Shown here: positions 1-61,161 of the stretch, in pieces
How the letters are laid out: the number at the start of each line of letters is the position of its first letter
Position numbering within the stretch: the first letter of the stretch is position 1
From: a virus
Lineage: Duplodnaviria; Caudoviricetes
Strand: one strand, 5' to 3'
Virus record (IMG/VR): IMGVR_UViG_3300050343_000157
Coordinates: 1 to 61,161 of that record
Length of the DNA stretch: 61,161 bases
Program-made: the position numbers and the translations under genes
The notes under the pieces: generated by a model
The model's database searches: none
What the model saw: only the letters and a program-made list of their open reading frames with translations
What the model was told of the DNA's origin: nothing

Positions 1-209
1 GCGAATGGTATGATGCATCTTATCACGGTATATTAGTTCACAGGGATTATGAAAATAAAACTGTTAAAGCAAAAGTTCTTAAAGTAAAATTCCAAAACCT
101 TGGAGAGAATGGTGCTGAAGCACATTTTACTTGGGAGCCTAGATCTGGTTGTTTTATACCACATCAACTTGCTATACACGAAAATGAACCTATGCCCTGG
201 GATTTATGA
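1..209 (+). CDS. C-terminal end of SF4 (T7 gp4/Twinkle-like) primase-helicase, partial
   Basis: Frame from nt 3 reads EWYDASYHGILVHRDYENKTVKAKVLKVKFQNLGENG...PWDL*, resembling SF4 helicase C-terminal motifs; truncated by window edge. Confidence 0.7.
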   Translation, partial: EWYDASYHGILVHRDYENKTVKAKVLKVKFQNLGENGAEAHFTWEPRSGCFIPHQLAIHENEPMPWDL

Positions 210-481
210 AAAGCTTATACAAAAGAAGAAAACCAAATAACCTTCCGCCGTACTTACCAAGCCCGGAAGAACAAGAGTGGAAATTATATTGTACACGAAA
301 CAACATAAGAATATCACCTTGGGCTACACCGCAAGATGGTCAATGGAAGATATGTATAAACTTAGGTTCATATGTTAAAGGAGAAAAATGTAACTTTGCT
401 CCATTTGTATACGATAAAGAAACCCTTTGGGTAGAATACTATAAAATGTGTAAATATTATTATGATAAATATAGAAAATGA
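206..481 (+). CDS. hypothetical protein (91 aa)
   Basis: ORF coupled by ATGA overlap to the helicase stop. Confidence 0.75.
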   Translation: MKSLYKRRKPNNLPPYLPSPEEQEWKLYCTRNNIRISPWATPQDGQWKICINLGSYVKGEKCNFAPFVYDKETLWVEYYKMCKYYYDKYRK

Positions 482-1310
482 ATATAGGGGATTAGTGTCT
501 GGCATATTAGGGTCAGGTGTTGATAAAGATGATAGAACAGGAGTAGGAACTAAATCTGTATTTGGTAGACAACTTACTCACGATATGGCCTTAGGCTTTC
601 CTCTATTAACAAACAAGAAGATGTATTTCAATTCTGCAAGAACAGAATTACTGTGGATATTACATGGCAAAACAGATATGAAATACTTACAGGATAATAA
701 TGTAACTTATTGGGATGCTGATTATAAAAGATCAGGCAGAACAGACGGAACATTAGGCCCTGTTTATGGCGCACAATGGCGTAACTGGAAAATAACTGAT
801 GGCTACTACACAAGGTATGAAGATCAGTTATTGAATTTAGTTAAGAATATAAAAGAGAATCCTAGCTCGAGAAGATTAATGGTTAATGCTTGGAATGTTG
901 GTCAATTAAAACATATGGCCTTACCTCCTTGTCATTACGCTTTTCAAGTTTATATCAACGATGGTAAAATGGATTTAATGTGGATACAAAGATCTGCTGA
1001 TGTATTCTTAGGCTTACCTTACGATATAGCTATGTACGGTTTATTATTAGAGTTGTTATGTAAAGAAACAGAATATACTCCTGGTAAATTAATAGCTCAG
1101 TTGGGTGATTGTCATATATATAAAAACCATATTGATGCAGCAAATTGTTATGCATACAGAAGAGAAACAAATGATTTACCTGAATTAAATTTACAGAAGG
1201 GTATTGATATTGTTGATGGCGAATTGTATATACCGAGTAAAGAATTAATAACAATATCTAATTATAACCCGCTGCCTGCAATACCAGCAAAATTAAATGT
1301 TGGCAAATGA
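462..1310 (+). CDS. thyA: thymidylate synthase
   Basis: DRTGVGT, LGPVYGAQWR, MALPPCH, QRSADVFLGLPYDIA, GDCHIY motifs. Confidence 0.97.
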   Translation: MINIENEYRGLVSGILGSGVDKDDRTGVGTKSVFGRQLTHDMALGFPLLTNKKMYFNSARTELLWILHGKTDMKYLQDNNVTYWDADYKRSGRTDGTLGPVYGAQWRNWKITDGYYTRYEDQLLNLVKNIKENPSSRRLMVNAWNVGQLKHMALPPCHYAFQVYINDGKMDLMWIQRSADVFLGLPYDIAMYGLLLELLCKETEYTPGKLIAQLGDCHIYKNHIDAANCYAYRRETNDLPELNLQKGIDIVDGELYIPSKELITISNYNPLPAIPAKLNVGK

Positions 1311-2101
1311 TGTATTATTTATATCATATTCCGGGTAAAAAAATCGGCGTTACACGTGATCTTAATAAAAGAGTTACGCTAACGCAGGGTTATAAGCCTA
1401 CCGAATACGAAGTTTTAGATCAGTCTGACGATATAGATTATATATCAAAGAAAGAACTAGAACTTCAAACGTCTTATGGCTATAAAGTAGATATTAAACC
1501 TTATAAAAATTTATTTAAAATGAAAGTAAACGTAACCGAACAAACAACAACATTCCCTTGTCCAGTGAATAAACTTAAGGGAAGACTAAACGATAGTTTA
1601 GGAATGCGCTGGAAAACAGATCATGGTGAGTTTAATATAAATGCAGACTCTATTACATGGATCATGAAAAATGTACAAACATCTATGTTTAATAGCGAAA
1701 GAAGCTATGTGTACAACAAATCCTTATCAAACTATTTTGAAGCAGTTAAAAAACACTTTGCACCATTAAATACAATTGGCGGTTTAACAATGCCAAAGAA
1801 AGAATTAATGATGTTTAAGAAAATTAGAAAGTGGGCTGAAGACAGAGGCTTATATGAAAAGGGTAATCCTATGACTCAATATGTTAAGCTTCAAGAAGAA
1901 GCTGGTGAGTTAGCTAAAGCATTGCTTAAAGAAGATCAACCAGAGATTATTGATGCTATTGGTGATATAGTTGTAGTGTTAACTAACCTTGCACATTTAA
2001 AAGGTGTTACCATTGAAGAATGTATTGCTGATGCTTACAAAGTTATCAATGCTAGAACTGGTAAAATGATTAACGGAACATTTGTCAAAGATGAGCTGTA
2101 A
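1307..2101 (+). CDS. MazG-like nucleotide pyrophosphohydrolase with N-terminal extension (possible GIY-YIG-like)
   Basis: C-terminal KLQEEAGELAKA...DAIGDIVVVLTNLA MazG motifs; N-terminal YYLYH...KIGVTRDLNKR. Confidence 0.8.
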   Translation: MMYYLYHIPGKKIGVTRDLNKRVTLTQGYKPTEYEVLDQSDDIDYISKKELELQTSYGYKVDIKPYKNLFKMKVNVTEQTTTFPCPVNKLKGRLNDSLGMRWKTDHGEFNINADSITWIMKNVQTSMFNSERSYVYNKSLSNYFEAVKKHFAPLNTIGGLTMPKKELMMFKKIRKWAEDRGLYEKGNPMTQYVKLQEEAGELAKALLKEDQPEIIDAIGDIVVVLTNLAHLKGVTIEECIADAYKVINARTGKMINGTFVKDEL

Positions 2102-2309
2102 GTGTAAATTCAGAGATCCTGTTGTTGAAAGAGTCGTAGACAAATTCAAACAACGATCAGATGTAGGCTATAAAAAATATGGCATTACACTTGACGACGA
2201 TCCTTCTAAAGTAGCTGATTGGCTTAATCATTTACAAGAAGAACTTATGGATGCTGTTTTGTATTTACAAAAAGCTAAAGAAACATATGAGAAAGAAAAG
2301 AGTATATAA
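2091..2309 (+). CDS. small all-alpha NTP pyrophosphatase-like phage protein
   Basis: GYKKYG...WLNHLQEELMDAVLY; ATG at 2091 preferred. Confidence 0.6.
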   Translation: MSCKCKFRDPVVERVVDKFKQRSDVGYKKYGITLDDDPSKVADWLNHLQEELMDAVLYLQKAKETYEKEKSI

Positions 2310-2742
2310 AAGAAAAAGAGGTCCCGTTGTAGCTAAGAAAGTTATTTATGACGGGATCCAATTCGCTTCTGGTTTGGAAAAATATATGTATAAAGCTCTT
2401 AAAGCGGCTAATATAAGAACTAAATACGAAGGCGAAACTTTTGTTTTAATTAATGGTTTTCATTTTGAAAACAAAGTATATGAAAGACAAGCTAATAGCA
2501 AAGGAATATTTAAGAATAGGGGTTGTAAAAGAATACTGCCGATTAAATATACACCAGACTTTATTGGCGATAACTTTATAATAGAAACAAAAGGTAGACC
2601 GAATGAGTCTTTTCCGATACGATGGAAGTTGTTTAAACATTTAATGACTAAACAATTCCCAGGATATACTTTATATAAACCACAAAATCAAAAAGAATGC
2701 GATCAGGTAATAGAACTAATAAAATTTCCGGAAAGCATTTAG
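2287..2742 (+). CDS. T7 endonuclease I-like PD-(D/E)xK nuclease / Holliday junction resolvase
   Basis: FASGLEK...YTPDFI...IIETKG motif. Confidence 0.8.
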   Translation: MRKKRVYKRKRGPVVAKKVIYDGIQFASGLEKYMYKALKAANIRTKYEGETFVLINGFHFENKVYERQANSKGIFKNRGCKRILPIKYTPDFIGDNFIIETKGRPNESFPIRWKLFKHLMTKQFPGYTLYKPQNQKECDQVIELIKFPESI

Positions 2743-2870
2743 CTCGAACGAAATATAAAGAACGTAAAATAGACACGTATATTAAATGGTCTGTAAACAA
2801 GAGAGGCTATTTAAAATGGAAAGATCTTATAATGATACATGAACAATATAATATAAAATGTTATGGATGA
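2697..2870 (+). CDS. hypothetical protein (57 aa, not in ORF track)
   Basis: MRSGNRTNK...KCYG* fills the gap in the operon. Confidence 0.5.
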   Translation: MRSGNRTNKISGKHLARTKYKERKIDTYIKWSVNKRGYLKWKDLIMIHEQYNIKCYG

Positions 2871-3018
2871 AAATGAAGAACCATCTGGAACTTGGAGTAT
2901 GGCTTTAGGCACATATCCAGGAGTATTATTTGGGGCTAGAACTTATGAAGGCCCAACACACACACAACACGTATTTTATCTACCGTTTGTAGATATAGCA
3001 ATAGAAATAAAAAATTAA
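2863..3018 (+). CDS. hypothetical protein (51 aa, not in ORF track)
   Basis: MDENEEPSGTWSMALGTYPGVLFGARTY...YLPFVDIAIEIKN*, ends 1 nt before nrdB. Confidence 0.6.
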   Translation: MDENEEPSGTWSMALGTYPGVLFGARTYEGPTHTQHVFYLPFVDIAIEIKN

Positions 3019-3019
3019 T

Positions 3020-3997
3020 ATGAAAGCACCTTTATTTACAGAAAGAATCCCGTACAAACCATTTGAATACCCGGAATATTATACAGAAGGCTGGCTTAAA
3101 CAGGCTCAAGCATTTTGGTTACATACGGAAATTCCTATGTCAGGTGATTTAAAAGACTGGAACGAAAAGTTAAATGATAAAGAGAAAAACCTAGTAGGAA
3201 ATATTTTGCTAGGCTTTGCTCAAACTGAATGCGCTGTGTCAGATTACTGGACACAAAAAGTCGTTGGTTGGTTTCCTAAACACGAAATACAACAAATGTC
3301 TATGATGTTCGGAAGCCAAGAAACAATTCACGCAGTAGCTTATAGTTACTTGAATGAAACATTAGGCTTAGAAGATTATGAAGCGTTCTTACATGAGCCC
3401 GCAACAGCTGCTAGGTTCGATAACTTAGTTGCTTATGAAGGTAATGATCCTGTGGGCATAGGTAAATCGTTAGCTACGTTCTCGGCCTTTGCAGAAGGCG
3501 TTAGTTTGTATTCTGCGTTTGCTGTGCTATACAGTTTTCAAATGCGTAACTTACTTAAAGGTATTGGGCAACAAATGAAATGGTCTGTAAGAGATGAATC
3601 ATTACATAGTAAAATGGGTTGTCAATTATTTAGACACATGTGTTCTCAAATACCAGGATTAAAAGAAGAATGCAAGGAGCATATATACGATGCAGCTTTA
3701 ACAATGCATAATGCTGAAATGACTTATATAAGTAAGTTATTTGAAATGGGTGATATTGAAGGAATAACAGAATATGATCTTAAACACTTTATTAAAAAAC
3801 GAACAGGTGATAAACTTCAAGAATTGGGTTATAAACAAGAAGGCAAGTTTAAATTCGAATATGACCAAAAGTCAATTGATAAAATGGCTTGGTTCGACCA
3901 TCTTACTGGGGGTCACACTCACACTGATTTTTTCGCTATTAGGCCGACTGACTATAGTAAAGCAAATGAAGGCGAAGATTTTGAAGACGTATGGTAA
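3020..3997 (+). CDS. nrdB: ribonucleotide reductase class I beta subunit
   Basis: ETIHAVAYS, AEGVSLYSAF, RDESLH di-iron ligand motifs. Confidence 0.96.
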   Translation: MKAPLFTERIPYKPFEYPEYYTEGWLKQAQAFWLHTEIPMSGDLKDWNEKLNDKEKNLVGNILLGFAQTECAVSDYWTQKVVGWFPKHEIQQMSMMFGSQETIHAVAYSYLNETLGLEDYEAFLHEPATAARFDNLVAYEGNDPVGIGKSLATFSAFAEGVSLYSAFAVLYSFQMRNLLKGIGQQMKWSVRDESLHSKMGCQLFRHMCSQIPGLKEECKEHIYDAALTMHNAEMTYISKLFEMGDIEGITEYDLKHFIKKRTGDKLQELGYKQEGKFKFEYDQKSIDKMAWFDHLTGGHTHTDFFAIRPTDYSKANEGEDFEDVW

Positions 3998-4242
3998 AAT
4001 ACAGACTGCTAAGGTTTTTAATAGAAAGAAAAAGAAAACTAAAACCTAGTGAGAGATTAGCTACCCGTATAGGTTATATGGGAGCTGGTTTTCTAGTAGC
4101 AGCGCAATGGACAATAGAGCCAGCTTTATACATAGTTGGTTTTATTTGCGTTTGTGTGCAGACTGCATCTCGTAAGCAATGGAATTTAGTTGCTTTAAAT
4201 ATTAATGGGCTTATAGCCTGGATTAAACATTTAATTATATAA
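3991..4242 (+). CDS. small membrane protein (about 3 hydrophobic segments)
   Basis: Hydrophobic stretches IGYMGAGFLVAA, ALYIVGFICVCV, LVALNINGLIAW. Confidence 0.7.
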   Translation: MVKYRLLRFLIERKRKLKPSERLATRIGYMGAGFLVAAQWTIEPALYIVGFICVCVQTASRKQWNLVALNINGLIAWIKHLII

Positions 4243-4243
4243 T

Positions 4244-4450
4244 ATGGGAGTACAAAAGAATATTAAACAATTACAAGAACAAGTTAACATTTTAGGTGGG
4301 GCTTTAACAAGAGCGTTAAAAGATTTAAATGTTATAAGAACATTAGCTCAAGGCACACTTACTTCTTTTCAATTACATATTGGACAAGAAAGGTGGGATA
4401 AACTTGTTAAAGAACTTAAAGATTTAGAGAAAAAAGATGTGGAACAATAA
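4244..4450 (+). CDS. hypothetical protein (68 aa)
   Basis: ORF tightly packed between neighbours. Confidence 0.7.
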   Translation: MGVQKNIKQLQEQVNILGGALTRALKDLNVIRTLAQGTLTSFQLHIGQERWDKLVKELKDLEKKDVEQ

Positions 4451-6158
4451 TTGGAAAAAAGGAATTGATTATCCTGCTTGGGGTGAAACCGATGTTTATA
4501 AGAAAACAATTGGTGGAGGATATTTAATTAAAGAAGAAACCCCACGAGACGCATATAATCGTGTATGCGAAACTGTAGCGAAGCGTTTAGGACGCCCAGA
4601 ACTTGCTCCAACATTTTTTGAATACATATGGAATGGTTGGCTGTGTTTAGCCTCTCCTGTGTTATCAAATACTGGTTCAGATCGAGGGTTGCCTATATCA
4701 TGCTTTGGTATAGATGTTGCTGATTCAATATATGATATTGGAAGCAAGAATTTAGAGATGATGTTACTCGCTAAGCACGGCGGTGGAGTTGGCATTGGTA
4801 TAAATCAAATCAGACCCGCTGGCGATACAATTAATGGAAATGGAACAAGTGACGGCGTGGTGCCTTTTTGCAAGATATACGATTCAACAATACTTGCCAC
4901 TAATCAAGGATCTGTCCGAAGAGGAGCAGCATCAGTTAATATCAATATTGAGCATCCCGACTTTGAGGAATGGCTTGAAATTAGAGAACCTAAAGGAGAC
5001 GTTAATCGTCAGTCGCTCAACCTCCACCAGTGCGCTGTGGTCGGCGACAAGTTCATGCGAAGAGTTGAAAGCGGAGATGTTGAAGCAAGAAAAAAATGGG
5101 GAAAGCTTTTACAAAAGCGTAAAGCAACTGGAGAACCTTATATATTATTTAAGGGAAATACAAACAAAAATAATCCAGAGCAATACAGAAAGCATGGTTT
5201 AAAAGTTCACATGACAAATATATGTAGTGAAATTACATTACATACAGATGAATCACATTCATTTGTTTGTTGTTTGTCTAGTTTGAATTTAGCTAAATAT
5301 GAGGAGTGGAAAAACACTAATCTTATTTATGACAGCATCTGGTTTTTAGATGGTGTATTAGAAGAATTTATACAAAAATCCAAAGGTAAAGTTGGCTTTC
5401 ATAATTCTGTTAGATCTGCTGAAAAAGGTAGAGCGTTAGGATTAGGCGTACTTGGTTGGCATACTTATTTGCAAGATCAAGGTTTACCGTTTGAAGGATT
5501 ACTATCACAATATGAAACAAGAAAAATATTTTCACAAATTAAAATTGAAAGTGAGAGAGCTTCAATGGCTCTTGCGGAAGAATTTGGCGAGCCTCTTTGG
5601 TGCCGTGGTTCAGGTTTTAGGAATACTCATTTGCGGGCTATTGCTCCTACTGTATCTAACAGCAAGCTTAGTGGCAACGTTAGTCCTGGAATCGAACCTT
5701 GGGCTGCAAACGTATTTACAGAACAAAGTGCAAAGGGTACTTTCATTCGCAAGAACCCTGCGTTATTAAAAGTATTAAAGAAATATAAAATTAATATTGA
5801 TAAAGTATGGAACAAAATAATGAAAGATGCTGGTTCCGTACAAGGTGTTAAAGAGCTTGATGATATTAAGCTTGGCAAGTGGGAAACACCAGCGAAAGAA
5901 GTATTTAAAACGTTTAAGGAAATTAATCAACTAGAATTAGTTAATCAAGCGGGAATAAGACAACAGTATATAGATCAATCTGTTAGTTTAAATTTAGCAT
6001 TCCCGAGTGTTGCAGAACCTAAGTGGATTAATAAGGTTCATTATGAAGCGTGGAAGAAAGGTATTAAAACCTTATATTATATGCGAACTGAATCAGTTCT
6101 TAGAGGTGATATTGCACAGAATGCAATGGATGAAAATTGCTTAGCGTGTGATGGATAA
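4437..6158 (+). CDS. nrdA: ribonucleotide reductase class I alpha subunit, short form without ATP cone
   Basis: LPISCF, GGGVG, TNICSEI, AIAPT, DQSVSLNL, KTLYY, C-terminal CLACDG. Confidence 0.96.
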   Translation: MWNNNWKKGIDYPAWGETDVYKKTIGGGYLIKEETPRDAYNRVCETVAKRLGRPELAPTFFEYIWNGWLCLASPVLSNTGSDRGLPISCFGIDVADSIYDIGSKNLEMMLLAKHGGGVGIGINQIRPAGDTINGNGTSDGVVPFCKIYDSTILATNQGSVRRGAASVNINIEHPDFEEWLEIREPKGDVNRQSLNLHQCAVVGDKFMRRVESGDVEARKKWGKLLQKRKATGEPYILFKGNTNKNNPEQYRKHGLKVHMTNICSEITLHTDESHSFVCCLSSLNLAKYEEWKNTNLIYDSIWFLDGVLEEFIQKSKGKVGFHNSVRSAEKGRALGLGVLGWHTYLQDQGLPFEGLLSQYETRKIFSQIKIESERASMALAEEFGEPLWCRGSGFRNTHLRAIAPTVSNSKLSGNVSPGIEPWAANVFTEQSAKGTFIRKNPALLKVLKKYKINIDKVWNKIMKDAGSVQGVKELDDIKLGKWETPAKEVFKTFKEINQLELVNQAGIRQQYIDQSVSLNLAFPSVAEPKWINKVHYEAWKKGIKTLYYMRTESVLRGDIAQNAMDENCLACDG

Positions 6159-6163
6159 AATTT

Positions 6164-6192
6164 AAGGGGCTTTTTTAAGGCCCCTTTTTTTT
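6164..6192. terminator. intrinsic terminator between convergent gene blocks
   Basis: AAGGGGC-9nt-GCCCCTT followed by a T run, between nrdA (+) and the late operon (-). Confidence 0.85.
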
Positions 6193-6844
6193 ATTTATTT
6201 TTAACTTGAGTTCTCATAGATATTTTAGTTGAATTAACTAAAGATCTACTTGGCCTTATATCTGGCCTTGGATTTTCTCTTGGAGTAATTTTAGAATTAA
6301 AATTATTATTAGGATTTTCCCTTGGAACAAATTTGTTTTTATTATTCCATGCTCTTTCTTGCCTATTGTTATTTAGCTTTACTTCGTTTCTTAATCTATT
6401 AGCTACTATATTAATTTTATCTTCTCTTACTTTTCTAATACTATTTCTCCTTCCTTTCATTACAGCTACATTACGAGGCTGTTCATACATATAATATCTT
6501 GGTATTTGATAATTAAAATAAGGGTAACCAAAAGCCCAATCGTACCAGAAATTATGTCTATTCCAATACATATCAAAAGAATTAAACGGATTCCAAAATC
6601 TAGCAAACGATGCAGAAGAATAAAATGAGAACGGCTGATTAGATGCGAACTTAGCGTAGTTCCATCTAAATGTAAAGCTATTTCTCATCTTCCAATTTAA
6701 TCTTGTATAAGATAATGTATCTATCTTAACAGTAGAAGGAACATCTAACCAGGGACCTGATAGTGGTGGTGGTGTTTTTTGTATTCCGCAACTAACAACA
6801 ACCAGAGTGGCCGTTACAAAAAGGACAGTTTTCCATAATTTCAT
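6191..6844 (-). CDS. predicted lipoprotein
   Basis: Signal peptide with lipobox-like VVVSC; aromatic-rich middle; R/N/P-rich tail. Confidence 0.75.
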   Translation of the reverse strand: MKLWKTVLFVTATLVVVSCGIQKTPPPLSGPWLDVPSTVKIDTLSYTRLNWKMRNSFTFRWNYAKFASNQPFSFYSSASFARFWNPFNSFDMYWNRHNFWYDWAFGYPYFNYQIPRYYMYEQPRNVAVMKGRRNSIRKVREDKINIVANRLRNEVKLNNNRQERAWNNKNKFVPRENPNNNFNSKITPRENPRPDIRPSRSLVNSTKISMRTQVKNK

Positions 6845-7308
6845 TATATTATTTTATATTTTGTTTTATTGTTCTCGTCTTTGTAAGCTTCTAAACAACG
6901 CTTTCTATTAGAATCAGCATCTATATAACTTACATGAACCCAAGAAGGATTGTCTTCGGTTCCAAATTCCCAGATCATTTGATCGAAATCTAAATTTTCT
7001 TTTATGTAATGGTACATATCTTTATTAGACATGTAACCGTAAGTATCATCTAAATCCATCGCTCTTCCCTGGCAATGTTGTGATTTACTGCTCCCGCCGA
7101 TTGCCTTATTCAATTCTTCTGAACGAAAGAATGAATTAATTTTTATTGGGCCATTCACAGCTTTTCTTAATGGTTCAAATACTTTTTCAGCAATAAGTTC
7201 CATATTCTGTAATTCGTATTCTCCAGGCTCATTCTCTATACCTTTCCTTAATGCAGTCGCGCTGAATATGGCTTCTTTCTTTGTTATGTGCTCGCTTATC
7301 TTACTCAT
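6844..7308 (-). CDS. peptidase M15 family endolysin
   Basis: INSFFRS...SQHCQGRAMD...WVHVS. Confidence 0.9.
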   Translation of the reverse strand: MSKISEHITKKEAIFSATALRKGIENEPGEYELQNMELIAEKVFEPLRKAVNGPIKINSFFRSEELNKAIGGSSKSQHCQGRAMDLDDTYGYMSNKDMYHYIKENLDFDQMIWEFGTEDNPSWVHVSYIDADSNRKRCLEAYKDENNKTKYKII

Positions 7309-7623
7309 CTATTGAGCTTTTAATCTTTCGATATGGTTTTCTATATCTTCTTTTGTTATCTTTAATTTCAATGCTATACCACCACTCCATTGTCCTTTAG
7401 GTTTACCGTTGTGTAAAACTAAAATAGTTGGAACAGATTTTATTTGTTGTCTAAATGAAGGCGTTTGTTCTTCTAGTATTAAATATTTTACCTTAGCATA
7501 CTTAAGGCCGTCAAGGTCGAGGTTATGTCTTGAATTCCAAGAAGAATTAATGTGCAGTACTTCGTATTGTGAATATCCTGCGATTGTAAAGAGTAAACTT
7601 AATATTATTAGAATCTTTTTCAT
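7309..7623 (-). CDS. secreted thioredoxin-fold-like protein lacking CxxC
   Basis: Signal peptide; INSSWN...IKSVPTILVLHNGK. Confidence 0.6.
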   Translation of the reverse strand: MKKILIILSLLFTIAGYSQYEVLHINSSWNSRHNLDLDGLKYAKVKYLILEEQTPSFRQQIKSVPTILVLHNGKPKGQWSGGIALKLKITKEDIENHIERLKAQ

Positions 7624-7624
7624 T

Positions 7625-7906
7625 TTATTTGTTTATAATTGTGAACAGTTTGTCGTCGATTTTATCTAGTTTTTCACTATTATCTTGAACTTTCTCATCA
7701 ATATCCATAATAGTAGTTCTAACCAGTTCATCTTTTAAATCATATTCTGTTCTACTCACCTCTGGTTTAGGTAATTCTTTTGCAAGATCTATATCTTTTT
7801 GCAAAGTAAAATACATGGCTGCTAAACTCACTGCGCCTGCGACCAACATTCCAATCGTTTTTAAATCTAATTGTACTTCTGTGTTTTCTGAAATTTTTTG
7901 AGCCAT
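7625..7906 (-). CDS. membrane-anchored coiled-coil protein (holin/spanin candidate)
   Basis: One hydrophobic helix plus C-terminal coiled coil; first gene of lysis cassette. Confidence 0.6.
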   Translation of the reverse strand: MAQKISENTEVQLDLKTIGMLVAGAVSLAAMYFTLQKDIDLAKELPKPEVSRTEYDLKDELVRTTIMDIDEKVQDNSEKLDKIDDKLFTIINK

Positions 7907-7933
7907 AATTTTTTTAAGTTTCTATAATATATG

Positions 7934-7943
7934 TAATCACCTA
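7934..7943 (-). promoter_or_regulatory. putative late promoter core (YANGTRATWA) for lysis cassette
   Basis: TAGGTGATTA on - strand; similar motif at four other late-block gene boundaries. Confidence 0.55.
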
Positions 7944-8219
7944 TTTTTTATTCCTTTTAACGTTTTTTACTCTTCGTGGCTTACCTTTTGGTTGGCCCAA
8001 GCTTTTCTTTTCTCTAATCTTTTTTGCTTTTTCAGATGAAGACATTTCACCAGATGTTTTTGGTGTTTTACTCGACACTCTTTTACTGGGCCTACAATAA
8101 GGCACACCTCTCCCATCACCCTTTGTTCTACCACAAGGTTTACCTGTTCTAACATCTACCCACTTCTCTTTAAACCAGCGCTTTAACGCAGCGCCTTTTT
8201 TAGTTTTTCTAACAGCCAT
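7941..8219 (-). CDS. small basic protein (DUF5872-like)
   Basis: LKRWFKEKWVDV...CGR...PYCRP...TPKT. Confidence 0.7.
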   Translation of the reverse strand: MAVRKTKKGAALKRWFKEKWVDVRTGKPCGRTKGDGRGVPYCRPSKRVSSKTPKTSGEMSSSEKAKKIREKKSLGQPKGKPRRVKNVKRNKK

Positions 8220-8335
8220 TACTTTTTCTTTTTGCCTTTGTTTTTTCTACATTTAGCTATAGCTCCACTCGCATATGCGGATGGGAATACTTTGTATTGT
8301 TTTTTTACTTTGTGGTAACACGCATCTTTTGGCAT
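8219..8335 (-). CDS. tiny basic protein (38 aa, not in ORF track)
   Basis: MPKDACYHKVKKQYKVFPSAYASGAIAKCRKNKGKKKK*. Confidence 0.7.
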   Translation of the reverse strand: MPKDACYHKVKKQYKVFPSAYASGAIAKCRKNKGKKKK

Positions 8336-8337
8336 AA

Positions 8338-11300
8338 TTAAAATTTTAATGTTTTCATTGAACTTTTCTTCTTTTTCTTTTTCTTTTTAGGTTTTTTCCA
8401 TTCTAATTCCCATTTACTCCAGCCTAAAATATTAGCAACACGCATCCAATCGGCATTTTCACTGTCTAAAGCGTCTTTTATATTTGTAATTTTTTTAATA
8501 CCTCTATCCACAGGTAAATTGGTGGTAGCACTTATTAATTGTCCAATAGCTAAATAAGCGGGATTATCTAAAGCAAATCCTTTTTCTTTTATTTCTTTTT
8601 TATTCCAATCAAACGTTCTTCCGGCAGATCTTACTTTTCTTATTTTAGAGGATACAGGAGGAGATAAATTTATTAATTCCAATGCGGAATCCTGCATGGG
8701 TTTATCATCAATAATTTTTAATATTGCATTTTTTAAAGTTGAAATTGCTGCGCCATGAAATCCAATTCCTCTTAATAACGAGTCAGCCATGCCATTAGCA
8801 ATATTTCCATATTTTTTTTCTTCTTTTTCATCATCGGCCTCATCTCCAAATGATAAAGCGAATAAAGCCTGTTGCAATGCATTAAATATAACGTTTTGTA
8901 CCATGCCATAATATAATATTTTTGATATATTACTTTTAGCATCCCCACGGCCGTTTTTAAGATCACTAGCCGCCCTTTGTATAATTCTAGCGTATTGCGC
9001 TGGTGTGTTTGCAAAAGCCAATATAATACGTCCTAATGGACCAGCTTGCTGTTGACTAATTCTATCAGGTCTACTTGATTGCTGGGATTCTTCTGCTATT
9101 TCTCTAAAATCTAAAAAAGCTTTTTCGCTAGCTTCTTTTTCAGACATACCATCTTTTACGTAGGAATTAATTCTGTTCCTATAAAAAGTAGCTCCGCCTG
9201 ACGCGATCGCAAAACTATCGGCTATTTGAGTTGGTAAAAATCCTAATTTTAAAACTTTGTTTATAAAAGCTTTTGCTTTATTGTTAGATTCAGCGGCAAT
9301 TTCAGCAATATCAGATTCATTAACATTTATTTTCAAGCCATTTCTTCTTTCAACTAAATAATTAGAATTCATTATATACATTACATCTTTCCAGTATTGG
9401 GGCTGGTTAGCAAACGCCGCAGATGCTTTAAACATATTATTGTCATTCCAATTTATAAAATTAACAGAAGATATAGTCTGTAACACTGCGGATCTCATAT
9501 TAAAAAACATTATAGCCCCCACAGAACCATTAAGCCAATCTACAAATCTAGATGTCAATCGGTCATTGCCAAATTTTCTATTGCTACCGGATTTCATACG
9601 CTCGAGCATGTTTTCTAAAGCCATTCTATAGCCCTTACCATACGCTGCCTCAAGTTTATTTAAATTAGCTTCATTAAATATTTCATCAGCATTTGTTTGC
9701 CATTTAGATAACGCTTCTTTTCTCGTTGTCGTATTTAATCCTTGTAATAAATCTGTTGATATTGTTCCCACAAGCCAATTTTTATCAGGTGCGGGGTACC
9801 CCTCTACATTAATAGCCGATAATTCATCAGCAAACTTTTTTAATTTCTCGTTTGATTCTATGTATTTATTTAATGTTTTATTATCTGCTATTGATAATCC
9901 TGGAACTTTTAAGCCTTGTTTTGTCCATACGTATGTTCTTAAAGCATCACTTACAGAATATGGCTCTCCAGGTATTTTTTTCTTTAATTCTTTTGGCGCT
10001 ATTTCAGCAATTTTTTTAATTTGATTATATTTTTCAGCTAAAACAACCCTAGCTTGTGATATAGCCACATTACCTTGCGCGAAAGGATCAAGCAAATTTT
10101 CTTTTATCCAAGCAAGATGTTTATTTCCCTCCTTGCCTTTGCCCACAAAGTATCTCGTTAATCCTTCAAAATCTTGAGCCGATGGAGGAATGCCAAGCAT
10201 ATCGTATTTACCTTTGTCTTCACCAACTATTGCGGCTTTTGATTGTCCGTATCTTTTTCTTGATTCAATTTTAGTAGAATTTTCTAAAATATCATTAAAC
10301 TCAATATCTAAGCTTTTCTTTTTATCGCTTTTGCTTAGTTTAGATTTTAAAGTTTTATAATTAGCACCTTTTCCTTTTTGTTTTCCAACAAGTCCAAGCT
10401 CTATCGTTCTTGTTAATGTTCTAATTCCGTCTTTAGACGACGTAGATTTCCACACGACTGTAGCCTTGCTATCGAAACCTAATTCCGCCATGTCTGGCGA
10501 ACCAAACATAGCAGCATCTCCATTGAGACTAATGATTTCACCAGAGTCTATAAAAACCATATACTCAACATCTACGCCTTTTTCTTTTCCTTTTTTAACA
10601 TAGAATTCCCTAACTAATTGGCCATTGTCTTTTATTATTTCTGATTTTGATCTAACAACTTCGAATAAAGTACTTATTTTAGCATTAATAACTTGTTGGC
10701 CATTTATTTCATTAGGAAATTTTATACTAGTTTCTTCAATTTGAATTTCATTTTCTTTGAAACCCATTCTTTTCAAATCTTCAATAATATTATTTTTAAT
10801 TTCTAAACTATAAGCGTTTAATTTGTTGACAGCTCCTTGCGGTAAAATACTGGTGTCAAGAATAACGAAGCTACCAGTTCTATCTGACGTTTTCATTTTA
10901 ACTTCAATGCCAAATTTTACCCCTTTATATTCTAACTCAACATCGACACCTGTGTCTCCAGTTTTTAACTGTTGTAAATCTTGTTTATTTAAAACTTTTA
11001 AACCTGGTAATATTTTTTCTAACTCTTGAGACAGAAATAATTCAGCGGCTTGGCCAGTTTTGTTTTTCATAAAAGCCATTGGATCAAAACTAGGATATTT
11101 CTTTTTTAATATATCAGCTTTAGTTATGAAGTTTTGTATAGCATCATTAACATCTATAGCGTTTTTTGAAAAATTAGATACTATTTTAAAAAATCCATCT
11201 GAATTTAACAATTCATTTAATTGTTTTTTCTTTTCTGATTTTGAAAATTTCTGGCCAATAACCCTTTCAATTTTTCGAACCACTACAGCTTGTTCATTTA

Positions 11301-14300
11301 TATTTAAACCAGCAATTTCAATAGCTGTAGGCGTCATATCAAATCCTAATTGCACAGCTAAACCTTTTGCTAAAGCATCTTTTCTTCCTCTAACTTTAAA
11401 AAATTCTTTAAATTGATCTTTAGTAGGTCGTAATCTATCATATAAATCAACACCTTGGGCTTCATTTTCAACAAACGCTCTTCCATCATCTCTGGCTTTT
11501 CTTATATCCGCTTGTTTTGTTAATCTTCTATTATACTTTGTAAATATTTTTTTGTCAGCCGGAACTAATTTTTCGGCTTGTATAAAAAATTGAATAGGCA
11601 TATGGTTAAGTATACCGGAGTATTCTCTATCTAAAAATGCATCAAAATCTTTCATTTCAGCTTTTACTTTTTTATAAAGATTTGAGCCGTAAGTTTTTAT
11701 TAAAAAATTTCTATACTTTTTATCGTCAATACTAACTTCACCTGATACTGCTGCTTCATAAACAACATCAAATATTTCTTGTGTTAATTCTGGTGTTACT
11801 ATAGAGGTATTTTCTTTTAACTGAGATTTTGGTATTGATTCTTCTGTCTGCAACAAACCTTGATCAACCATATCTTCTATAGATTGACTATCTGTATCTA
11901 CAACCTGTATAGTTGTAGTTTCTCCACCAACCTGCTTTTCTATCGATGTAGTTTTAATATCTTTTGCATATTGCTCTTTAACATCTAATAATGATTTATA
12001 TGCAATACCGCCAGTACCTTTGCCTTTGCTAGCACCATATATATAACTAAATAGACTTCTTTTATTTCCGTCTATTGTTGGTTTGTAATTTTTTAAAACT
12101 CTGTCAGTAATTCTTTCTCTTATTTTTCTAAGAGCTTCTGATTGTATTTCTTTAGGTAATCCTCCTAGGTTTTTATCAGCAGTTATTAAGTTACTTAAAT
12201 ACCCATCCAGTATTTGGTTTCCTTCAATTTCTTTGTAAACGCCCGATACAGCTTTATTATTTTTCTTAAAGTCATCTTGAGTTTTAATTTCTTCAGTAAT
12301 ATAACTATCCAAAGTAGCGGACATAGATGCCGTATTGACTGATTTCTTTTTAATTGTTTGTTTTTTATCGACTATTTCAACTCCATCTTGTGATGTAGTA
12401 ATTTCGTATTTTAATAATTTGTTTTTCTTATTAACGTTAGTATTAAAATTTCTAATAAAATCTACTATATCCTTACCTGTGTTTAATTCAATTTTTGATT
12501 TGCCAATTATATTATCAAAAGTATTTTTAAAAGATCTTTTAATGCCATCAATTTTACCTTCGTCTAAATTAATTTTTTGTTTAGATATTATATCTGAAAA
12601 TATAGTGAAATATTCCTCATTAGCACCATCTTTTAGTTTACCTGTTTTTTTATCAGTATAATTTTTTGTGATCCTACTTTCTATTTCTTTTAAAATTTGC
12701 GTTCCCTCTTCACTTTTATTTAAATAATCTTTGAAAGAGTCCACTAGAGGTTGCATTGATGCGTCATTAACTTTAAAAGACCTAGACATAACATAATGTA
12801 ATAACTCATGCCCTAATACATTTGTTGATTCTGCTTCGGCGACCGCTTTTTCATTAATGAATATTTTAGCCTTATCTCCTGATTCATCCAAAAACATACC
12901 CTCAGCCTTACCCATACCCTCTGGCAAGTTGCTTTCATTTACATAAGTTATATCTAAATCCTCTTTATTAACGCCTTTAAGTTTGTTAAATTTTTCAAAA
13001 ACAATTTCGCTATCTATAAATGCTTCAGAAAGTGTTCTATCAATTGCTGCGTCAATTTGACTAAATTCCATTATATCAGCATTTTGTTGATATTTTTTAT
13101 CAATTTCTTTTTTGACTTCTTCTTGATGTATTTTTGAGTATTTATCTGATCTTAAATCGCCTTGTGAGTTCCTTATAAAATCTAAATTTTCACCGTATTG
13201 TATTAACTCCGTTTTAGTTAAACCGTCAAATTTATTTTTTAATTTATTTTTATGTTCAATAGATTGAGCTTCAAGGTTTTTAATTTTGTTTTCAAAAATT
13301 TCTTTTTCTCTTTTTGTTGTAGCTATCTCTAAATCATCTTTAGCATTTACTATTTGTTGATTGATTTTTAAATCATCATTTTTCCAAGACGCTGGGGCAA
13401 CGTATTCATATAAAATGTCTTTATTCTGTGAAGTTTTAAATTGTGTTATTACAGATCCAGTTGAGTTTACAGGGCCTCCTAAAAAACCGCCAATAACAAA
13501 ACTATTAACCATGTTTTTAATATAGTTTGGATTTTCATCAAATAAAAGCTCATCACTTTTATCTTGAATAAAACTGTTTACAGCTTCAGTTGCACCTTCT
13601 TGCAAAAAACCTTTAGCTCCATCTGCAATTACTTTTGCTGTTGCGCCAAAAAATCCTCTTGTAAAATCTTCAATAGCTTTCTTTTTAGGCCCTTTTCCTA
13701 AATTTTTAACTTGCCCTAATCCCTTAAAAAATTTACCGCCAAAGTATTCTGTTGCCCACTCTGATCCACCTTTTATTAACGCAGAGCCATATAATTCAGA
13801 AGCGGTTGCTCCTGGCCTATTTTTTAAATTTTCTCTTAAATCATTTCCAGATGTAGATGCACCAAGCAATGCTCCGCCATATAATGGACTAGCGATTGCT
13901 AAAGCTAAAGATGGAGCAGAAAAAGCGGCTTGACTAGCTGCTAAATCCGCAGCATCACCAATTCTACCCTCTTTAATTAAATCCTGTACATCTAATACAT
14001 TTCCTTGATCGTTGTATTTTTTTACGCTTAAATCTTTTGCTTTATTTAAGCTTTCGTACATAGGCTGCAAATCTATTTTATCACCATGCTTTCTAGCCCA
14101 ATTACCTAACCCCTCATCAATGTTGTCAGCCAAAGAAATTGTAGTCATAAGATCTAGTGCACCACTAGGGCCGGTTGCGGCTACTACAGGAGATAAAAAT
14201 CCGTCAAAAAAATCTACTAATCCACCAGCAATTTCCCCAGCACCGATGGTTGCATTGTACATTTTTTCTTGAGCCCAATCTGGTAGAACTCCAAAAGCGG

Positions 14301-14547
14301 AATTCCCAGGCACAGCCCCCATGCTTTTAAATATAGCTTTTCTTTTAGCCGTGTCCCTATTCTCTAGAGTTTGAGATACTGATAAGTTATTTTCAAAATT
14401 AACTTTTTCATTTACAAGTTCTTGAGTCTTTGGATCTACGTTTAAAGTATTTTTAAACTCGATAATCTTATTTGTTAACTCTTCTTGTGTAATTGCAGGA
14501 TTTTGTAACTTAAGCTGTAAAGCGTATTGTTTTAATTCCTCCTCCAT
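8338..14547 (-). CDS. giant polyvalent internal virion/ejection protein: HExxH metallopeptidase-like motif, sigma-like segment, PD-(D/E)xK nuclease-like segment
   Basis: Gly/Ala-rich N-terminus; VLGHELLHY (about aa 580); GQAAE...GVDV...IEVK (about aa 1165-1215); lies after two ejection-type genes. Confidence 0.8.
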   Translation of the reverse strand: MEEELKQYALQLKLQNPAITQEELTNKIIEFKNTLNVDPKTQELVNEKVNFENNLSVSQTLENRDTAKRKAIFKSMGAVPGNSAFGVLPDWAQEKMYNATIGAGEIAGGLVDFFDGFLSPVVAATGPSGALDLMTTISLADNIDEGLGNWARKHGDKIDLQPMYESLNKAKDLSVKKYNDQGNVLDVQDLIKEGRIGDAADLAASQAAFSAPSLALAIASPLYGGALLGASTSGNDLRENLKNRPGATASELYGSALIKGGSEWATEYFGGKFFKGLGQVKNLGKGPKKKAIEDFTRGFFGATAKVIADGAKGFLQEGATEAVNSFIQDKSDELLFDENPNYIKNMVNSFVIGGFLGGPVNSTGSVITQFKTSQNKDILYEYVAPASWKNDDLKINQQIVNAKDDLEIATTKREKEIFENKIKNLEAQSIEHKNKLKNKFDGLTKTELIQYGENLDFIRNSQGDLRSDKYSKIHQEEVKKEIDKKYQQNADIMEFSQIDAAIDRTLSEAFIDSEIVFEKFNKLKGVNKEDLDITYVNESNLPEGMGKAEGMFLDESGDKAKIFINEKAVAEAESTNVLGHELLHYVMSRSFKVNDASMQPLVDSFKDYLNKSEEGTQILKEIESRITKNYTDKKTGKLKDGANEEYFTIFSDIISKQKINLDEGKIDGIKRSFKNTFDNIIGKSKIELNTGKDIVDFIRNFNTNVNKKNKLLKYEITTSQDGVEIVDKKQTIKKKSVNTASMSATLDSYITEEIKTQDDFKKNNKAVSGVYKEIEGNQILDGYLSNLITADKNLGGLPKEIQSEALRKIRERITDRVLKNYKPTIDGNKRSLFSYIYGASKGKGTGGIAYKSLLDVKEQYAKDIKTTSIEKQVGGETTTIQVVDTDSQSIEDMVDQGLLQTEESIPKSQLKENTSIVTPELTQEIFDVVYEAAVSGEVSIDDKKYRNFLIKTYGSNLYKKVKAEMKDFDAFLDREYSGILNHMPIQFFIQAEKLVPADKKIFTKYNRRLTKQADIRKARDDGRAFVENEAQGVDLYDRLRPTKDQFKEFFKVRGRKDALAKGLAVQLGFDMTPTAIEIAGLNINEQAVVVRKIERVIGQKFSKSEKKKQLNELLNSDGFFKIVSNFSKNAIDVNDAIQNFITKADILKKKYPSFDPMAFMKNKTGQAAELFLSQELEKILPGLKVLNKQDLQQLKTGDTGVDVELEYKGVKFGIEVKMKTSDRTGSFVILDTSILPQGAVNKLNAYSLEIKNNIIEDLKRMGFKENEIQIEETSIKFPNEINGQQVINAKISTLFEVVRSKSEIIKDNGQLVREFYVKKGKEKGVDVEYMVFIDSGEIISLNGDAAMFGSPDMAELGFDSKATVVWKSTSSKDGIRTLTRTIELGLVGKQKGKGANYKTLKSKLSKSDKKKSLDIEFNDILENSTKIESRKRYGQSKAAIVGEDKGKYDMLGIPPSAQDFEGLTRYFVGKGKEGNKHLAWIKENLLDPFAQGNVAISQARVVLAEKYNQIKKIAEIAPKELKKKIPGEPYSVSDALRTYVWTKQGLKVPGLSIADNKTLNKYIESNEKLKKFADELSAINVEGYPAPDKNWLVGTISTDLLQGLNTTTRKEALSKWQTNADEIFNEANLNKLEAAYGKGYRMALENMLERMKSGSNRKFGNDRLTSRFVDWLNGSVGAIMFFNMRSAVLQTISSVNFINWNDNNMFKASAAFANQPQYWKDVMYIMNSNYLVERRNGLKINVNESDIAEIAAESNNKAKAFINKVLKLGFLPTQIADSFAIASGGATFYRNRINSYVKDGMSEKEASEKAFLDFREIAEESQQSSRPDRISQQQAGPLGRIILAFANTPAQYARIIQRAASDLKNGRGDAKSNISKILYYGMVQNVIFNALQQALFALSFGDEADDEKEEKKYGNIANGMADSLLRGIGFHGAAISTLKNAILKIIDDKPMQDSALELINLSPPVSSKIRKVRSAGRTFDWNKKEIKEKGFALDNPAYLAIGQLISATTNLPVDRGIKKITNIKDALDSENADWMRVANILGWSKWELEWKKPKKKKKKKKSSMKTLKF

Positions 14548-16142
14548 TATATTATTGGTTTATTTTTATTATCCCATTGTAGGTTAAGCAGAGGGTATTT
14601 TTCTTTTAATTTTTTTTGTGCTTCTTGTATTTTTTTCATTTCTTTAGAACTATACGTAACACTCTCCTCAAAGCCAAGACCACTTTTAATAAGGCCAGAA
14701 ACTCCACCCTCTTTTTTGCCTAGACCGATACCACGTGCTGTATCTTTCAGGTCATCCGCATTGTAGGACTCCTGTTGTTTTTGCTTATTACCGGCGGTTT
14801 TTTCCCGCTGTTGTGTTTGCTCTAAGGCTGCTTGAACCGCTTGATTTGCTTCATCTTCAAATTGGCCATATGTTTGATTATTTCCCATAGGAATATCAGA
14901 TATTGCGTTATCACCAGCATATCCAGCTCCAATACCTAATCCTAAGGCCCGTATGTTATCTCCTGGCTTAGCATTTTCTCCAGTTGTTATACTAACATCT
15001 GTGATTGAGTTTGCTACGTCTTTTACAATAGGCGTAAAAGTGTATTCAAAATTTTGAGGGTTTTCAGCGTTTCCTATTCCGGCTACTTTTGTATTAAGCC
15101 CAGCTTTAGTTGCCGCTTGCCTAACAGCTATAAAGTTTTTAGGATCCGTGGCTAAAAGATTGTCTAAACTAGCTATATTGCCTTTATATGTTTCAAAATT
15201 ACCTGCTATTAAATTGTTTTTAAATGTTTGATTTGCTGTAAGCTGAGATGTTGGAGTTACAATAGGTTTATATGCAGGAATGCTATTTTTTATACTTATT
15301 TTTGTTTGCTCAACTATATAATCAGCAATAGCCTTGTCTCTTTTATTTTCAAATATTTTACGATCTTTTTTTGCAACTTTATTTAAATCATAACCAAAAG
15401 TTGACATGCCCTCTTTCTCTTTTATTTCATCAGATATTAGATTTTTCCAAATATAATCATTCTGCTCATTATCTAATATTGATTTGTTTTCTGTAATATA
15501 TCCTTTGGCAACAGTTTTTATATCTTCGTCTGTTAAATTACGCTTATTAATGTCTTGTTGAATTTGTAACTTTTTTAATAAGTTATTAGAAATATTATTA
15601 ACTAGACCAGAGCTATAGTCGCTTGTCCCAGAAATTTTATTTGCATTATTAAAAGCAATAGCAATATCGCTTAGCCCGTATTTTCCAATTTTTATATCAT
15701 CAGAATCGAAAGAAGGTTTAATTTTTCCGCCTGCAAGCATTGCTATTGTTGTTTTCATTTCTTCAGGAACATTTTCATAATCTTCGTAATTTTGAATGAT
15801 TTCATTCATATTTCCCAAACCAGAAGCGTGCAATTGTATTGTTTGATCAATTTTTGCTCTTTCAACAGCGTCCATATCTTCATAATTAATACCTCTATCA
15901 ACTATGCCTGAATAATAATTTATGGCAGTTTGCTGTAGCTCTATAGGCAAATTTTTAGCAATATTAGTAATACTTGTAATATCACTTGCTTTCATTCCTT
16001 CTACAATCTCTTCTCTTTTTTCTTTCTCTGCTTTATCTGCGTCTATTTGCGATTTTACATTGCTAAAAGCTTTTTGGAATGCCTTGTCAAAAGCACCCAC
16101 ATCTTCTACAATGCCGTAATATGTTGGATTCCTATAACTCAT
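14547..16142 (-). CDS. putative internal virion protein (531 aa)
   Basis: Position in the three-gene ejection cluster; helical composition. Confidence 0.6.
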   Translation of the reverse strand: MSYRNPTYYGIVEDVGAFDKAFQKAFSNVKSQIDADKAEKEKREEIVEGMKASDITSITNIAKNLPIELQQTAINYYSGIVDRGINYEDMDAVERAKIDQTIQLHASGLGNMNEIIQNYEDYENVPEEMKTTIAMLAGGKIKPSFDSDDIKIGKYGLSDIAIAFNNANKISGTSDYSSGLVNNISNNLLKKLQIQQDINKRNLTDEDIKTVAKGYITENKSILDNEQNDYIWKNLISDEIKEKEGMSTFGYDLNKVAKKDRKIFENKRDKAIADYIVEQTKISIKNSIPAYKPIVTPTSQLTANQTFKNNLIAGNFETYKGNIASLDNLLATDPKNFIAVRQAATKAGLNTKVAGIGNAENPQNFEYTFTPIVKDVANSITDVSITTGENAKPGDNIRALGLGIGAGYAGDNAISDIPMGNNQTYGQFEDEANQAVQAALEQTQQREKTAGNKQKQQESYNADDLKDTARGIGLGKKEGGVSGLIKSGLGFEESVTYSSKEMKKIQEAQKKLKEKYPLLNLQWDNKNKPII

Positions 16143-16153
16143 ATTCTATTTTT

Positions 16154-16858
16154 TTAATTATCTATTGTATCAAGCATACCCCCTACATCATTTCCTCCAC
16201 CAAATAATCCAAATCCTTTTGTGCCAATTGCTAAACCACCAAATGTTCCTAAAGCACTACCAAAAGCAGAATTTGCTTGTGAACTGTAAGCCGCGCTTCT
16301 TTGTCTGGCCCCAGCAGCTTGTGCTGAAACTCTATCAAGCTGCTCTGATTGTCTTCTTTCCCTTGCCCCAAACTCAAAAGCAGCGCCTTGTGCTTCCGCG
16401 CCTTGGACTCTTCCTGCTTCACTCATTCTTAACTGTTGCATTCTTTGTTCACCTTGGGCTCGTAACCTCATGTTTTGGGCCTCTTGCTTTTCTATTGTTG
16501 CAGACACACCTTGTTTACTTCGTAAAGCTGCTTGTGCTAATGCTGTAGCGCCACCTGCACTTGCCCCTGTTGCTCTTAATGTATCTAATGTGTTTGCCAA
16601 AGATAAGTCCGCTTGTTCTGCCTGTATTTCAGCAGCTTTAGTTGCAACTTGTAAATTAGAAAAAGGGTTTGTTACCATGCTACTTAAATCCTTGATATTT
16701 TCGTAAGGATTTATTATCTCTTGTCTAGTGGCTTCTAAACCTCTTAATCTTTTTTCATACTTTTCTTGCTCCTCTCTTGCTCTTCTGGCTTTTTTTCTAG
16801 CGCCAAAACCAGAAAATAAACTACTAGCAAGACCGATGCCTAAAGTTAATGGATCCAT
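16154..16858 (-). CDS. putative DNA ejection/pilot protein
   Basis: Hydrophobic Gly-rich termini and Ala/Gln-rich coiled coil. Confidence 0.65.
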   Translation of the reverse strand: MDPLTLGIGLASSLFSGFGARKKARRAREEQEKYEKRLRGLEATRQEIINPYENIKDLSSMVTNPFSNLQVATKAAEIQAEQADLSLANTLDTLRATGASAGGATALAQAALRSKQGVSATIEKQEAQNMRLRAQGEQRMQQLRMSEAGRVQGAEAQGAAFEFGARERRQSEQLDRVSAQAAGARQRSAAYSSQANSAFGSALGTFGGLAIGTKGFGLFGGGNDVGGMLDTIDN

Positions 16859-16913
16859 ATTATATATTTTTTATTATTTCATTAGTTTTTTACGAGTTCC
16901 AATCAAATGTTTA

Positions 16914-18156
16914 TTATGAAACCTCAGATGATACAGCAAATAATTCTTTTTTATTTGTTTCAGCTGTATCTGTGTTTAAAGTTACATTCATATAAAACCC
17001 TTTGACACCACTTATTTGTTCTCCAAATATTATTTCGTTTTCTTTAACAACAGAACTATTTCTTAAAAAGTTTTGATATTTATTGTCTTTTTTATTGAAT
17101 ATATTACCGCCTATTAAATTAAAATCATATGATGAATAATACTTTGCAATATTTTTTGCTGAATCAGTAAAGTCTAAATCATCTAAATTTGTTTTTATAT
17201 TTGATGCCGACCAACCCGCGCTGCCTTCGTATGATAAAGTTTTGAATGTTTTAGAAACAGACGGTTGCTCATTTAACACTAATTCTATATTTGAATTATT
17301 AGCAACAGGTGAATAAAATTTATTATAATTGCTAGTTTGATAATGTTCCCATAAAGTTGTTTCTTTAAATGTGTAAAACATATTGTTTAAACTAAACCCA
17401 GCTTCAGGGTAATACGTATAAAAACTTGACCACCCTTTTGCCCCTTCATCAAATGCTAAAGTATAATTTGAGCTACTATTGATACTTACTATATAATGAT
17501 CTTTTACATCATCATATGTACCAACTATTTTTGTTGCATCTTTTAAATTATCTTTAAACCAATCGCGCATACCATTAAATGATATTTCTGTTATACCATC
17601 TCTCCACCTGATAATCTTAATATTGACATCCTCTTTTTTTGTCTGCAAAATATTTTCTATTTCCTCTAACCGCAAAGCTTTCTGGGTTTTTACTTATTCC
17701 ATATTTGCCAGCATAAGGTATAATTGCACCAATAAATAATTTAGATGTAGCCGATATTGGCCTGCCTTCAGCAGTAAAAATAAAATCTTTATCAACGGGT
17801 GCTCTGTTAATTTTATCTTCCTGGAGTATTATAAGATTGGTGTCCTCTGCATGCAATTTTTGTATACTACCATTTGCATTATCAACAGCCTTGGTAATTT
17901 CAGCGCCTATTGGAAATTGATTTAAATTATTTACACCTGTTTTAGAGTTATATAAGCCTGAAAATATCATTGCATTTTTTCTTCTTTCATTTGCATAATT
18001 TTCATCTACTAGGTATGCTCTAACACCTAAATCCATTATAGTATTATTAAAACCACCTTTTATTCTTGATTCTTCTATATGCCAATTCCTATTTGTCGAT
18101 ATAGAGCTTTTTAAAACGATCGCATTAAAATATGCTATTTCTTTAGTAACGCCCAT
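16914..18156 (-). CDS. tail stabilization/muzzle-type protein C-terminal part, interrupted by a frameshift near 17600-17630
   Basis: 179-aa and 253-aa ORFs join as ...YFADKKRG-(S)ILRLS-RDGITEIS...; contains YGISKNPESFA. Confidence 0.7.
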
Positions 18157-18162
18157 AATATT

Positions 18163-18172
18163 TAATTACATG
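18163..18172 (-). promoter_or_regulatory. putative late promoter core
   Basis: CATGTAATTA, 6 nt upstream of ATG 18156. Confidence 0.5.
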
Positions 18173-18185
18173 TTTTTACATTTCC

Positions 18186-21100
18186 CTAAGGACCACTGCA
18201 GCTGACGGGTTGTATATCTTGCACTTCACCAGCTGCCCCGCCTACTACACGAGCTACTGTTCTAATGCTAGTACTATTATTAATACCAATTATTATATAG
18301 CCACCATATGTATTACCTAATGTTCCATTGCTATAGCTTTCGTATATTACATCATTTGCTTCAATTCCAGAAGATTGTGATGCATTAACATTTGAGTCTC
18401 TTACGATAAAAAATTGTTGTGAGGTAGTTGTTGTACATATAGACGGAAAATTAGGAGTGTGTAAATAACTTGAAGTACCTTGGGGGCTAATTTCAACATC
18501 AACATGGCCAGTCGCAGTTAAGGGATTTGCAGAATTTACGTTGTCGGAAACTTGTATATTTATTCTATATGTATCGCCAATATCACTAATTGGAAATGCC
18601 GATGAATTTGATAACACACCTGTGCTGCTATTTATACTAAATGGATGTGAAGACTGCGTGGTGCCTCCTTTTGTAACAGATGTAATAGAAAAATCTAAAT
18701 CTGAAGTATTTTGGGGTGTTGTATCATCGTGACTTCCATTTTCAGCATTAACATTAAAAAAGTCATATATTTTATAGTGAGTTAATGTTGTGGTTGCATT
18801 CAAATTAGTAAAGAATGGAGCAACATTATTTAAAGTTATAGTTAACTTATTATTTGTATTGGAATAAATGTTACTAGCGCCGTCTTCGGCTTGTAATTCT
18901 ACATAATATTCAGTAGCGCCTAAATTATAATAAAATTTTTCTTGTGCAACTCTTAAATTATTATTAGCTGTATTTATATCGAACCATGTTGTTCTATTAA
19001 CTCCATCGCTATCATACACGGAAAGTAATGTAAAGGTTATACCGCTCATTAAAGAGGGTGCAGAGTTATAGGCTTGTAATTCTCCTATATCCGCATTTGC
19101 ATTTACATCTTCATTAAAAGTGCCGGTATATAACCCAGCAATTTTAATATCGGCAGGGCCATCATTACCAGAGATTATTTCAGCATTTAATTCTGGAACC
19201 AAACCGCTTGTGGATGTTTCATAATATATGTTTAAAGCAGACTCTACCGGTTTTGTTTCCCAAATACTTATGCTATTTTTACTAGTACTATAAGAATTTT
19301 TTATTTCAGCTACTAATGGATTTTTTGATGAATCATAAATATCACCCCTTACCTCGCCGGGTTTATTATTTGAAGTAATAGCACCACTGACATATTCACG
19401 CCCTTCTAAAACAATTCCTTGATCTTTTGCGGTCCCAATGCTAATAACATCATAAATATTATCATCTTTCATTGTATATGTTGGATTACTGCCACTAACA
19501 CTAACTAGCTTTGGATAAATTCCAGCTATTGAACCACTAACCCCCTCTTCGGTACTATTTGTTATGTCTCTAGGTATTTTATTTATATTGTCCCCGTGCA
19601 AAACTACCCAAGTTCTTGAATCATCTGCTGAATATGTTAAATTCCCTATGCCATCAAGTATCTTATCTCCAGCAGCTGGAAAACCACCTTTTAAGCCGGG
19701 AGCGTAAACAGTATAATAATCTTGCTCTGTTTGTTTTACTACCACTTTCCAAGAATACCATCCAAATATATTACTTAAACTGTATGAATTAGGTATTTGT
19801 GAATTAAAACTTATTCTTAGTGCATCTCCTGGCCAGTTTTGTGATTGGAAATTATTATTTTTAGCGTCTACCGTTATAGAAGCTTTATCAGGGTCTGTTG
19901 GCAAAATAACACTTGATTGTCTACCAAATTTATCTGATAAAACTAAACCTATTTGATATGTTCTTCTTTGCTTTATAGTATTATAAGGATATTGAATATG
20001 GTATTTTTGTACTGGGTTTGTACTTAATGTATTTCCTTTTGGCCCTATACTCGCAGAAAAATCTATAGCCGGCAAATTGTAATTTTGCTCAAAATTTCCA
20101 TATACAAGTCTATTGCCTGTTAATTCTTGTGCTTTTGCTTTTAAAGGAACATTATCATAAACTCTCGTTAATTGTTGTTCTGTTAAAACCTTATATGGCA
20201 ATGTGGATTTATATACATATGAAAATACGCCATTAGAATCTATAATATTATTGGCATTATTTAAATTATAATCTATTATATCAATTGTATCCACAGCTTT
20301 TATAGTGGTAGAATCAGAATCTTTATATAATATTTCAATTTTATCAATTTCAAAATTATTTTTTGGAGTAGCCGAAGGCATATTAATTTTTAATTGGATC
20401 TGAATGGCATCATTAACCATAGGCTCTAATTCGGTAGATTTTAAAGCTTCTTTTAGCTGATCTACTGTCAACCCCCCATTCTCATAGTCCGCATAACTAT
20501 CATTATATAATTTAGGCATAAAACAATGCTGCGTAAAAGGGGATATTAATGAATACTCTCCATCTACAAATTTAAATCTATATGCAAATCTAACAAACTC
20601 TTCTTTTAAATGATCCTTGTTTGATTCGAAAGTAAGTGTAGTATTTGCTGATATATTTACTGTTGTATCTATTTCTAAAGCTGTTCCGCTAATAGCAGAT
20701 ACCGTAACTCCATTGGGGGAACCAGACCATGTTACAACTTGTCCAGCATAAATATCATTATTTTCAGCTGTTAAAGTTATGTTTTTAGATGGGCCATTCA
20801 AGGAAATGCCATCCTGCTCTGTTTTAGCAACTTGCATTCCCGTTAATGTATCATCGCTATTAAATACAAAAGGCGGCGAAAATGGATAATATTTAGCTAC
20901 TGATATTTTATCTTCATTATCATAATAACTTGTATTACCAATAGCTGTTGTAACATTTATTTTTCTAGGCTGATTTCTATTATCTGTCCAAAACAATAGG
21001 TCATCAATCATATTTACACCTGTTATTAAATTATTTACATTAAAATTTAAAAAGCTGCCTTGCACTATAGCTATAGGCGAGCTAGAAGTAAAATTACGGT

Positions 21101-21488
21101 CTTCTCCTCCGCTTACGCTTGCTCCTAAATTTATTTCTATAGGATTAACAGAAGTATCGTAATAATAAATAGCATCTTTAGCATTATTATTTAATCCTTT
21201 TACAAAATAAAATATTCTATTTGAAACGTCAGTATGCGGTTCAATAGAATTTCTTTTGGTTTCTTGTTCTACATAATAACCTATAACAGTGCCTTCAAAA
21301 CCAGAAGGTATACTTGAATTACCAACCTTTAGATTGCCTTTTACATTTTGAACAACACCAACGTCAGAGCCTGCAGATTTGCTTATATGTATATTCTGCG
21401 CGTGTCTGTATTCACCAGATGGCAATATTCGCGCGTCTAAATCTTTATTCATTCTGCCTTTTAAAAAGGCTTGCTTAGTTTCTGGCAT
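18186..21488 (-). CDS. tail stabilization/muzzle-type protein N-terminal part with C-terminal cadherin/Ig-like extension
   Basis: GRMNKDLDARILPSGEYRHAQNI, LFWTDNRNQPRKINV, VRFAYRFKF, WETKP; C-terminal FSINSSTGVL-type segments. Confidence 0.75.
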   Translation of the reverse strand: MPETKQAFLKGRMNKDLDARILPSGEYRHAQNIHISKSAGSDVGVVQNVKGNLKVGNSSIPSGFEGTVIGYYVEQETKRNSIEPHTDVSNRIFYFVKGLNNNAKDAIYYYDTSVNPIEINLGASVSGGEDRNFTSSSPIAIVQGSFLNFNVNNLITGVNMIDDLLFWTDNRNQPRKINVTTAIGNTSYYDNEDKISVAKYYPFSPPFVFNSDDTLTGMQVAKTEQDGISLNGPSKNITLTAENNDIYAGQVVTWSGSPNGVTVSAISGTALEIDTTVNISANTTLTFESNKDHLKEEFVRFAYRFKFVDGEYSLISPFTQHCFMPKLYNDSYADYENGGLTVDQLKEALKSTELEPMVNDAIQIQLKINMPSATPKNNFEIDKIEILYKDSDSTTIKAVDTIDIIDYNLNNANNIIDSNGVFSYVYKSTLPYKVLTEQQLTRVYDNVPLKAKAQELTGNRLVYGNFEQNYNLPAIDFSASIGPKGNTLSTNPVQKYHIQYPYNTIKQRRTYQIGLVLSDKFGRQSSVILPTDPDKASITVDAKNNNFQSQNWPGDALRISFNSQIPNSYSLSNIFGWYSWKVVVKQTEQDYYTVYAPGLKGGFPAAGDKILDGIGNLTYSADDSRTWVVLHGDNINKIPRDITNSTEEGVSGSIAGIYPKLVSVSGSNPTYTMKDDNIYDVISIGTAKDQGIVLEGREYVSGAITSNNKPGEVRGDIYDSSKNPLVAEIKNSYSTSKNSISIWETKPVESALNIYYETSTSGLVPELNAEIISGNDGPADIKIAGLYTGTFNEDVNANADIGELQAYNSAPSLMSGITFTLLSVYDSDGVNRTTWFDINTANNNLRVAQEKFYYNLGATEYYVELQAEDGASNIYSNTNNKLTITLNNVAPFFTNLNATTTLTHYKIYDFFNVNAENGSHDDTTPQNTSDLDFSITSVTKGGTTQSSHPFSINSSTGVLSNSSAFPISDIGDTYRINIQVSDNVNSANPLTATGHVDVEISPQGTSSYLHTPNFPSICTTTTSQQFFIVRDSNVNASQSSGIEANDVIYESYSNGTLGNTYGGYIIIGINNSTSIRTVARVVGGAAGEVQDIQPVSCSGP

Positions 21489-21491
21489 GTA

Positions 21492-22640
21492 TTAGTGTTT
21501 AATAAATTTTGATTTACCTCTCATTACTTGTTCTAATTCGGCAATTTTAAGACTCGATAATCTTAATTTAGCATTTCTTGTTGCTGCTCTTCTTTCTTTT
21601 CTAAATCTATTTATAATATATTCCGGAAAATCAACTCTAGAACTGGCTACAGCATATGTTATGTATTTATACATAGCGTCTTCTGCAAATTTGTGTACTT
21701 GCATTTCATCATCTGTTCCTAACCCGTCTGAAACATATTTTAATGTTACAACTTGACCTGCTAGTTCACTTGAAAAACTAATTTTACCATTTGCTTCATC
21801 TATTAAGAATATACCGTTTTGTTGCGTAGTTTCTGGATTTAGCCCTTGTCTTCCACCATAAGAAGTTATTTTTTGTAACCCAGAGTGGGCATCATAAGTT
21901 ACGTCTTCGTCAGCAAAGTTACCCGATATTTTTCTATTATCAAAATCCGTAAATCTTTCGTCAGTCACAGATGAACCTGTTAATAATGATCCATCAGCGT
22001 CATAAATGTATTTATAATCATCATCTTGAAGAATTGATTCAGAAGGTTTTGAAGTATATCTTCCAGGGTATATTATATGTTCAATACCAGCGCCATCTAC
22101 AAAAGACATTCTAACGTAGTGAACGTAGTCTTGGGGCATCGGCATGGATAAACTAGGTCCAATCTCTATTTCCTGTATTTTTTCAGTTCTTGAAACGTCA
22201 TAACTAAATTCCTGAACGCCTCTTTTTGCGTGGAATATTACATCGGTTCTTTTAACACTAGGTATTAATTTACCTCCACCAACATAAGCAACCAAATAAT
22301 TGTTAACTAAATCATTCAAAGAAATGTATCTGTAACCGCCAAATTTTTCGGCTTTGCCAAACTCTTTTACTTCAATTATCAATCCGCTTACAGGGGCACC
22401 ACTATTTTCTAGTACATCACTGTTTTTTGAGTTTCCTGTAAATGTTAAAATTGGTGAGGAATAATTATAGTTAGCTGTATTTATTTCTTTACCGTTTACA
22501 AATATTTGTATTTTTGATTTTGCATCAGGTAAAGTTGAAAAATACGCGTTTGATAATGTGAAAGCTGTAGTGCTACCGTTTCCAGTAAAACTTTGCGATC
22601 GATTATAATAAGCCTGTTGTGTTACGTTTATTAACCCCAT
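21492..22640 (-). CDS. tail ring/adaptor protein (type B paralog)
   Basis: Paralogous to 23387-23962 (NDLVNNY...KRTDVIFHAKRGVQEFSYD). Confidence 0.7.
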   Translation of the reverse strand: MGLINVTQQAYYNRSQSFTGNGSTTAFTLSNAYFSTLPDAKSKIQIFVNGKEINTANYNYSSPILTFTGNSKNSDVLENSGAPVSGLIIEVKEFGKAEKFGGYRYISLNDLVNNYLVAYVGGGKLIPSVKRTDVIFHAKRGVQEFSYDVSRTEKIQEIEIGPSLSMPMPQDYVHYVRMSFVDGAGIEHIIYPGRYTSKPSESILQDDDYKYIYDADGSLLTGSSVTDERFTDFDNRKISGNFADEDVTYDAHSGLQKITSYGGRQGLNPETTQQNGIFLIDEANGKISFSSELAGQVVTLKYVSDGLGTDDEMQVHKFAEDAMYKYITYAVASSRVDFPEYIINRFRKERRAATRNAKLRLSSLKIAELEQVMRGKSKFIKH

Positions 22641-22643
22641 TTA

Positions 22644-23375
22644 TTATGAATTTTCTAATTGTATTGTTTTATTTTCTTCAGCATTAACAGCCTGCACAAC
22701 AGCAGGATCAGAAATGACTAAACCTGCATATTTTAATATACCTAATATTAATTGCACTCTATCTGAGCTATGTAAAGTAAAATCTTGTTTTCCGGTAGTT
22801 GGTGTAACACCACTTCCCGTGTTTGCTTCTGAAAAAGTTAAAGCACCAGTGTTATTGTCCGAAATATATCCCCAAACAGGATCTAATGGTGTTTTTATGT
22901 ATTCTATACTTAAATCACCAGTTAAGACTGGTTTAATAACAAACTTTTCATTTGTTTGATAATATACTGGAAATGAAGATGAAGGTGCTGCGTATGAAGA
23001 AGATAATAAGTAAGATAAGTTTTTCTTATTTACTTTTTCTATTTGTTTTAATTTATCTATTGTTGTAATGTCTATTACTTTATATAAATCAGATGGGATA
23101 GTCAGTTCACTAGACGATAAAGTTGAATTTTGAACTTTATAAAATGGATCTATTTTTTCTTCTATTTTTTGAGGTATGTTACCGTATTGTTCAACGCCTC
23201 TTCCCGAGTTGTGTTTTACTACAGATCTATTGTAATCATAAAAATGCTGGTCTAGTATATCAAGTTGAACCTGAGCACCTATTTTATTAAACTGTTCAGG
23301 TGTTAAAAAACCTCTCGATTCTTTATTTAATATTGATAATACTGTTTTGTATACTTTATCAACTGATATTGCCAT
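22644..23375 (-). CDS. tail ring/tubular protein (type A paralog)
   Basis: MAISVDKVYKTVLSILNKESRGFLTPEQF, paralog of 23969-24688. Confidence 0.7.
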   Translation of the reverse strand: MAISVDKVYKTVLSILNKESRGFLTPEQFNKIGAQVQLDILDQHFYDYNRSVVKHNSGRGVEQYGNIPQKIEEKIDPFYKVQNSTLSSSELTIPSDLYKVIDITTIDKLKQIEKVNKKNLSYLLSSSYAAPSSSFPVYYQTNEKFVIKPVLTGDLSIEYIKTPLDPVWGYISDNNTGALTFSEANTGSGVTPTTGKQDFTLHSSDRVQLILGILKYAGLVISDPAVVQAVNAEENKTIQLENS

Positions 23376-23386
23376 ATTTTTTTGTT

Positions 23387-23962
23387 TTAAGAAAAATTAG
23401 TAAATACTAATCTTGACTTAGCTTTTTCTAATTTATCAATTTTTTCTATTAATAATCTTTGTAATGTATTAATATTCGTATTTTCTCTATTGCCTAATAT
23501 TGCATAAACCATACAAGCATACATTGCTTCTTCCGCTAATTTAGGAATTGCTGCTGTTTCATCTGTGGTAAGTGCATTCGATAAATAATCAAACGCTAAA
23601 GTGTCGGTTGAATCTCCTGCGTTAAACTTTACCGTTTTAGCTGTATAATCTGGATAATATGTTCCTTGCGCGGGTGATGACGATGAAGACTCTGTAAATT
23701 CAGTACCATCAACTGTAACTTTTATTATAGCCACTAAATCAGCTGGAAAGCTATATATGTATGGGCTGCCAGGCACATCAGTTGTATCGGTCATTTGGCT
23801 TTTTAAAGTTTCATAAGCAAACTCTTGTAAGCATCGTCGAGCGTGAAACACTATTTCTGTTCTTTTTGTATCAGGTATTATTTTGCCTGGACCAGTGTAT
23901 GATATTATAAAGTTATTTACGATGTCATTTACTGTTATGAAAGCGTTACTTAAATTTGCCAT
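23387..23962 (-). CDS. tail ring/adaptor protein (type B paralog)
   Basis: NDIVNNF...KRTEIVFHARRCLQEFAYE. Confidence 0.7.
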   Translation of the reverse strand: MANLSNAFITVNDIVNNFIISYTGPGKIIPDTKRTEIVFHARRCLQEFAYETLKSQMTDTTDVPGSPYIYSFPADLVAIIKVTVDGTEFTESSSSSPAQGTYYPDYTAKTVKFNAGDSTDTLAFDYLSNALTTDETAAIPKLAEEAMYACMVYAILGNRENTNINTLQRLLIEKIDKLEKAKSRLVFTNFS

Positions 23963-23968
23963 TATTTA

Positions 23969-24688
23969 TTATTTTTTATTGTCTACTATTATTTGTTGCT
24001 CTTTTTGTGCTGCTATAGATAGTGCTAACTGATCTTTAGTCATAACACCAGCATAACCTAATATTTTATTTATTAGTAAAGGTTGATCAGATTTATGTAT
24101 TTCAAAGTCTATTGATTTTGAAGAGTCATAAATATAGTTACCTAAATTTGGCTCTATATCAAATCCCCATTTTGGATCAGCTGGAAAAGCTAAGAAATTA
24201 ACTTGAGGCGTTCCTGTTAATCCCGCTGGATAAAATGTTATAGTTCCATTCTCATAAGTATAAACTGGATAGTGTGCCGTAGGTGCTGTTAAGGGAGATG
24301 CGTTAACAGTATAAATATCTTGTTGTTGTATTCTTTGTGCTTCTCTCCCAACGCCACCAACTGTAAAAATAACAGATCCAAGCTCATTAACACCAGTGAG
24401 TTGAGAACTACTTACGGTTGTTAAACCATTAACTATCGTTGTAGTTTTTAATTCATTTTTTTTGAATATCTGAATTTTTTCATCGAGCAAAGACATCCTG
24501 TCTGCATAAGCTAATGAAGTTTGAGGCATTCTCAATAATTGATTTAAATCATCAAAATACTGAGTGTAAATTTCTTGTTGTGCTTGAGCAGCGAGTTTGT
24601 CAAATTCGACTGGTGTAAGCACGCCTCTTTTTTCTTGTTGTAAAACAACTAACACCGCTTTGTAAACTGAGTTTATATTTATTGCCAT
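23969..24688 (-). CDS. tail ring/tubular protein (type A paralog)
   Basis: MAININSVYKAVLVVLQQEKRGVLTPVEF. Confidence 0.7.
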   Translation of the reverse strand: MAININSVYKAVLVVLQQEKRGVLTPVEFDKLAAQAQQEIYTQYFDDLNQLLRMPQTSLAYADRMSLLDEKIQIFKKNELKTTTIVNGLTTVSSSQLTGVNELGSVIFTVGGVGREAQRIQQQDIYTVNASPLTAPTAHYPVYTYENGTITFYPAGLTGTPQVNFLAFPADPKWGFDIEPNLGNYIYDSSKSIDFEIHKSDQPLLINKILGYAGVMTKDQLALSIAAQKEQQIIVDNKK

Positions 24689-24707
24689 AATTTTTATTTA
24701 TAATGAT

Positions 24708-24726
24708 TAAGCCGCATATAGCGGCC
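24708..24726 (-). terminator. short GC hairpin, possible terminator
   Basis: GGCCGC-TATAT-GCGGCT in an intergenic gap. Confidence 0.5.
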
Positions 24727-24741
24727 CAACCACTATTTACT

Positions 24742-25497
24742 TTATTTTAACTTTTTTTCAACTGTTTGATAAACTTCAATACCTTCATCGGTTTTAAAGT
24801 ATGCTGCTAATGCTGAATACGGATTTTCGTCAAATGGAACTGTTATAAGTTTTCTATCATTAGATGTCCATTTAAAAGTTCTTTGATCGCTTGATAATGA
24901 AATAATACCATTTTCAACGGCTTTTATACCAATGTTTCTAATATTAATGTTTTCATCATTCGCTAATTCTAAGAACAATTCTGGGTTGCTTCTTGCAAAT
25001 AATAATAAATCCCTTTTAAGCTCCTTAGAAGTCATCTTAGATACCTTATCGCCAAGCTCTGTTCGTAATATTGCTTCAGCTTGATCTACTTCTATACCTT
25101 GTGCGGTAGTTAATGCTTCTATTTCGTATTCAATAGCGTCTAAATCATCTTCAGCTTCTTTAACCGGATTGTATTCATAAAATTTTCTATTTAGATCCGG
25201 GTGCAATGCTAAAAATTTTTGTAATGTTTGTTTTTCTTTTGGAACAAATAATCTTCCATCTCTAAAAACAATTCTTGATAATCTTTCTGGGCCTTTCATT
25301 TCGTCAACAAATACTGTTTTTTGATTTTCACAGTATTTAATTTCTCTTTCATATCCCTTTTCTTCATCAAACCACAATATGCCTCTTGTTTTTACCATAA
25401 GAGCAATTGGTGATTCGTTTATTGATAATTGGTATAATTTATCTTTTATTTCCCATTTGGGTGCAACTTTAGTTGCTTTTTCTTTAATTTTTGCCAT
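24742..25497 (-). CDS. protein downstream of capsid gene (251 aa), probable virion component
   Basis: Synteny with capsid gene; no specific motif recognised. Confidence 0.6.
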   Translation of the reverse strand: MAKIKEKATKVAPKWEIKDKLYQLSINESPIALMVKTRGILWFDEEKGYEREIKYCENQKTVFVDEMKGPERLSRIVFRDGRLFVPKEKQTLQKFLALHPDLNRKFYEYNPVKEAEDDLDAIEYEIEALTTAQGIEVDQAEAILRTELGDKVSKMTSKELKRDLLLFARSNPELFLELANDENINIRNIGIKAVENGIISLSSDQRTFKWTSNDRKLITVPFDENPYSALAAYFKTDEGIEVYQTVEKKLK

Positions 25498-25522
25498 GAT
25501 ATAATATAATATAATTAATAAG

Positions 25523-25564
25523 AGTAATGATTACCCCCGCTATTACAACGAGGGTAAAAATTAC
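25523..25564 (-). terminator. hairpin downstream of major capsid gene
   Basis: TTACCCTCG-9nt-CGGGGGTAA with outer GTAAT/ATTAC pairing. Confidence 0.6.
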
Positions 25565-25572
25565 ATTAAAAT

Positions 25573-27000
25573 TTACGAGTCAAATCTCATAAAGTTATTC
25601 GCACCTTGTACTACTAAACATCTCTCTGATAGATAGTGAATTTCCATCTTGTCATCACCGATTGTCTGCGCTCCGCCGACTGAACCAGTTACCCAAGATT
25701 TTAATTTTCTATCATCAGCTTGAGAAGCTCTGTAACGTACGTGTAAGAATGGTCTTCTTACATTACTTCCTAAGTTTTGATCATATACTGAAGATGTTCC
25801 AGCAGGAATTAAAAGTCCTTTTAATCCACCAACTGAACCTCTTGTTGACTTGTCGTTTAAGTATTTCCAGTCAGTTTTGTAGAAGTCATAAGAACCTCTT
25901 CTGAAACCAGAAAATCCTAAATTTAATGCCATATCTTCAGAGTTGTTAAATACTCCAAATCCAAGACCTCCAGAAATATTTGGATTTAAACCAGCAAGTA
26001 AGTCGTCGATAACTAAGTTAGCGTCTCTATCTAAGAAAAGCATGTTCTCTTCAATAGCTCCTTGTTTGTCTAATTCCTTTAATACATCATCAAATTCAGA
26101 TAATACTGCTCCTGAATCAAATTGGTTAGTAGCAACGATTCCTCTTTCGCCAATAGCTGAAAGTAATCCTTGAGAACCATCTGGAATTTCTGAATCAGCA
26201 GAAGCTGCAGATTTTTCAGATTCAATTGCAATCATTTCTAAGTAGTCATCAAATCTCGCTTTTGTATCAGCAGAAGATTTTAAGTACCATAAGTATCCAG
26301 ACTCTCCGCCTTCACCACTTACTTGTACCCACCCGATTTGAGCAGTGTCAGATCCGTTGATTTCAAAGTGATCTTTGATAATCATTGGCTTGTTAGTGAA
26401 AGTTTTGAAACCTGGCTCTATTGAGTCAGTCATACTAGCAGATCCTTTTTTAAATTCAGAACCGTATACGAAAAACTTAATAGCTACAGCAGTGTCCCCA
26501 GCAACTAAAGTGTCTAAGTCATCAAAATTTTCGCCTCCATAAGGTTTTAATTTTAATGTGTTAGTAGCAGTTTCAACACCTTCTTTACAGAAAGCTTTTA
26601 CAACTACTGCACCAGCAGATCCTGTAATTTCAGCAACTACAGTAGCTCCTTTTCTTACAGCATGAGCTTCAGTAGCTCCACTATCGATTCCAGTTATTGA
26701 AGTTACAACACCATCTGTACAGTTAATAGTACCGTTGTAAGATAAGTGTAGTCTACCTTGCTCAGACCAGATAACTTGATCAGAAGACATTGGCATTTCT
26801 GCACTAATTTGTGAAAGGAATCCAGAAATAGTTCTGTTTCCGTATCTCTGTACTTCACTTTCGTAAAGCTCAGGTAGATATTGTTTAGCCCATCCGTCGT
26901 TTTGAATGTCTAAGTAAGATCCTGCAGTCGTCATTTTTGACGCTGCTGGAGTTAAAATACTGCCAGCTAATGGGCCAGCAAATGCATTGTTATTCGCCAT
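25573..27000 (-). CDS. major capsid protein
   Basis: 475 aa after portal and scaffold; QYLPELYE, VIWSEQGRLH, GFRRGSYDFYK; strong codon bias. Confidence 0.85.
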   Translation of the reverse strand: MANNNAFAGPLAGSILTPAASKMTTAGSYLDIQNDGWAKQYLPELYESEVQRYGNRTISGFLSQISAEMPMSSDQVIWSEQGRLHLSYNGTINCTDGVVTSITGIDSGATEAHAVRKGATVVAEITGSAGAVVVKAFCKEGVETATNTLKLKPYGGENFDDLDTLVAGDTAVAIKFFVYGSEFKKGSASMTDSIEPGFKTFTNKPMIIKDHFEINGSDTAQIGWVQVSGEGGESGYLWYLKSSADTKARFDDYLEMIAIESEKSAASADSEIPDGSQGLLSAIGERGIVATNQFDSGAVLSEFDDVLKELDKQGAIEENMLFLDRDANLVIDDLLAGLNPNISGGLGFGVFNNSEDMALNLGFSGFRRGSYDFYKTDWKYLNDKSTRGSVGGLKGLLIPAGTSSVYDQNLGSNVRRPFLHVRYRASQADDRKLKSWVTGSVGGAQTIGDDKMEIHYLSERCLVVQGANNFMRFDS

Positions 27001-27019
27001 TTTAATTTTTTTTTGTTAA

Positions 27020-28228
27020 TTAATAATTCTTAAGTTTAAATTTTAGCTTAGAATTATCGTCCCCAGAAATAGCTTTTACTTTAATGCCTCCGGCTTCAAC
27101 ATATCCGCTAGATGTTTTCCTAGGATCCATGTTGATGTTTTTAGCTTCTGCACTTAATTGTTTAATTGCATCAGCTTTACCTTGTTCATAAAAATGGTTG
27201 GCTATTTTGTCGGGATTTGAAGCGGCAAATAAAGCTTTATGGTAACCTCCAGCGTCTTGTAACATTTTATTGTCACCGACATATTTATTGAAAACATTCA
27301 ATAAATCACTTTGAGTTTCCTTTACTTTGTTTACATCTTTAACATTAAACCTGTATTTCTTGTCTCCTACGTCAAAATTAAAACCTTTAAATTCTTGATT
27401 GAAAACTTTACTAGTTTGTTGTTGAAAATGTTGTGTTTGCTGCTTTAATAATTCTTCAGCCGATTGTTGCTCTTTATTGTATCTGTCGAAAAAATCAATA
27501 GCTTTTTGCTGTTCAGGAGCTAACTTAGAGCCCAACTTGACCTCTTTGTAATATTTCTCCTTAGTTTCATTTAAAAACTTATTGGCATTTGCGACTTCCT
27601 CTTTGAGAGCAAGTTTTTTTCTTTTAATGTCTCTCTCCTCATCAATTTCTTCGTCAAATGAAAATTTATCGTCTAATAAAAACGATATTTCATCATAACT
27701 TAAATGAGGTTTTGTTTGTTTGTAGTATTCTCTTAGTAAAGTATTTTCATCTACATTTGAGTAATCAGCGTTTAGTCTACTATAATCTTCAATACTACCA
27801 CCAGTTTCTTCCATAAACTTAACTAGATCTTGTATTCCTTCTGGTAAATTTATTTCTGGTTCCTTAATTTGCTCTGGCTGTTTATCTTCTACTAAAGGTT
27901 CTCCCCCTGTATTATTTTCAACCGGAGTTTTTTCTTCTTCTGTAATTTCTTCAATTACAGGTTCTTCTACTTTTTCTTGTTGTACTTCTTGCAGTTCCAC
28001 TTCGGCTTCTTCCCCATTTTTTTCATCTTCGCTGCTTCCGCGTAACACGCCATCTTCTGAGCTTTGTTCTTGAACGGCATCTTGTTCTTCTTTTTGATTG
28101 TTAACTTTGCCTAAATCTACAGTGTAATCACCCTGTTCATTAGTTGGTATTTTTTGCACCTCTGCTTCTTTTTCGGCAATAGACTTTTCTTCAACGTCTA
28201 AAGCCTCAACTTTAATGTTTTCTGACAT
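27020..28228 (-). CDS. capsid scaffolding-like protein
   Basis: Very acidic N-terminus, helical C-terminus, between portal and capsid. Confidence 0.7.
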   Translation of the reverse strand: MSENIKVEALDVEEKSIAEKEAEVQKIPTNEQGDYTVDLGKVNNQKEEQDAVQEQSSEDGVLRGSSEDEKNGEEAEVELQEVQQEKVEEPVIEEITEEEKTPVENNTGGEPLVEDKQPEQIKEPEINLPEGIQDLVKFMEETGGSIEDYSRLNADYSNVDENTLLREYYKQTKPHLSYDEISFLLDDKFSFDEEIDEERDIKRKKLALKEEVANANKFLNETKEKYYKEVKLGSKLAPEQQKAIDFFDRYNKEQQSAEELLKQQTQHFQQQTSKVFNQEFKGFNFDVGDKKYRFNVKDVNKVKETQSDLLNVFNKYVGDNKMLQDAGGYHKALFAASNPDKIANHFYEQGKADAIKQLSAEAKNINMDPRKTSSGYVEAGGIKVKAISGDDNSKLKFKLKNY

Positions 28229-28251
28229 AATAAAATATAATTGTTAAAAAT

Positions 28252-30663
28252 TTATCTAGGATCAAATTGCTCTAATCCAAATCCACCTAAACTATCAAAT
28301 CCTGCAGATTCAAAGTTTTTTGGTGGTTTACCAGATTTTCTCTGGTCTATAAGTTCACTTTGCTGTGAAGCTTGTATTTTTGTTCTTTTGTCTTTACGAT
28401 CTTCTTTATACTTCTCTTTATTGTTAATCACCTGATTGTCCTGCTCCTTAAGTCTCATGTTAAGTTGAAACTCAAACTCCATTAATTCTTTTTTAATTTG
28501 CGCTTCTCTTTCGAGTTTTGCAATGTCAAATTGAGATTGTGCTTGTGCGATTTGAACTTTGCTTTCTGCAATACCTTGCTGTTTTTGTATTTCTGCGGCG
28601 GCTCCTGCTTGAGCTGACTGAGCGTTAGCTTGAGATTGCGCTTGGATGTTTTCCATTTGCATTTGTCTGTCTCTTTCAAATTTTTGCTTTCTTCTTAATT
28701 TTAGTAATTGGTTGGCTAACTTTAAATTTTTAATTTCACGTACATCGATAGCATCTTCTAATTCAATTTGCTTTTGAGATATGGCCATTTGTATATTATT
28801 TTCTAGCAATTGTTTTTCTTCTTCATCTGGAGCTAATTGTAAAAATATACCAAAATCATGTAAATGCAATTCTTTCATTTCCTCCAACGCGCCCACATTA
28901 AATTTACCCAGCGATTGAATAAATGAATTTTTAATATTTGAATATTCCAAAACATCAGAAATTCTTAACGCAATAGCCTCTGCGGTCTTTAATGTTAAAT
29001 ATAAGCCAGCTTGTAATATATGTCTTGTTGCTGTATTGCTATTAGCGGCTGCTAATTTTTGTAAGCCAACTAAAGCATTTCTATCAGGCGTACTACCATC
29101 TCTTGCCTCATTCAACCCTGTAACATCTCTCATCATTTGTAAATAATAGTTGTAGGATTGTATTAAGCTTTGTATTTTAGTTCCCCCTGATCCTGTTCGC
29201 AATTCTTGTATTGGTATTTTGCCATTATTAAAATCACCATCTTGTGTCATAGATCTACCTATAACGGAACCTGTTTGGAAGTACATGTTTAAAGCTTCTT
29301 GCGGGTTGTAATTTGTTCCATTACCCAAATCAACTTCCGCTAAACCATCCGCGTCTAAATAAACCCCGTCAGGAACCATTCTCGACAATACTTGTTGTAA
29401 TTTTAAATGTGTTATTTGAATCATATCAGCGAATGATGTCATTCTGCTAACTAACGATTCTGTTTTGCCTTTGTATATTCTAGGAGCTACAATGCTATAA
29501 CTCATCTGTACTTTAGTTATATCAGACTTAGGCCTTGTCATATTAACGGCTTTTTGCCATTTTAATAATTTATCGTGCCCAACAATTTTAGCACCTTCGT
29601 ATAGGCATTCAATAGATCTATTTACTTTCTGAAATCTAGCTCTTGAATCCTTAGGTGGATTGAATTTATCGTCTTTTTTGATAGCTTTATCAGCTCCGGA
29701 TGTTGTTTCTTTTATTTTGTATACTTGGTTTTCAAATGTTTTATATTCAAAATACAATACATACACAAAGTTTTTATCCGATGAATTCACCCCAGCTTGA
29801 TTATATAGTAAAGAACTATTGCCTTTACCCTCAATCTCTTCTATGTCTTCTGTTGTTAAATCAGGAAATTGTTTTTTCAACTCCACTAAAGTAACTCTTC
29901 GGACTTCTCCAACATAATATAAATCGTCAAAGTATGGTGAATCCGTGTAAGAATATACAATATCGGATGGATCTACATAATCTAATTTAATACCTTCTGC
30001 TGTATTAAAACTATTTTTAACACAACCTATCCCAAGTACAGCAATATCGTAATCTAATCTTTTCTTTAATAAATCGTATTTATTTAAATCAAAAACATTA
30101 TTTATAGCCTGTTCTTCAGCAATTTCGATAGATTGTTTGTAGTCGAGCTGCATGTGTAGTTCAAGCTCTTGGCTATTTACTGGTAATTTTTTTGGATCAT
30201 TTTTAAACATATTAACCCCTAAAGAGGAACCTATATCTTGAAATAACTCTTTGTTACCCATATCCCGTAGCATATTTTTAACATACTTAGTTCTTTCGTC
30301 GCTAGCAATCCCATCTACTGAATAGGCTTTTAAATCGTACGCTCTTTCAGCGATACCGTTTACAACTATATCCACAAACTTTGGAATAATAGGTACCGGT
30401 TTCCAATCTAAATTTAAATAGGACAAATCACCATTAATGGATAATTCATCTTTGTATTTCTTAATGCTTTGCTCCCCTCTTGCGTATAATCTAAGATTAT
30501 GATAATTATCTCTATTTGAGAAATAGCGAGATCCTCCGGAATCTTTTTTGAACCATTCTGACTCTACAGCTTTAGCGATTTCAAGTCCGTACTCTGTACT
30601 TCTTTTTTCTGTGTCGCTTACTGCTTGACTCGGAAAAATACCTCTTGGTGATACTTTTGCCAT
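28252..30663 (-). CDS. portal protein
   Basis: 803 aa after terL; PIIPKFVDIVVNG, DVTGLNEARDG, Gln-rich C-terminal coiled coil. Confidence 0.88.
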   Translation of the reverse strand: MAKVSPRGIFPSQAVSDTEKRSTEYGLEIAKAVESEWFKKDSGGSRYFSNRDNYHNLRLYARGEQSIKKYKDELSINGDLSYLNLDWKPVPIIPKFVDIVVNGIAERAYDLKAYSVDGIASDERTKYVKNMLRDMGNKELFQDIGSSLGVNMFKNDPKKLPVNSQELELHMQLDYKQSIEIAEEQAINNVFDLNKYDLLKKRLDYDIAVLGIGCVKNSFNTAEGIKLDYVDPSDIVYSYTDSPYFDDLYYVGEVRRVTLVELKKQFPDLTTEDIEEIEGKGNSSLLYNQAGVNSSDKNFVYVLYFEYKTFENQVYKIKETTSGADKAIKKDDKFNPPKDSRARFQKVNRSIECLYEGAKIVGHDKLLKWQKAVNMTRPKSDITKVQMSYSIVAPRIYKGKTESLVSRMTSFADMIQITHLKLQQVLSRMVPDGVYLDADGLAEVDLGNGTNYNPQEALNMYFQTGSVIGRSMTQDGDFNNGKIPIQELRTGSGGTKIQSLIQSYNYYLQMMRDVTGLNEARDGSTPDRNALVGLQKLAAANSNTATRHILQAGLYLTLKTAEAIALRISDVLEYSNIKNSFIQSLGKFNVGALEEMKELHLHDFGIFLQLAPDEEEKQLLENNIQMAISQKQIELEDAIDVREIKNLKLANQLLKLRRKQKFERDRQMQMENIQAQSQANAQSAQAGAAAEIQKQQGIAESKVQIAQAQSQFDIAKLEREAQIKKELMEFEFQLNMRLKEQDNQVINNKEKYKEDRKDKRTKIQASQQSELIDQRKSGKPPKNFESAGFDSLGGFGLEQFDPR

Positions 30664-32874
30664 CTATTGTATTATTTTTGAAAAATTTCCATTATTGTTA
30701 TATTTAGATAAACTAAAATTAACGTTACTTTTTATTTTACGTGTTTGATTAGGCACATATAAATGTTTATTACATGCCATAATAGCTAATCCTGAACTGA
30801 TTGCTGCATCAAATTTTGTTCTTTTATTTATATCAAACTTAGCCCAGTCATTTAATGTTTCTGAAAAATATAGGTCACCGTAATTGCCGCCCTCTAATTC
30901 ACCAACATATTTATTTATGTAACTCTCTATCGCTGAAGCATGTGCTTGTCTAATATCTTCACTTGAATTCGGTATGCCTCCAATTTCTTTTTCGGTAACC
31001 GATAACTTATTCCATTTTTTATCAGGTCTATTCATAGAATATCCCCTGTATCCTCTTCTTTTTAAATAATATAATAATCTAGGTTTGTTGTTTTCAGCAA
31101 GTATTGGCATACCGTAAAAATGCAATGCCATCAATATATCTTCAAAAAACATTTCTGCTGTTTGTGGCCTAGCTATATATTCAAGAAAAAACATATTAGC
31201 TGGAATTTCTTCCATACTAAACTTTGTTAATCCGTGTAACGCCCCTTTAGATCCTTTGCCATCAGTTGTTCCTGATATGTCATAACTGTCACAACCGAAT
31301 GCACCGCTATGCTCATTACCGGGATATTTAACACCATTCTTAGTTATTACTTTATTTTGTAAATGAACGGGTGGAACCCAGCTAACATTAAATCTTCCAC
31401 TGAGATTTGGTGTAAATTCTACTTTTGTATCTTTAACACCGTTTTGCCATTGAAAGCTTCCTCGCGTTACCAAAGCACTATACTTTGCTTCTTCATTAAA
31501 ATCAACCTGCTCATATATCTTTGCTAAGTTGAATATACTATTTTTAGTTTCATCTCTGAACGCGTGCTCCTCTGTACGCGGGAACTGTCTATAAAATTCA
31601 TTTAAACCGTCTTGGTCCCCCTTTAAACCTTCTACTTCGTTCTCCCAATGTTCAATAACCCCGACGTCGATAGTATCTCCCTGGTTGTCTTTGATAGGCT
31701 CTTCCGGTGTGTTAAAGACAGGTATTCCATAAGAATCGATGAATCCTTCGAAATTCCATTCCATAGGTATGAACAAAGAATATAATCCCGAGCGAGTCTG
31801 TCCATTTTTATTCCGTTTCGTAACATCTGAATTATTATATAGTTTTTTAAAATTCTCTCCCCCTTTGTCTAAAGCGTTTGATGTTGAACCCATCATACAC
31901 TTACCAATTATTCTTGAACCTAATCTAAGCGTAGTTTTTGTAACTCGCCAGTTGTTAAGAATGTTTTCTGGACGTTCCCATTTGCCTGCTTCGTCATGCA
32001 CTAGTAGCGCAAGCTTTTCACCATCATAACTGTTATCCCCTGTATTCTTCCAGTCAATAGTTGTATCTAATCCAGCTATCTCTTGAGTTTTGTCCTTAGA
32101 CTCAAATCTTTTACGAGTAAATTTTGAAGCTGGTACTCTGTATGCAAGTTCTGTTTTCGGTCTGTCCATACCGTCTTGTATAGGTCTAAAAAAGAACGGG
32201 TAGTTAATTGATATTGGTACAACTTTATCTGTAAACATTTTCTTCGCATCAGATCCTGACTTTGATAATATACCGTATCTTGCATCGGAAGATATAGTAG
32301 CCAAGTTAACGGTCTCTCCGGATGCCATAAATGAAAATCCTGAACGTCTGTTTTTAAGATAACACATTCCGTAGCATCTTTTATCTGCTTTGCAAGCTTC
32401 CCAGTGAATAAAGAATAATCTGTTTGCTTCCCTAAAATCTGGTCTCCCAACATCAATCTTGGTCCACTGCAAGTACATATAGTGAGTGCCAGTAATATAA
32501 GTGGGAACCCCTTTGCTCTTAAACCAATGCCCTTCATCTCTTTTAGTAAATTCTGTATCAATGTATGCATGCCACCTTTGTTTAAATTCATCCGGATAAT
32601 CTTTCCAATCAAATATACTCTTGATCGCTTTAAGCTCTTTAGGGTACTCGTGTGGAGCCCATCTGTCATTCTGATTATCAACGTTTGTTGCTTTAGGCAA
32701 TGCTATTTTTAAATTCTGTATGCTATACACCTCACCTATCTGGCCCGTCTTCGATATAACAATAACGTCATGCTCCTCATTATATCCGTATTCCCATTTC
32801 TTTGATCTGTTTAATCTCTGTATGGTAGTAGCTTTAATAGGTTCTATGACCTCGTATAAACTTTGCTTGTACAT
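30664..32874 (-). CDS. terL: terminase large subunit
   Basis: LKNRRSGFS Walker A-like, LVHDEAGKW Walker B, GCDSYD nuclease domain. Confidence 0.9.
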   Translation of the reverse strand: MYKQSLYEVIEPIKATTIQRLNRSKKWEYGYNEEHDVIVISKTGQIGEVYSIQNLKIALPKATNVDNQNDRWAPHEYPKELKAIKSIFDWKDYPDEFKQRWHAYIDTEFTKRDEGHWFKSKGVPTYITGTHYMYLQWTKIDVGRPDFREANRLFFIHWEACKADKRCYGMCYLKNRRSGFSFMASGETVNLATISSDARYGILSKSGSDAKKMFTDKVVPISINYPFFFRPIQDGMDRPKTELAYRVPASKFTRKRFESKDKTQEIAGLDTTIDWKNTGDNSYDGEKLALLVHDEAGKWERPENILNNWRVTKTTLRLGSRIIGKCMMGSTSNALDKGGENFKKLYNNSDVTKRNKNGQTRSGLYSLFIPMEWNFEGFIDSYGIPVFNTPEEPIKDNQGDTIDVGVIEHWENEVEGLKGDQDGLNEFYRQFPRTEEHAFRDETKNSIFNLAKIYEQVDFNEEAKYSALVTRGSFQWQNGVKDTKVEFTPNLSGRFNVSWVPPVHLQNKVITKNGVKYPGNEHSGAFGCDSYDISGTTDGKGSKGALHGLTKFSMEEIPANMFFLEYIARPQTAEMFFEDILMALHFYGMPILAENNKPRLLYYLKRRGYRGYSMNRPDKKWNKLSVTEKEIGGIPNSSEDIRQAHASAIESYINKYVGELEGGNYGDLYFSETLNDWAKFDINKRTKFDAAISSGLAIMACNKHLYVPNQTRKIKSNVNFSLSKYNNNGNFSKIIQ

Positions 32875-33146
32875 TATTTAGATCTTCTTTCTGCAAAACC
32901 TTTAAAAGTATTGTCTACTTCTTCTTTTGGTTTATTTTCAAGTATATCTTTCTCCTCTTCAATTCTGGTTAATATCTCAAATGCATCGAATATTGCGAGC
33001 TTTTTAGTGGCTGCAGCGTTCTTGAGTCTATCGGCTGAGATGTCATCATCAGTTTCAACAATAGGTTCTTTAGCGACTTTAATAAGTTCTTTGACTGCTT
33101 CATGTCCAGCTTGGATTATATTCTTTTTCGTTTCCTTGACGTTCAT
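32874..33146 (-). CDS. putative terminase small subunit
   Basis: Small helical protein directly upstream of terL; start MNVKETKK. Confidence 0.55.
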   Translation of the reverse strand: MNVKETKKNIIQAGHEAVKELIKVAKEPIVETDDDISADRLKNAAATKKLAIFDAFEILTRIEEEKDILENKPKEEVDNTFKGFAERRSK

Positions 33147-33693
33147 ATTTAATAGATATTGAATTAGTAAACACTCTATACATTCTTTCACCGTCTACAA
33201 TAAATTCGTATTCGCTATTAGGCGTAAAGCCAACTAAATCTTCTTTGTCTATTAAACTGCTAATGTCTTTATCAATATGCTTTATAATGCCTTTTAAAGC
33301 TTGCTCTTTGTCGTTATTTAATATATCAGTAGATTTTATTGGTTTAACGAAACAGAAGCCCTTAGGGGCATTCCATTCATTATTTCTTTTGTATAAAAAT
33401 ATTTGTTCTGATCTCACAAAATAAAGATCATCTTTATAATAACTTCGGCTATTACTCTCAATACCGTGCTGATTATACCATCTTCTAAATACGTTGTGGT
33501 GAACTATAACTTCATCTCCAACTTGTATTTCTGTTTTTTGGTTTTTAGGTATACCAAGCACGATTCCCGTACGACTAACATATCGATGATCAGAGATCTC
33601 GGTATTAACTAAGAGCTCTTGACCATCTATATATTTTTTATTATCGTATCTTTCGTTCTTTGGTTTTATAATAAAATCAAATAAACTTTGCAT
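33100..33693 (-). CDS. GroES-fold-like protein, possibly two tandem domains
   Basis: FIIKP...GIVLGIP...IQVGDEVIVHHN; second CFVKP...GIIKH...DLVGF. Confidence 0.5.
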   Translation of the reverse strand: MQSLFDFIIKPKNERYDNKKYIDGQELLVNTEISDHRYVSRTGIVLGIPKNQKTEIQVGDEVIVHHNVFRRWYNQHGIESNSRSYYKDDLYFVRSEQIFLYKRNNEWNAPKGFCFVKPIKSTDILNNDKEQALKGIIKHIDKDISSLIDKEDLVGFTPNSEYEFIVDGERMYRVFTNSISIKYERQGNEKEYNPSWT

Positions 33694-33911
33694 TAATATT
33701 CTAAATTGTATTCTACAGCTATTGCCATGTTCTTATTAAAATCTTTCCACGGTAGCACTTCTTTTCCTTTTTTAATGAAAATAGAAAATTTATCCGACTC
33801 TTCTATTATGTCACATATTGTATGGCCACCATATACTTCCTGACCCACAGCATAATGCATAGCGTCGTTTTTGTAGTCTCTACCTATACTTATTTTACGA
33901 ACTAGACTCAT
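33693..33911 (-). CDS. hypothetical protein (72 aa)
   Basis: MSLVRKISIGRDYKNDAMHYAVGQ. Confidence 0.7.
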   Translation of the reverse strand: MSLVRKISIGRDYKNDAMHYAVGQEVYGGHTICDIIEESDKFSIFIKKGKEVLPWKDFNKNMAIAVEYNLEY

Positions 33912-34149
33912 CTTCTTTGATTGGCTCGTAAGATCCGTCTTCAATATTAATTTGTATTTTACCGTACTTCTCTTCTAGCTTAGCTTGCAACTTGTTCAAA
34001 TCTTGTTGAACTTCTGCCGCAGCGTGGTTAAGCTGGTGTTTCTTTAATTCTAAGTTACCTATTTGCGAGGCAGCATTATTAAGCTTACCTACAAATCCCT
34101 GTAATTCTTCTAATTGTTCAGGTGTAATTTTGTTTACTTGGTTTTCCAT
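33895..34149 (-). CDS. small coiled-coil protein
   Basis: Heptad pattern; LEEKYGKIQINIEDG. Confidence 0.7.
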   Translation of the reverse strand: MENQVNKITPEQLEELQGFVGKLNNAASQIGNLELKKHQLNHAAAEVQQDLNKLQAKLEEKYGKIQINIEDGSYEPIKEDESSS

Positions 34150-34196
34150 AATCTTTAATTTTTAAAATTTAATTTAATTGTTTGGGTTATAATTTA

Positions 34197-34206
34197 TTAT
34201 CACTTG
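34197..34206 (-). promoter_or_regulatory. putative late promoter core upstream of packaging/head genes
   Basis: CAAGTGATAA in a 74-nt intergenic gap. Confidence 0.55.
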
Positions 34207-34223
34207 TTTTACTTAATTTCTAA

Positions 34224-34562
34224 TTATTCTTCAGTAGTAGCAGGAAAGGGTGCTCGGAATATTATGTTTACCGGCGCTTTTATTAATGCAATTTGCGCGT
34301 CTAAACTAGCTTTCATGCTATCCACATCCAGCCCATTTTCTAACCAACCAATTACGTCGGCCTCCGCTAGGCTATCATACTCTGTGAAGTTATCTGCGTC
34401 GTATTCTACGGAATGAGTTCCTATAGATGAAGCCGTTTTTGCAGCATCATCATTATCTACTGCGGAATATCCCCAGTGAATTGTGTTGATAACATTATCT
34501 TTGTTATCGTGGGAAATTTTTGCGTCTAACGCATTAATTGTCCATTTGTAAGTGTTTGCCAT
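34224..34562 (-). CDS. tail fibre-associated protein
   Basis: YKWTI...VINTIHW...YDSLAEADVIGWL, downstream of fibres. Confidence 0.6.
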   Translation of the reverse strand: MANTYKWTINALDAKISHDNKDNVINTIHWGYSAVDNDDAAKTASSIGTHSVEYDADNFTEYDSLAEADVIGWLENGLDVDSMKASLDAQIALIKAPVNIIFRAPFPATTEE

Positions 34563-34567
34563 TTTAA

Positions 34568-34930
34568 TTATTTTTTTGGATTGTTATCTTTAATTGTTTT
34601 AATGACGGAATAAAATTCTCCATTTTTATCTAATGTACCGTTATCAATATCGTGAAATAATTTATCGAGTTGTTCTTCAATACTCGGATACGCTAATTTT
34701 CTAGGTTGTTGATATTTTAATTTTTCTTCAATATCTTTATAATCTTGTAGCTCTTGTTCAGAAGGTGTAAATAGAGTTTTTACAACTTCATCGTTCACAT
34801 AAGAATATGTATACTTTATATCAAAATTGTCAACTTCTTTAATTATATAATCATCGTTACCAATATAAAACTTGTTTATGTTTTTTTGTGATAATACAAA
34901 ATTTCCTTCTTTATTAAATACTAATTTCAT
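34568..34930 (-). CDS. tail fibre assembly-like protein
   Basis: RKLAYPSIEEQLDKLFHD...IKDNNPK. Confidence 0.6.
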   Translation of the reverse strand: MKLVFNKEGNFVLSQKNINKFYIGNDDYIIKEVDNFDIKYTYSYVNDEVVKTLFTPSEQELQDYKDIEEKLKYQQPRKLAYPSIEEQLDKLFHDIDNGTLDKNGEFYSVIKTIKDNNPKK

Positions 34931-34932
34931 AT

Positions 34933-37254
34933 TTAAGGTTTTAAACGTGTTACTCTAATATACCCATAACCATTACTCCCATGAGTACCTGAACTTTTTT
35001 GAACTCGTATTTTTGTTCCAGTCATCCAAACAACTGACCAAGCACCACCATTACTAGATGTTTGATTAAAATAGGTATGTATAAGTGTTATGTTAGACTG
35101 AATGGTACTTCTTTGGTAATATGCTTGATGCAATCCAGCTCCATAACCTGTTGAATAATGTGTCCAAGCTACAAAAACTTCAAAAGGCTGTCCAGATGCC
35201 CCAATACTTTTCAAATCAATATCAAAAGACGGGGTTGATGACCCTGTTGTTGTAAAATCCTCCCTATATTCGTCTACGGTATCAATACTTAAAACATTAC
35301 CTGTTACTTCTACTCTACCGCTATCTGTAATACGCATTTTTTCTGTAGCTACAGGAGAACCACTACCACCAAGTGATGTTTTAAATACTAATTCTCCCCC
35401 TGGTACTGATGAGCCTGCTTGATTATCACATACAATAGATGAAACAGCCCTATTTGCACCTGTTGAAGAATCATTTGTAAAAAATTCAATAGTACCTAAT
35501 GTTCCGTCGCCTAAAGGATCTTGAGTATTTGTTAGTCTTAAGGTTGGTGTGCTTGCTGCAATATCTAAAGTTTTTCGAGGCGAAGTCGTACCGATCCCGA
35601 CGTCGCCCGTACCACCATCTATAAACATATCGTGGCGCATATCTTTTAAATGAGTACTCGAACCAGCTGTTGTATGAGCAAATAATATGCCTCTTCCAAC
35701 GCCTTGGAATCCAAAAATTCCTAATGCATCATCTGCCCCACCACTACCGTATTTTCCAGCTGTTATTCCAAAATTAGTATCAATTAAGTTTAGTCTAGGA
35801 TTAGAGGCCAAGGAGGTATCAGCAAAATTACCCTCTATCATCATTGAATAACTACCATTTGTAGCCGCGGTACCTATTTGTAAATCATGTGAAGGACTAG
35901 TCGTTTTAATTCCTACGTTTCCACTACCAGCTCCTTCAGTGGTGAATGAAAATCCATTAGCACCGCTATATTGTAAATATCCGGCCTGTGAATTATTGCT
36001 ATCCCAATGTATTAATAATCCATGTTCTATTCTAACAAATCCGTTTGCTTGAAATACTGCTGAACTACCAACATATAATTCCTCACCTAATTGTAACTTA
36101 GCAGCAGTTGCTATAGATGACGGCGCACCTATAGTTACGGTGCCTCCACTTGTGATACGCATTCTTTCTGAAGTTGAATTACCCGTTACTGTATAAAAAG
36201 ATAATTCAGCACTAAAATTATTAGCTTGTGCTATTGACCTTATTTGAGCTCTTCCTCCAGTTCCAGCAGTTAATCCTATAATTAAATCGCTACCAGCATC
36301 TGGTTCTTTTAAATCTAATAAAACTGTACTTGGTATGCTCGTTTGTCCAATTCCTACGTTTCCAGAACTGTCTATACGTATTCGTTCTGCAAGAGGAACA
36401 GTAGCGTCGGCTGTTCCAGAAGGAGCATTAAAGAATTGAAGCTCTCCTGTTGAACTTAAATTTAATCTTGCTGCTGCTTGTGAAGTAATATACTTATTTG
36501 CTCCATCAAAATATATATTATTAGTCAAGAAAACTCCATTGTATGCCTCCCATAAAGCACCACGTGTTGAAATTTGTATTGCTTTTGTGTTTCCAACAGT
36601 TGCCCAATTTTCAGGTGTTACGCCAATTCCTACGTTTCCTGATCCATCTATTCTTACTCTTTCTACAGAGCCACCAATAAAAGTAAATGCATTATCTGAT
36701 TGAAAATTTAAAGCATTTGCTCCATTATTAAATTGTATGTATGCTTTTTGTGTAGTGTTTTGAATAAAATCAATATATGGCGAACCTGAAGAAGAAGCTG
36801 TTTTTATTGAAATATAATTATTTGCAATTACGCTTCCTGCAAAAGTTGCGTTAGTTCCAATAGTTGCTAAAGTTGGTGTAAATGAAGATTGACCAGTTGA
36901 TAAATTCCAAGCAGTAGGCCTTAATAAAACTTCTCCACTTGAATTTGTTCCAAGAACAGCAGATGTTCCTGATGATTTATAATAAGTTGAAGCAGTTACT
37001 GTACCTGCAAAAGTTGGTGATTCTTCAAAGTTAGAAGTTATAACGCCTGTTGAACTATTATACGACAATGCATTACCGCTGACACTAACAGCACCTCTAG
37101 CTCTAGCATCTGTATAATACAAGTTAGCACCCTCAGTGATATGAGCTGTTGTAATACCACTTATTTTATCGCTAGTAACCGCATTGTCCGCTATATTACC
37201 TGTAGCTATCGTTGAGCTCGCTATTAAATCACCTGTTACTTTAGTGTTAGCCAT
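34933..37254 (-). CDS. tail fibre protein (773 aa)
   Basis: Repeated ERxRI..GNVGIG units; G/S/T-rich. Confidence 0.85.
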   Translation of the reverse strand: MANTKVTGDLIASSTIATGNIADNAVTSDKISGITTAHITEGANLYYTDARARGAVSVSGNALSYNSSTGVITSNFEESPTFAGTVTASTYYKSSGTSAVLGTNSSGEVLLRPTAWNLSTGQSSFTPTLATIGTNATFAGSVIANNYISIKTASSSGSPYIDFIQNTTQKAYIQFNNGANALNFQSDNAFTFIGGSVERVRIDGSGNVGIGVTPENWATVGNTKAIQISTRGALWEAYNGVFLTNNIYFDGANKYITSQAAARLNLSSTGELQFFNAPSGTADATVPLAERIRIDSSGNVGIGQTSIPSTVLLDLKEPDAGSDLIIGLTAGTGGRAQIRSIAQANNFSAELSFYTVTGNSTSERMRITSGGTVTIGAPSSIATAAKLQLGEELYVGSSAVFQANGFVRIEHGLLIHWDSNNSQAGYLQYSGANGFSFTTEGAGSGNVGIKTTSPSHDLQIGTAATNGSYSMMIEGNFADTSLASNPRLNLIDTNFGITAGKYGSGGADDALGIFGFQGVGRGILFAHTTAGSSTHLKDMRHDMFIDGGTGDVGIGTTSPRKTLDIAASTPTLRLTNTQDPLGDGTLGTIEFFTNDSSTGANRAVSSIVCDNQAGSSVPGGELVFKTSLGGSGSPVATEKMRITDSGRVEVTGNVLSIDTVDEYREDFTTTGSSTPSFDIDLKSIGASGQPFEVFVAWTHYSTGYGAGLHQAYYQRSTIQSNITLIHTYFNQTSSNGGAWSVVWMTGTKIRVQKSSGTHGSNGYGYIRVTRLKP

Positions 37255-39880
37255 TTATTTGTGTTTTTAATGTTTCTATTTCTGCTTTTAGTTCTTGTAT
37301 TGCTTTTACTAAAGTTGGAATCATATCCCCCATTTTTAAAGATTTCTTTGTTTCCTCATCATTATATTTATAATCATCAACTAAATCAGGCAAAACATCT
37401 GCAACTTCTTGGGCTACAAAACCTGCAATATTTTTTCCATCTCCATTTTTCCAGTCAAATCTTCTTGGTTGTAGTTTCATCACTTCACTTAAACCTGTTT
37501 CAAGTGGTTTAATATTTTCTTTTAAAGTAACATCTGAAATAGCACTTATAGATGTACTTGTAGCGTGTATTTGTCCTGCGCCAGATACAAAAAATCTATA
37601 ATTATTGCTATTCATATCATAAACGTGCCACGCGTTAGTTCCAGCAGTTCCATCAATTGAAGCATATGCCTCGCCGTTAGGATCAAGTCTATATCCAGTT
37701 TGAGTCGAAATATCAAGATTTGTTCTTGAAATTAAAATAATTCCATCATTTCTTATACGCATTTTTTCTGTAGCAGCTCCTACTCCTGTTGATGTTGCAA
37801 ACGTTAAATAAGAATCACCATAAGCAGATGCAAAATTGCAATTTATATAAGAAGATACTCTTGGAGCACTAATATCTGCTGTATAGAATTCAATACCGCT
37901 TAATAATTCATTTGTAGCAGCAGTAGTGTCTAAACTTGATAATCTTATGCCAGGTTGTCTTAAAGTAGCTATTTCTAACTTAGCATTAGGCGTAGTCGTC
38001 CCGATTCCTACGTTTGCATTTGAATCAACGTTTATGGCTATTGTCCCACTAGCAGAACCTACATATACAGCGAAAGGATTTGTTGTATTTGAATTAATAG
38101 TCATTGTTTGACTATTCCCATGCCATGTTTGAAATTGCACACCATTAACATTAGAGTTTGCTTGGTATCTAGTAAATAAATCTCCAGCACTTTGAACATG
38201 TAAAGGTTGTTGAGGCGAAGTCGTTCCAATCCCAAAGTTGCTGTTATACCATGTGCCTATAAATCCTCCAGTATCATAAAAACTAATAGCATTTGCTGCT
38301 CCACTTGTTCCACCTTTTATTTGTAACGTATCTGTTCCACTTACGAAACCTATCATATCAATAGCCGCACTTCCGGTATTTCTTATGCCTTGTAAAAACT
38401 TACCATTAGTTGTCATCCTAACATCACCTGAACTACCTATAGTAAATTTTGGTGTAGTTGTTCCGGAGCTACTTGTGTAAAACTCAAAACTTGTGCTACC
38501 ACCTGTTGATTTAGAATATATTTCAGCTGTACCTGCCGTCGAATTATATTGTAACTGTAATGAGTTGTTTGCGCTTGGTGTAGCACCCATAATATACATT
38601 ATACCAGAACTGCCTATACGCATTCTTTCTGTATCAGAAGTTCCAGCATGAAATTGTAAAGCATCTGTTGAACTTGAACAAATAATTGATGCTCTTTTAT
38701 CTCCAGCTCCATCATTCCATCCAATTCTATTTCCATCGCCAGTTCCTTGAGCCATACTTAATCCAAATTGAGGATTTGTTTGCCCAATTCCGACGTTGCC
38801 GCTAGGTTGTATTGTCATTTTAGCATCTGATAGAGTAACATTGTTACCATTTACTTCATTATTATTTGCAAAAATTAAATCTCCACGACCTTGCGTTGTT
38901 GTTCTTTTAAAGAAAATACCGGATTTTACATAAGTATTATTGCTAAGCATGCTAAAACCAATACTTGCAGAATCACCATCAGTGTCATTTTCATTTGCTA
39001 AAAGTAAATTATTTGCATCTCCTGATGCGTTACCAGTAACAGTTAATTTTCTTCCAGGCACAGTCGTTCCTATTCCTACTTTTTGATTAAAATAAGTATT
39101 ACCATTTTGCAGCATTACCATATGATAGTAACTAGCAGTACCCAATCTATACGATTCATCAGAAGCTAAAACTAAAGCAGAACCCATTACAGTATCAGTC
39201 GCTGGTTTTGTAATAAATAAACCTGACCTTGTATTTTCTGACCTTAATTGTAAAGAAGCATCTGTATTCCTCTTTAAATAATTTAATCCATTTGTGGCTG
39301 TAATTTGAGTTGTTTGTACAGTTCCTGCAAAAGTTGCGTTTCCAGAAGTTAATGCTAAATCATCTGTGGATGCATCGTGTGACAAATATAAACCTCCGTT
39401 TACGTGAGTTATTGCACTTTTGGTAGTACTATCAGCATCTTCTAATACTATATTTCCTGTACTATATGTATTTCCATTTGCTTTTATAAATAATGCAATA
39501 TTAGAATCAGCAGTTAATCCAACTCCTACATTTCCTGCAAAAGTTGCATTGCCAGTAAACGATGGTGAAGCCAATGGAGCTTTTAATCCAATGCTTGTTG
39601 CCGTGGTAGTAGCAAAGTTAGGATCATCTCCAAGAGCAGCAGCTAATTCATTAAGTGTATTAAGAGTTGCAGGTGACGAATCAACTAAATTAGTTATCTG
39701 TGTACCCACATAGCTTTCTGTAGCAAAACTATTTGTAGATAAGTAAGAACCCACTCTAGCATCCGTGTAATACAAATTGCTGCCCTCACCAATATGTGCG
39801 GTAGTTATACCGTGGCTAGCATGCAAATTACTCTGGACTATTACCCCGTCTGATATAAGTTTTACTTTAGTTTGCGCCAT
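37247..39880 (-). CDS. tail fibre with C-terminal S74 intramolecular chaperone
   Basis: GNVGIG repeats; SDVTLKENI...GFVAQEV...LVKAIQEL. Confidence 0.88.
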   Translation of the reverse strand: MAQTKVKLISDGVIVQSNLHASHGITTAHIGEGSNLYYTDARVGSYLSTNSFATESYVGTQITNLVDSSPATLNTLNELAAALGDDPNFATTTATSIGLKAPLASPSFTGNATFAGNVGVGLTADSNIALFIKANGNTYSTGNIVLEDADSTTKSAITHVNGGLYLSHDASTDDLALTSGNATFAGTVQTTQITATNGLNYLKRNTDASLQLRSENTRSGLFITKPATDTVMGSALVLASDESYRLGTASYYHMVMLQNGNTYFNQKVGIGTTVPGRKLTVTGNASGDANNLLLANENDTDGDSASIGFSMLSNNTYVKSGIFFKRTTTQGRGDLIFANNNEVNGNNVTLSDAKMTIQPSGNVGIGQTNPQFGLSMAQGTGDGNRIGWNDGAGDKRASIICSSSTDALQFHAGTSDTERMRIGSSGIMYIMGATPSANNSLQLQYNSTAGTAEIYSKSTGGSTSFEFYTSSSGTTTPKFTIGSSGDVRMTTNGKFLQGIRNTGSAAIDMIGFVSGTDTLQIKGGTSGAANAISFYDTGGFIGTWYNSNFGIGTTSPQQPLHVQSAGDLFTRYQANSNVNGVQFQTWHGNSQTMTINSNTTNPFAVYVGSASGTIAINVDSNANVGIGTTTPNAKLEIATLRQPGIRLSSLDTTAATNELLSGIEFYTADISAPRVSSYINCNFASAYGDSYLTFATSTGVGAATEKMRIRNDGIILISRTNLDISTQTGYRLDPNGEAYASIDGTAGTNAWHVYDMNSNNYRFFVSGAGQIHATSTSISAISDVTLKENIKPLETGLSEVMKLQPRRFDWKNGDGKNIAGFVAQEVADVLPDLVDDYKYNDEETKKSLKMGDMIPTLVKAIQELKAEIETLKTQING

Positions 39881-39881
39881 A

Positions 39882-42800
39882 TTAATTATTTTCTAACGTT
39901 TCTATTCTAGCTTTTAAGCTATCGTTATCTGCTTTTAATTCTTGTATTGATTTAATTAAAAAAGGAACTAAATTAGAATAACTTATTCCTTCAATTTGTT
40001 CATCTTTACTAAACACTACCTCTGGAATTATTTCATTTGTTTCTTCAGCTATTAAACCAAAACCAGGTTCATTAGTATTTACATCTGTAAATCTTACAGT
40101 TCGTAATGAGTTAACTTTATCTAAACAATTTTCAAGATTTACTATATTAGTTTTATATCGTTCAGAAGATGTTTGATAAAATAATTCGCCATCTGAAGTA
40201 CGGTAACTTACATCAGGATGAACTTGAGTTTTTCCATCTAATCCTGGCATGAGAATTCTACCTGTTACCCCAATATTCATTCTTGTTACAAAAGTTGTTG
40301 AACCTTTATAATATCCGCCAAATTGAATATCAGCAGTTTGGGATGCGACTGTAGTATTATTAAATCTTATTTCCCCAGAACTTCTTGCTGTATTTGGTTG
40401 AGTAATTGTACCATTTGAATACATTAAATTAGAAGTTATAGAACCTGATAAGCCATCTCCTGCGGTATTTAAAACTATACCATATTCTCCTGGATCAGTA
40501 TCTCCATAAGCCGCAAACGCTGTTGACATATTAGTATAAGAACTTATATCTGCTCTTGCTTCTATAATGCCATTGGATTTTATCCGCATTCTTTCTAATT
40601 GGTTTGTAGCAAACCTCATATAGTCATCTCCGTGTACATATTGAATATATCCTTCATTTACTGCTTCTGGGTCAGCAAAAGCTATTGTCGCTGCTCCTGT
40701 ACTTGGAGTAGCTAAAGTAATTCCAAAATTATTGTTATTTTCAAAGACTATATCATCTGCATTTGACCAAATAGTTGTTACCCCTGAATCACTTGCTGAA
40801 ACTTGTAATTTTGTAGCTGAATCTATTTTAGCAACTCCATTTCCTATTAAAACTGCTCCAGAACTATCTATATGCATTCTTTCTGTTACTGAACCACCAT
40901 CAGGCATTGTATAAAATCTTAAAGAACTTCCAGGTGTTCCACCTGTAGCATTTAAAAACCCTGATATTTTTGCTCTACCTGCAGATAATTGAATACCTGT
41001 TTCAGCATTATAAGCATTTACACCATCTAAATATAAAACAGTACCTGAACTGCCTTTTGTTATATTTACTTGCCCTGCGCTTGTAATACGCATTTTTTCA
41101 TTTGATGCAGATAAACCTTGAGTATAAAAAATAATAGGGTCTGTTCCTTCTGTTCCAATAGCCAAACCATCTAATGCTGTTTGTGCATTAATATATCCCC
41201 TATTAGTTAAAATATCACTTCTACCACTACCACCAACTCCAAGCATAGCGCCTCTACCATCACTATTTTCAACTTCTACCATAGTAGTAGAAGTATTGCT
41301 ACTAGTTTCTTTTACTCTAATTCTAGGACTAGCTCCTTCTATATCTAACAGATAATTAGGCGAATCCGTCCCGATTCCGACGTTTTGAGCTTCGGAAATC
41401 CACATGGCATCTTTTGCTACATTGTTTTGTAAAACTCCAAACTTTAAACCCGTGCTTCTTGCTGCTGCTGAACTAAAATCTGCTGTTCTATAACCCATAA
41501 TATTTGAGCCAACATCAGCACCACTTGCACTACCTGCTGCTAATACTAATTTTGCATAAGGAGCAGTAGAACTTGTTTGACCAGATGCTTTGACTAATAA
41601 TACAGGGCTTGCATCATCTTGTTCAATATGTAAAATTTCTGCAGGCGAATCCGTTCCGATACCGAGATTACCACCATTGTCCATCACAACATCTTTGTTG
41701 GTTTTTAATCTTAACTGATAATTATTATTTGCACCAATGTATATTTCATCACCAGCACCTGCTCTTAAATAACAAGCATCTGTACCGGCATCTAAAATTT
41801 CAAAGAAACTATCACCATCAGTGTTAAATTTTGTTGATGGACCATTTATAGTTAAATTAGAATCAATTGTAACATTACCTGCAAAAGTTGCATTGCCATT
41901 TGTTGCTATTTCTAAAACTTGTCCATTTGGAGTAGTTGTATTTCCACTTTGTACATAAAACCTTAAATTAGTTTCATTAAATATACCCCAAGAAAAATCT
42001 GTTCGTGTTAATGCAAATTGAGATACATTACTATTTGATGCACCATCTATAATTATTTTGTCTGTTGTTACACTACCAGAAAAAGTTGCATCACCCGTAA
42101 ATGACGGTGAGGCTAATGGCGCTTTTAATCCAATGCTTGTGGCTGTAGTTGTGGCAAAGTTTGGATCATCGCCTAATGCTGCCGCTAGTTCATTTAAAGT
42201 ATCTAACGTTGTAGGAGCCGAAGCAACTAACCCTGCAACTTCTGTATCTACATAGTTTTCTGTTGCGTAACTGTTTGTTGTTAAATAATTACCAACTTCT
42301 GTTGGAAATGATGTAGCTGTTGCCACACTAGAAGAGTTACCTAGCCAAAAATTATCGTTAGCAATATTAGGAATATCGTTTGTTCTAAGTATTGATGACA
42401 CTAATAACGAGCCTGAATTGCCACCAGAAGATCTTGCAATTTTAGCAATATTTTGGATTAAATTGCTGCCGGTTGGTTTTGTCATTGTTAAACCACCACC
42501 AGCTTTTACATATACTGTATCATTTGATGCTGTACTTGTGCCGTCAATTGTGTCTGTTGTAATGTTTCTTAAATAGCCACCTGTAATTGCATAGCCTTCT
42601 GCATTTACAGCAAGTGTAGTTAATAACAATCCTGCTGCTGGCATTTTAGCACTATTGCTTGCATCTGCTGGTGCTATTTGTAATCTTGCTGAATTACCAA
42701 CGTTACCGCTAATGTATACCGGAGTCCCTTTGGCTATACTTGCAGTATGTGTATTTTTTACAGGCACAATTACAGAACCAGCTTGTAAACTGTCTGCTTG

Positions 42801-43376
42801 CGTAGCTGATGCAATACTAATAACCTCTATGTCCACCCCATTTGCTGGAGCTGCATCAAAACCAAGTGTAGTCCCGTCAACACTGTAGGTATTTTTAAAT
42901 TGATAAACACCATTTAAAAATATTAAAGTTTTAACTTCATTGTCTATAGCATTCGCTAACGTAAAATCTGTCGCTGAGCCATTACCCGTAAAGTTATCTT
43001 GATAAATAACAGTAGGCCCTGTGTTTATGGCCGAAATAGAAATAACCTCTATACTGTGACCACTAATTGGTGCAGTTGTAAAGGTTATTGTTGATCCCGA
43101 TACGGAATACGTATCTTTTTCTTGATAAACACCATCTATGTATATTTGTGTTTGATCTTCATCAGTAATTGAATTTTGTAAATCAAAAGATACTCCAGCT
43201 CCATCTCCGGTAAAATTATCTCTGTAAATTACGGAAGCCGAATCACTTGCCCCAGCTTCTGCAAAAGATAAATTACCAGCGCCATCAGTCGTTACGACTT
43301 GTCCACTAGTACCATCTGACGCGGGAAAAGTATACGCGTCGTTAATTCTTATATTACTAAGAAAACGTTTTGCCAT
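39882..43376 (-). CDS. tail fibre with C-terminal S74 intramolecular chaperone
   Basis: Two FTGDG...GVYQ repeats; SSERYKTNI...GLIAEE...LIKSIQEL. Confidence 0.88.
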   Translation of the reverse strand: MAKRFLSNIRINDAYTFPASDGTSGQVVTTDGAGNLSFAEAGASDSASVIYRDNFTGDGAGVSFDLQNSITDEDQTQIYIDGVYQEKDTYSVSGSTITFTTAPISGHSIEVISISAINTGPTVIYQDNFTGNGSATDFTLANAIDNEVKTLIFLNGVYQFKNTYSVDGTTLGFDAAPANGVDIEVISIASATQADSLQAGSVIVPVKNTHTASIAKGTPVYISGNVGNSARLQIAPADASNSAKMPAAGLLLTTLAVNAEGYAITGGYLRNITTDTIDGTSTASNDTVYVKAGGGLTMTKPTGSNLIQNIAKIARSSGGNSGSLLVSSILRTNDIPNIANDNFWLGNSSSVATATSFPTEVGNYLTTNSYATENYVDTEVAGLVASAPTTLDTLNELAAALGDDPNFATTTATSIGLKAPLASPSFTGDATFSGSVTTDKIIIDGASNSNVSQFALTRTDFSWGIFNETNLRFYVQSGNTTTPNGQVLEIATNGNATFAGNVTIDSNLTINGPSTKFNTDGDSFFEILDAGTDACYLRAGAGDEIYIGANNNYQLRLKTNKDVVMDNGGNLGIGTDSPAEILHIEQDDASPVLLVKASGQTSSTAPYAKLVLAAGSASGADVGSNIMGYRTADFSSAAARSTGLKFGVLQNNVAKDAMWISEAQNVGIGTDSPNYLLDIEGASPRIRVKETSSNTSTTMVEVENSDGRGAMLGVGGSGRSDILTNRGYINAQTALDGLAIGTEGTDPIIFYTQGLSASNEKMRITSAGQVNITKGSSGTVLYLDGVNAYNAETGIQLSAGRAKISGFLNATGGTPGSSLRFYTMPDGGSVTERMHIDSSGAVLIGNGVAKIDSATKLQVSASDSGVTTIWSNADDIVFENNNNFGITLATPSTGAATIAFADPEAVNEGYIQYVHGDDYMRFATNQLERMRIKSNGIIEARADISSYTNMSTAFAAYGDTDPGEYGIVLNTAGDGLSGSITSNLMYSNGTITQPNTARSSGEIRFNNTTVASQTADIQFGGYYKGSTTFVTRMNIGVTGRILMPGLDGKTQVHPDVSYRTSDGELFYQTSSERYKTNIVNLENCLDKVNSLRTVRFTDVNTNEPGFGLIAEETNEIIPEVVFSKDEQIEGISYSNLVPFLIKSIQELKADNDSLKARIETLENN

Positions 43377-43387
43377 ATTAAATTATA

Positions 43388-44407
43388 TTAACCTATTTTA
43401 CTAACCAGTACTTTTATATCTCCAGAGGCAGGAGCAGAAGCGAAGCTTACAGTAACGGTGTTAGTATTTGTTCTTACTACATCGGCATAAACCGTGTCAA
43501 GCGAGCTTGTATCGTAAAGCTGTACAATAACATCTTGTGTTCCTAAGTTATGATTAACAGCAATTGAAGTTGCTGAGCCATCACCAATCGCTACAGAGTA
43601 TGTGCTTTCTTGTACGTTTTGTATTGTTTTATAGTTTGTACCGTCTTTAGTAAGTTCCCAAATATCAGAACCTTCATTCCATCTTAATGCTACATTTGTA
43701 GCCGTACCTCTTTCAACTTCAATACCAGCATTTTCGCTTGGTGTTCCAGTTTCATTACTATTTAAAGTAATTATATTGTCAGCAAGATTTATTGTTTCTG
43801 TATTTACAGTAGTTGTCGTACCAGAAACCGTTAAATTTCCAGAAACTATTAAGTTTCCAGAAACTGTAGGATTTGCAACTAAACCAATTTGTATTTGATT
43901 ATTACTTACTGTAGTGTCTATTTCATTAGCTGTGCCAGTGAATGTTAATGTGTCAGTTCCAACTGAAACAATATCATCGGATCCGCTATCGGCCGCAATT
44001 GTTAAATCCGTACTAATAGCAACTGTTCCAGCAGCTGTTAATCTACCTTGAGCATCTACCGTAAAAGTTGGTATTGCCGTAGCAGAACCATATGAAGCGG
44101 CTGTTACTGCTGTGTCAGCTAAAGTTATAGTTTGTGTGTGTTGGCCCGATGTTGTATTAACTGTTCCTGTTAATCCAGTTCCAGCCGTTATATTAACACC
44201 GGTAATATCACCACCTACATTTATCCAACCCTCGTCTTGACCGTTTATTTGCTTTTCGCTGTAAACCTTTAGTTGATGGGCTGCTGTGTTATATATTATA
44301 TATCCCTCAGTTAGCCCCGCGCTAGGATCCGTGCCTACTTTCTGAATTACTGCATTTTGTAATTCGTTTTTGTTTAAATTAATGTCTGTTAAATATGAGA
44401 GTGCCAT
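43388..44407 (-). CDS. tail/fibre structural protein
   Basis: FTVDAQGRLT, GIEVERG, VNHNLGT beta-rich motifs. Confidence 0.7.
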   Translation of the reverse strand: MALSYLTDINLNKNELQNAVIQKVGTDPSAGLTEGYIIYNTAAHQLKVYSEKQINGQDEGWINVGGDITGVNITAGTGLTGTVNTTSGQHTQTITLADTAVTAASYGSATAIPTFTVDAQGRLTAAGTVAISTDLTIAADSGSDDIVSVGTDTLTFTGTANEIDTTVSNNQIQIGLVANPTVSGNLIVSGNLTVSGTTTTVNTETINLADNIITLNSNETGTPSENAGIEVERGTATNVALRWNEGSDIWELTKDGTNYKTIQNVQESTYSVAIGDGSATSIAVNHNLGTQDVIVQLYDTSSLDTVYADVVRTNTNTVTVSFASAPASGDIKVLVSKIG

Positions 44408-44413
44408 AGTTTA

Positions 44414-45112
44414 TTAGTTTACGTATACTTTGCCTTGAAAAGAGGCTTTAAATGTTATAGTGAAATTGTTGTTATCTGTGTGCTGTATATCTCCAACCAC
44501 ATGAGAGCCCGCAGAATCAACAGTTGTTACTGAAGGAAATTTTCCTAAACTGTGTGTTATTGTTTTTGCAACTCCCGCGGAAAAATTTATATTAGGAGAC
44601 GTGAAATTTTTATCTGTTCTACCAGAGTTGTCTAAATTAAATATATAATATTTATTATCCCTAAGCGTACCATTACCGCTTAAATAGCTTAAATTAAAAG
44701 TTAAAAAATTATCACTGGGATCTGCTTGTGTTGCGCTTAAAAAAGCGTAGTGACCAAACTCACTTATATTATCTACATTAGATATTTTTAAACCTTGATC
44801 CACTAAATGATTGTAAAACTCTGTTATATTTAAATTATCTAAATTATTTACTGAAACTTTTAATGATGTTATTGAGCTAAAATCAATACCACTTCCACCG
44901 GCTGGTAATTTAAAATGACCAGAAGCTAAAGATATGTTTTCTGGTATAAATTTATTTACAACACCATTTAAGTTTATCAAGCCAGATGTATTAAAAAACT
45001 CCGATATTTTTTCAAACGAAAAATTCTTTGTTCCTCCTCCAGAATCAGAACCAATAACTTTATCGTTCTTACTAGGCGTAGTATCTAGTCCATATGTATT
45101 AATTCTAGCCAT
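44414..45112 (-). CDS. tail structural protein
   Basis: MARINTY...TKNF N-terminus shared with 48843-52865; ITHSLGKFPSVT. Confidence 0.65.
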   Translation of the reverse strand: MARINTYGLDTTPSKNDKVIGSDSGGGTKNFSFEKISEFFNTSGLINLNGVVNKFIPENISLASGHFKLPAGGSGIDFSSITSLKVSVNNLDNLNITEFYNHLVDQGLKISNVDNISEFGHYAFLSATQADPSDNFLTFNLSYLSGNGTLRDNKYYIFNLDNSGRTDKNFTSPNINFSAGVAKTITHSLGKFPSVTTVDSAGSHVVGDIQHTDNNNFTITFKASFQGKVYVN

Positions 45113-45115
45113 TAA

Positions 45116-45577
45116 TTATTTTTTAAATATACTTGTAACCTTTTCACTACTTCGTCCACCAAAGTAAGCTAAAACTACTGCCATCATTACTTTTTCAAAT
45201 GTGTCGTTCCAGGTTACTCCTATATGAAATGGTATCGATTCAACACTATCTAATATTCCTGCTAAAGAGAATATAACAATACACCACACTAAAACTAATG
45301 GGCGTACGTTTTTAGAAAGCCATGAATCTGATATTGAGTCGGCTTGCCACCTTGAGGTGACAGCTTCCATTTCTTTATTTTGTTGTTCAAATATAAGTTG
45401 TTGTAATTTTATTTTTTCTTCGCTACTTACATCAGATTTGCCTATTGCAGCTATAGCTTCAGCTGGTGTTGATACACCACTAATTAAATTGCCTAATGCA
45501 GGGTTAACCAATGAAGCTGCACCAAACAATAGTTTACCTACTGTGGTTTCCGCAAATTTCTTTTTTGGTTTACTCAT
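45116..45577 (-). CDS. holin (3TM/GTA-holin-like)
   Basis: RWQAD..SDSWLSKNVRPL, hydrophobic helices, AYFGGRS.EK. Confidence 0.8.
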   Translation of the reverse strand: MSKPKKKFAETTVGKLLFGAASLVNPALGNLISGVSTPAEAIAAIGKSDVSSEEKIKLQQLIFEQQNKEMEAVTSRWQADSISDSWLSKNVRPLVLVWCIVIFSLAGILDSVESIPFHIGVTWNDTFEKVMMAVVLAYFGGRSSEKVTSIFKK

Positions 45578-45738
45578 GATTTTTTCATTTTATATGGAAC
45601 AATTTTATTCAATGCATTCTGTCTAGCCTCACAACCACAAGGTATGTTTAAACCAGAAGAAACTTTATCTACTACGCGTTTTATGCCTGTAGCTTTAGTA
45701 AACTTTGCAATTGAATCGCCTAAACCTCTACTTTCCAT
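45574..45738 (-). CDS. small protein (54 aa, not in ORF track)
   Basis: MESRGLGDSIAKFTKATGIK...CGCEARQNALN. Confidence 0.75.
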   Translation of the reverse strand: MESRGLGDSIAKFTKATGIKRVVDKVSSGLNIPCGCEARQNALNKIVPYKMKKS

Positions 45739-46026
45739 TTAACAATTCCATTTTCTTCTAGCAGCTCTACCTCTTTCAGACGTCCAGCTTTTTGATCTTG
45801 CACAAAATGATTTACGTCTTTTCGCAGCCTTACTTCCTTTCTTTAATTTAGATGGAGGTGTTGTAACTGCTGTTTTAAGTTTACTGCCTGGATTATCTCT
45901 TCTGTATTTAGCCACACCTTTTTTAGACATACCACCGCCGGCTTTTGAACCAGTGCCGCCTTTCTTATTTACTTTAGTGTAATAGCCTTTAGACTTTTTT
46001 CTTGATGGTGCTTTTTTACTTGGCAT
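45739..46026 (-). CDS. small basic protein
   Basis: K/R/G-rich; NPGSKLK...RRKSFCAR...WNC. Confidence 0.75.
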   Translation of the reverse strand: MPSKKAPSRKKSKGYYTKVNKKGGTGSKAGGGMSKKGVAKYRRDNPGSKLKTAVTTPPSKLKKGSKAAKRRKSFCARSKSWTSERGRAARRKWNC

Positions 46027-46028
46027 AA

Positions 46029-46139
46029 CTATTTTTTCTTTTTCTTTTTTAGCATTTTAAAATCAGCACCTGTAATTTTATCATACGGAGGCGCCATTTT
46101 AGCTATTCTAAGTTGATTTGCAGTTAATTTTTTTTTCAT
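46029..46139 (-). CDS. tiny basic protein (36 aa, not in ORF track)
   Basis: MKKKLTANQLRIAKMAPPYDKITGADFKMLKKKKKK*. Confidence 0.65.
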   Translation of the reverse strand: MKKKLTANQLRIAKMAPPYDKITGADFKMLKKKKKK

Positions 46140-46225
46140 TTTTTATAAGATGATTTTTTCTTTGTTTTTTTCATGTAAGACTTTTTAACTTTAAGCCCAC
46201 CACCTTTTTTGCTTTTTCCTGGCAT
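46136..46225 (-). CDS. tiny lysine-rich protein (29 aa, not in ORF track)
   Basis: MPGKSKKGGGLKVKKSYMKKTKKKSSYKK*, ATGA-coupled to next ORF. Confidence 0.55.
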   Translation of the reverse strand: MPGKSKKGGGLKVKKSYMKKTKKKSSYKK

Positions 46226-46227
46226 AA

Positions 46228-46668
46228 TTATCTGTTTTTATCTTTGATCATATCGTCTATAGCTTTATTATAAACTTTATCTGTATACGATCTGTTATTA
46301 AAAAATTTACTTCTTGTTCCTGTTGGTAAGTCTTCTTCTGCAAGCATTATACGATACACTCGTTTAATTAATTGCTTACATTTAAAACTTGTTTTGTATA
46401 TGGTGTATTTTTGTAATTTACCATTCCGTTCTCTCCAAACATCAATCCAACCCTCTCTTCTTAGCCTTTCCCACCTGTCTTTATCCCAACTGTAGGTGTA
46501 AACACCATCAATAAATTCATTACGTGTAAATCGATCTTTGCAATCTAAATAGATCAGTAATTCAAGATCAGCATCCTTTATATTATAAGTTTTACAGGCC
46601 CATTTACGAATGAGCCTGTAATATTTTAATAAATTTAAATCTTTTATGTCATCTGTACTTATTCTCAT
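46228..46668 (-). CDS. hypothetical protein, possible winged-helix
   Basis: DLELLIYL...WERLRREGWI. Confidence 0.65.
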   Translation of the reverse strand: MRISTDDIKDLNLLKYYRLIRKWACKTYNIKDADLELLIYLDCKDRFTRNEFIDGVYTYSWDKDRWERLRREGWIDVWRERNGKLQKYTIYKTSFKCKQLIKRVYRIMLAEEDLPTGTRSKFFNNRSYTDKVYNKAIDDMIKDKNR

Positions 46669-46922
46669 TCTACAAGTACTATATCACCAAGCTTTAATAC
46701 ATAATACAGTTGATCTTTCCATTCAATACCGTGACCGGCTACTTTATCGTAATGAACTATATCATCTTTACTAAGGCCTTCTGCTAAATTACCAGCAGAT
46801 ATTACTTTGCCTTTTAAATATCTAACATCTTTGTTTTGATCTTCAGTTAGTTCTAAACCACCAACTTTCTTTGGTGCTTCTTTTATTTTTTCTATGACTA
46901 CGTAGTAATTAATTGCTTTCAT
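46665..46922 (-). CDS. groES: co-chaperonin GroES
   Basis: KKVGGLEL mobile loop, GKVISAG, DIVHY; adjacent to groEL. Confidence 0.85.
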   Translation of the reverse strand: MKAINYYVVIEKIKEAPKKVGGLELTEDQNKDVRYLKGKVISAGNLAEGLSKDDIVHYDKVAGHGIEWKDQLYYVLKLGDIVLVE

Positions 46923-48474
46923 CTATTCGCTTATTATTAATTACACAATCTGCAGAGAAAATAGTATTAACAACACTAACTGCATTCTTCAGGGCTGTTT
47001 TAGTAACTAACACTGGATCTATAACACCTTCTTTAATCATATCAACAGTTTTACCATTGATTACATTTATTCCTTTACCCGACTTGCCAGACTCTTTATA
47101 TTCTAAGTTTGCATTCTCAAGTATTGTAGCGTAAGGTGATTTTATTGCTTCAAGAAGAATTGATTCGCCTTCGTCTGCAGGAATTATGCTATACGATGCA
47201 TCCAGTAAAGCTACCCCACCTCCTGGAACAATACCTTCTTGTAATGCTGCTTTAGTTGCATATATTGCATCTTCAACTCTATCTTTCTTTTCTTTTAACT
47301 CTACTTTTGAATTAGCACCTACTTTTACAATAGCTACATATCCATTTAACATCGCTAGTCTTTGTTGTAGTCTTTTCTTAAAGAATGGATTTTTTTCATC
47401 TTTAACTTTGCTTTCAACTAATTCTATTCTTTCGTTTAGTACAGGACCTTGATCTTTGATTGTTAATACAGTGTTTTTATCATCTGTAACGGCTTTAATT
47501 GCCTCACCTAATATATTAGGCTCAATCAAATCCAAATCGTCCCCTAACTCTTCGTTTATAACTTTAGCACCGGTAAGTATCGCAAGATCTTCAATTGTGT
47601 CTTGCCTAGTAGGTCCGAATCCAGGGAGATCAATTACATTGACTTTTATATTGCCTTTAACTTTATTTGCTAGCAATGCTGCTAATGGCTGCTGTTCTAC
47701 GGTCGCTACGATAAGCAAACTTCTTTTTTCTTTTATAACAAACTCTAGTACATTCTGAATCTTACGAATGTTTGGGATTGGAGAAGAAACTATCATTACG
47801 TACGGTTTTTCTAGTTCTGCTTTTCCTTTATCCTTGTCGGTTACAAAGTATGGCGATTTGAGTCCGCACTCTATCTGTGTGCCTTCAACAAATTCAACAT
47901 TTGTTTTTTCGGTCTCAGACTCTTCCATTAAGACGACGCCGTCTTTACCCACTTTAGAATAGGCTTGCGATATTATCTTGCCGAGTTCTTTATCGTTGTT
48001 ACAGCTAATACTACTTACATTTTCTAACATATCGCCTTCGACTTCAACCGCAGCTTCATCTAAGTAATGATTTACTTTTTGTAAACCATTTTCAATACCG
48101 TTTTTTATGCTTCTTATATTATTTGTAAAATCTTCTTTTTTTGTTGCTAAATTCAATAATGAATGAGCAAGGACGGTTGCCGTAGTGGTACCGTCACCTG
48201 CTTCTTTCACTGTGTTTTTAGCTGCTTCCTTTATTAAGGTTGCTCCCATATTTTCGACCGGGTCAATTAAGACTACGCTTTCCGCAACGGTTACTCCGTC
48301 TTTTGTTATTACCGGTCTTCCGAGAGCGTCCTCGTAAATTACACATTTACCAGAAGCACCAAGGGTTGATTTAACTGCTTGAGTTAATTTTTCAACACCT
48401 GTCATTATTTTTGTTCTAGCATCTGTTCCGAAGGACAGATCCTTTACTATCTCACTTGGGTTATTATATTCCAT
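46909..48474 (-). CDS. groEL: chaperonin GroEL
   Basis: ITKDGVTVA, AGDGTTTATVLA, EGIVPGGG, GVIDP. Confidence 0.97.
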   Translation of the reverse strand: MEYNNPSEIVKDLSFGTDARTKIMTGVEKLTQAVKSTLGASGKCVIYEDALGRPVITKDGVTVAESVVLIDPVENMGATLIKEAAKNTVKEAGDGTTTATVLAHSLLNLATKKEDFTNNIRSIKNGIENGLQKVNHYLDEAAVEVEGDMLENVSSISCNNDKELGKIISQAYSKVGKDGVVLMEESETEKTNVEFVEGTQIECGLKSPYFVTDKDKGKAELEKPYVMIVSSPIPNIRKIQNVLEFVIKEKRSLLIVATVEQQPLAALLANKVKGNIKVNVIDLPGFGPTRQDTIEDLAILTGAKVINEELGDDLDLIEPNILGEAIKAVTDDKNTVLTIKDQGPVLNERIELVESKVKDEKNPFFKKRLQQRLAMLNGYVAIVKVGANSKVELKEKKDRVEDAIYATKAALQEGIVPGGGVALLDASYSIIPADEGESILLEAIKSPYATILENANLEYKESGKSGKGINVINGKTVDMIKEGVIDPVLVTKTALKNAVSVVNTIFSADCVINNKRIDESN

Positions 48475-48500
48475 TTAATTAAATTTTTTAGTATAAGTGG

Positions 48501-48797
48501 TTATTTGAATGTTTTCACGACTTTAGGTCCTTTTAAAAATTCAAGCTTTTTAGAGTAATGACTAATGCTTCCATCAATCGCTGCCTCACAGCTTTCTAAA
48601 GTTTCACGCCTTGTGACATCGATCCATTTTTCTTCTTCACTTAGATCTTTGTATTCGGCTTGAAAAAATCCATTAGGTAGTTGAACAATTCGCCAGTTTT
48701 CTTTTTTAGCGATGTGCTCCCAAAGAGTTCTGGTTTCTTCGGATATTCCTTGAGTACTGTTGTTCCCCCAGGAATAGGTTTTGTAAAAATAAGTCAT
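48501..48797 (-). CDS. hypothetical protein (98 aa)
   Basis: NWRIVQLPNGFFQAE...WIDVTRRETL. Confidence 0.75.
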   Translation of the reverse strand: MTYFYKTYSWGNNSTQGISEETRTLWEHIAKKENWRIVQLPNGFFQAEYKDLSEEEKWIDVTRRETLESCEAAIDGSISHYSKKLEFLKGPKVVKTFK

Positions 48798-48819
48798 TGG
48801 TTTTGGTCTTATGATACTA

Positions 48820-48829
48820 TAATCACGTG
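48820..48829 (-). promoter_or_regulatory. putative late promoter core upstream of groEL operon
   Basis: CACGTGATTA in intergenic gap. Confidence 0.55.
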
Positions 48830-48842
48830 GTTGTTAGGTGTT

Positions 48843-51800
48843 TTAACCTTCTAATGTTGCGACTCTAGCTTCTAATTCTTGTATTGCTTTTATAAGCATT
48901 GGTACTAATACAGAATATTTTATAGATTTATAAGCAACTTCTCCTTCGGTGCCGCCTGGGCCTGGGTCTATTGTTTCCTCAACTAAACCAGGGAATATTT
49001 GTTCGACCTCTTGTGCTATTAATCCTATTTGCTTAAGTTCATTTCCTATAAAATTAAAGTTTTTAACCTTCAGTTGCTTAATATCTTCTAATTTAGGAGT
49101 AGCATCTGTAATATTTTCTTTTAATCTTTCATCAGAAGTACTACCGTAAGAATTATTAAAATTTCTTAAATTACCATTAAGATTGCAGAGGAGCATATTT
49201 GATATACTTGCCGCTCCATTTAAACCTAAACCATCGTCGGCTTGGAACACCAAATGGTACGCACCGCTTGTTAGCATACCAGCATCAGTATACCCAAGTA
49301 AACCAGTCGTTCCACTCGCAGCAGTACCGTAATCGTTTTTAATACCAATACCAGCACTAGACCTTCTTAAATTTATTCTACCACCAATTGATCCAGAATT
49401 AAATCCTACACCTAAGTCCTGTGCAAAATATCCGTTCTGCCCTTTGAAAGTACCTACAAGTGTAACCGCATTTAAATTTGAAGTTGCATGAGGATCCAAA
49501 TAGTATGTATCATCGTTTTTATCTATAAACTGAGTTCCTTTGATTGTACCGTTCGAAACTATATTACCAGCAAAAGTGGCGGCATTAAGATTGGATGTGC
49601 CTGCGGGGTCTAAATAGTACCCTGCATTATTTTTATCTATAAACTGAGTTCCTTTTATTGTTGAGTCTGAGGTTATGGTACCAGCGAATTCCGCAGCATT
49701 AAGATTAGAAGTACCTGCAGGATCCAAATAATATGCATCATCATTTTTATCTATGAATTTAGTTCCTTTGATTGTTGAGTCTGAAACTATAGCGCCAGCG
49801 AATTGTGCGGCATTAAGGTTAGATGTGCCCGCGGGGTTTAAATAATAAGTGGTGTCTGTATCATAATATATAGGGGCTATTATGTGGGTGCTTACATATA
49901 GCCTGCCGTTTGTGGTTAAAGACATGGCTCCAGCACTTTTGCTTTGACCACTATGACCCCACCAAAAACCTCTATCAGGCTCATTATTCATACAAAAAGT
50001 CATCGCAAAATCATCTAAGTCACCTAATGTAACTCCAGACGTCATACCTATACCGTATGTTGTCCCGCTACTACCCCATACAGAAAATTTCACATCTGCA
50101 TTAACCGAAGCGGTTTTAACATTATTTCCAGCAGCGTCTATATTTCCCGAAGCTGTTATATTTCCACTTGTTTGTAAACTGGCTGTTTCAACATGCCCCG
50201 TTTTAAACACTTTAAATAAGCTATTAGATGTATTTGATTCAATCGCAAAAGCTGGAGTGTCATTTGCTTGATCAGTTGGTACAGTAACAAACATCGCTTG
50301 CGTAGCTTCTCCATCGCTTGATCCTCTAACCCCTATAGCTCCAGTCTTTGTGTCTGTAGCGTTACCAGCAAAATCATCGAAAAAGAAAATTTTACTGCCA
50401 GAATTCCCTATTGATATACCGCCACCATTAAAATTAACAAGTTTTTTCTCATTGCCACCAGTATCAGGTCCAATAACCAAATCAATACCGTAATAACCAA
50501 TATCATTCTCTACAGTTGTATTTAATCTAAATATACCGTAATAATTAGTGTTATTCAACACTCTTATACTTGATAATCCGGATGAACCTGTATTTTTAAA
50601 ATCACAAGCTATGAATTGGCCTGTGTTTGATGACCCTTTTATTTCAGCTGTACCAGCGACATTAAGATTACCATTTATTTGTACTGTATTACCGGATACA
50701 TCAAACGGTGTCAAATTTGAGGTGCTGCCTCTTATTGCAAATCTATCTGCTTGAAATACCACTTCAGATATGGGCGATATCTCATTGTCTTCAGCAACAA
50801 TTTGCATACCCGTTACAACACCGTTTGCATTAGCTTGTAAACCGTATGAAGTTTTAACAAAACCATCTGCTCTTACAGCGATCGCTCGGGCTGCTGTTAT
50901 GTCACCCTCATTATCATCAACCCTGGCAGCTAAAGTATCTTGTGACGTGGTAGTTGCAAATCTAGCAGAAGCAGTCGCATCGATAACCTCATCAGCAAAA
51001 GCCTCACTAACAGAAACCCCTGTAAAAGTTCCATCAGCATTATCGTATCCTGTAAAAAAGTTTGCAGCTAAACTGTTTATTTTAGTAGCTGAAGCACTTT
51101 CAGCATCCGATTGTGCTGTATTTATAACTGAACTTAATGTATCTGCAACACCATCTATTGCACTACCATCAAAGTGAAACTGTGTTTGTAATTCTGTAAC
51201 ATCCGCTGCTGCTGCTAAACTAGCATTTGTTATAGCTGTTCCAGCATGCGTTGTTACCGCCGAGGATAAAGCGCCTTTTATACCATCAACAGCTCCTCCA
51301 GCACCACCAAAATTAAAAACCGCTTCTAATTTATCAAGATCTTGTGCTACAGCACCCGCTGCTGTTGTTGCCGCGGATTCTATAGATGTGTTTAACGCAC
51401 CGGCTACACCTGTTACTTGTGCTGGAGTGTTGCTATCAAAAGAAAATACCGCTTCTAATTCTTCTCTTTTTAATGCGTTAGCAGAAATTGTATCTGAATT
51501 TGTACTTATATCGCTGACTGCATTAGCTAAGCCCTGTACTGTAGCACCCATTCTTGGATCAACAGTTAATGTCCAAACATTTGGAGATCCGGCTACTAAT
51601 ACATAAGGTTTATTGTCGTCGTCAGTATCGTACCATATTGAGCTAACGGGCTCAGTTACCGCTGGAGGTGCGTTTTGTCTAAACACTTTTGGTGTTAAGC
51701 CTATAGAAGTTAAATTATTTGATATAGCTGTTGAATTATTAGAGATGCTAGTCGCATTATTGCCTATGCTAGTTGCATTACCGGAAATTAAAGTATTCAA

Positions 51801-52865
51801 CCCTAAATCCTGAGTAGGTGCCCAACTTTTTGTTCCAGCTGTTGTAATCATTACATACAGCTTGTTCCCGTCGTTGGTATCGTACCAAAGCGAATTTAAT
51901 GGATGTGTAGTCGCTGGCTCATCGTCTTGTCTGAATATAGCTGGTAAATTATCTTGCTCTGTTTTGTTAGCAGTTACAGTAGAAGATAAATTTAATATAG
52001 AGCTCGCATTGGCTTCGTGTGCTGTTGTGTTCGCTGATATTGTTTGGTTGGCATTACTTATAGCAGTTGTATTAACAGCAACTCTGCCGTCAAATGTTGG
52101 CGTCCACACGTTGGGGGTGCCGTCTACTAATATGTATATTTTATTACTATCGTTTGTATCGAACCATATTGATCCCACCGGCTCAGTTACAGATGGTGGA
52201 TTGTCTTGTCTAAATGTTAAAGGTTTCAATTCCACTACAGCAGTCAGGTTGGTTGTAGCCGTTGAATTGGATTCTATAGCGGTAGAGTTAGTTGTTATGC
52301 TTTGATTAGCTGCTGCTATCGATGTACTTAAACCGCCGATGCTTACACCTTGTGCTGTAACTGTGGTATCCAAAGATGTAAGAGATTCTGATGTTGCAAA
52401 CTTATTTGACGATGTCGTTGTTATAACATTATTGGCGAACGCTTCTGACACGCTAACTAACGATCCACTGCCATCAAATGTACCAAAGTTACTTTGTAAT
52501 GCTGTTACATATGACGACTCAGCAAATCTAGCGTTACTTGTAGTTGTTATAATATCATTTGCAAACGACTGGGATAATGTGATCAGATTACCTAAATCAT
52601 CGAATGTACCAAATGTGGTGGCTAACTTAACACCGTATGCCGATGTTGCTGCTATATCTGTTGTGTTAGTTTCTAATTGCTGTGCTATGGTAGACAGGTT
52701 GAAAGCGGTACCGTCGAATGTTACAAAGTTACCGAAGTACTCTGCTAAGTCTACTAACTTGAAGTTTTTTGTAGTATAATTGCCTGGGGTAATAAAATTA
52801 GACCCCGTTAACAGATCTTGATCTTGTATAGAGGAGTCGTTACCGTATGTTGATATTCTAGCCAT
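48843..52865 (-). CDS. long tail fibre/spike with coiled coils, internal repeats and S74 chaperone
   Basis: Three FRQ...WxDTxDxNK modules; VVFQADRFAI; SDERLKENI...GLIAQEV. Confidence 0.85.
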   Translation of the reverse strand: MARISTYGNDSSIQDQDLLTGSNFITPGNYTTKNFKLVDLAEYFGNFVTFDGTAFNLSTIAQQLETNTTDIAATSAYGVKLATTFGTFDDLGNLITLSQSFANDIITTTSNARFAESSYVTALQSNFGTFDGSGSLVSVSEAFANNVITTTSSNKFATSESLTSLDTTVTAQGVSIGGLSTSIAAANQSITTNSTAIESNSTATTNLTAVVELKPLTFRQDNPPSVTEPVGSIWFDTNDSNKIYILVDGTPNVWTPTFDGRVAVNTTAISNANQTISANTTAHEANASSILNLSSTVTANKTEQDNLPAIFRQDDEPATTHPLNSLWYDTNDGNKLYVMITTAGTKSWAPTQDLGLNTLISGNATSIGNNATSISNNSTAISNNLTSIGLTPKVFRQNAPPAVTEPVSSIWYDTDDDNKPYVLVAGSPNVWTLTVDPRMGATVQGLANAVSDISTNSDTISANALKREELEAVFSFDSNTPAQVTGVAGALNTSIESAATTAAGAVAQDLDKLEAVFNFGGAGGAVDGIKGALSSAVTTHAGTAITNASLAAAADVTELQTQFHFDGSAIDGVADTLSSVINTAQSDAESASATKINSLAANFFTGYDNADGTFTGVSVSEAFADEVIDATASARFATTTSQDTLAARVDDNEGDITAARAIAVRADGFVKTSYGLQANANGVVTGMQIVAEDNEISPISEVVFQADRFAIRGSTSNLTPFDVSGNTVQINGNLNVAGTAEIKGSSNTGQFIACDFKNTGSSGLSSIRVLNNTNYYGIFRLNTTVENDIGYYGIDLVIGPDTGGNEKKLVNFNGGGISIGNSGSKIFFFDDFAGNATDTKTGAIGVRGSSDGEATQAMFVTVPTDQANDTPAFAIESNTSNSLFKVFKTGHVETASLQTSGNITASGNIDAAGNNVKTASVNADVKFSVWGSSGTTYGIGMTSGVTLGDLDDFAMTFCMNNEPDRGFWWGHSGQSKSAGAMSLTTNGRLYVSTHIIAPIYYDTDTTYYLNPAGTSNLNAAQFAGAIVSDSTIKGTKFIDKNDDAYYLDPAGTSNLNAAEFAGTITSDSTIKGTQFIDKNNAGYYLDPAGTSNLNAATFAGNIVSNGTIKGTQFIDKNDDTYYLDPHATSNLNAVTLVGTFKGQNGYFAQDLGVGFNSGSIGGRINLRRSSAGIGIKNDYGTAASGTTGLLGYTDAGMLTSGAYHLVFQADDGLGLNGAASISNMLLCNLNGNLRNFNNSYGSTSDERLKENITDATPKLEDIKQLKVKNFNFIGNELKQIGLIAQEVEQIFPGLVEETIDPGPGGTEGEVAYKSIKYSVLVPMLIKAIQELEARVATLEG
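49465..49850 (-). repeat. about 3.3 tandem 114-bp (38-aa) repeats within fibre gene
   Basis: YYL(N/D)PAGTSNLNAAxFAGxIxSxxTIKGTxFIDKNxxx. Confidence 0.9.
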
Positions 52866-52875
52866 AGTTTATTGT

Positions 52876-53106
52876 TTAGTACCCGTATCTCTTTTGGGTC
52901 TTTTCGTTTTTAGTACCGCCTTTGCCACCGGCTCTGTTCTGTGATGCTTTTATACATTTACCTAATCTGTGATCGAAATCGTATCCTTTCTTACACTTCT
53001 TAGCTTGTGCTGTTCTTTTCTTATATTTACCCCACTCGCTCATTGCATACTTCTTGTCTCGCTTTGCTTTTGCTAATCGGGCTTTCATTGATAGTTTTTG
53101 TGCCAT
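52876..53106 (-). CDS. small basic protein with degenerate HNH-like tail
   Basis: K/R-rich; DFDH...SQNR. Confidence 0.65.
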   Translation of the reverse strand: MAQKLSMKARLAKAKRDKKYAMSEWGKYKKRTAQAKKCKKGYDFDHRLGKCIKASQNRAGGKGGTKNEKTQKRYGY

Positions 53107-53113
53107 ACTCTTA

Positions 53114-53123
53114 TTATTACTTA
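53114..53123 (-). promoter_or_regulatory. putative late promoter core at start of late block
   Basis: TAAGTAATAA, 7 nt upstream of ATG 53106. Confidence 0.5.
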
Positions 53124-53143
53124 TTATACCTAATTGTTAATCA

Positions 53144-53188
53144 GTGACGTTAGGTAGCTACTTATATACCTTTACAGGCTAATGTCGT
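53144..53188. promoter_or_regulatory. spaced inverted repeat, copy 1
   Basis: GTGACGTTAG-N25-CTAATGTCGT. Confidence 0.65.
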
Positions 53189-53304
53189 ATAGGGAAGTAA
53201 TGGGTTACATTACCGTATTTCCTTTGTACACCCTATAATAAAACCCATATCATTTACCCCACCCCCCCTCCATTTACAACATTTCTCTATAAGTTTTTGC
53301 CTTT

Positions 53305-53339
53305 TACAATGTAAACACGATGTTAACTGGATAATATAA
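53305..53339 (+). promoter_or_regulatory. early promoter motif copy 1
   Basis: TACAATGTAAACACGA-N8-GGATAATATAA. Confidence 0.8.
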
Positions 53340-53378
53340 CTGTAAGTAAGTAACTAATAATAATTAAATAAATATACT

Positions 53379-53696
53379 ATGACTAAATTAAATGAGAACA
53401 TCGCAACATTATCACAAGAACAACTAACTGAGGTTTTCCCTCCGATCCACCGCAACAACTTTGTAGTAAGAAAGAGTTGGTTAGGTAGAAATCAAATCAT
53501 TACTTTCATTAATAACAAACATGAACAAATCACCTACAATCACGACGAGGTATTAAAAGTAATGTTACCTAAACTAAACATTCTACCTTGCTGGATTAAA
53601 CGAGGTTACTGGTCTCAATCAACTGACATGCCAAGTAATGTTCGAAATGTAGTAATCGAGAGAGTTAAACTAATCGAAAACAGTGACAATAGCTAA
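53379..53696 (+). CDS. first early protein (105 aa), unknown function
   Basis: ORF after promoter motif 1. Confidence 0.8.
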   Translation: MTKLNENIATLSQEQLTEVFPPIHRNNFVVRKSWLGRNQIITFINNKHEQITYNHDEVLKVMLPKLNILPCWIKRGYWSQSTDMPSNVRNVVIERVKLIENSDNS

Positions 53697-53728
53697 CTAC
53701 TATTAAATCATTATGTACCTAATGTCAC
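53683..53728. promoter_or_regulatory. spaced inverted repeat, copy 2
   Basis: GTGACAATAG-N26-CTAATGTCAC. Confidence 0.65.
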
Positions 53729-53844
53729 ACTTTTACAGGTACACAGGTGAAGGGTTACATCTGTAAACAAATTAACAACTGTAAACAAACTACCTACTTT
53801 AAGTTCCACTTGTTTCTATAAGTATAAAAATGTGAATGAGTAAA

Positions 53845-53885
53845 TGACACAACGGTTTAAGTGAGTTCGATTCTCACCGTGTCAA
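53845..53885 (+). ncRNA. mini tRNA-like element with acceptor stem and T-arm only
   Basis: TGACAC...GTGTCA-A stem with GTGAG-TTCGATT-CTCAC T-arm; 10-nt linker replaces D and anticodon arms. Confidence 0.55.
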
Positions 53886-53928
53886 CTAAGATAACAAAGT
53901 GTTGTCAATAACTTTTAAATATAATAAT

Positions 53929-54048
53929 ATGTATAATCACTCAGCTTTAATTAGAATCTCTAATAAACTTTACCCTAACAAAAATGTCTTCAACTTAACT
54001 AAAGAAGAACAAAGAAAGGTATTAGCAATCTATAATGAATTTCATTAA
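53929..54048 (+). CDS. small early protein (39 aa)
   Basis: MYNHSALIRISNKLYPNKNVFNLTKEEQRKVLAIYNEFH*. Confidence 0.55.
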   Translation: MYNHSALIRISNKLYPNKNVFNLTKEEQRKVLAIYNEFH

Positions 54049-54061
54049 TTGCTATACAACT

Positions 54062-54096
54062 TACAAAGTAAATACGAAGTTAAATGGATAATATAA
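54062..54096 (+). promoter_or_regulatory. early promoter motif copy 2
   Basis: TACAAAGTAAATACGA-N8-GGATAATATAA. Confidence 0.8.
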
Positions 54097-54117
54097 GTGT
54101 AACAAATAATAAATAAT

Positions 54118-54249
54118 ATGATATATAAAGATAATTACGGAAACGATCTTACTTGGGCAATAGGTATGCAAATGGAAGATAAACTAACTAGAGAAGATGT
54201 ACTAGGTATAATCGAGACTCACAAACTAAATACGACAACTAACGGATAA
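54118..54249 (+). CDS. small early protein (43 aa)
   Basis: MIYKDNYGNDLTW...HKLNTTTNG*. Confidence 0.55.
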   Translation: MIYKDNYGNDLTWAIGMQMEDKLTREDVLGIIETHKLNTTTNG

Positions 54250-54254
54250 TATAA
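54220..54254 (+). promoter_or_regulatory. early promoter motif copy 3
   Basis: CACAAACTAAATACGA-N8-GGATAATATAA. Confidence 0.8.
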
Positions 54255-54260
54255 TTGAAT

Positions 54261-54395
54261 ATGATACTAGATAAAACCTTACGCGAACTACTTAACGAAC
54301 TGCACTTCCATGCTAAAATGTTAAGAGACGAAACAATTGATCACCATGACTTCAGTAATGCAGTCGAAGAAATACTTGAACACTATGACAAATAA
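54261..54395 (+). CDS. small early protein (44 aa)
   Basis: MILDKTLRELLNELHFHAKML...EHYDK*. Confidence 0.55.
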   Translation: MILDKTLRELLNELHFHAKMLRDETIDHHDFSNAVEEILEHYDK

Positions 54396-54642
54396 AACCT
54401 ACTATGTATGTAAGACGATGAAAGAACTCCTCGCATTCACCAAAGCAAAAAGAAAACAACGAGCTCATTCTCACTATGAGATGGCCAAAGTACACGGACC
54501 TTGCAGTGGTATGGGTAACAAAAGATACCGAGTTGAACAAAAAAGCAACTACAGTAAACGTAAGAAACCTAGTTATACTACAATATGGAACTATAACAAC
54601 TCAGGTGTGACTTACAAACTAGACACGAACAAAAACGGATAA
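54385..54642 (+). CDS. small basic early protein
   Basis: ATG 54385 preferred to TTG 54337. Confidence 0.6.
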   Translation: MTNKTYYVCKTMKELLAFTKAKRKQRAHSHYEMAKVHGPCSGMGNKRYRVEQKSNYSKRKKPSYTTIWNYNNSGVTYKLDTNKNG

Positions 54643-54647
54643 TATAA
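54613..54647 (+). promoter_or_regulatory. early promoter motif copy 4
   Basis: TACAAACTAGACACGA-N8-GGATAATATAA. Confidence 0.8.
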
Positions 54648-54653
54648 TTGAAT

Positions 54654-54872
54654 ATGAATAAATTTAAAGACTACAAACCTGAATTGATACAAGACAAACT
54701 ACAGCAATGTCTTGACTATGAAGCTAAATACGGTACAATACCACAAGTAACTGCAACGAAAAAATGGTGTCAAAGCTATGAATACAGAAAAAACGAGTGG
54801 CAATTCAGACAAAATGTAGCAAAATCAATTAATTATAATACTAACTACTTAAAACCTTATTACAATGAATAA
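54654..54872 (+). CDS. small early protein
   Basis: ATG 6 nt after motif 4. Confidence 0.65.
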   Translation: MNKFKDYKPELIQDKLQQCLDYEAKYGTIPQVTATKKWCQSYEYRKNEWQFRQNVAKSINYNTNYLKPYYNE

Positions 54873-54978
54873 TACAGAAGAATTAGAACGGTTGTTCGAA
54901 GAAAAGTTCGGTGAAGGATCACTAGAGTTTGCAATAGAGCAAGGTTTCGACAAAGATGAATTACTAAATAATATATAA
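54865..54978 (+). CDS. small acidic early protein (37 aa)
   Basis: MNNTEELERLFEEKFGEGSLEFAIEQGFDKDELLNNI*. Confidence 0.55.
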   Translation: MNNTEELERLFEEKFGEGSLEFAIEQGFDKDELLNNI

Positions 54979-54979
54979 C

Positions 54980-55171
54980 ATGAGTAAAATGAAAGAATTA
55001 GACGATATTGCACAAGGTATTGCAGACGTCACTAAAGAATTAATGTATGATAGTGTTGATTGGCAACTATCAGAGTATGAAGCGGAGGGCGATAACTACA
55101 ATGCTATACATTCGCACGTCATGAACCTAGCAATAAGAAAACTATATGAACAAACGAAAGAGAAAGTTTAG
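54980..55171 (+). CDS. small early protein (63 aa)
   Basis: ORF in packed operon. Confidence 0.65.
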   Translation: MSKMKELDDIAQGIADVTKELMYDSVDWQLSEYEAEGDNYNAIHSHVMNLAIRKLYEQTKEKV

Positions 55172-55274
55172 CCACCACAAATTACTGCAAGCACAAATAA
55201 TTGCAGCGGAACAACAGTATTGGGAACGATACAACTCAGGTATTCCACAATGGATACAAACTAAATACGATTAG
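55146..55274 (+). CDS. small early protein (42 aa)
   Basis: MNKRKRKFSHHKLLQAQ...QTKYD*. Confidence 0.5.
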   Translation: MNKRKRKFSHHKLLQAQIIAAEQQYWERYNSGIPQWIQTKYD

Positions 55275-55289
55275 TATTGGATAATATAA
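55255..55289 (+). promoter_or_regulatory. early promoter motif copy 5
   Basis: TACAAACTAAATACGA-N8-GGATAATATAA. Confidence 0.8.
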
Positions 55290-55314
55290 ATGTAACAAAT
55301 AAAAAAATTAATAT

Positions 55315-55503
55315 ATGTATTGTAAATGCGGCGACAAAGTACACGAAGTACGAATCAAATTAGGATATAGAACTTGTATGCCTTGTTCAACAACCCAAAC
55401 CTATTCTTATGTACCTATAATAGCACATAAAACAGGTAACACAATACAGATAGTGAGTCAAGAAGTGAGCGATTCAGTTCACAGGGCTTGGCGAAGAAAG
55501 TAG
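55315..55503 (+). CDS. DksA/TraR-like C4 zinc-finger protein
   Basis: CKCGDKVHEVRIKLGYRTCMPC resembles CxxCGxxIxxxRLxxxxxxxxCxxC. Confidence 0.6.
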   Translation: MYCKCGDKVHEVRIKLGYRTCMPCSTTQTYSYVPIIAHKTGNTIQIVSQEVSDSVHRAWRRK

Positions 55504-55602
55504 CAGGACGAGTAGCTTAATTAGGCGCATGTGGCGACGACTGTCGACGGGCATATGTGATCATACGGAAGTGTATTGCGTACATAAGTGAATTGCCTGC
55601 TA
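55501..55602 (+). ncRNA. candidate structured ncRNA
   Basis: GC-richer intergenic segment closed by TAGCAGG/CCTGCTA, with internal hairpins. Confidence 0.45.
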
Positions 55603-55607
55603 CAACA

Positions 55608-55689
55608 GGGAGTGATATGGTAAGTGAGACTGTTCGCTTGATTGCGGTACACGACATCTCAAACGGCGGTTCGACTCCGCCCACTTCCA
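55608..55689 (+). ncRNA. tmRNA tRNA-like-domain-only RNA with alanine identity
   Basis: GGGAGTG/CACTTCC-A acceptor with G3.U70; unpaired D-loop; TGAGA/TCTCA stem; GGCGG-TTCGACT-CCGCC T-arm. Confidence 0.65.
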
Positions 55690-55694
55690 CTAAA

Positions 55695-55766
<72 letters not shown>

Positions 55767-55769
55767 CTA

Positions 55770-55925
55770 ATGAAATATCCAAATGCAACGAAACATTTTT
55801 ATGTGTCGATTCTGAAGAGTACAGTAAGAATTGGCGGGTATGTGCTAATACCTTTCGATATAATAGCGGCAACTATAGTATTGATAATCAGCGAGTTAAT
55901 CGGCGTGATTGAAGAAATGGTTTAA
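55770..55925 (+). CDS. small membrane protein (51 aa, not in ORF track)
   Basis: MKYPNATKHFYVSILKSTVRIGGYVLIPFDIIAATIVLIISELIGVIEEMV*. Confidence 0.65.
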   Translation: MKYPNATKHFYVSILKSTVRIGGYVLIPFDIIAATIVLIISELIGVIEEMV

Positions 55926-55960
55926 TACAAACTAAATACGAATACAAACGGATAATATAA
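55926..55960 (+). promoter_or_regulatory. early promoter motif copy 6
   Basis: TACAAACTAAATACGA-N8-GGATAATATAA. Confidence 0.8.
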
Positions 55961-55984
55961 ATGTAAACTAAATAAAATTAAATT

Positions 55985-56212
55985 ATGAGCAAATCACTTT
56001 ACCAAAGATTATTTCCTGAATTAAAGAAAAATCTAAATGCAAACGCGAGGGAATATGCCACCGCTAAACAACTAAAATACAGACTAATGAGCCACACGGC
56101 GTGGTATCAATTAACTGTTGACGACGTTAGACAACTGCAAACGTGGGCAGACTTTTACGACAGATCAATTGATTCTGTGCTATACGGCGACAATATAATA
56201 ATTAAAGACTAA
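55985..56212 (+). CDS. hypothetical early protein
   Basis: ORF after motif 6. Confidence 0.7.
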   Translation: MSKSLYQRLFPELKKNLNANAREYATAKQLKYRLMSHTAWYQLTVDDVRQLQTWADFYDRSIDSVLYGDNIIIKD

Positions 56213-56430
56213 TGAATGTTGATCACCTTAAAGAAACGAAAGAGCGAGCGGTCTGTAAAGTTTTTGCAAACTTATGCCACCTTGAAAATGAGATTAAAGA
56301 CTGTCAGGAAAACATAGATAACAAAACATTATCTAAAGTTGGTATCACTGTTGAAATGCACGAAAGTATTTTAAGCGGTTTATACAAACAAAAACAAGTA
56401 TGGTTATACTTATCATCCCTAATTAAATAA
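56212..56430 (+). CDS. hypothetical early protein
   Basis: TAATG coupling. Confidence 0.7.
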   Translation: MNVDHLKETKERAVCKVFANLCHLENEIKDCQENIDNKTLSKVGITVEMHESILSGLYKQKQVWLYLSSLIK

Positions 56431-56431
56431 T

Positions 56432-56905
56432 ATGAGTACTAGAAACGTAACAATGGTCGTAAATCGATCAGAAGCAAAACAATTTGAAGCAGGCTTCGCA
56501 GTTGATCCCGAAAAAGTTAAAGACGATAGCTATGTAAATATGTATATGCACCATGACGGTTATCCTTCGTGGCGTGGTGTCGAGCTAGCTAACTGGGTAA
56601 ACTACATGCAAAAAGATCAAGGTTTCAACAACTTTGGCGATGGATCAAGAATTGCAAGCCACTTAGTACACGACTTCCACTACAACAGTCAGTACTTATA
56701 TCCTAGTGTCACATCAATTGACCACCATTATACATGGATTATATGGGTTGGTAAGCCTGATGTATGGATAAGTTGTTGGGATAACTACTCTAATCAAAAT
56801 ATATTTGTTGGCAGTCCTAACACAATAATAGAAAAATACGCTGAACCCGGAATGGGCTATACGCAATGGAAAGAAGAGAAATTCACAGTATGTAAACAAT
56901 GTTAA
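56432..56905 (+). CDS. phage protein with YxHxDGYP motif
   Basis: MSTR...YMHHDGYPSWRGVEL. Confidence 0.75.
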   Translation: MSTRNVTMVVNRSEAKQFEAGFAVDPEKVKDDSYVNMYMHHDGYPSWRGVELANWVNYMQKDQGFNNFGDGSRIASHLVHDFHYNSQYLYPSVTSIDHHYTWIIWVGKPDVWISCWDNYSNQNIFVGSPNTIIEKYAEPGMGYTQWKEEKFTVCKQC

Positions 56906-56906
56906 T

Positions 56907-57155
56907 ATGAAACAAAATAAATTACCTAAATGGTTTAATGGAACCGTATACGATCAAGGCGATAGTGTAACAAATCCATTCTCTGGCGAAAGCTACGAAC
57001 TTAATAACTTAGAATTAAGTATGTACGACTTTGTTATGGGGTGTGCAATGATAACCCCTGACACTTTAACTGATATAACAGTAAAAAACTGGCAAGACGG
57101 TTTGTCATGGTTTAGAACAAATAACCCTAAAGCCTATATGGTATTACTAGATTAA
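56907..57155 (+). CDS. hypothetical protein
   Basis: VTNPFSGE...WFRTNNPKAYMVLLD. Confidence 0.75.
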   Translation: MKQNKLPKWFNGTVYDQGDSVTNPFSGESYELNNLELSMYDFVMGCAMITPDTLTDITVKNWQDGLSWFRTNNPKAYMVLLD

Positions 57156-57156
57156 T

Positions 57157-57543
57157 ATGGAAAAAATATATAAAGAAGACATGCACGATGTCACACCTGA
57201 AGAAGCAAAGACTTGGATATTAGATTATTACAACTCTAAAATAACAACCGATTATATGGGAACTAACACTTGTGACTATATTTTTGAATCTGTATATACT
57301 GCAGACTCTTATACGGTATATTGGGCTCACGCAAACGACGATTATGGTTTCAACCCTGAAAATGTTTATTACTATGCTACAGGTATGGTCGATGAGATTA
57401 TAGGTTGTGTTAAAGATGGTCTTGATATATTTATTGATGAAGAAATTTATGATGAATTATACATTGACGATTTACTTCATGAACAATATATAATAGTACA
57501 AGACAGAATTGAATCTGAAAAAGAATTAAACAATACAGACTAA
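57157..57543 (+). CDS. acidic hypothetical protein
   Basis: D/E/Y-rich, 128 aa. Confidence 0.7.
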   Translation: MEKIYKEDMHDVTPEEAKTWILDYYNSKITTDYMGTNTCDYIFESVYTADSYTVYWAHANDDYGFNPENVYYYATGMVDEIIGCVKDGLDIFIDEEIYDELYIDDLLHEQYIIVQDRIESEKELNNTD

Positions 57544-57568
57544 ACACGATCAAACACGGATAATAATA
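57534..57568 (+). promoter_or_regulatory. early promoter motif copy 7
   Basis: TACAGACTAAACACGA-N8-GGATAATAATA. Confidence 0.75.
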
Positions 57569-57572
57569 ATAT

Positions 57573-57830
57573 ATGACAGACGACGAATACAAAATGCTAT
57601 ACCGCCGAATACGTACCGATTTATACAATGAGTTTATAAATCCTGAAACGGCAACTTACGGACTTGACGTCGTGCGACAACAGGACTCTAAATATTATAG
57701 TACAAATGATTTATTACTTGAAGAAATAGAAAGTTTAACTGGTGTAATGAAAGAGTACGAGGCTAACGAAGAGTACGAACAAGCTGCCCTAATTAAAAAA
57801 AGAATAGAAAAAATAAAAAAAGAATTATGA
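57573..57830 (+). CDS. protein with C-terminal UVR (UvrB/UvrC) coiled-coil motif
   Basis: MKEYEANEEYEQAALIKKRI. Confidence 0.65.
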   Translation: MTDDEYKMLYRRIRTDLYNEFINPETATYGLDVVRQQDSKYYSTNDLLLEEIESLTGVMKEYEANEEYEQAALIKKRIEKIKKEL

Positions 57831-58690
57831 TAAAACCAATGCTCGCATACAAAGTAGACAAAAAACCTGTCGACTGGTCCGAGAAAGTATACATTCAACC
57901 TAAGCTTGACGGCATACGTTGTGTTATATATGTCGACGACAAAGAAAACATTAGATGTTTTTCACGTACAGGTAAAGAATTTCACAACCTTGAACACATT
58001 AAATTATCATTAAGAAAGTTTTTCTTTGATTGTGCTAATGTAGATGTTGTACTCGACGGTGAATTATACAACCATAAACTAAGAGATGACTTTGAAAAAA
58101 TTGTATCTCTAGTTAGAAAACAAAAACCAACACCTGAAGACAGACTTAATGCTCAACATCTTATACAGTTCCATTGCTATGACTACATAGAAACAGTGAT
58201 GAATCAACCGTATAGTTATAGAATGCATCAACTTATTGATGTTAATCAAGGTACATTGTATTCTGCTTGTGTTAAATATGTAGAAACTAATCTAGTTAAC
58301 TCTAAAGATGCCGCACAGTTAAGACATCAGTATAATCTAAATAACGGCTACGAAGGCTCTATATTGCGTCTAGACAAACCTTACGAACAAAAACGATCTT
58401 ATAACTTACAAAAGTTTAAAGACTTTAGCGACACCGAAGCTACTATTGTTGGTTACGAAATCGGTAAAGGTAAACGTGAAGGCACACTCGGTAAATTCTT
58501 AATGATGGACGACGACGGTAACAGATTCGGTTGTCCTCCCGGCAAAGGTTACAATTACAAAGACTTAGCTAACATACTGAATAACATCAGCGACTACATA
58601 GGCCAGAGAGCTACATTCACTTATTTCGAACGCACTAAAGCCGGTAGTTACAGACACCCACTATTTAAAACCATTAGAAATTATGAATAA
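57827..58690 (+). CDS. ATP-dependent DNA ligase
   Basis: QPKLDGIR (KxDG), LDGELY, GYEGSILR, KRSYNLQKFK. Confidence 0.95.
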   Translation: MIKPMLAYKVDKKPVDWSEKVYIQPKLDGIRCVIYVDDKENIRCFSRTGKEFHNLEHIKLSLRKFFFDCANVDVVLDGELYNHKLRDDFEKIVSLVRKQKPTPEDRLNAQHLIQFHCYDYIETVMNQPYSYRMHQLIDVNQGTLYSACVKYVETNLVNSKDAAQLRHQYNLNNGYEGSILRLDKPYEQKRSYNLQKFKDFSDTEATIVGYEIGKGKREGTLGKFLMMDDDGNRFGCPPGKGYNYKDLANILNNISDYIGQRATFTYFERTKAGSYRHPLFKTIRNYE

Positions 58691-58796
58691 TCCTTGGACT
58701 AAAGCATACACACACCCAAACTTTTATAGGTTTTCTATAGAAGAAATAGATGAAATGTTAATATGTGAACTTGAAGAAATATACAATTATGAGTAA
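58683..58796 (+). CDS. small protein (37 aa)
   Basis: Overlap-coupled ORF MNNPWTKAY... Confidence 0.45.
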   Translation: MNNPWTKAYTHPNFYRFSIEEIDEMLICELEEIYNYE

Positions 58797-58890
58797 AGTT
58801 ATATGGCAATTATACAACGAAAATATGATAAGCATAGAAGTTGCTAACATATTATTAGATACACACTATAATAGAGTTAATAAAGCATGA
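58789..58890 (+). CDS. small protein (33 aa)
   Basis: MSKVIWQLYNENMISIEVANILLD..., ATGA-coupled to next gene. Confidence 0.5.
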   Translation: MSKVIWQLYNENMISIEVANILLDTHYNRVNKA

Positions 58891-59417
58891 ATATATTTTA
58901 TTTACACGACGACCCTCATTTAGCAGCGAGTTATGTTTATGACAAACACAAAGTTAAAATGATCTTAGAGAGCGCCCAAATGCTCTGTACGGCCCATCAT
59001 CATTATGCTGAAGAGCGAGATTATGATGCTTCTTATATACCATATAAAAAAGCACATTACAACCACCCTTCAAGTATATGGTGCCGTGAAACAAGTGCAC
59101 AGTACTATTGGTTATTTGAACACATGCTAGCACTCGGTAATGAGTACACTAAACGATATAACAAACGACATTTAAGTATTGAAAAATGTTTTGATGTATT
59201 GAAAAACTGTCCTGTAGGTATGCCACTTGGTAACAAGTTTGAGCAACCACCACAGTGTATGCCTGACGAGTTCAAACGGTCAAATGCTATACACGGGTAT
59301 TGGACGTATTACATAATAGAAAAAGCAAAAATAATAAATAAGAATGAAACAGCTTATAATTTTAACACTATTCCTCGGGGAGTTAGTGACCGCTACGGTT
59401 TACCATGCGGTAATTGA
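58887..59417 (+). CDS. pyrimidine-dimer DNA glycosylase (DenV-like family)
   Basis: MNIFYLH...DKHKVKMILESAQML...HYNHPSSIW...EYTKRY. Confidence 0.75.
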   Translation: MNIFYLHDDPHLAASYVYDKHKVKMILESAQMLCTAHHHYAEERDYDASYIPYKKAHYNHPSSIWCRETSAQYYWLFEHMLALGNEYTKRYNKRHLSIEKCFDVLKNCPVGMPLGNKFEQPPQCMPDEFKRSNAIHGYWTYYIIEKAKIINKNETAYNFNTIPRGVSDRYGLPCGN

Positions 59418-59694
59418 ACAGACAGACAGCACTCCATTCGTCACTGCCTCAATGAAACATATTAATCCTGATAACCCTGCTGGGCACAGATGGATTGCGG
59501 TTTCTCGAGACCTTGAAAAGTTGGGTTACACGTTTGGAGCGAGTGTCTGCATAGAAGGAATAAGTAGAGAATTTGATGGTGACTGGACCGTACAAGACAG
59601 AATGAATAAACGTTTTACTAAACGTATTGACTTTCTTGTTAACGTTGGCACTATGGGAAAATGGAATAACATTAAAATTGAATTAAATGAGTAA
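59344..59694 (+). CDS. 3D-domain-like cell-wall protein with signal peptide
   Basis: VTATVY...TAS...IAVSRDL...VQDRM...RIDFL. Confidence 0.7.
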   Translation: MKQLIILTLFLGELVTATVYHAVIEQTDSTPFVTASMKHINPDNPAGHRWIAVSRDLEKLGYTFGASVCIEGISREFDGDWTVQDRMNKRFTKRIDFLVNVGTMGKWNNIKIELNE

Positions 59695-59800
59695 AACAAC
59701 AAAAAATGCAAAGCATTTAGTAAATGCAAATGTTTTTAACATTGCAAGCAAAGTAAAGAAATTTCAAAAGCCGAGAAGAGCGACGAAAGCTAATAAATAA
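59687..59800 (+). CDS. small basic protein (37 aa)
   Basis: MSKTTKNAKHLVNANVFNIASKVKKFQKPRRATKANK*. Confidence 0.45.
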   Translation: MSKTTKNAKHLVNANVFNIASKVKKFQKPRRATKANK

Positions 59801-59824
59801 TAATTAGTAGTAAGCTAATGTCAC
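59780..59824. promoter_or_regulatory. spaced inverted repeat, copy 3, over the start codon of the HTH gene
   Basis: GCGACGAAAG-N25-CTAATGTCAC; ATG 59818 lies in the right arm. Confidence 0.65.
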
Positions 59825-60456
59825 AAGATAGAAACTTAAAGTGGCTGAACGATAGGCAAGTTATATATTACCGTAACCCTATCTCAGACCTACCAACCGA
59901 ATCAACTAATCTATATGATTACTACGCGGAAGGTACGTTCCAATGCTACAATCTATTTCGCAGTAAAGCAAAGATAACCACATATAAATCATTAAAGTGG
60001 CATTTTTTAGTTTTATACTATTTAAATGCAGATGGCATCGAAGGAGATGATGTTTCACTTGATGATGATATGCGATCTATATTTAATTTTATTGCAGACA
60101 AAGAAAACGGTTTTGTTACATTCTTTATGAAACAAAAAATACTTGACAATATGATTGATGAAGTACTTGGCATTGGTGATACACCTCCTCGTAATCGAAT
60201 ACGTAAAGTAATATTCAAACACGGTACAGGTTTAACATTATCACAGAAGCTAAGCATAGTAGGTAAACTAATTGGTAAAGGTAAAAAAGTTTCAGAAGAT
60301 GATATATACCAATGTATGCTTGACCTCAATCACGAAAAGCAAAAGATAACAATAAGTAAACTAGCCAAGTTATTAAGTTGTACCACAAGAACAATACACA
60401 GAAATATGGGCAATCAATTGAAAACAGAAAAAGAACTACTTAATAATGAACTATGA
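59818..60456 (+). CDS. DNA-binding protein with C-terminal HTH (replication-initiator-like)
   Basis: KITISKLAKLLSCTTRTIHRNM. Confidence 0.7.
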   Translation: MSQDRNLKWLNDRQVIYYRNPISDLPTESTNLYDYYAEGTFQCYNLFRSKAKITTYKSLKWHFLVLYYLNADGIEGDDVSLDDDMRSIFNFIADKENGFVTFFMKQKILDNMIDEVLGIGDTPPRNRIRKVIFKHGTGLTLSQKLSIVGKLIGKGKKVSEDDIYQCMLDLNHEKQKITISKLAKLLSCTTRTIHRNMGNQLKTEKELLNNEL

Positions 60457-61161
60457 AAAAATATAACATACCAATATATTTAAAATATAAAGAAGAAGTT
60501 GAAGATGCAATTGAAGAAGTTAATAAACCAATTGACGGTGATTATACTAAATTAACTAATGAAGAACTAATAATAAACTTCTTGCCGCTAGTTGAAAACA
60601 TAGCGAGAAAACAATCAACAACTAATCAAGCATCAGGCATACTGTCTATACTAGATTTAATACAAGATGGTAATTATGCATTAATTGCTGCAGTAAATAA
60701 ACTAGATAGAGAATTACTATTGAAATCTGACGACCAAGAAAAAACACTTAAATCGTTTTTATCTAAACGAATTAAAGGAGCAATCAGACGAGCCGTTGAT
60801 ATGAACAGAGGCGAGATAAGAATACCTGAACATAAATTAAATGAAATACGTAAGAATCCTAAAGATGAAAAGCTTGTTGCAATGTTCTTTAATTCAGTAT
60901 TCTCTTCAATCGATGCTAGCCCTAACGATGATGAAAATTTAGCTTATCAAGTAATAGACAAATCCGAACCATATAACATAGCTTTATTAAATACTTATTT
61001 GCTAGGTTTAATGCGAACGCATTTAGACGAAAGACAATATAATGTATTGAGGCTAAGTTACGGTTTAGACTGTGATAAGCATTCTGCAAACGATATAGCC
61101 ACTCAAGTTGGAATTAGTGTGAGCACTGCTCATGTAAGAATTTCACAAATAAAACGTGATG
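60453..61161 (+). CDS. sigma-70 family RNA polymerase sigma factor, partial (not in ORF track)
   Basis: FLPLVENIARK, DLIQDGNYALIAAVNK, IRRAVD...IRIPEH, LDERQYNVLRLSYGL...SANDIA...RISQIK; runs off window. Confidence 0.88.
   Translation, partial: MKKYNIPIYLKYKEEVEDAIEEVNKPIDGDYTKLTNEELIINFLPLVENIARKQSTTNQASGILSILDLIQDGNYALIAAVNKLDRELLLKSDDQEKTLKSFLSKRIKGAIRRAVDMNRGEIRIPEHKLNEIRKNPKDEKLVAMFFNSVFSSIDASPNDDENLAYQVIDKSEPYNIALLNTYLLGLMRTHLDERQYNVLRLSYGLDCDKHSANDIATQVGISVSTAHVRISQIKRD

Follow-up and report, generated by a model that had tools for sequence, protein, structure and literature searches.

A sigma domain 2-like fold predicted in a giant, probably ejected protein of a marine Flavobacteriia podophage

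Two routes are known by which phages seize transcription as they enter the cell: injection of an RNA polymerase of their own, as in N4 and the crAss-like phages, and injection of enzymes that modify the host polymerase, such as Alt of T4. The clamp helices of the host enzyme are a site of competition between sigma and other factors, and the late sigma factor of T4, gp55, is a minimal sigma2-only protein that works with gp33 and the gp45 clamp. The giant internal proteins of phages such as N4 and T7 are present in few copies per virion. In the jumbo phages PhiKZ and AR9, the sigma-like proteins gp68 and gp226 are subunits of phage-encoded multisubunit non-virion RNA polymerases. Sigma-70-family factors are free proteins of 20-70 kDa. 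A further group, the polyvalent proteins, is known from phages and conjugative elements, includes the N4 virion RNA polymerase gp50 and consists of giant multi-domain proteins encoded at the end of the structural gene block. According to the main text of Iyer et al. 2017 (PMC5512222), a zincin-like peptidase, with a proposed part in polyprotein processing, accompanies N4-like virion polymerases, and domains that "jump-start transcription" are a theme of these proteins; the word "sigma" has no occurrence in that main text, and the accessible text of PMC7824862 covers phage sigma factors that are free ones only. In the freely accessible main texts covered, no sigma-type domain is described in a virion or polyvalent protein.

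As a case in which such a domain may be present, we considered the viral record IMGVR_UViG_3300050343_000157, the whole of which (61,161 nucleotides) is called the window here. The phage is a podophage of about 61 kb, kin of the Flavobacterium "elemo" phages and of the Cellulophaga phi38:1-like phages, and is a marine Flavobacteriia phage. Its host is assigned as "Flavobacteriia-type" from the hosts of related isolates, and was kept at this level because a GroEL search of genome contigs recovered mostly phage-like contigs, binned into metagenome-assembled genomes of many phyla. The last gene of the block that runs from TerL through portal and capsid to tail encodes a giant protein, P0001, and its neighbours have PHROG matches to terminase, portal and virion structural families. 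In Cellulophaga phage phi38:1 and Flavobacterium phage elemoF the equivalent place is taken by giant "structural protein" genes (gp101 and gp18, respectively). This synteny, with genes of relatives whose products bear a structural annotation, is our ground for regarding P0001 as a probable virion protein; it is probably also ejected together with the DNA. The features discussed below are collected in Table 1.

Table 1. Features of the giant gene and of the plus-strand block, with their positions in the window
Feature	Position	Strand	Basis
Giant ORF P0001, 2069 aa	8338..14547	minus	ORF list and translation
C-terminal module (aa 1400-2050), most conserved part of the family	8398..10350	minus	homologue matching
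Second module domain (aa 904-1105), alpha/beta, ends in a conserved KFS	11233..11838	minus	model
Acidic disordered interdomain linker (aa 866-903), the "region 3.2-like finger" of the preliminary description	11839..11952	minus	pLDDT, composition
Sigma-factor domain-2-like helical domain (aa 738-865), holds the "region 2.3-like" string	11953..12336	minus	predicted fold
Glu645, possible third ligand	12613-12615	minus	invariant in 19-row alignment A2
HExxH motif (aa 580-584, GHELLHY), candidate zincin-type metallopeptidase site	12796..12810	minus	motif and conservation
Promoter-like motif, 7 copies: ACAAACTAAATACGA, 8 nt, GGATAATATAA	53304..57591	plus	repeat families D1, D2, D4
Separate sigma-70-family gene, cut by the window end	60453..61160	plus	TIGR02937, 49.3 bits (cut-off 42.9)

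P0001 belongs to a large family, with 2483 homologues at E<=0.001 among the 7997 candidates scored, and homology mapping divides it into at least five modules, between which the homologues carry variable cargo (an AAA_33/Zeta-toxin-type kinase domain in one of the 19 homologues scanned). The C-terminal module was matched in all 120 homologues listed, mostly at about 70% identity, and has many invariant columns in alignment A2; it has no match in Pfam, NCBIfam or PDB sequences. Among ESM clusters to which a family is assigned, those nearest to it have LPD39 in 28% of their members and LPD38 in 63%, which is a lead only. Searched alone against phage records, this module matched only a "structural protein" of Tenacibaculum phage Gundel_1, weakly (E 4e-4). 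Its insertion into a membrane was considered and rejected, as a Kyte-Doolittle profile (19-residue window, threshold 1.2) gave no hydrophobic segment there, the only such segments of P0001 being weak ones (1.3-1.5) at aa 106-232. Neither P0001 nor its pieces gave a useful match in Pfam, PHROGs or NCBIfam, the weak rows for PhnJ, TcdA_TcdB_pore (E 0.0035), HpaR (E 0.02) and parB (E 0.03) lying far under the cut-offs. A PD-(D/E)xK-like string was also seen by eye near aa 1195-1225.

Upstream of the segment of interest, P0001 carries the HExxH motif that the preliminary description had claimed, the only one in the protein, and this motif is conserved together with a downstream Glu: in alignments A1 and A3 the columns of its H and E residues hardly vary, and it is present in 115 of the 149 giant homologues of more than 1000 aa that were fetched. 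Pfam scans of P0001 and its pieces gave no peptidase family; the HExxH...E arrangement fits the zincin-peptidase theme of polyvalent proteins by analogy. The "jump-start transcription" theme of PMC5512222 would fit P0001 as well. By contrast with those proteins, P0001 has no match at E<=1 to any Pfam family, LPD, MuF and RNA polymerase families included.

The two-domain module (aa ~738-1105) is represented by 61 clusters at 50% identity. When the module was used to look for related loci in viral contigs, just two came back, and none of 50,697 phage records was matched by tblastn of the whole P0001 at E<=1e-5; at this threshold the giant proteins of the cultivated relatives appear to have no such module, which in this phage type would therefore be accessory and not core. 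The syntenic 3859-aa protein of MW202828 yielded scraps only in BLASTP (E>=0.81).

The segment to which a resemblance to sigma region 2.3 had been attributed by eye (11860-12330) corresponds on the minus strand to aa 740-896 of P0001, and the strings quoted for it exist, from aa 813 (ITDRVLKNYKP...) to aa 895 (...SIEDMVD). By sequence statistics, the resemblance to sigma factors is not beyond chance. No Sigma70 family was found by Pfam in the whole of P0001 at E<=1, nor in the 157-aa segment and four other pieces at E<=10, nor in 19 homologues at E<=0.01, and none of ten short or divergent members had a sigma family at E<=1. A six-frame search of the window with PF04542 (E<=10) matched the separate phage sigma gene alone and not the giant protein, NCBIfam (TIGR02937) and PHROGs gave no sigma match in it, and PDB sequences searched against the giant protein and its parts with phmmer and with a family profile gave neither sigma nor polymerase. 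The segment had no BLASTP match to the phage's own sigma. With hhalign, the domain alignment reached a probability of 1.1% (P 0.05) against 24 Flavobacteriaceae sigma factors (drawn from 26 matches in genome G001, the phage-type copies L043 and L044 being omitted and L038 cut to its first 200 residues), in a register unlike that proposed earlier; against 19 ECF region-2 rows (leaving out L019, L023, L025, L029 and L038) it gave P 0.068 locally and P 0.16 globally, each in a different register.

The predicted structure is where the resemblance found some backing. Models were built from alignments of 41 and 45 full-length homologues, picked from 176 fetched for presence of the module and for diversity, and aa 738-865 are predicted to take the sigma2 fold, that is, the helices of regions 1.2-2.4. 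The solved fold nearest to the model is sigma domain 2: the fold alignment pairs residues 375-446 of E. coli sigma-70 (1sig) with model residues 32-126, and residues 108-447 of 7mkd_L with model residues 6-127. It sets KNYKP...SLFSYIYG roughly at region 2.2/2.3, matching the earlier placement, so that the proposed likeness to region 2.3 stands as a predicted fold and has no support from sequence or profile comparison. Compared with the sigma2 domains of the sigma-70 family (SigC, 2o7g; SigR, 1h3l; sigma-E, 2mao; E. coli sigma-70, 1sig), to which it has no sequence or profile similarity, the domain has about 35 extra residues, located in loops; the T4 gp55 structures 7d7c and 7d7d are also among the fold matches. 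In the ESM Atlas, and as leads only, a cluster automatically named "sigma-70 region 2 domain-containing" ranks third (0.94), PF04542 is carried by 98% of the members of the nearest cluster with an assigned family (0.91), and all ten of the best family-bearing matches share PF04542 or its clan. Against this, Foldseek, proposed earlier as a check, gave the domain model no match in the PDB at E<=0.001 and no sigma among the best 50. Phage sigma factors came no higher than rank 40 in BFVD (ranks 40, 43 and 46; E about 0.9-1), where the only two significant matches were to fragments of giant proteins from uncultured viruses.

The co-folding with beta-prime that had been suggested was run with the sigma2-like domain and residues 240-345 of beta-prime from the Flavobacteriaceae genome G001, used as a stand-in for the host's. 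The domain is predicted on the clamp helices, at the sigma site, with a score of 0.67 against 0.00 for the best of three controls; the score mark is reached by 58 of 80 solved complexes and by 2 of 110 mismatched pairs, counts that are approximate here since the alignment was our own. The runs agreed in at least 71% of contacts, with a pLDDT of at least 78 for the partner. Contacts on beta-prime correspond to residues 274-294 of the E. coli protein, within the 260-309 coiled coil that we take to be the principal sigma site; those on the domain side lie at aa 761-771 and 807-819, the latter helix directly preceding the conserved KN[FY]xP turn. The complex score may be the predictor's memory of solved sigma/beta-prime complexes and would then speak for likeness, not binding, and the three lines of modelled fold, modelled complex and Atlas features are all machine-learning predictions and only partly independent.

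Our tentative reading, to which we give a probability of roughly 0.45, is that a sigma2-like module able to bind the host RNA polymerase is borne by this polyvalent-type, probably ejected giant protein and acts as a recruitment or initiation factor. We infer that P0001 would ride in the virion and be ejected along with the DNA, that aa 738-865, within the conserved two-domain module, would dock on the clamp helices of beta-prime in the host core enzyme, that the upstream HExxH domain may cleave the polyprotein, and that the module would guide the earliest host polymerases to the phage DNA as it enters, as a sigma2-only initiation or recruitment factor with a logic like that of T4 gp55, any promoter recognition on its part being putative. 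Here the module would differ from gp55, a small free protein made during infection, in arriving ready-made inside a giant protein, from free sigma factors in being embedded in a 2069-aa protein of the structural block, and from proteins of the N4 gp50 type in that P0001 would borrow the host polymerase and not bring one. The phage has no RNA polymerase of its own that can be detected in the sequence, and in this respect differs from the phages that encode PhiKZ gp68 and AR9 gp226, the predicted partner being host beta-prime. The reading of P0001 as a virion RNA polymerase was rejected: as had been stated from the sequence, DxDxD is absent throughout the protein, and no polymerase family was found in it by Pfam or by the family profile against PDB sequences (a search of the window with PF00940 was also without match but by itself says little, its controls being equally silent).

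The alternative that survives best, although we hold it to be somewhat unlikely, is that aa 738-865 form an ordinary helical bundle unlinked to RNA polymerase. Such a bundle would serve as a spacer, as cargo or as a structural part within a protein that is internal to the virion or ejected, and its likeness to sigma2 would reflect a common helix arrangement.

We find it improbable that the module is a working virion-packaged sigma factor, freed by the HExxH peptidase and directing the host core to seven early promoters of the ACGA-N8-GGATAATATAA type, from which a cascade including the 254-aa phage sigma would start. Two elements of this proposal were recovered. The phage does have a sigma gene of its own, which lies where the plus-strand block reaches its far end, with Pfam Sigma70_r2 and r4 scores just below the cut-offs and with homologues that, among those listed, are almost all of 254 aa. 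The motif is also distinctive: its seven copies stand upstream of small plus-strand ORFs on the ORF map, the seventh carrying GGATAATAATA in place of GGATAATATAA, and the pattern ACGA-N7-10-GGATAATA, with an expectation of 0.04, matches seven times, in every case on the plus strand. Its "early" label is presumed. An activator could equally well bring the host primary sigma to it, or it could serve as a middle promoter for the phage's own sigma. The stretch likened to a region 3.2 finger proved to be a poorly conserved, acidic, disordered linker (model residues 131-169 with pLDDT <50; 9 D/E against 2 K/R; varying in length and sequence across homologues), which fits any interdomain linker and is not diagnostic. 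In contrast to sigma-70-family proteins, no region 4 was found in the module, a six-frame search with PF04545 (E<=10) matching only the separate sigma gene (61020-61148) and Pfam scans of the giant protein giving none; the second domain has no recognisable solved fold (no Foldseek match in the PDB at E<=0.001), and nothing in the module was recognised as a DNA-binding domain. No result speaks for DNA or promoter recognition, and relatives that share the virion layout appear to have no such module at the tblastn threshold given above.

A decoy that holds the clamp helices, blocks the host primary sigma and shuts off host transcription is very improbable: the binding site would be exclusive and the fold and docking predictions are equally compatible with it, but no result favours inhibition specifically, and the few copies of the giant protein expected per virion are far below the number of polymerases in the cell, which makes stoichiometric competition implausible. 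Titration of host transcription is therefore less likely than recruitment, which we regard as the most likely role because the clamp-helix site takes one partner and the virion carries few copies.

With respect to phage biology, a hunch formed by eye from sequence is backed here by fold prediction where profile methods were all blind. If the preferred reading of a recruitment factor is true, a ready-made sigma-like domain gripping the host polymerase would be a third route of transcription takeover at entry. In a more specific form that we consider improbable, a virion-borne sigma2-only initiation factor within an ejection protein, possibly freed by the HExxH domain, would bring host core to the seven promoters of the ACGA-N8-GGATAATATAA type; as a packaged factor of the sigma type it would be the first, and it would solve a bootstrapping problem, the early promoters being unlike those of the host and the phage's own sigma gene lying downstream of them. 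As marine metagenomes contain very many members of the giant-protein family, a real function of the module would bear on how infection starts in abundant phages of Flavobacteriia.

The helical domain in the sigma-like module of the giant protein P0001 (2069 aa; 8338..14547, minus strand) probably has a sigma2-like fold, as judged from structure prediction. The preliminary description had likened a segment of this protein by eye to sigma-70 regions 2.3 and 3.2 (11860-12330, corresponding to aa 740-896), and the strings it quoted are indeed present, at aa 813-895. The AlphaFold2 model of aa 735-1110, based on an alignment of 41 homologues, has a mean pLDDT of 82.3. Foldseek found no significant match to the module model in the PDB, but sigma entries account for 26 of the 30 best rows among the nearest solved folds of the helical domain (23 name a sigma factor in their titles and three are initiation complexes by title, chains unchecked), the other four being a designed repeat protein, two SRI domains and a telomerase thumb. 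Alignment with E. coli sigma-70 (1sig 375-446 on model residues 32-126; 7mkd_L 108-447 on 6-127) puts region 2.2 on the helix that ends in KNYKP and region 2.3 on SLFSYIYG, which agrees roughly with the earlier proposal. A feature search of the ESM Atlas with aa 735-1110, whose matches are leads and not independent of the other predictions, gave as third hit a cluster with the automatic name "RNA polymerase sigma-70 region 2 domain-containing protein" (0.94). In the nearest family-bearing cluster (0.91), 98% of members carry PF04542, and the best ten family-bearing matches all fall in the PF04542 family or clan. The BFVD search ranks three phage sigma factors no higher than 40-46, with E about 1.

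At the sequence level, by contrast, all tests of the sigma resemblance were negative. Pfam shows no Sigma70 family in P0001 or in parts of it with the threshold relaxed to E<=10, no sigma model of NCBIfam matches P0001, and sigma families match none of 19 full-length homologues and none of 10 short or divergent members. Six-frame searches of the window with PF04542 and PF04545 matched only the separate sigma gene of the phage and not the module, which has no BLASTP match to that sigma either. When the domain alignment was compared by hhalign with 24 sigma factors of G001, a Flavobacteriaceae MAG (26 Sigma70_r2 matches, 24 used), the probability was 1.1% and P 0.05; against ECF region 2 alone, P was 0.068 (local) and 0.16 (global), with registers differing each time. 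A motif likeness judged by eye can thus arise in different ways and is without statistical weight.

Co-folding with beta-prime had also been suggested, and we used residues 240-345 of the G001 beta-prime as a stand-in for the host. The complex with the helical domain scored 0.67, a mark that 58 of 80 solved complexes attain, as do 2 of 110 mismatched pairs (rough counts, since our own alignment was used), against 0.00 for the best of three controls; the runs share at least 71% of contacts, with a partner pLDDT of at least 78. The predicted beta-prime contacts, 291-311, correspond to E. coli 274-294, inside the 260-309 coiled coil, the main sigma-binding site, and 46 of 61 printed positions of this stretch are identical between the two proteins. 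On the domain side they involve aa 761-771 and 807-819, the latter in the helix that precedes the conserved turn, in the place of region 2.2. In the module, N820 and P823 of this KN[FY]xP turn, R816, S831, F833 and an aromatic residue at 835 are kept in 35-40 of 42 rows. The score may be high because the predictor remembers solved sigma/beta-prime complexes, and the prediction shows likeness, not binding by this copy.

Features of the window and of the giant protein P0001
Feature	Window position	Strand	Residues	Basis or remark
C-terminal module	8398-10350	minus	aa ~1400-2050	BLASTP mapping; in 120/120 homologues listed, mostly ~70% identity
Variable stretch			aa ~1110-1400	BLASTP mapping
Module with sigma-like segment			about 370-420 aa	BLASTP mapping
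N-terminal part			about 700 aa	BLASTP mapping; includes HExxH
Helical domain			aa 738-864 (model ~4-130)	AlphaFold2
Disordered stretch			aa 865-903	AlphaFold2
Second domain			after aa 903, within aa 735-1110 model	AlphaFold2
Capsid-type protein	25573-27000	minus		structural block
Portal	28252-30663	minus		structural block
Large terminase	30664-32874	minus		structural block
Promoter-like motif, 7 copies	53304-57591	plus	~35 nt	ACAAACTAAATACGA, 8 nt, then GGATAATATAA
ORF directly upstream of phage sigma	59818-60456	plus		weak HTH_11 match
Phage sigma-70-family gene	60453-61160, cut at window end	plus		TIGR02937, 49.3 bits (cut-off 42.9)

P0001 has no match in Pfam, PHROG, NCBIfam or PDB sequences, and its family in metagenomes is very large: of 7997 candidates scored, 2483 proteins match at E<=0.001, most of them 2000-2700 aa long. 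BLASTP mapping of the 120 homologues listed reveals a modular build. Dozens of residues are invariant in the C-terminal module, which probably forms the functional core of the family; its matches include no family or solved sequence, and the ESM clusters nearest to it carry LPD38/LPD39 domains. Of the 120 homologues, 60 match the sigma-like module, 48 of them over more than 250 aa. When 1.84 billion cluster representatives were searched exhaustively by HMMER with aa 650-1150, 61 matched at E<=0.001, always inside giant proteins or as short fragments. The HExxH reported upstream of the segment occurs once (aa 580-584), and DxDxD is absent, as had been stated. Together with E645, invariant in the 19-row homologue alignment, this site would fit the zincin-like peptidase that Iyer et al. 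(PMC5512222) report both within polyvalent proteins and beside virion polymerases of the N4 type. One of the 19 aligned homologues scanned carries in its variable region an AAA_33/Zeta-toxin-type P-loop kinase domain (E 4e-9), which fits a polyvalent, cargo-swapping architecture. In P0001 the variable stretch contains GVDVELEYKG...IEVK (aa ~1195-1225; window ~10870-10965, minus), by eye PD-(D/E)xK nuclease-like. The last 20 aa include 12 K/R and no acidic residue, and an A-rich tract encodes an eight-lysine run (aa 2053-2060; window 8368-8391, minus).

The window, a whole virus record of 61,161 bases, is ~95% complete according to CheckV. Tail fibres and several proteins labelled "virion structural" are also encoded in its minus-strand block, and the plus strand encodes thymidylate synthase and ribonucleotide reductase (nucleotide metabolism), a ligase and many small ORFs. 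For both terminase and portal (87 matching records each), the uncultured podovirus MW202828 is nearest (62% and 53% identity), followed by 68 Flavobacterium "elemo" phage, 15 Cellulophaga, 2 Tenacibaculum and 1 Maribacter records, relatives which point to a host probably within the Flavobacteriia. A GroEL-type chaperonin gene (46909-48474, minus; PHROG 5725, E 5e-135) is present, and the elemo relatives also have GroEL and GroES genes. G001 includes contigs (C7, C18 and the one with L012) that encode a phage-type GroEL (54% identity) and two identical 255-aa open frames (L043, L044); the frames match Sigma70_r2 and are of the same length class as the 254-aa sigma of the phage. Such contigs may belong to related phages and have been binned together with a possible host, or their presence may be an artefact of binning.

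Phages phi38:1 and elemoF have their gene order in common with the window, and at its end stands a giant gene that carries the annotation "structural protein" (gp101, 1691 aa, and gp18, 3694 aa, respectively); the label of gp101 derives from similarity to phi18:1, whose virions were reportedly analysed by proteomics. The giant proteins of phi38:1, elemoF and MW202828 (3859 aa) have no detectable similarity to the module, which is thus accessory cargo. In MW202828.1, the nearest complete relative, the giant gene (741-12320) occupies the same place in the gene order; the similarity of its product to P0001 is limited to weak scraps, located at the C-terminal end and around an HExxH-like site, and this gene is evolving much more rapidly than terminase and portal.

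We consider docking of the helical domain on the host clamp helices, serving polymerase loading or recruitment at entry, to be the best explanation, with a probability of roughly 0.45. A plain helical domain without a polymerase role is less likely. Clearly less probable still is the full scheme of the preliminary description, in which a packaged sigma factor is functional and recognises the seven-copy motif. This motif does exist, all copies lying on the plus strand (0.04 expected by chance) and the seventh having GGATAATAATA in place of GGATAATATAA; it differs from the cited Bacteroidota -7 element, and the copies are situated upstream both of small ORFs and of the gene for the phage sigma, which begins downstream of the last one as described and whose 254-aa homologues are very abundant in marine metagenomes. 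No region 4 was found in the module, a lack that is compatible with a packaged sigma, since T4 gp55, which is among the solved-fold matches of the helical domain, works as a sigma2-only factor.

The clamp-helix site is exclusive, and in other phages virions carry few copies of such giant proteins; if the domain binds, a role in initiation or recruitment would therefore be more plausible than titration.

What the first reader, a model, noticed from the sequence alone, without database searches (positions are those of the whole stretch)
55608..55689. Minimal tmRNA-like RNA: tRNA-like domain with alanine identity but no mRNA-like domain
Seen: acceptor GGGAGTG/CACTTCC with G3.U70 and discriminator A; a 10-nt D-loop without D-stem; a bulged helix TGAGA-c-TGT-t-CG/CG-ACA-TCTCA closing a 15-nt loop; a 3-nt AAC linker; and a canonical T-arm. 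Known: G3.U70 is the AlaRS determinant, and a stemless D-loop plus short linker defines the SmpB-binding domain of tmRNA, which normally also has a tag ORF and pseudoknots over roughly 350 nt. Here the whole RNA is 82 nt. Inference: a phage RNA that sequesters SmpB, rescues ribosomes without tagging, or decoys RNA-targeting defences.
Basis: partly seen in the sequence, partly recalled or inferred. Interest (0 to 1): 0.82.

Follow-up and report, generated by a model that had tools for sequence, protein, structure and literature searches.

The report
Phage tmRNA reduced to tRNA-like domain
A marine phage carries an 82-base RNA gene that looks like only the alanine-accepting, tRNA-like end of the bacterial ribosome-rescue RNA (tmRNA); this kind is known from one mycobacteriophage but here forms a large family that the standard gene finders used here overlook.

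Summary

It belongs to a real RNA family. My covariance model finds 59 copies in 99 sources. Of the cells, 94% pair, and 12 of 17 pairs change on both sides. A 3'-end pattern finds at least 118 IMG/VR stretches with U70. Only 4 stretches have another base there, and none of them is a family member.

Rfam's tmRNA model is the best clan match, but it scores below its cut-off (27.5 and 36.1 bits against 47). There is no tag frame and no room for pseudoknots.

The architecture and the CTA trailer match the published "TLD only" tmRNA of mycobacteriophage DS6A. I therefore call it a new, large family of a known kind, in phages related to Flavobacteriaceae podophages.

The likely action is alanylation plus SmpB binding, which would interfere with or replace tagging. 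This is inferred, not shown.

One unexpected side result: two unnamed structured RNAs lie next to these genes in relatives (one of them also in the window), and they share swappable hairpin modules with its central helix.

The parts
55608..55689 (+). TLD-only tmRNA-like RNA gene (82 nt as encoded, up to the discriminator)
   Evidence: Sequence and fold. RF00023 matches 55608-55692 at 36.1 bits and 27.5 bits. My model R1 scores it 75.3 bits.
55608..55614 (+). Acceptor stem, 5' strand (GGGAGTG). G3 forms the G:U pair.
   Evidence: G3:U70 is present in 48 of 48 distinct rows.
55615..55624 (+). Stemless D-loop analogue (10 nt) holding the conserved GG
   Evidence: Unpaired in the MFE fold. A8, G12 and G13 are invariant in 27 of 27 aligned sequences. 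It aligns to the 5' consensus of tmRNA.
55625..55661 (+). Central hairpin, the counterpart of tmRNA helix H2/P2. It varies in sequence and length between relatives.
   Evidence: All 5 of 5 modelled basal pairs change on both sides, and 79.1% of cells pair. Family length is 62-185 nt.
55662..55664 (+). AAC linker before the T-arm
   Evidence: A56 and C57 are invariant in 27 of 27 sequences. They align to the AC of the tmRNA consensus.
55665..55681 (+). T-arm: 5-bp stem and TTCGACT loop
   Evidence: The T-stem pairs in 100% of cells, and 4 of 5 pairs change on both sides.
55682..55689 (+). Acceptor stem 3' strand (CACTTCC, U70 at 55686) and discriminator A (55689)
   Evidence: U70: at least 118 IMG/VR stretches, against 0 family members with another base.
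55690..55692 (+). CTA trailer in place of an encoded CCA
   Evidence: The same CTA follows the DS6A TLD-only tmRNA and most relatives.
55695..55767 (+). tRNA-Met (CAT), 5 nt downstream. A probable co-transcribed neighbour, not part of the RNA.
   Evidence: ARAGORN. RF00005 at 70.1 bits. A tRNA lies within 10 nt downstream in 10 of 113 family instances; 27 of 113 have a tRNA within 400 nt, and 26 of those are tRNA-Met.
55499..55603 (+). 'Element A', an unnamed conserved structured RNA that ends 4 nt upstream. Its link to the TLD is unresolved.
   Evidence: 50 distinct copies with covarying P1 and P2. No Rfam match. It shares hairpin modules with TLD central helices.

Best explanation
This is a phage gene for a tmRNA reduced to its tRNA-like domain, in other words a 'TLD-only' ssrA.

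Inferred life cycle:
1. The RNA is transcribed with the neighbouring tRNA-Met.
2. RNase P cuts it at G1.
3. It is trimmed at the 3' end and given CCA.
4. Host alanyl-tRNA synthetase charges it with alanine through G3:U70 and A73.
5. Host SmpB binds it at the elbow formed by the stemless D-loop and the T-loop.

It has no tag reading frame and no pseudoknots, so it cannot complete trans-translation. It could compete with host tmRNA for SmpB, EF-Tu and stalled ribosomes. Alternatively it could accept the nascent chain and add a single alanine without a degradation tag. Either way, the net effect in the infected cell would be less ssrA tagging.

Shown here: the structure, its conservation, the kept alanine identity elements, the missing mRNA-like part, and the same design as the published DS6A RNA.

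Inferred: processing, charging, SmpB binding and the effect on tagging.
For: Architecture.

A family under selection:
- 59 R1 matches in 99 sources.
- The acceptor and T stems pair in 100% of cells, with both-sided changes at 3 of 7 and 4 of 5 pairs. The covariation score is 0.517 against 0.118 in shuffles (0 of 500 reach it).

Alanine identity is kept while neighbouring pairs change:
- G3:U70 is present in 48 of 48 rows.
- Seven acceptor-stem types all carry G3:U70.
- At least 118 stretches have U70. Only 4 have A, C or G there, and none of those is a family member.

Likeness to tmRNA:
- RF00023 is the best clan match. It aligns both ends of the 374-position model.
- The 3' part hits the ends of annotated tmRNAs in Streptomyces phages: 4 of the top 6 records have a tmRNA or tag-peptide feature under the match, at weak E-values of 0.2.
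- More tmRNA-like relatives (L075 type) share the D-loop-to-P2a and P2a-to-T-arm sequences of full Bacteroidetes tmRNAs.
- A cultured relative, Maribacter phage Panino, carries a true permuted tmRNA (RF04321, 63.9 bits against a cut-off of 47).

Precedent: the DS6A 'TLD only' tmRNA is 83 nt, has G3:U70, A73 and a CTA trailer, and scores 43.2 bits.

Literature (passages read):
- Such a molecule inhibits tmRNA in E. coli (PMC4131195 and PMC11915505).
- Peptidyl transfer to a TLD-only tmRNA occurs in vitro (PMC3895274).
- SmpB binds the TLD elbow, and G3:U70 with A73 sets alanine identity (PMC3968760).

The phage itself has no SmpB, so any partner would be the host's.
Against: No biochemical step was tested.

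- The Rfam score is below the gathering score of 47. In the same pipeline, ordinary tRNA-Ala genes reach 27-28 bits, so the model score alone discriminates weakly.
- The window's lineage lacks the UUCGAC and GGAC consensus around P2a that the more tmRNA-like relatives keep. Whether SmpB contacts are kept is unknown.
- CCA is not encoded.
- My model R1 does not match DS6A, so homology with that RNA is not shown.
- According to PMC4131195, the inhibition in E. coli did not need chargeability. Pure SmpB titration therefore does not explain why G3:U70 is invariant here.
- The counts for U70 come partly from patterns that fixed other acceptor bases, and the model was built from sequences with G3:U70.
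- The central helix carries modules shared with two neighbouring RNAs, which this explanation does not account for.
- Coverage by RNA-library contigs does not prove a discrete transcript.
Confidence: 0.7

Rival explanations
1. The tRNA-like domain is mainly a scaffold, giving processing by RNase P and stability. The working part is the variable hairpin module at the tip of the central helix, for example a protein-binding or decoy RNA. The phage would display the same modules on two other scaffolds (elements A and B).
For: - 29 of 102 distinct central regions share a same-strand module with the P3 region of element A in some contig, up to 55 nt at 96% identity. A shuffled control gives 0.
- By eye, the same modules also sit in the insertion site of element B.
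- Family length ranges from 62 to 185 nt, and all of that variation is in this helix.
Against: - A scaffold role would not require the alanine identity pair and the discriminator to be invariant.
- Many members carry only a short hairpin capped by a GAAA-type loop.
- The sharing of modules could result from recombination between neighbouring hairpins and have no function.
Confidence: 0.12
2. The alanyl-RNA serves as an alanine donor outside translation, for example for an aminoacyl-tRNA-dependent transferase. Lacking an anticodon arm would keep it away from decoding.
For: Alanine identity is kept while there is no anticodon arm. That such transferases exist is general knowledge, recalled and not checked in any call.
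Against: - No such enzyme was recognised among 10 neighbouring ORFs in Pfam or PHROGs.
- The D-loop, T-loop and linker follow the tmRNA consensus, not a tRNA's.
- The more tmRNA-like relatives point to descent from ssrA.
Confidence: 0.05
3. The TLD, element A and element B are the separated parts of one rearranged tmRNA. Element A would be a remnant of the tag end and helix 5, and element B a pseudoknot.
For: - Element A holds a short stretch around a UAA inside helix P2 that resembles the tag end and helix 5 of a Bacteroidetes tmRNA. This was judged by eye.
- Element B forms a covarying pseudoknot, also judged by eye.
- The combined size in relatives approaches that of a tmRNA.
Against: - Elements A and B lie 5' of G1, where RNase P would cut them off. 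The TLD closes its own helix, so nothing links the parts.
- The conserved bases of A are explained by helices P1 and P2, which covary.
- No Rfam tmRNA model matches A or B.
- The A motif lies within 400 nt upstream of only 33 of 106 TLD copies, and the B motif of 20 of 106.
- The window has no element B.
Confidence: 0.04
4. It is a decayed tRNA gene (tRNA-Ala or a class II tRNA) or a chance tRNA-like fold.
For: - Dulem virus 40 has a tRNA-Tyr with the same 5' acceptor strand directly upstream of a tRNA-Met.
- The window's own fold has a z-score of only -2.28.
Against: - The family is conserved and covaries.
- In 7 of 8 relatives folded singly the D-loop stays fully unpaired and the centre is one hairpin, with no anticodon arm.
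- ARAGORN makes no call for 142 of 146 instances.
- The tRNA model loses to tmRNA in the clan comparison and stays under its cut-off of 29 bits.
Confidence: 0.02
5. It is a leftover attachment site: a copy of the 3' end of a host ssrA gene carried by a temperate phage.
For: Phages often integrate into ssrA and carry fragments of it (PMC9004378 and PMC11590407, passages read).
Against: - Both acceptor strands are present and pair.
- No tyrosine integrase was found in a record estimated 95% complete.
- The 5' strand covaries with the 3' strand.
Confidence: 0.01

Closest known systems
'TLD only' tmRNA of Mycobacterium phage DS6A (tmRNA Website; PMC4131195, PMC11915505)
   Same: - Phage-encoded and about 80 nt long.
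- 7-bp acceptor stem with G3:U70 and A73, and a CTA trailer.
- Stemless D-loop, one central hairpin, a 3-nt linker and a T-arm.
- No tag frame.
- RF00023 aligns end to end below its cut-off: 43.2 bits for DS6A against 36.1 bits here.
   Different: - No sequence-level kinship is detectable with my model.
- DS6A keeps the GGUCGAC-type D-loop end, while the window has GGUAAG.
- DS6A is a single actinophage example. This is a family of at least 118 marine viral stretches, with a highly variable central helix built from modules.
Standard bacterial tmRNA (ssrA, RF00023), for example that of Bacteroidetes genomes
   Same: The acceptor stem with G3:U70 and A73, the D-loop GG, the AC linker and the T-arm all align to the model's two ends. 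L075-type relatives share the sequence on both sides of helix P2a with Bacteroidetes tmRNAs.
   Different: It lacks the tag frame, helix 5 and all pseudoknots. It is 82 nt against 371-400 nt. Its score is under the gathering cut-off, and it has CTA instead of CCA.
Permuted (two-piece) tmRNA of Maribacter phage Panino, a cultured relative
   Same: The phage is related (portal 47.6% identical). The acceptor has G3:U70 and a CTA trailer, and the L067-type mini RNAs have the same acceptor type.
   Different: Panino's gene is permuted and matches RF04321 above its cut-off (63.9 bits). ARAGORN proposes a tag frame for it. The window's RNA is in standard order and has no coding part.
CDS-less organellar tmRNAs (jakobid mitochondria, RF02544; two plastid genes of about 65 bp)
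   Same: They are reduced to little more than the tRNA-like domain, and no tag frame is apparent (PMC11915505 passage; PMC3590771 abstract).
   Different: They are organellar and co-occur with an imported SmpB. RF02544 was not shown separately, because the clan competition kept only RF00023.
tRNA-Ala
   Same: It has G3:U70, A73 and a T-arm. Some viral tRNA-Ala genes share the same acceptor stem (L096).
   Different: The window's RNA has no D-stem and no anticodon arm. ARAGORN makes no call, and the tRNA model scores under 27.5 bits, against about 70 bits for the neighbouring tRNA.

Membership tests
tmRNA (ssrA, RF00023) | The 5' and 3' ends form an acceptor stem with G3:U70 and discriminator A (alanine identity) | tested here: met
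   G3:U70 is present in 48 of 48 distinct rows. The definition is from a passage of PMC3968760.
tmRNA (ssrA, RF00023) | tRNA-like T stem-loop | tested here: met
   GGCGG-TTCGACT-CCGCC. 100% of cells pair, and 4 of 5 pairs covary.
tmRNA (ssrA, RF00023) | Reduced D-loop without a stem, and no anticodon arm; helix H2 takes its place | tested here: met
   The GG is invariant. The definition is from a passage of PMC3968760.
tmRNA (ssrA, RF00023) | mRNA-like domain with a resume codon, tag frame and stop codon | tested here: not met
   Only 37 nt lie between the D-loop and the linker. ARAGORN finds no tmRNA. The central region is not conserved in sequence or length.
tmRNA (ssrA, RF00023) | Pseudoknots (PK1-PK4 or their replacements) | tested here: not met
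   The fold is a three-way junction with one plain hairpin, and 326 model positions are deleted in the alignment.
tmRNA (ssrA, RF00023) | Reaches Rfam's gathering score (47 bits) | tested here: not met
   27.5 bits and 36.1 bits. tRNA-Ala genes score 27-28 bits in the second pipeline.
tmRNA (ssrA, RF00023) | CCA tail present in the gene (required by the tmRNA database curators) | tested here: not met
   CTA at 55690-55692. The curators' rule is in a passage of PMC11915505. DS6A also has CTA.
tmRNA (ssrA, RF00023) | Charged by AlaRS; binds SmpB and EF-Tu; enters stalled ribosomes | not testable with these tools
   Needs biochemistry. No SmpB gene is in the phage.
TLD-only (CDS-less) tmRNA, DS6A type | A complete tRNA-like domain of tmRNA type, about 65-85 nt, closed by a hairpin, with no coding part | tested here: met
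   DS6A was run through the same tests.
TLD-only (CDS-less) tmRNA, DS6A type | Closer to tmRNA than to tRNA | tested here: met
   The clan competition keeps RF00023 over RF00005. Intermediate relatives share P2a flanks with Bacteroidetes tmRNA.
TLD-only (CDS-less) tmRNA, DS6A type | Common descent with the DS6A RNA | tested here: inconclusive
   Model R1 finds nothing in DS6A at E<=1. An independent loss of the coding part is as likely.
TLD-only (CDS-less) tmRNA, DS6A type | Inhibits host trans-translation | not testable with these tools
   Reported for a similar molecule in E. coli (PMC4131195 and PMC11915505 passages). The primary paper (Mao et al. 2009) is not held.
tRNA (RF00005) | Cloverleaf with D-stem and anticodon arm; reaches 29 bits | tested here: not met
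   No ARAGORN call. No RF00005 match at gathering. Any tRNA match is below 27.5 bits.

The most novel reading that the evidence does not exclude
The alanine-accepting tRNA-like domain is one of three neighbouring RNA scaffolds in these phages, the others being elements A and B. All three draw on a shared pool of interchangeable hairpin modules. If so, the charged TLD would not merely block tmRNA. It would carry a variable RNA module to SmpB, EF-Tu or the stalled ribosome, or present it to a host defence sensor. That would be a modular RNA system of a kind not described in the papers I searched. The evidence shows that modules are shared and that the alanine identity is invariant. It does not show that the modules do anything.
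Probability: 0.12. Interest if true: 0.85.

Novelty: new member of a known kind. Interest (0 to 1): 0.55.

Why it matters
Phage tmRNAs are counted with ARAGORN-type tools. One survey found them in 402 of 18,146 phage genomes (PMC9004378 passage). This family escapes those tools: ARAGORN makes no call for 142 of 146 instances, and no Rfam match reaches gathering.

The one published TLD-only phage tmRNA has been treated as a curiosity. Here the same design recurs in at least 118 marine viral stretches and in 105 distinct sequences. Interference with ribosome rescue, or a tag-free form of it, may therefore be a common strategy of phages related to Flavobacteriaceae podophages.

The strict retention of G3:U70 and A73 gives a testable prediction that goes beyond SmpB titration: charging with alanine should matter for function.

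The family also provides natural minimal substrates for work on AlaRS, SmpB and EF-Tu. In addition, the locus holds two further unnamed structured RNAs.

Tried and rejected
1. Decayed tRNA. This idea was prompted by Dulem virus 40, where a tRNA-Tyr with the same 5' acceptor strand precedes a tRNA-Met. I rejected it because of the family covariation.

2. Cultured relatives by blastn.
- A 701-nt query found only the tRNA-Met part.
- An 85-nt query found only weak 3'-end matches (E 0.2-9). The top ones lie in Streptomyces phage tmRNAs.
- No cultured phage with this family was found. R1 gives only weak matches in Panino and in MW202828 (20-24 bits). The Panino match overlaps a tRNA-Asp and the acceptor piece of its permuted tmRNA. 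I read the MW202828 match by eye as an odd tRNA-like sequence and did not follow it.

3. Neighbouring proteins. None of 10 ORFs has a useful Pfam or PHROGs match: one sub-threshold UVR motif and one family of unknown function.

4. Promoters and terminators. No terminator-like site was found, and the promoter-like sites are generic (23 against 13.9 expected). The scan does not cover Bacteroidetes-type promoters, so it says nothing either way.

5. RNA evidence. Contigs of four seawater metatranscriptome runs, laid at 90% likeness, give depth over 55572-55705 in X1 and X2, 1.79 in one of the two bins in X3, and none in X4. Contigs show no ends or strand, and DNA carry-over cannot be excluded. The uncovered bins (55773-55906 in X1, X3 and X4) carry no weight.

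6. A short frame in element A read as a tag (ending in V-A-stop). I rejected this as the main reading because helices P1 and P2 explain the conservation.

7. Tools and papers not available.
- Mao et al. 2009 is not held.
- Supplements are closed. The supplementary tables of PMC11915505 and PMC9004378, which I could not see, may list further viral CDS-less tmRNAs.

8. Literature searches for a description of this family found none in the held library. The terms included mini-tmRNA, TLD-only, minimal tmRNA, tmRNA-like, truncated tmRNA, CDS-less tmRNA, DS6A, and Flavobacterium or Cellulophaga phage together with tmRNA.
Full report
WHAT IS THERE

The window is a 61,161-base IMG/VR virus record, estimated 95% complete, with about 34% G+C. 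It encodes a portal protein, a GroEL-type chaperonin, tail fibres, a ribonucleotide reductase and a DNA ligase. Its portal protein is most like those of podophages of Flavobacterium, Cellulophaga, Tenacibaculum and Maribacter: 87 records at 41-53% identity.

The finding lies in a stretch of small + strand ORFs, 5 nt upstream of a tRNA-Met(CAT) gene at 55695-55767.

- acceptor strands GGGAGTG and CACTTCC, which give G3:U70;
- discriminator A;
- ten unpaired bases in place of a D-arm;
- a central hairpin based on TGAGA/TCTCA;
- an AAC linker;
- a canonical T-arm.

The minimum-energy fold reproduces this three-way design (-28.0 kcal/mol). On its own it is only moderately better than shuffles: z = -2.28, and 4 of 200 shuffles fold as well. 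After the discriminator the genome reads CTA, not CCA. ARAGORN does not call the element, and no Rfam family reaches its gathering score there.

IS IT REAL?

I collected relatives in two ways.
- 66 loci around homologues of the nearby DNA ligase.
- 41 IMG/VR stretches that match the acceptor strands and the T-loop.

The extracted sequences showed a constant 5' part (acceptor strand plus D-loop), a constant 3' part (AAC, T-arm, acceptor strand, A, CTA), and a central hairpin that differs in sequence and length yet always pairs at its base.

I built a covariance model from 27 sequences, with 17 base pairs given by me.
- It found 37 matches of at least 39 bits in 36 of 67 sources, namely the window and 35 of the 66 ligase loci.
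- It found 59 matches at E<=1e-5 in 99 sources.

On the 48 distinct aligned rows:
- 94.0% of cells pair. Shuffles give 71.5% and 0 of 500 reach the observed value. Slid partners give 38.7-54.4%.
- 12 of 17 pairs change on both sides.
- The acceptor and T stems pair in every cell.
- Acceptor position 4 occurs as A-U (29), C-G (15), G-C (3) and U-A (1), and positions 1 and 6 also change on both sides.
- G1-C72 changes in only one row. G2-C71, G3:U70, G5-C68 and G7-C66 never change.

This alignment was fitted to the model. The model was built from sequences with G3:U70, and part of the input was selected by a pattern that fixed the acceptor stem. I therefore ran a separate test.
- The same pattern demanding A, C or G at position 70 found 4 stretches.
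- Three of the 4 are near-identical copies of a sequence that by eye has a D-arm and an anticodon arm. The fourth is an unrelated G+C-rich stretch. None belongs to the family.

In all I obtained 105 distinct sequences of 62-185 nt, with seven real acceptor-stem types, every one with G3:U70. Two further apparent types were false 5' ends picked by my script.

Eight of 8 relatives folded one by one give the acceptor stem, a central hairpin and the T-arm. In 7 of 8 the D-loop is fully unpaired. Their z-scores run from -1.9 to -3.5.

WHAT IS IT?

Scanning only the 91 bases around the element, Rfam's tmRNA model RF00023 is the best match in the tRNA/tmRNA clan (27.5 bits, E 4e-10). It aligns the first 18 and the last 30 positions of the 374-position model, with the 326 interior positions deleted. 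The tRNA model scores lower. The whole-genome search gives 36.1 bits for 55608-55692. Both values are below the gathering score of 47. In the second pipeline, ordinary tRNA-Ala genes reach 27-28 bits, so this score alone is weak evidence.

Three other results carry more weight.
- Some relatives retrieved by the same acceptor pattern (L075 type) keep the stretch from the D-loop into helix P2a and the stretch from P2a into the T-arm. These stretches are nearly the same as in full-length tmRNAs of two Bacteroidetes genomes (174 and 142 bits, tags GTNNYALAA and GEESYALAA). They look like a tmRNA with its interior cut out.
- Maribacter phage Panino, a cultured relative, carries a permuted tmRNA that passes Rfam's cut-off (RF04321, 63.9 bits against 47). 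Its acceptor type is also found in some of the mini RNAs.
- The published 'TLD only' tmRNA of mycobacteriophage DS6A, run through the same search, behaves the same way. It is 83 nt and scores 43.2 bits over model positions 1-374. It has G3:U70, A73, a CTA trailer, a stemless D-loop, one central hairpin, a 3-nt linker and a T-arm. It is unannotated in its GenBank record.

The window's RNA thus meets the features that define the tRNA-like domain of tmRNA (passages of PMC3968760). It fails those that define a complete tmRNA:
- no tag frame;
- no room for pseudoknots;
- no encoded CCA;
- a score below the gathering cut-off.

I file it as a TLD-only tmRNA, not as a tmRNA proper.

My model does not detect the DS6A RNA. 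Common descent with it is therefore not shown, and the coding part may have been lost independently.

HOW IT MOST LIKELY WORKS

What follows is inferred. The neighbouring tRNA-Met and the tRNA-like shape make RNase P cleavage at G1 likely, followed by 3' trimming and CCA addition. G3:U70 and A73 are the determinants for alanyl-tRNA synthetase, and SmpB binds the elbow of the stemless D-loop and the T-loop (PMC3968760 passages). The phage has no SmpB of its own, so the partner would be the host's.

Three passages from the literature bear on the mechanism.
[quoted passage not shown] 2009).
- PMC11915505 states the same for the DS6A form. I could not read the primary paper.
- Peptidyl transfer to a tmRNA cut down to its TLD occurs in vitro (PMC3895274 passage citing Shimizu and Ueda 2006).

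My own contribution is the invariance of the alanine identity elements while neighbouring pairs covary. This argues that charging is under selection. That favours a role needing EF-Tu and ribosome entry (a competitor at stalled ribosomes, or rescue that adds one alanine and no tag) over plain SmpB sequestration. I put 0.7 on the identity plus this general mechanism.

What I cannot explain is the behaviour of the central helix, described next.

SURROUNDINGS AND AN UNEXPECTED RESULT

Context. The tRNA-Met neighbour is not general. Of 113 distinct instances with enough downstream sequence, 27 have a tRNA within 400 nt (26 Met, 1 Gln), and 10 have one within 10 nt.

Element A. Directly upstream in the window (55499-55603) lies a second conserved structured RNA.
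- It follows the stop codon of a small conserved ORF with two Cys-x-x-Cys motifs (55315-55503).
- I found 50 distinct copies.
- Two helices covary. P2 position 2 is C-G in 39 and G-C in 11. P1 position 3 is U-A in 34, C-G in 6 and A-U in 5.
- The helices flank a conserved internal loop, and a third hairpin is variable.

Element B. Many relatives, but not the window, have a third RNA between element A and the TLD. By eye it has a covarying stem and a pseudoknot.

Neither element matches any Rfam family.

Shared modules.
- The variable hairpin of element A and the central helix of the TLD draw on the same set of modules. Of 102 distinct TLD central regions, 29 have a same-strand match in the variable part of an element A copy, up to 55 nt at 96% identity. 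A shuffled control gives 0.
- By eye, the same modules also occur in the insertion site of element B.
- For example, a module of about 55 nt that sits in element A of the window (about 55527-55585) lies inside the TLD in two relatives, making them 143 and 185 nt long.
- This may be recombination between neighbouring hairpins, or it may be functional. I could not tell.

Distribution.
- In the genome collection the pattern occurs in 15 stretches. Nine are strong family members (56-75 bits). All nine lie on contigs of metagenome-assembled genomes labelled as very different taxa, and seven of these contigs are under 10 kb. This fits phage DNA binned by mistake.
- ARAGORN makes no call for 142 of 146 pattern instances.
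- Seawater metatranscriptome contigs give depth over the element in two of the four runs laid (X1, X2) and over one of its two bins in X3, which is weak evidence of expression.

COMPARISON AND NOVELTY

The kind, a phage tmRNA reduced to its TLD, is in print for one phage. CDS-less tmRNAs are also known from jakobid mitochondria and two plastids.

What is new is the scale and the phage group: at least 118 marine viral stretches, in phages related to Flavobacteriaceae podophages. Also new are the comparative proof of structure, the selection on alanine identity, and the module exchange with two unnamed neighbouring RNAs. Four full-text searches found no description of this family.

VERDICT

- Observation: confirmed.
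- Interpretation: right in structure, untested in function.
- Novelty: a new member (a large new family) of a known kind.
- Interest: 0.55.

Noticed in passing
window 55499-55603 (+): 'Element A' is an unnamed structured RNA between a small Cys-rich ORF and the TLD. It has two covarying helices around a conserved internal loop and a variable third hairpin. I found 50 distinct copies in relatives, and no Rfam match. In metatranscriptome contigs, the highest summed depth of the 2-kb stretch falls at 55438-55571.
   Followed up: partly
window about 55527-55585; L030:4452-4594; L050:3725-3909; many other loci: Hairpin modules are shared between the TLD central helix and the variable hairpin of element A: 29 of 102 TLD central regions, against 0 for a shuffled control. 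By eye they are shared with the insertion site of element B too. The module in the window's element A lies inside the TLD in two relatives.
   Followed up: partly
L005:3630-4020, L009:3594-3671, L011:487-635 and others; absent from the window: 'Element B' has a core of about 78 nt with a covarying outer stem, an inner stem and an apparent pseudoknot. It has a variable insertion site and lies between element A and the TLD in many relatives. Its motif is within 400 nt upstream of 20 of 106 TLD copies. No Rfam match.
   Followed up: partly
window 55695-55767 (+): The neighbouring tRNA-Met has three consecutive G-C pairs at the foot of the anticodon stem. From memory this is typical of initiator tRNA. 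It pairs U1 with A72. It may be an initiator-type tRNA.
   Followed up: no
L007:3746-3834: One relative has a chimera: the 5' part of the mini tmRNA is joined to the 3' part of the tRNA-Met, as if the DNA between the two T-arm regions had been deleted (27.8 bits).
   Followed up: no
window 55606-55694: One metatranscriptome contig (run X1, depth 4.7, 25 letters on the shorter side) joins 55606 to 55694, skipping 87 bases that are almost exactly the mini tmRNA. This may be a relative without the gene. The evidence is weak.
   Followed up: no
L122:758-1090 (Maribacter phage Panino, PP540027.1:27557-27889): The annotated tmRNA of Panino overlaps a tRNA-Asp and a tRNA-Thr. Rfam instead places a permuted tmRNA at L122:791-933 (63.9 bits), so the deposited boundaries and the ARAGORN tag peptide are doubtful.
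   Followed up: partly
L001:375-537 (Dulem virus 40): A tRNA-Tyr with the same 5' acceptor strand as the window's RNA is followed after 7 nt by a tRNA-Met. This arrangement resembles the window's, but in an apparently unrelated gut phage.
   Followed up: no
L033:97-170 and 1768-1861; L246 (G001:C16:53388-53650): Some contigs carry two copies of the mini tmRNA. In L033 the second copy has A1-U72 and discriminator U. In L246 two copies lie side by side, and one of them encodes CCA.
   Followed up: no
L222-L236 (genome contigs): Nine strong family members lie on contigs of metagenome-assembled genomes labelled Aliivibrio (4 contigs), Bacteroidetes (2), Planctomycetota, Ilumatobacteraceae and Rickettsiales. 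Seven of the nine contigs are under 10 kb. Phage DNA was probably binned into these genomes.
   Followed up: partly
window 46909-48474 (-): The phage encodes a GroEL-type chaperonin (phrog_5725, E 4.9e-135).
   Followed up: no
window 55315-55503 (+): A small ORF of 62 aa with two Cys-x-x-Cys motifs is conserved directly upstream of element A in relatives. It has no Pfam or PHROGs match.
   Followed up: no
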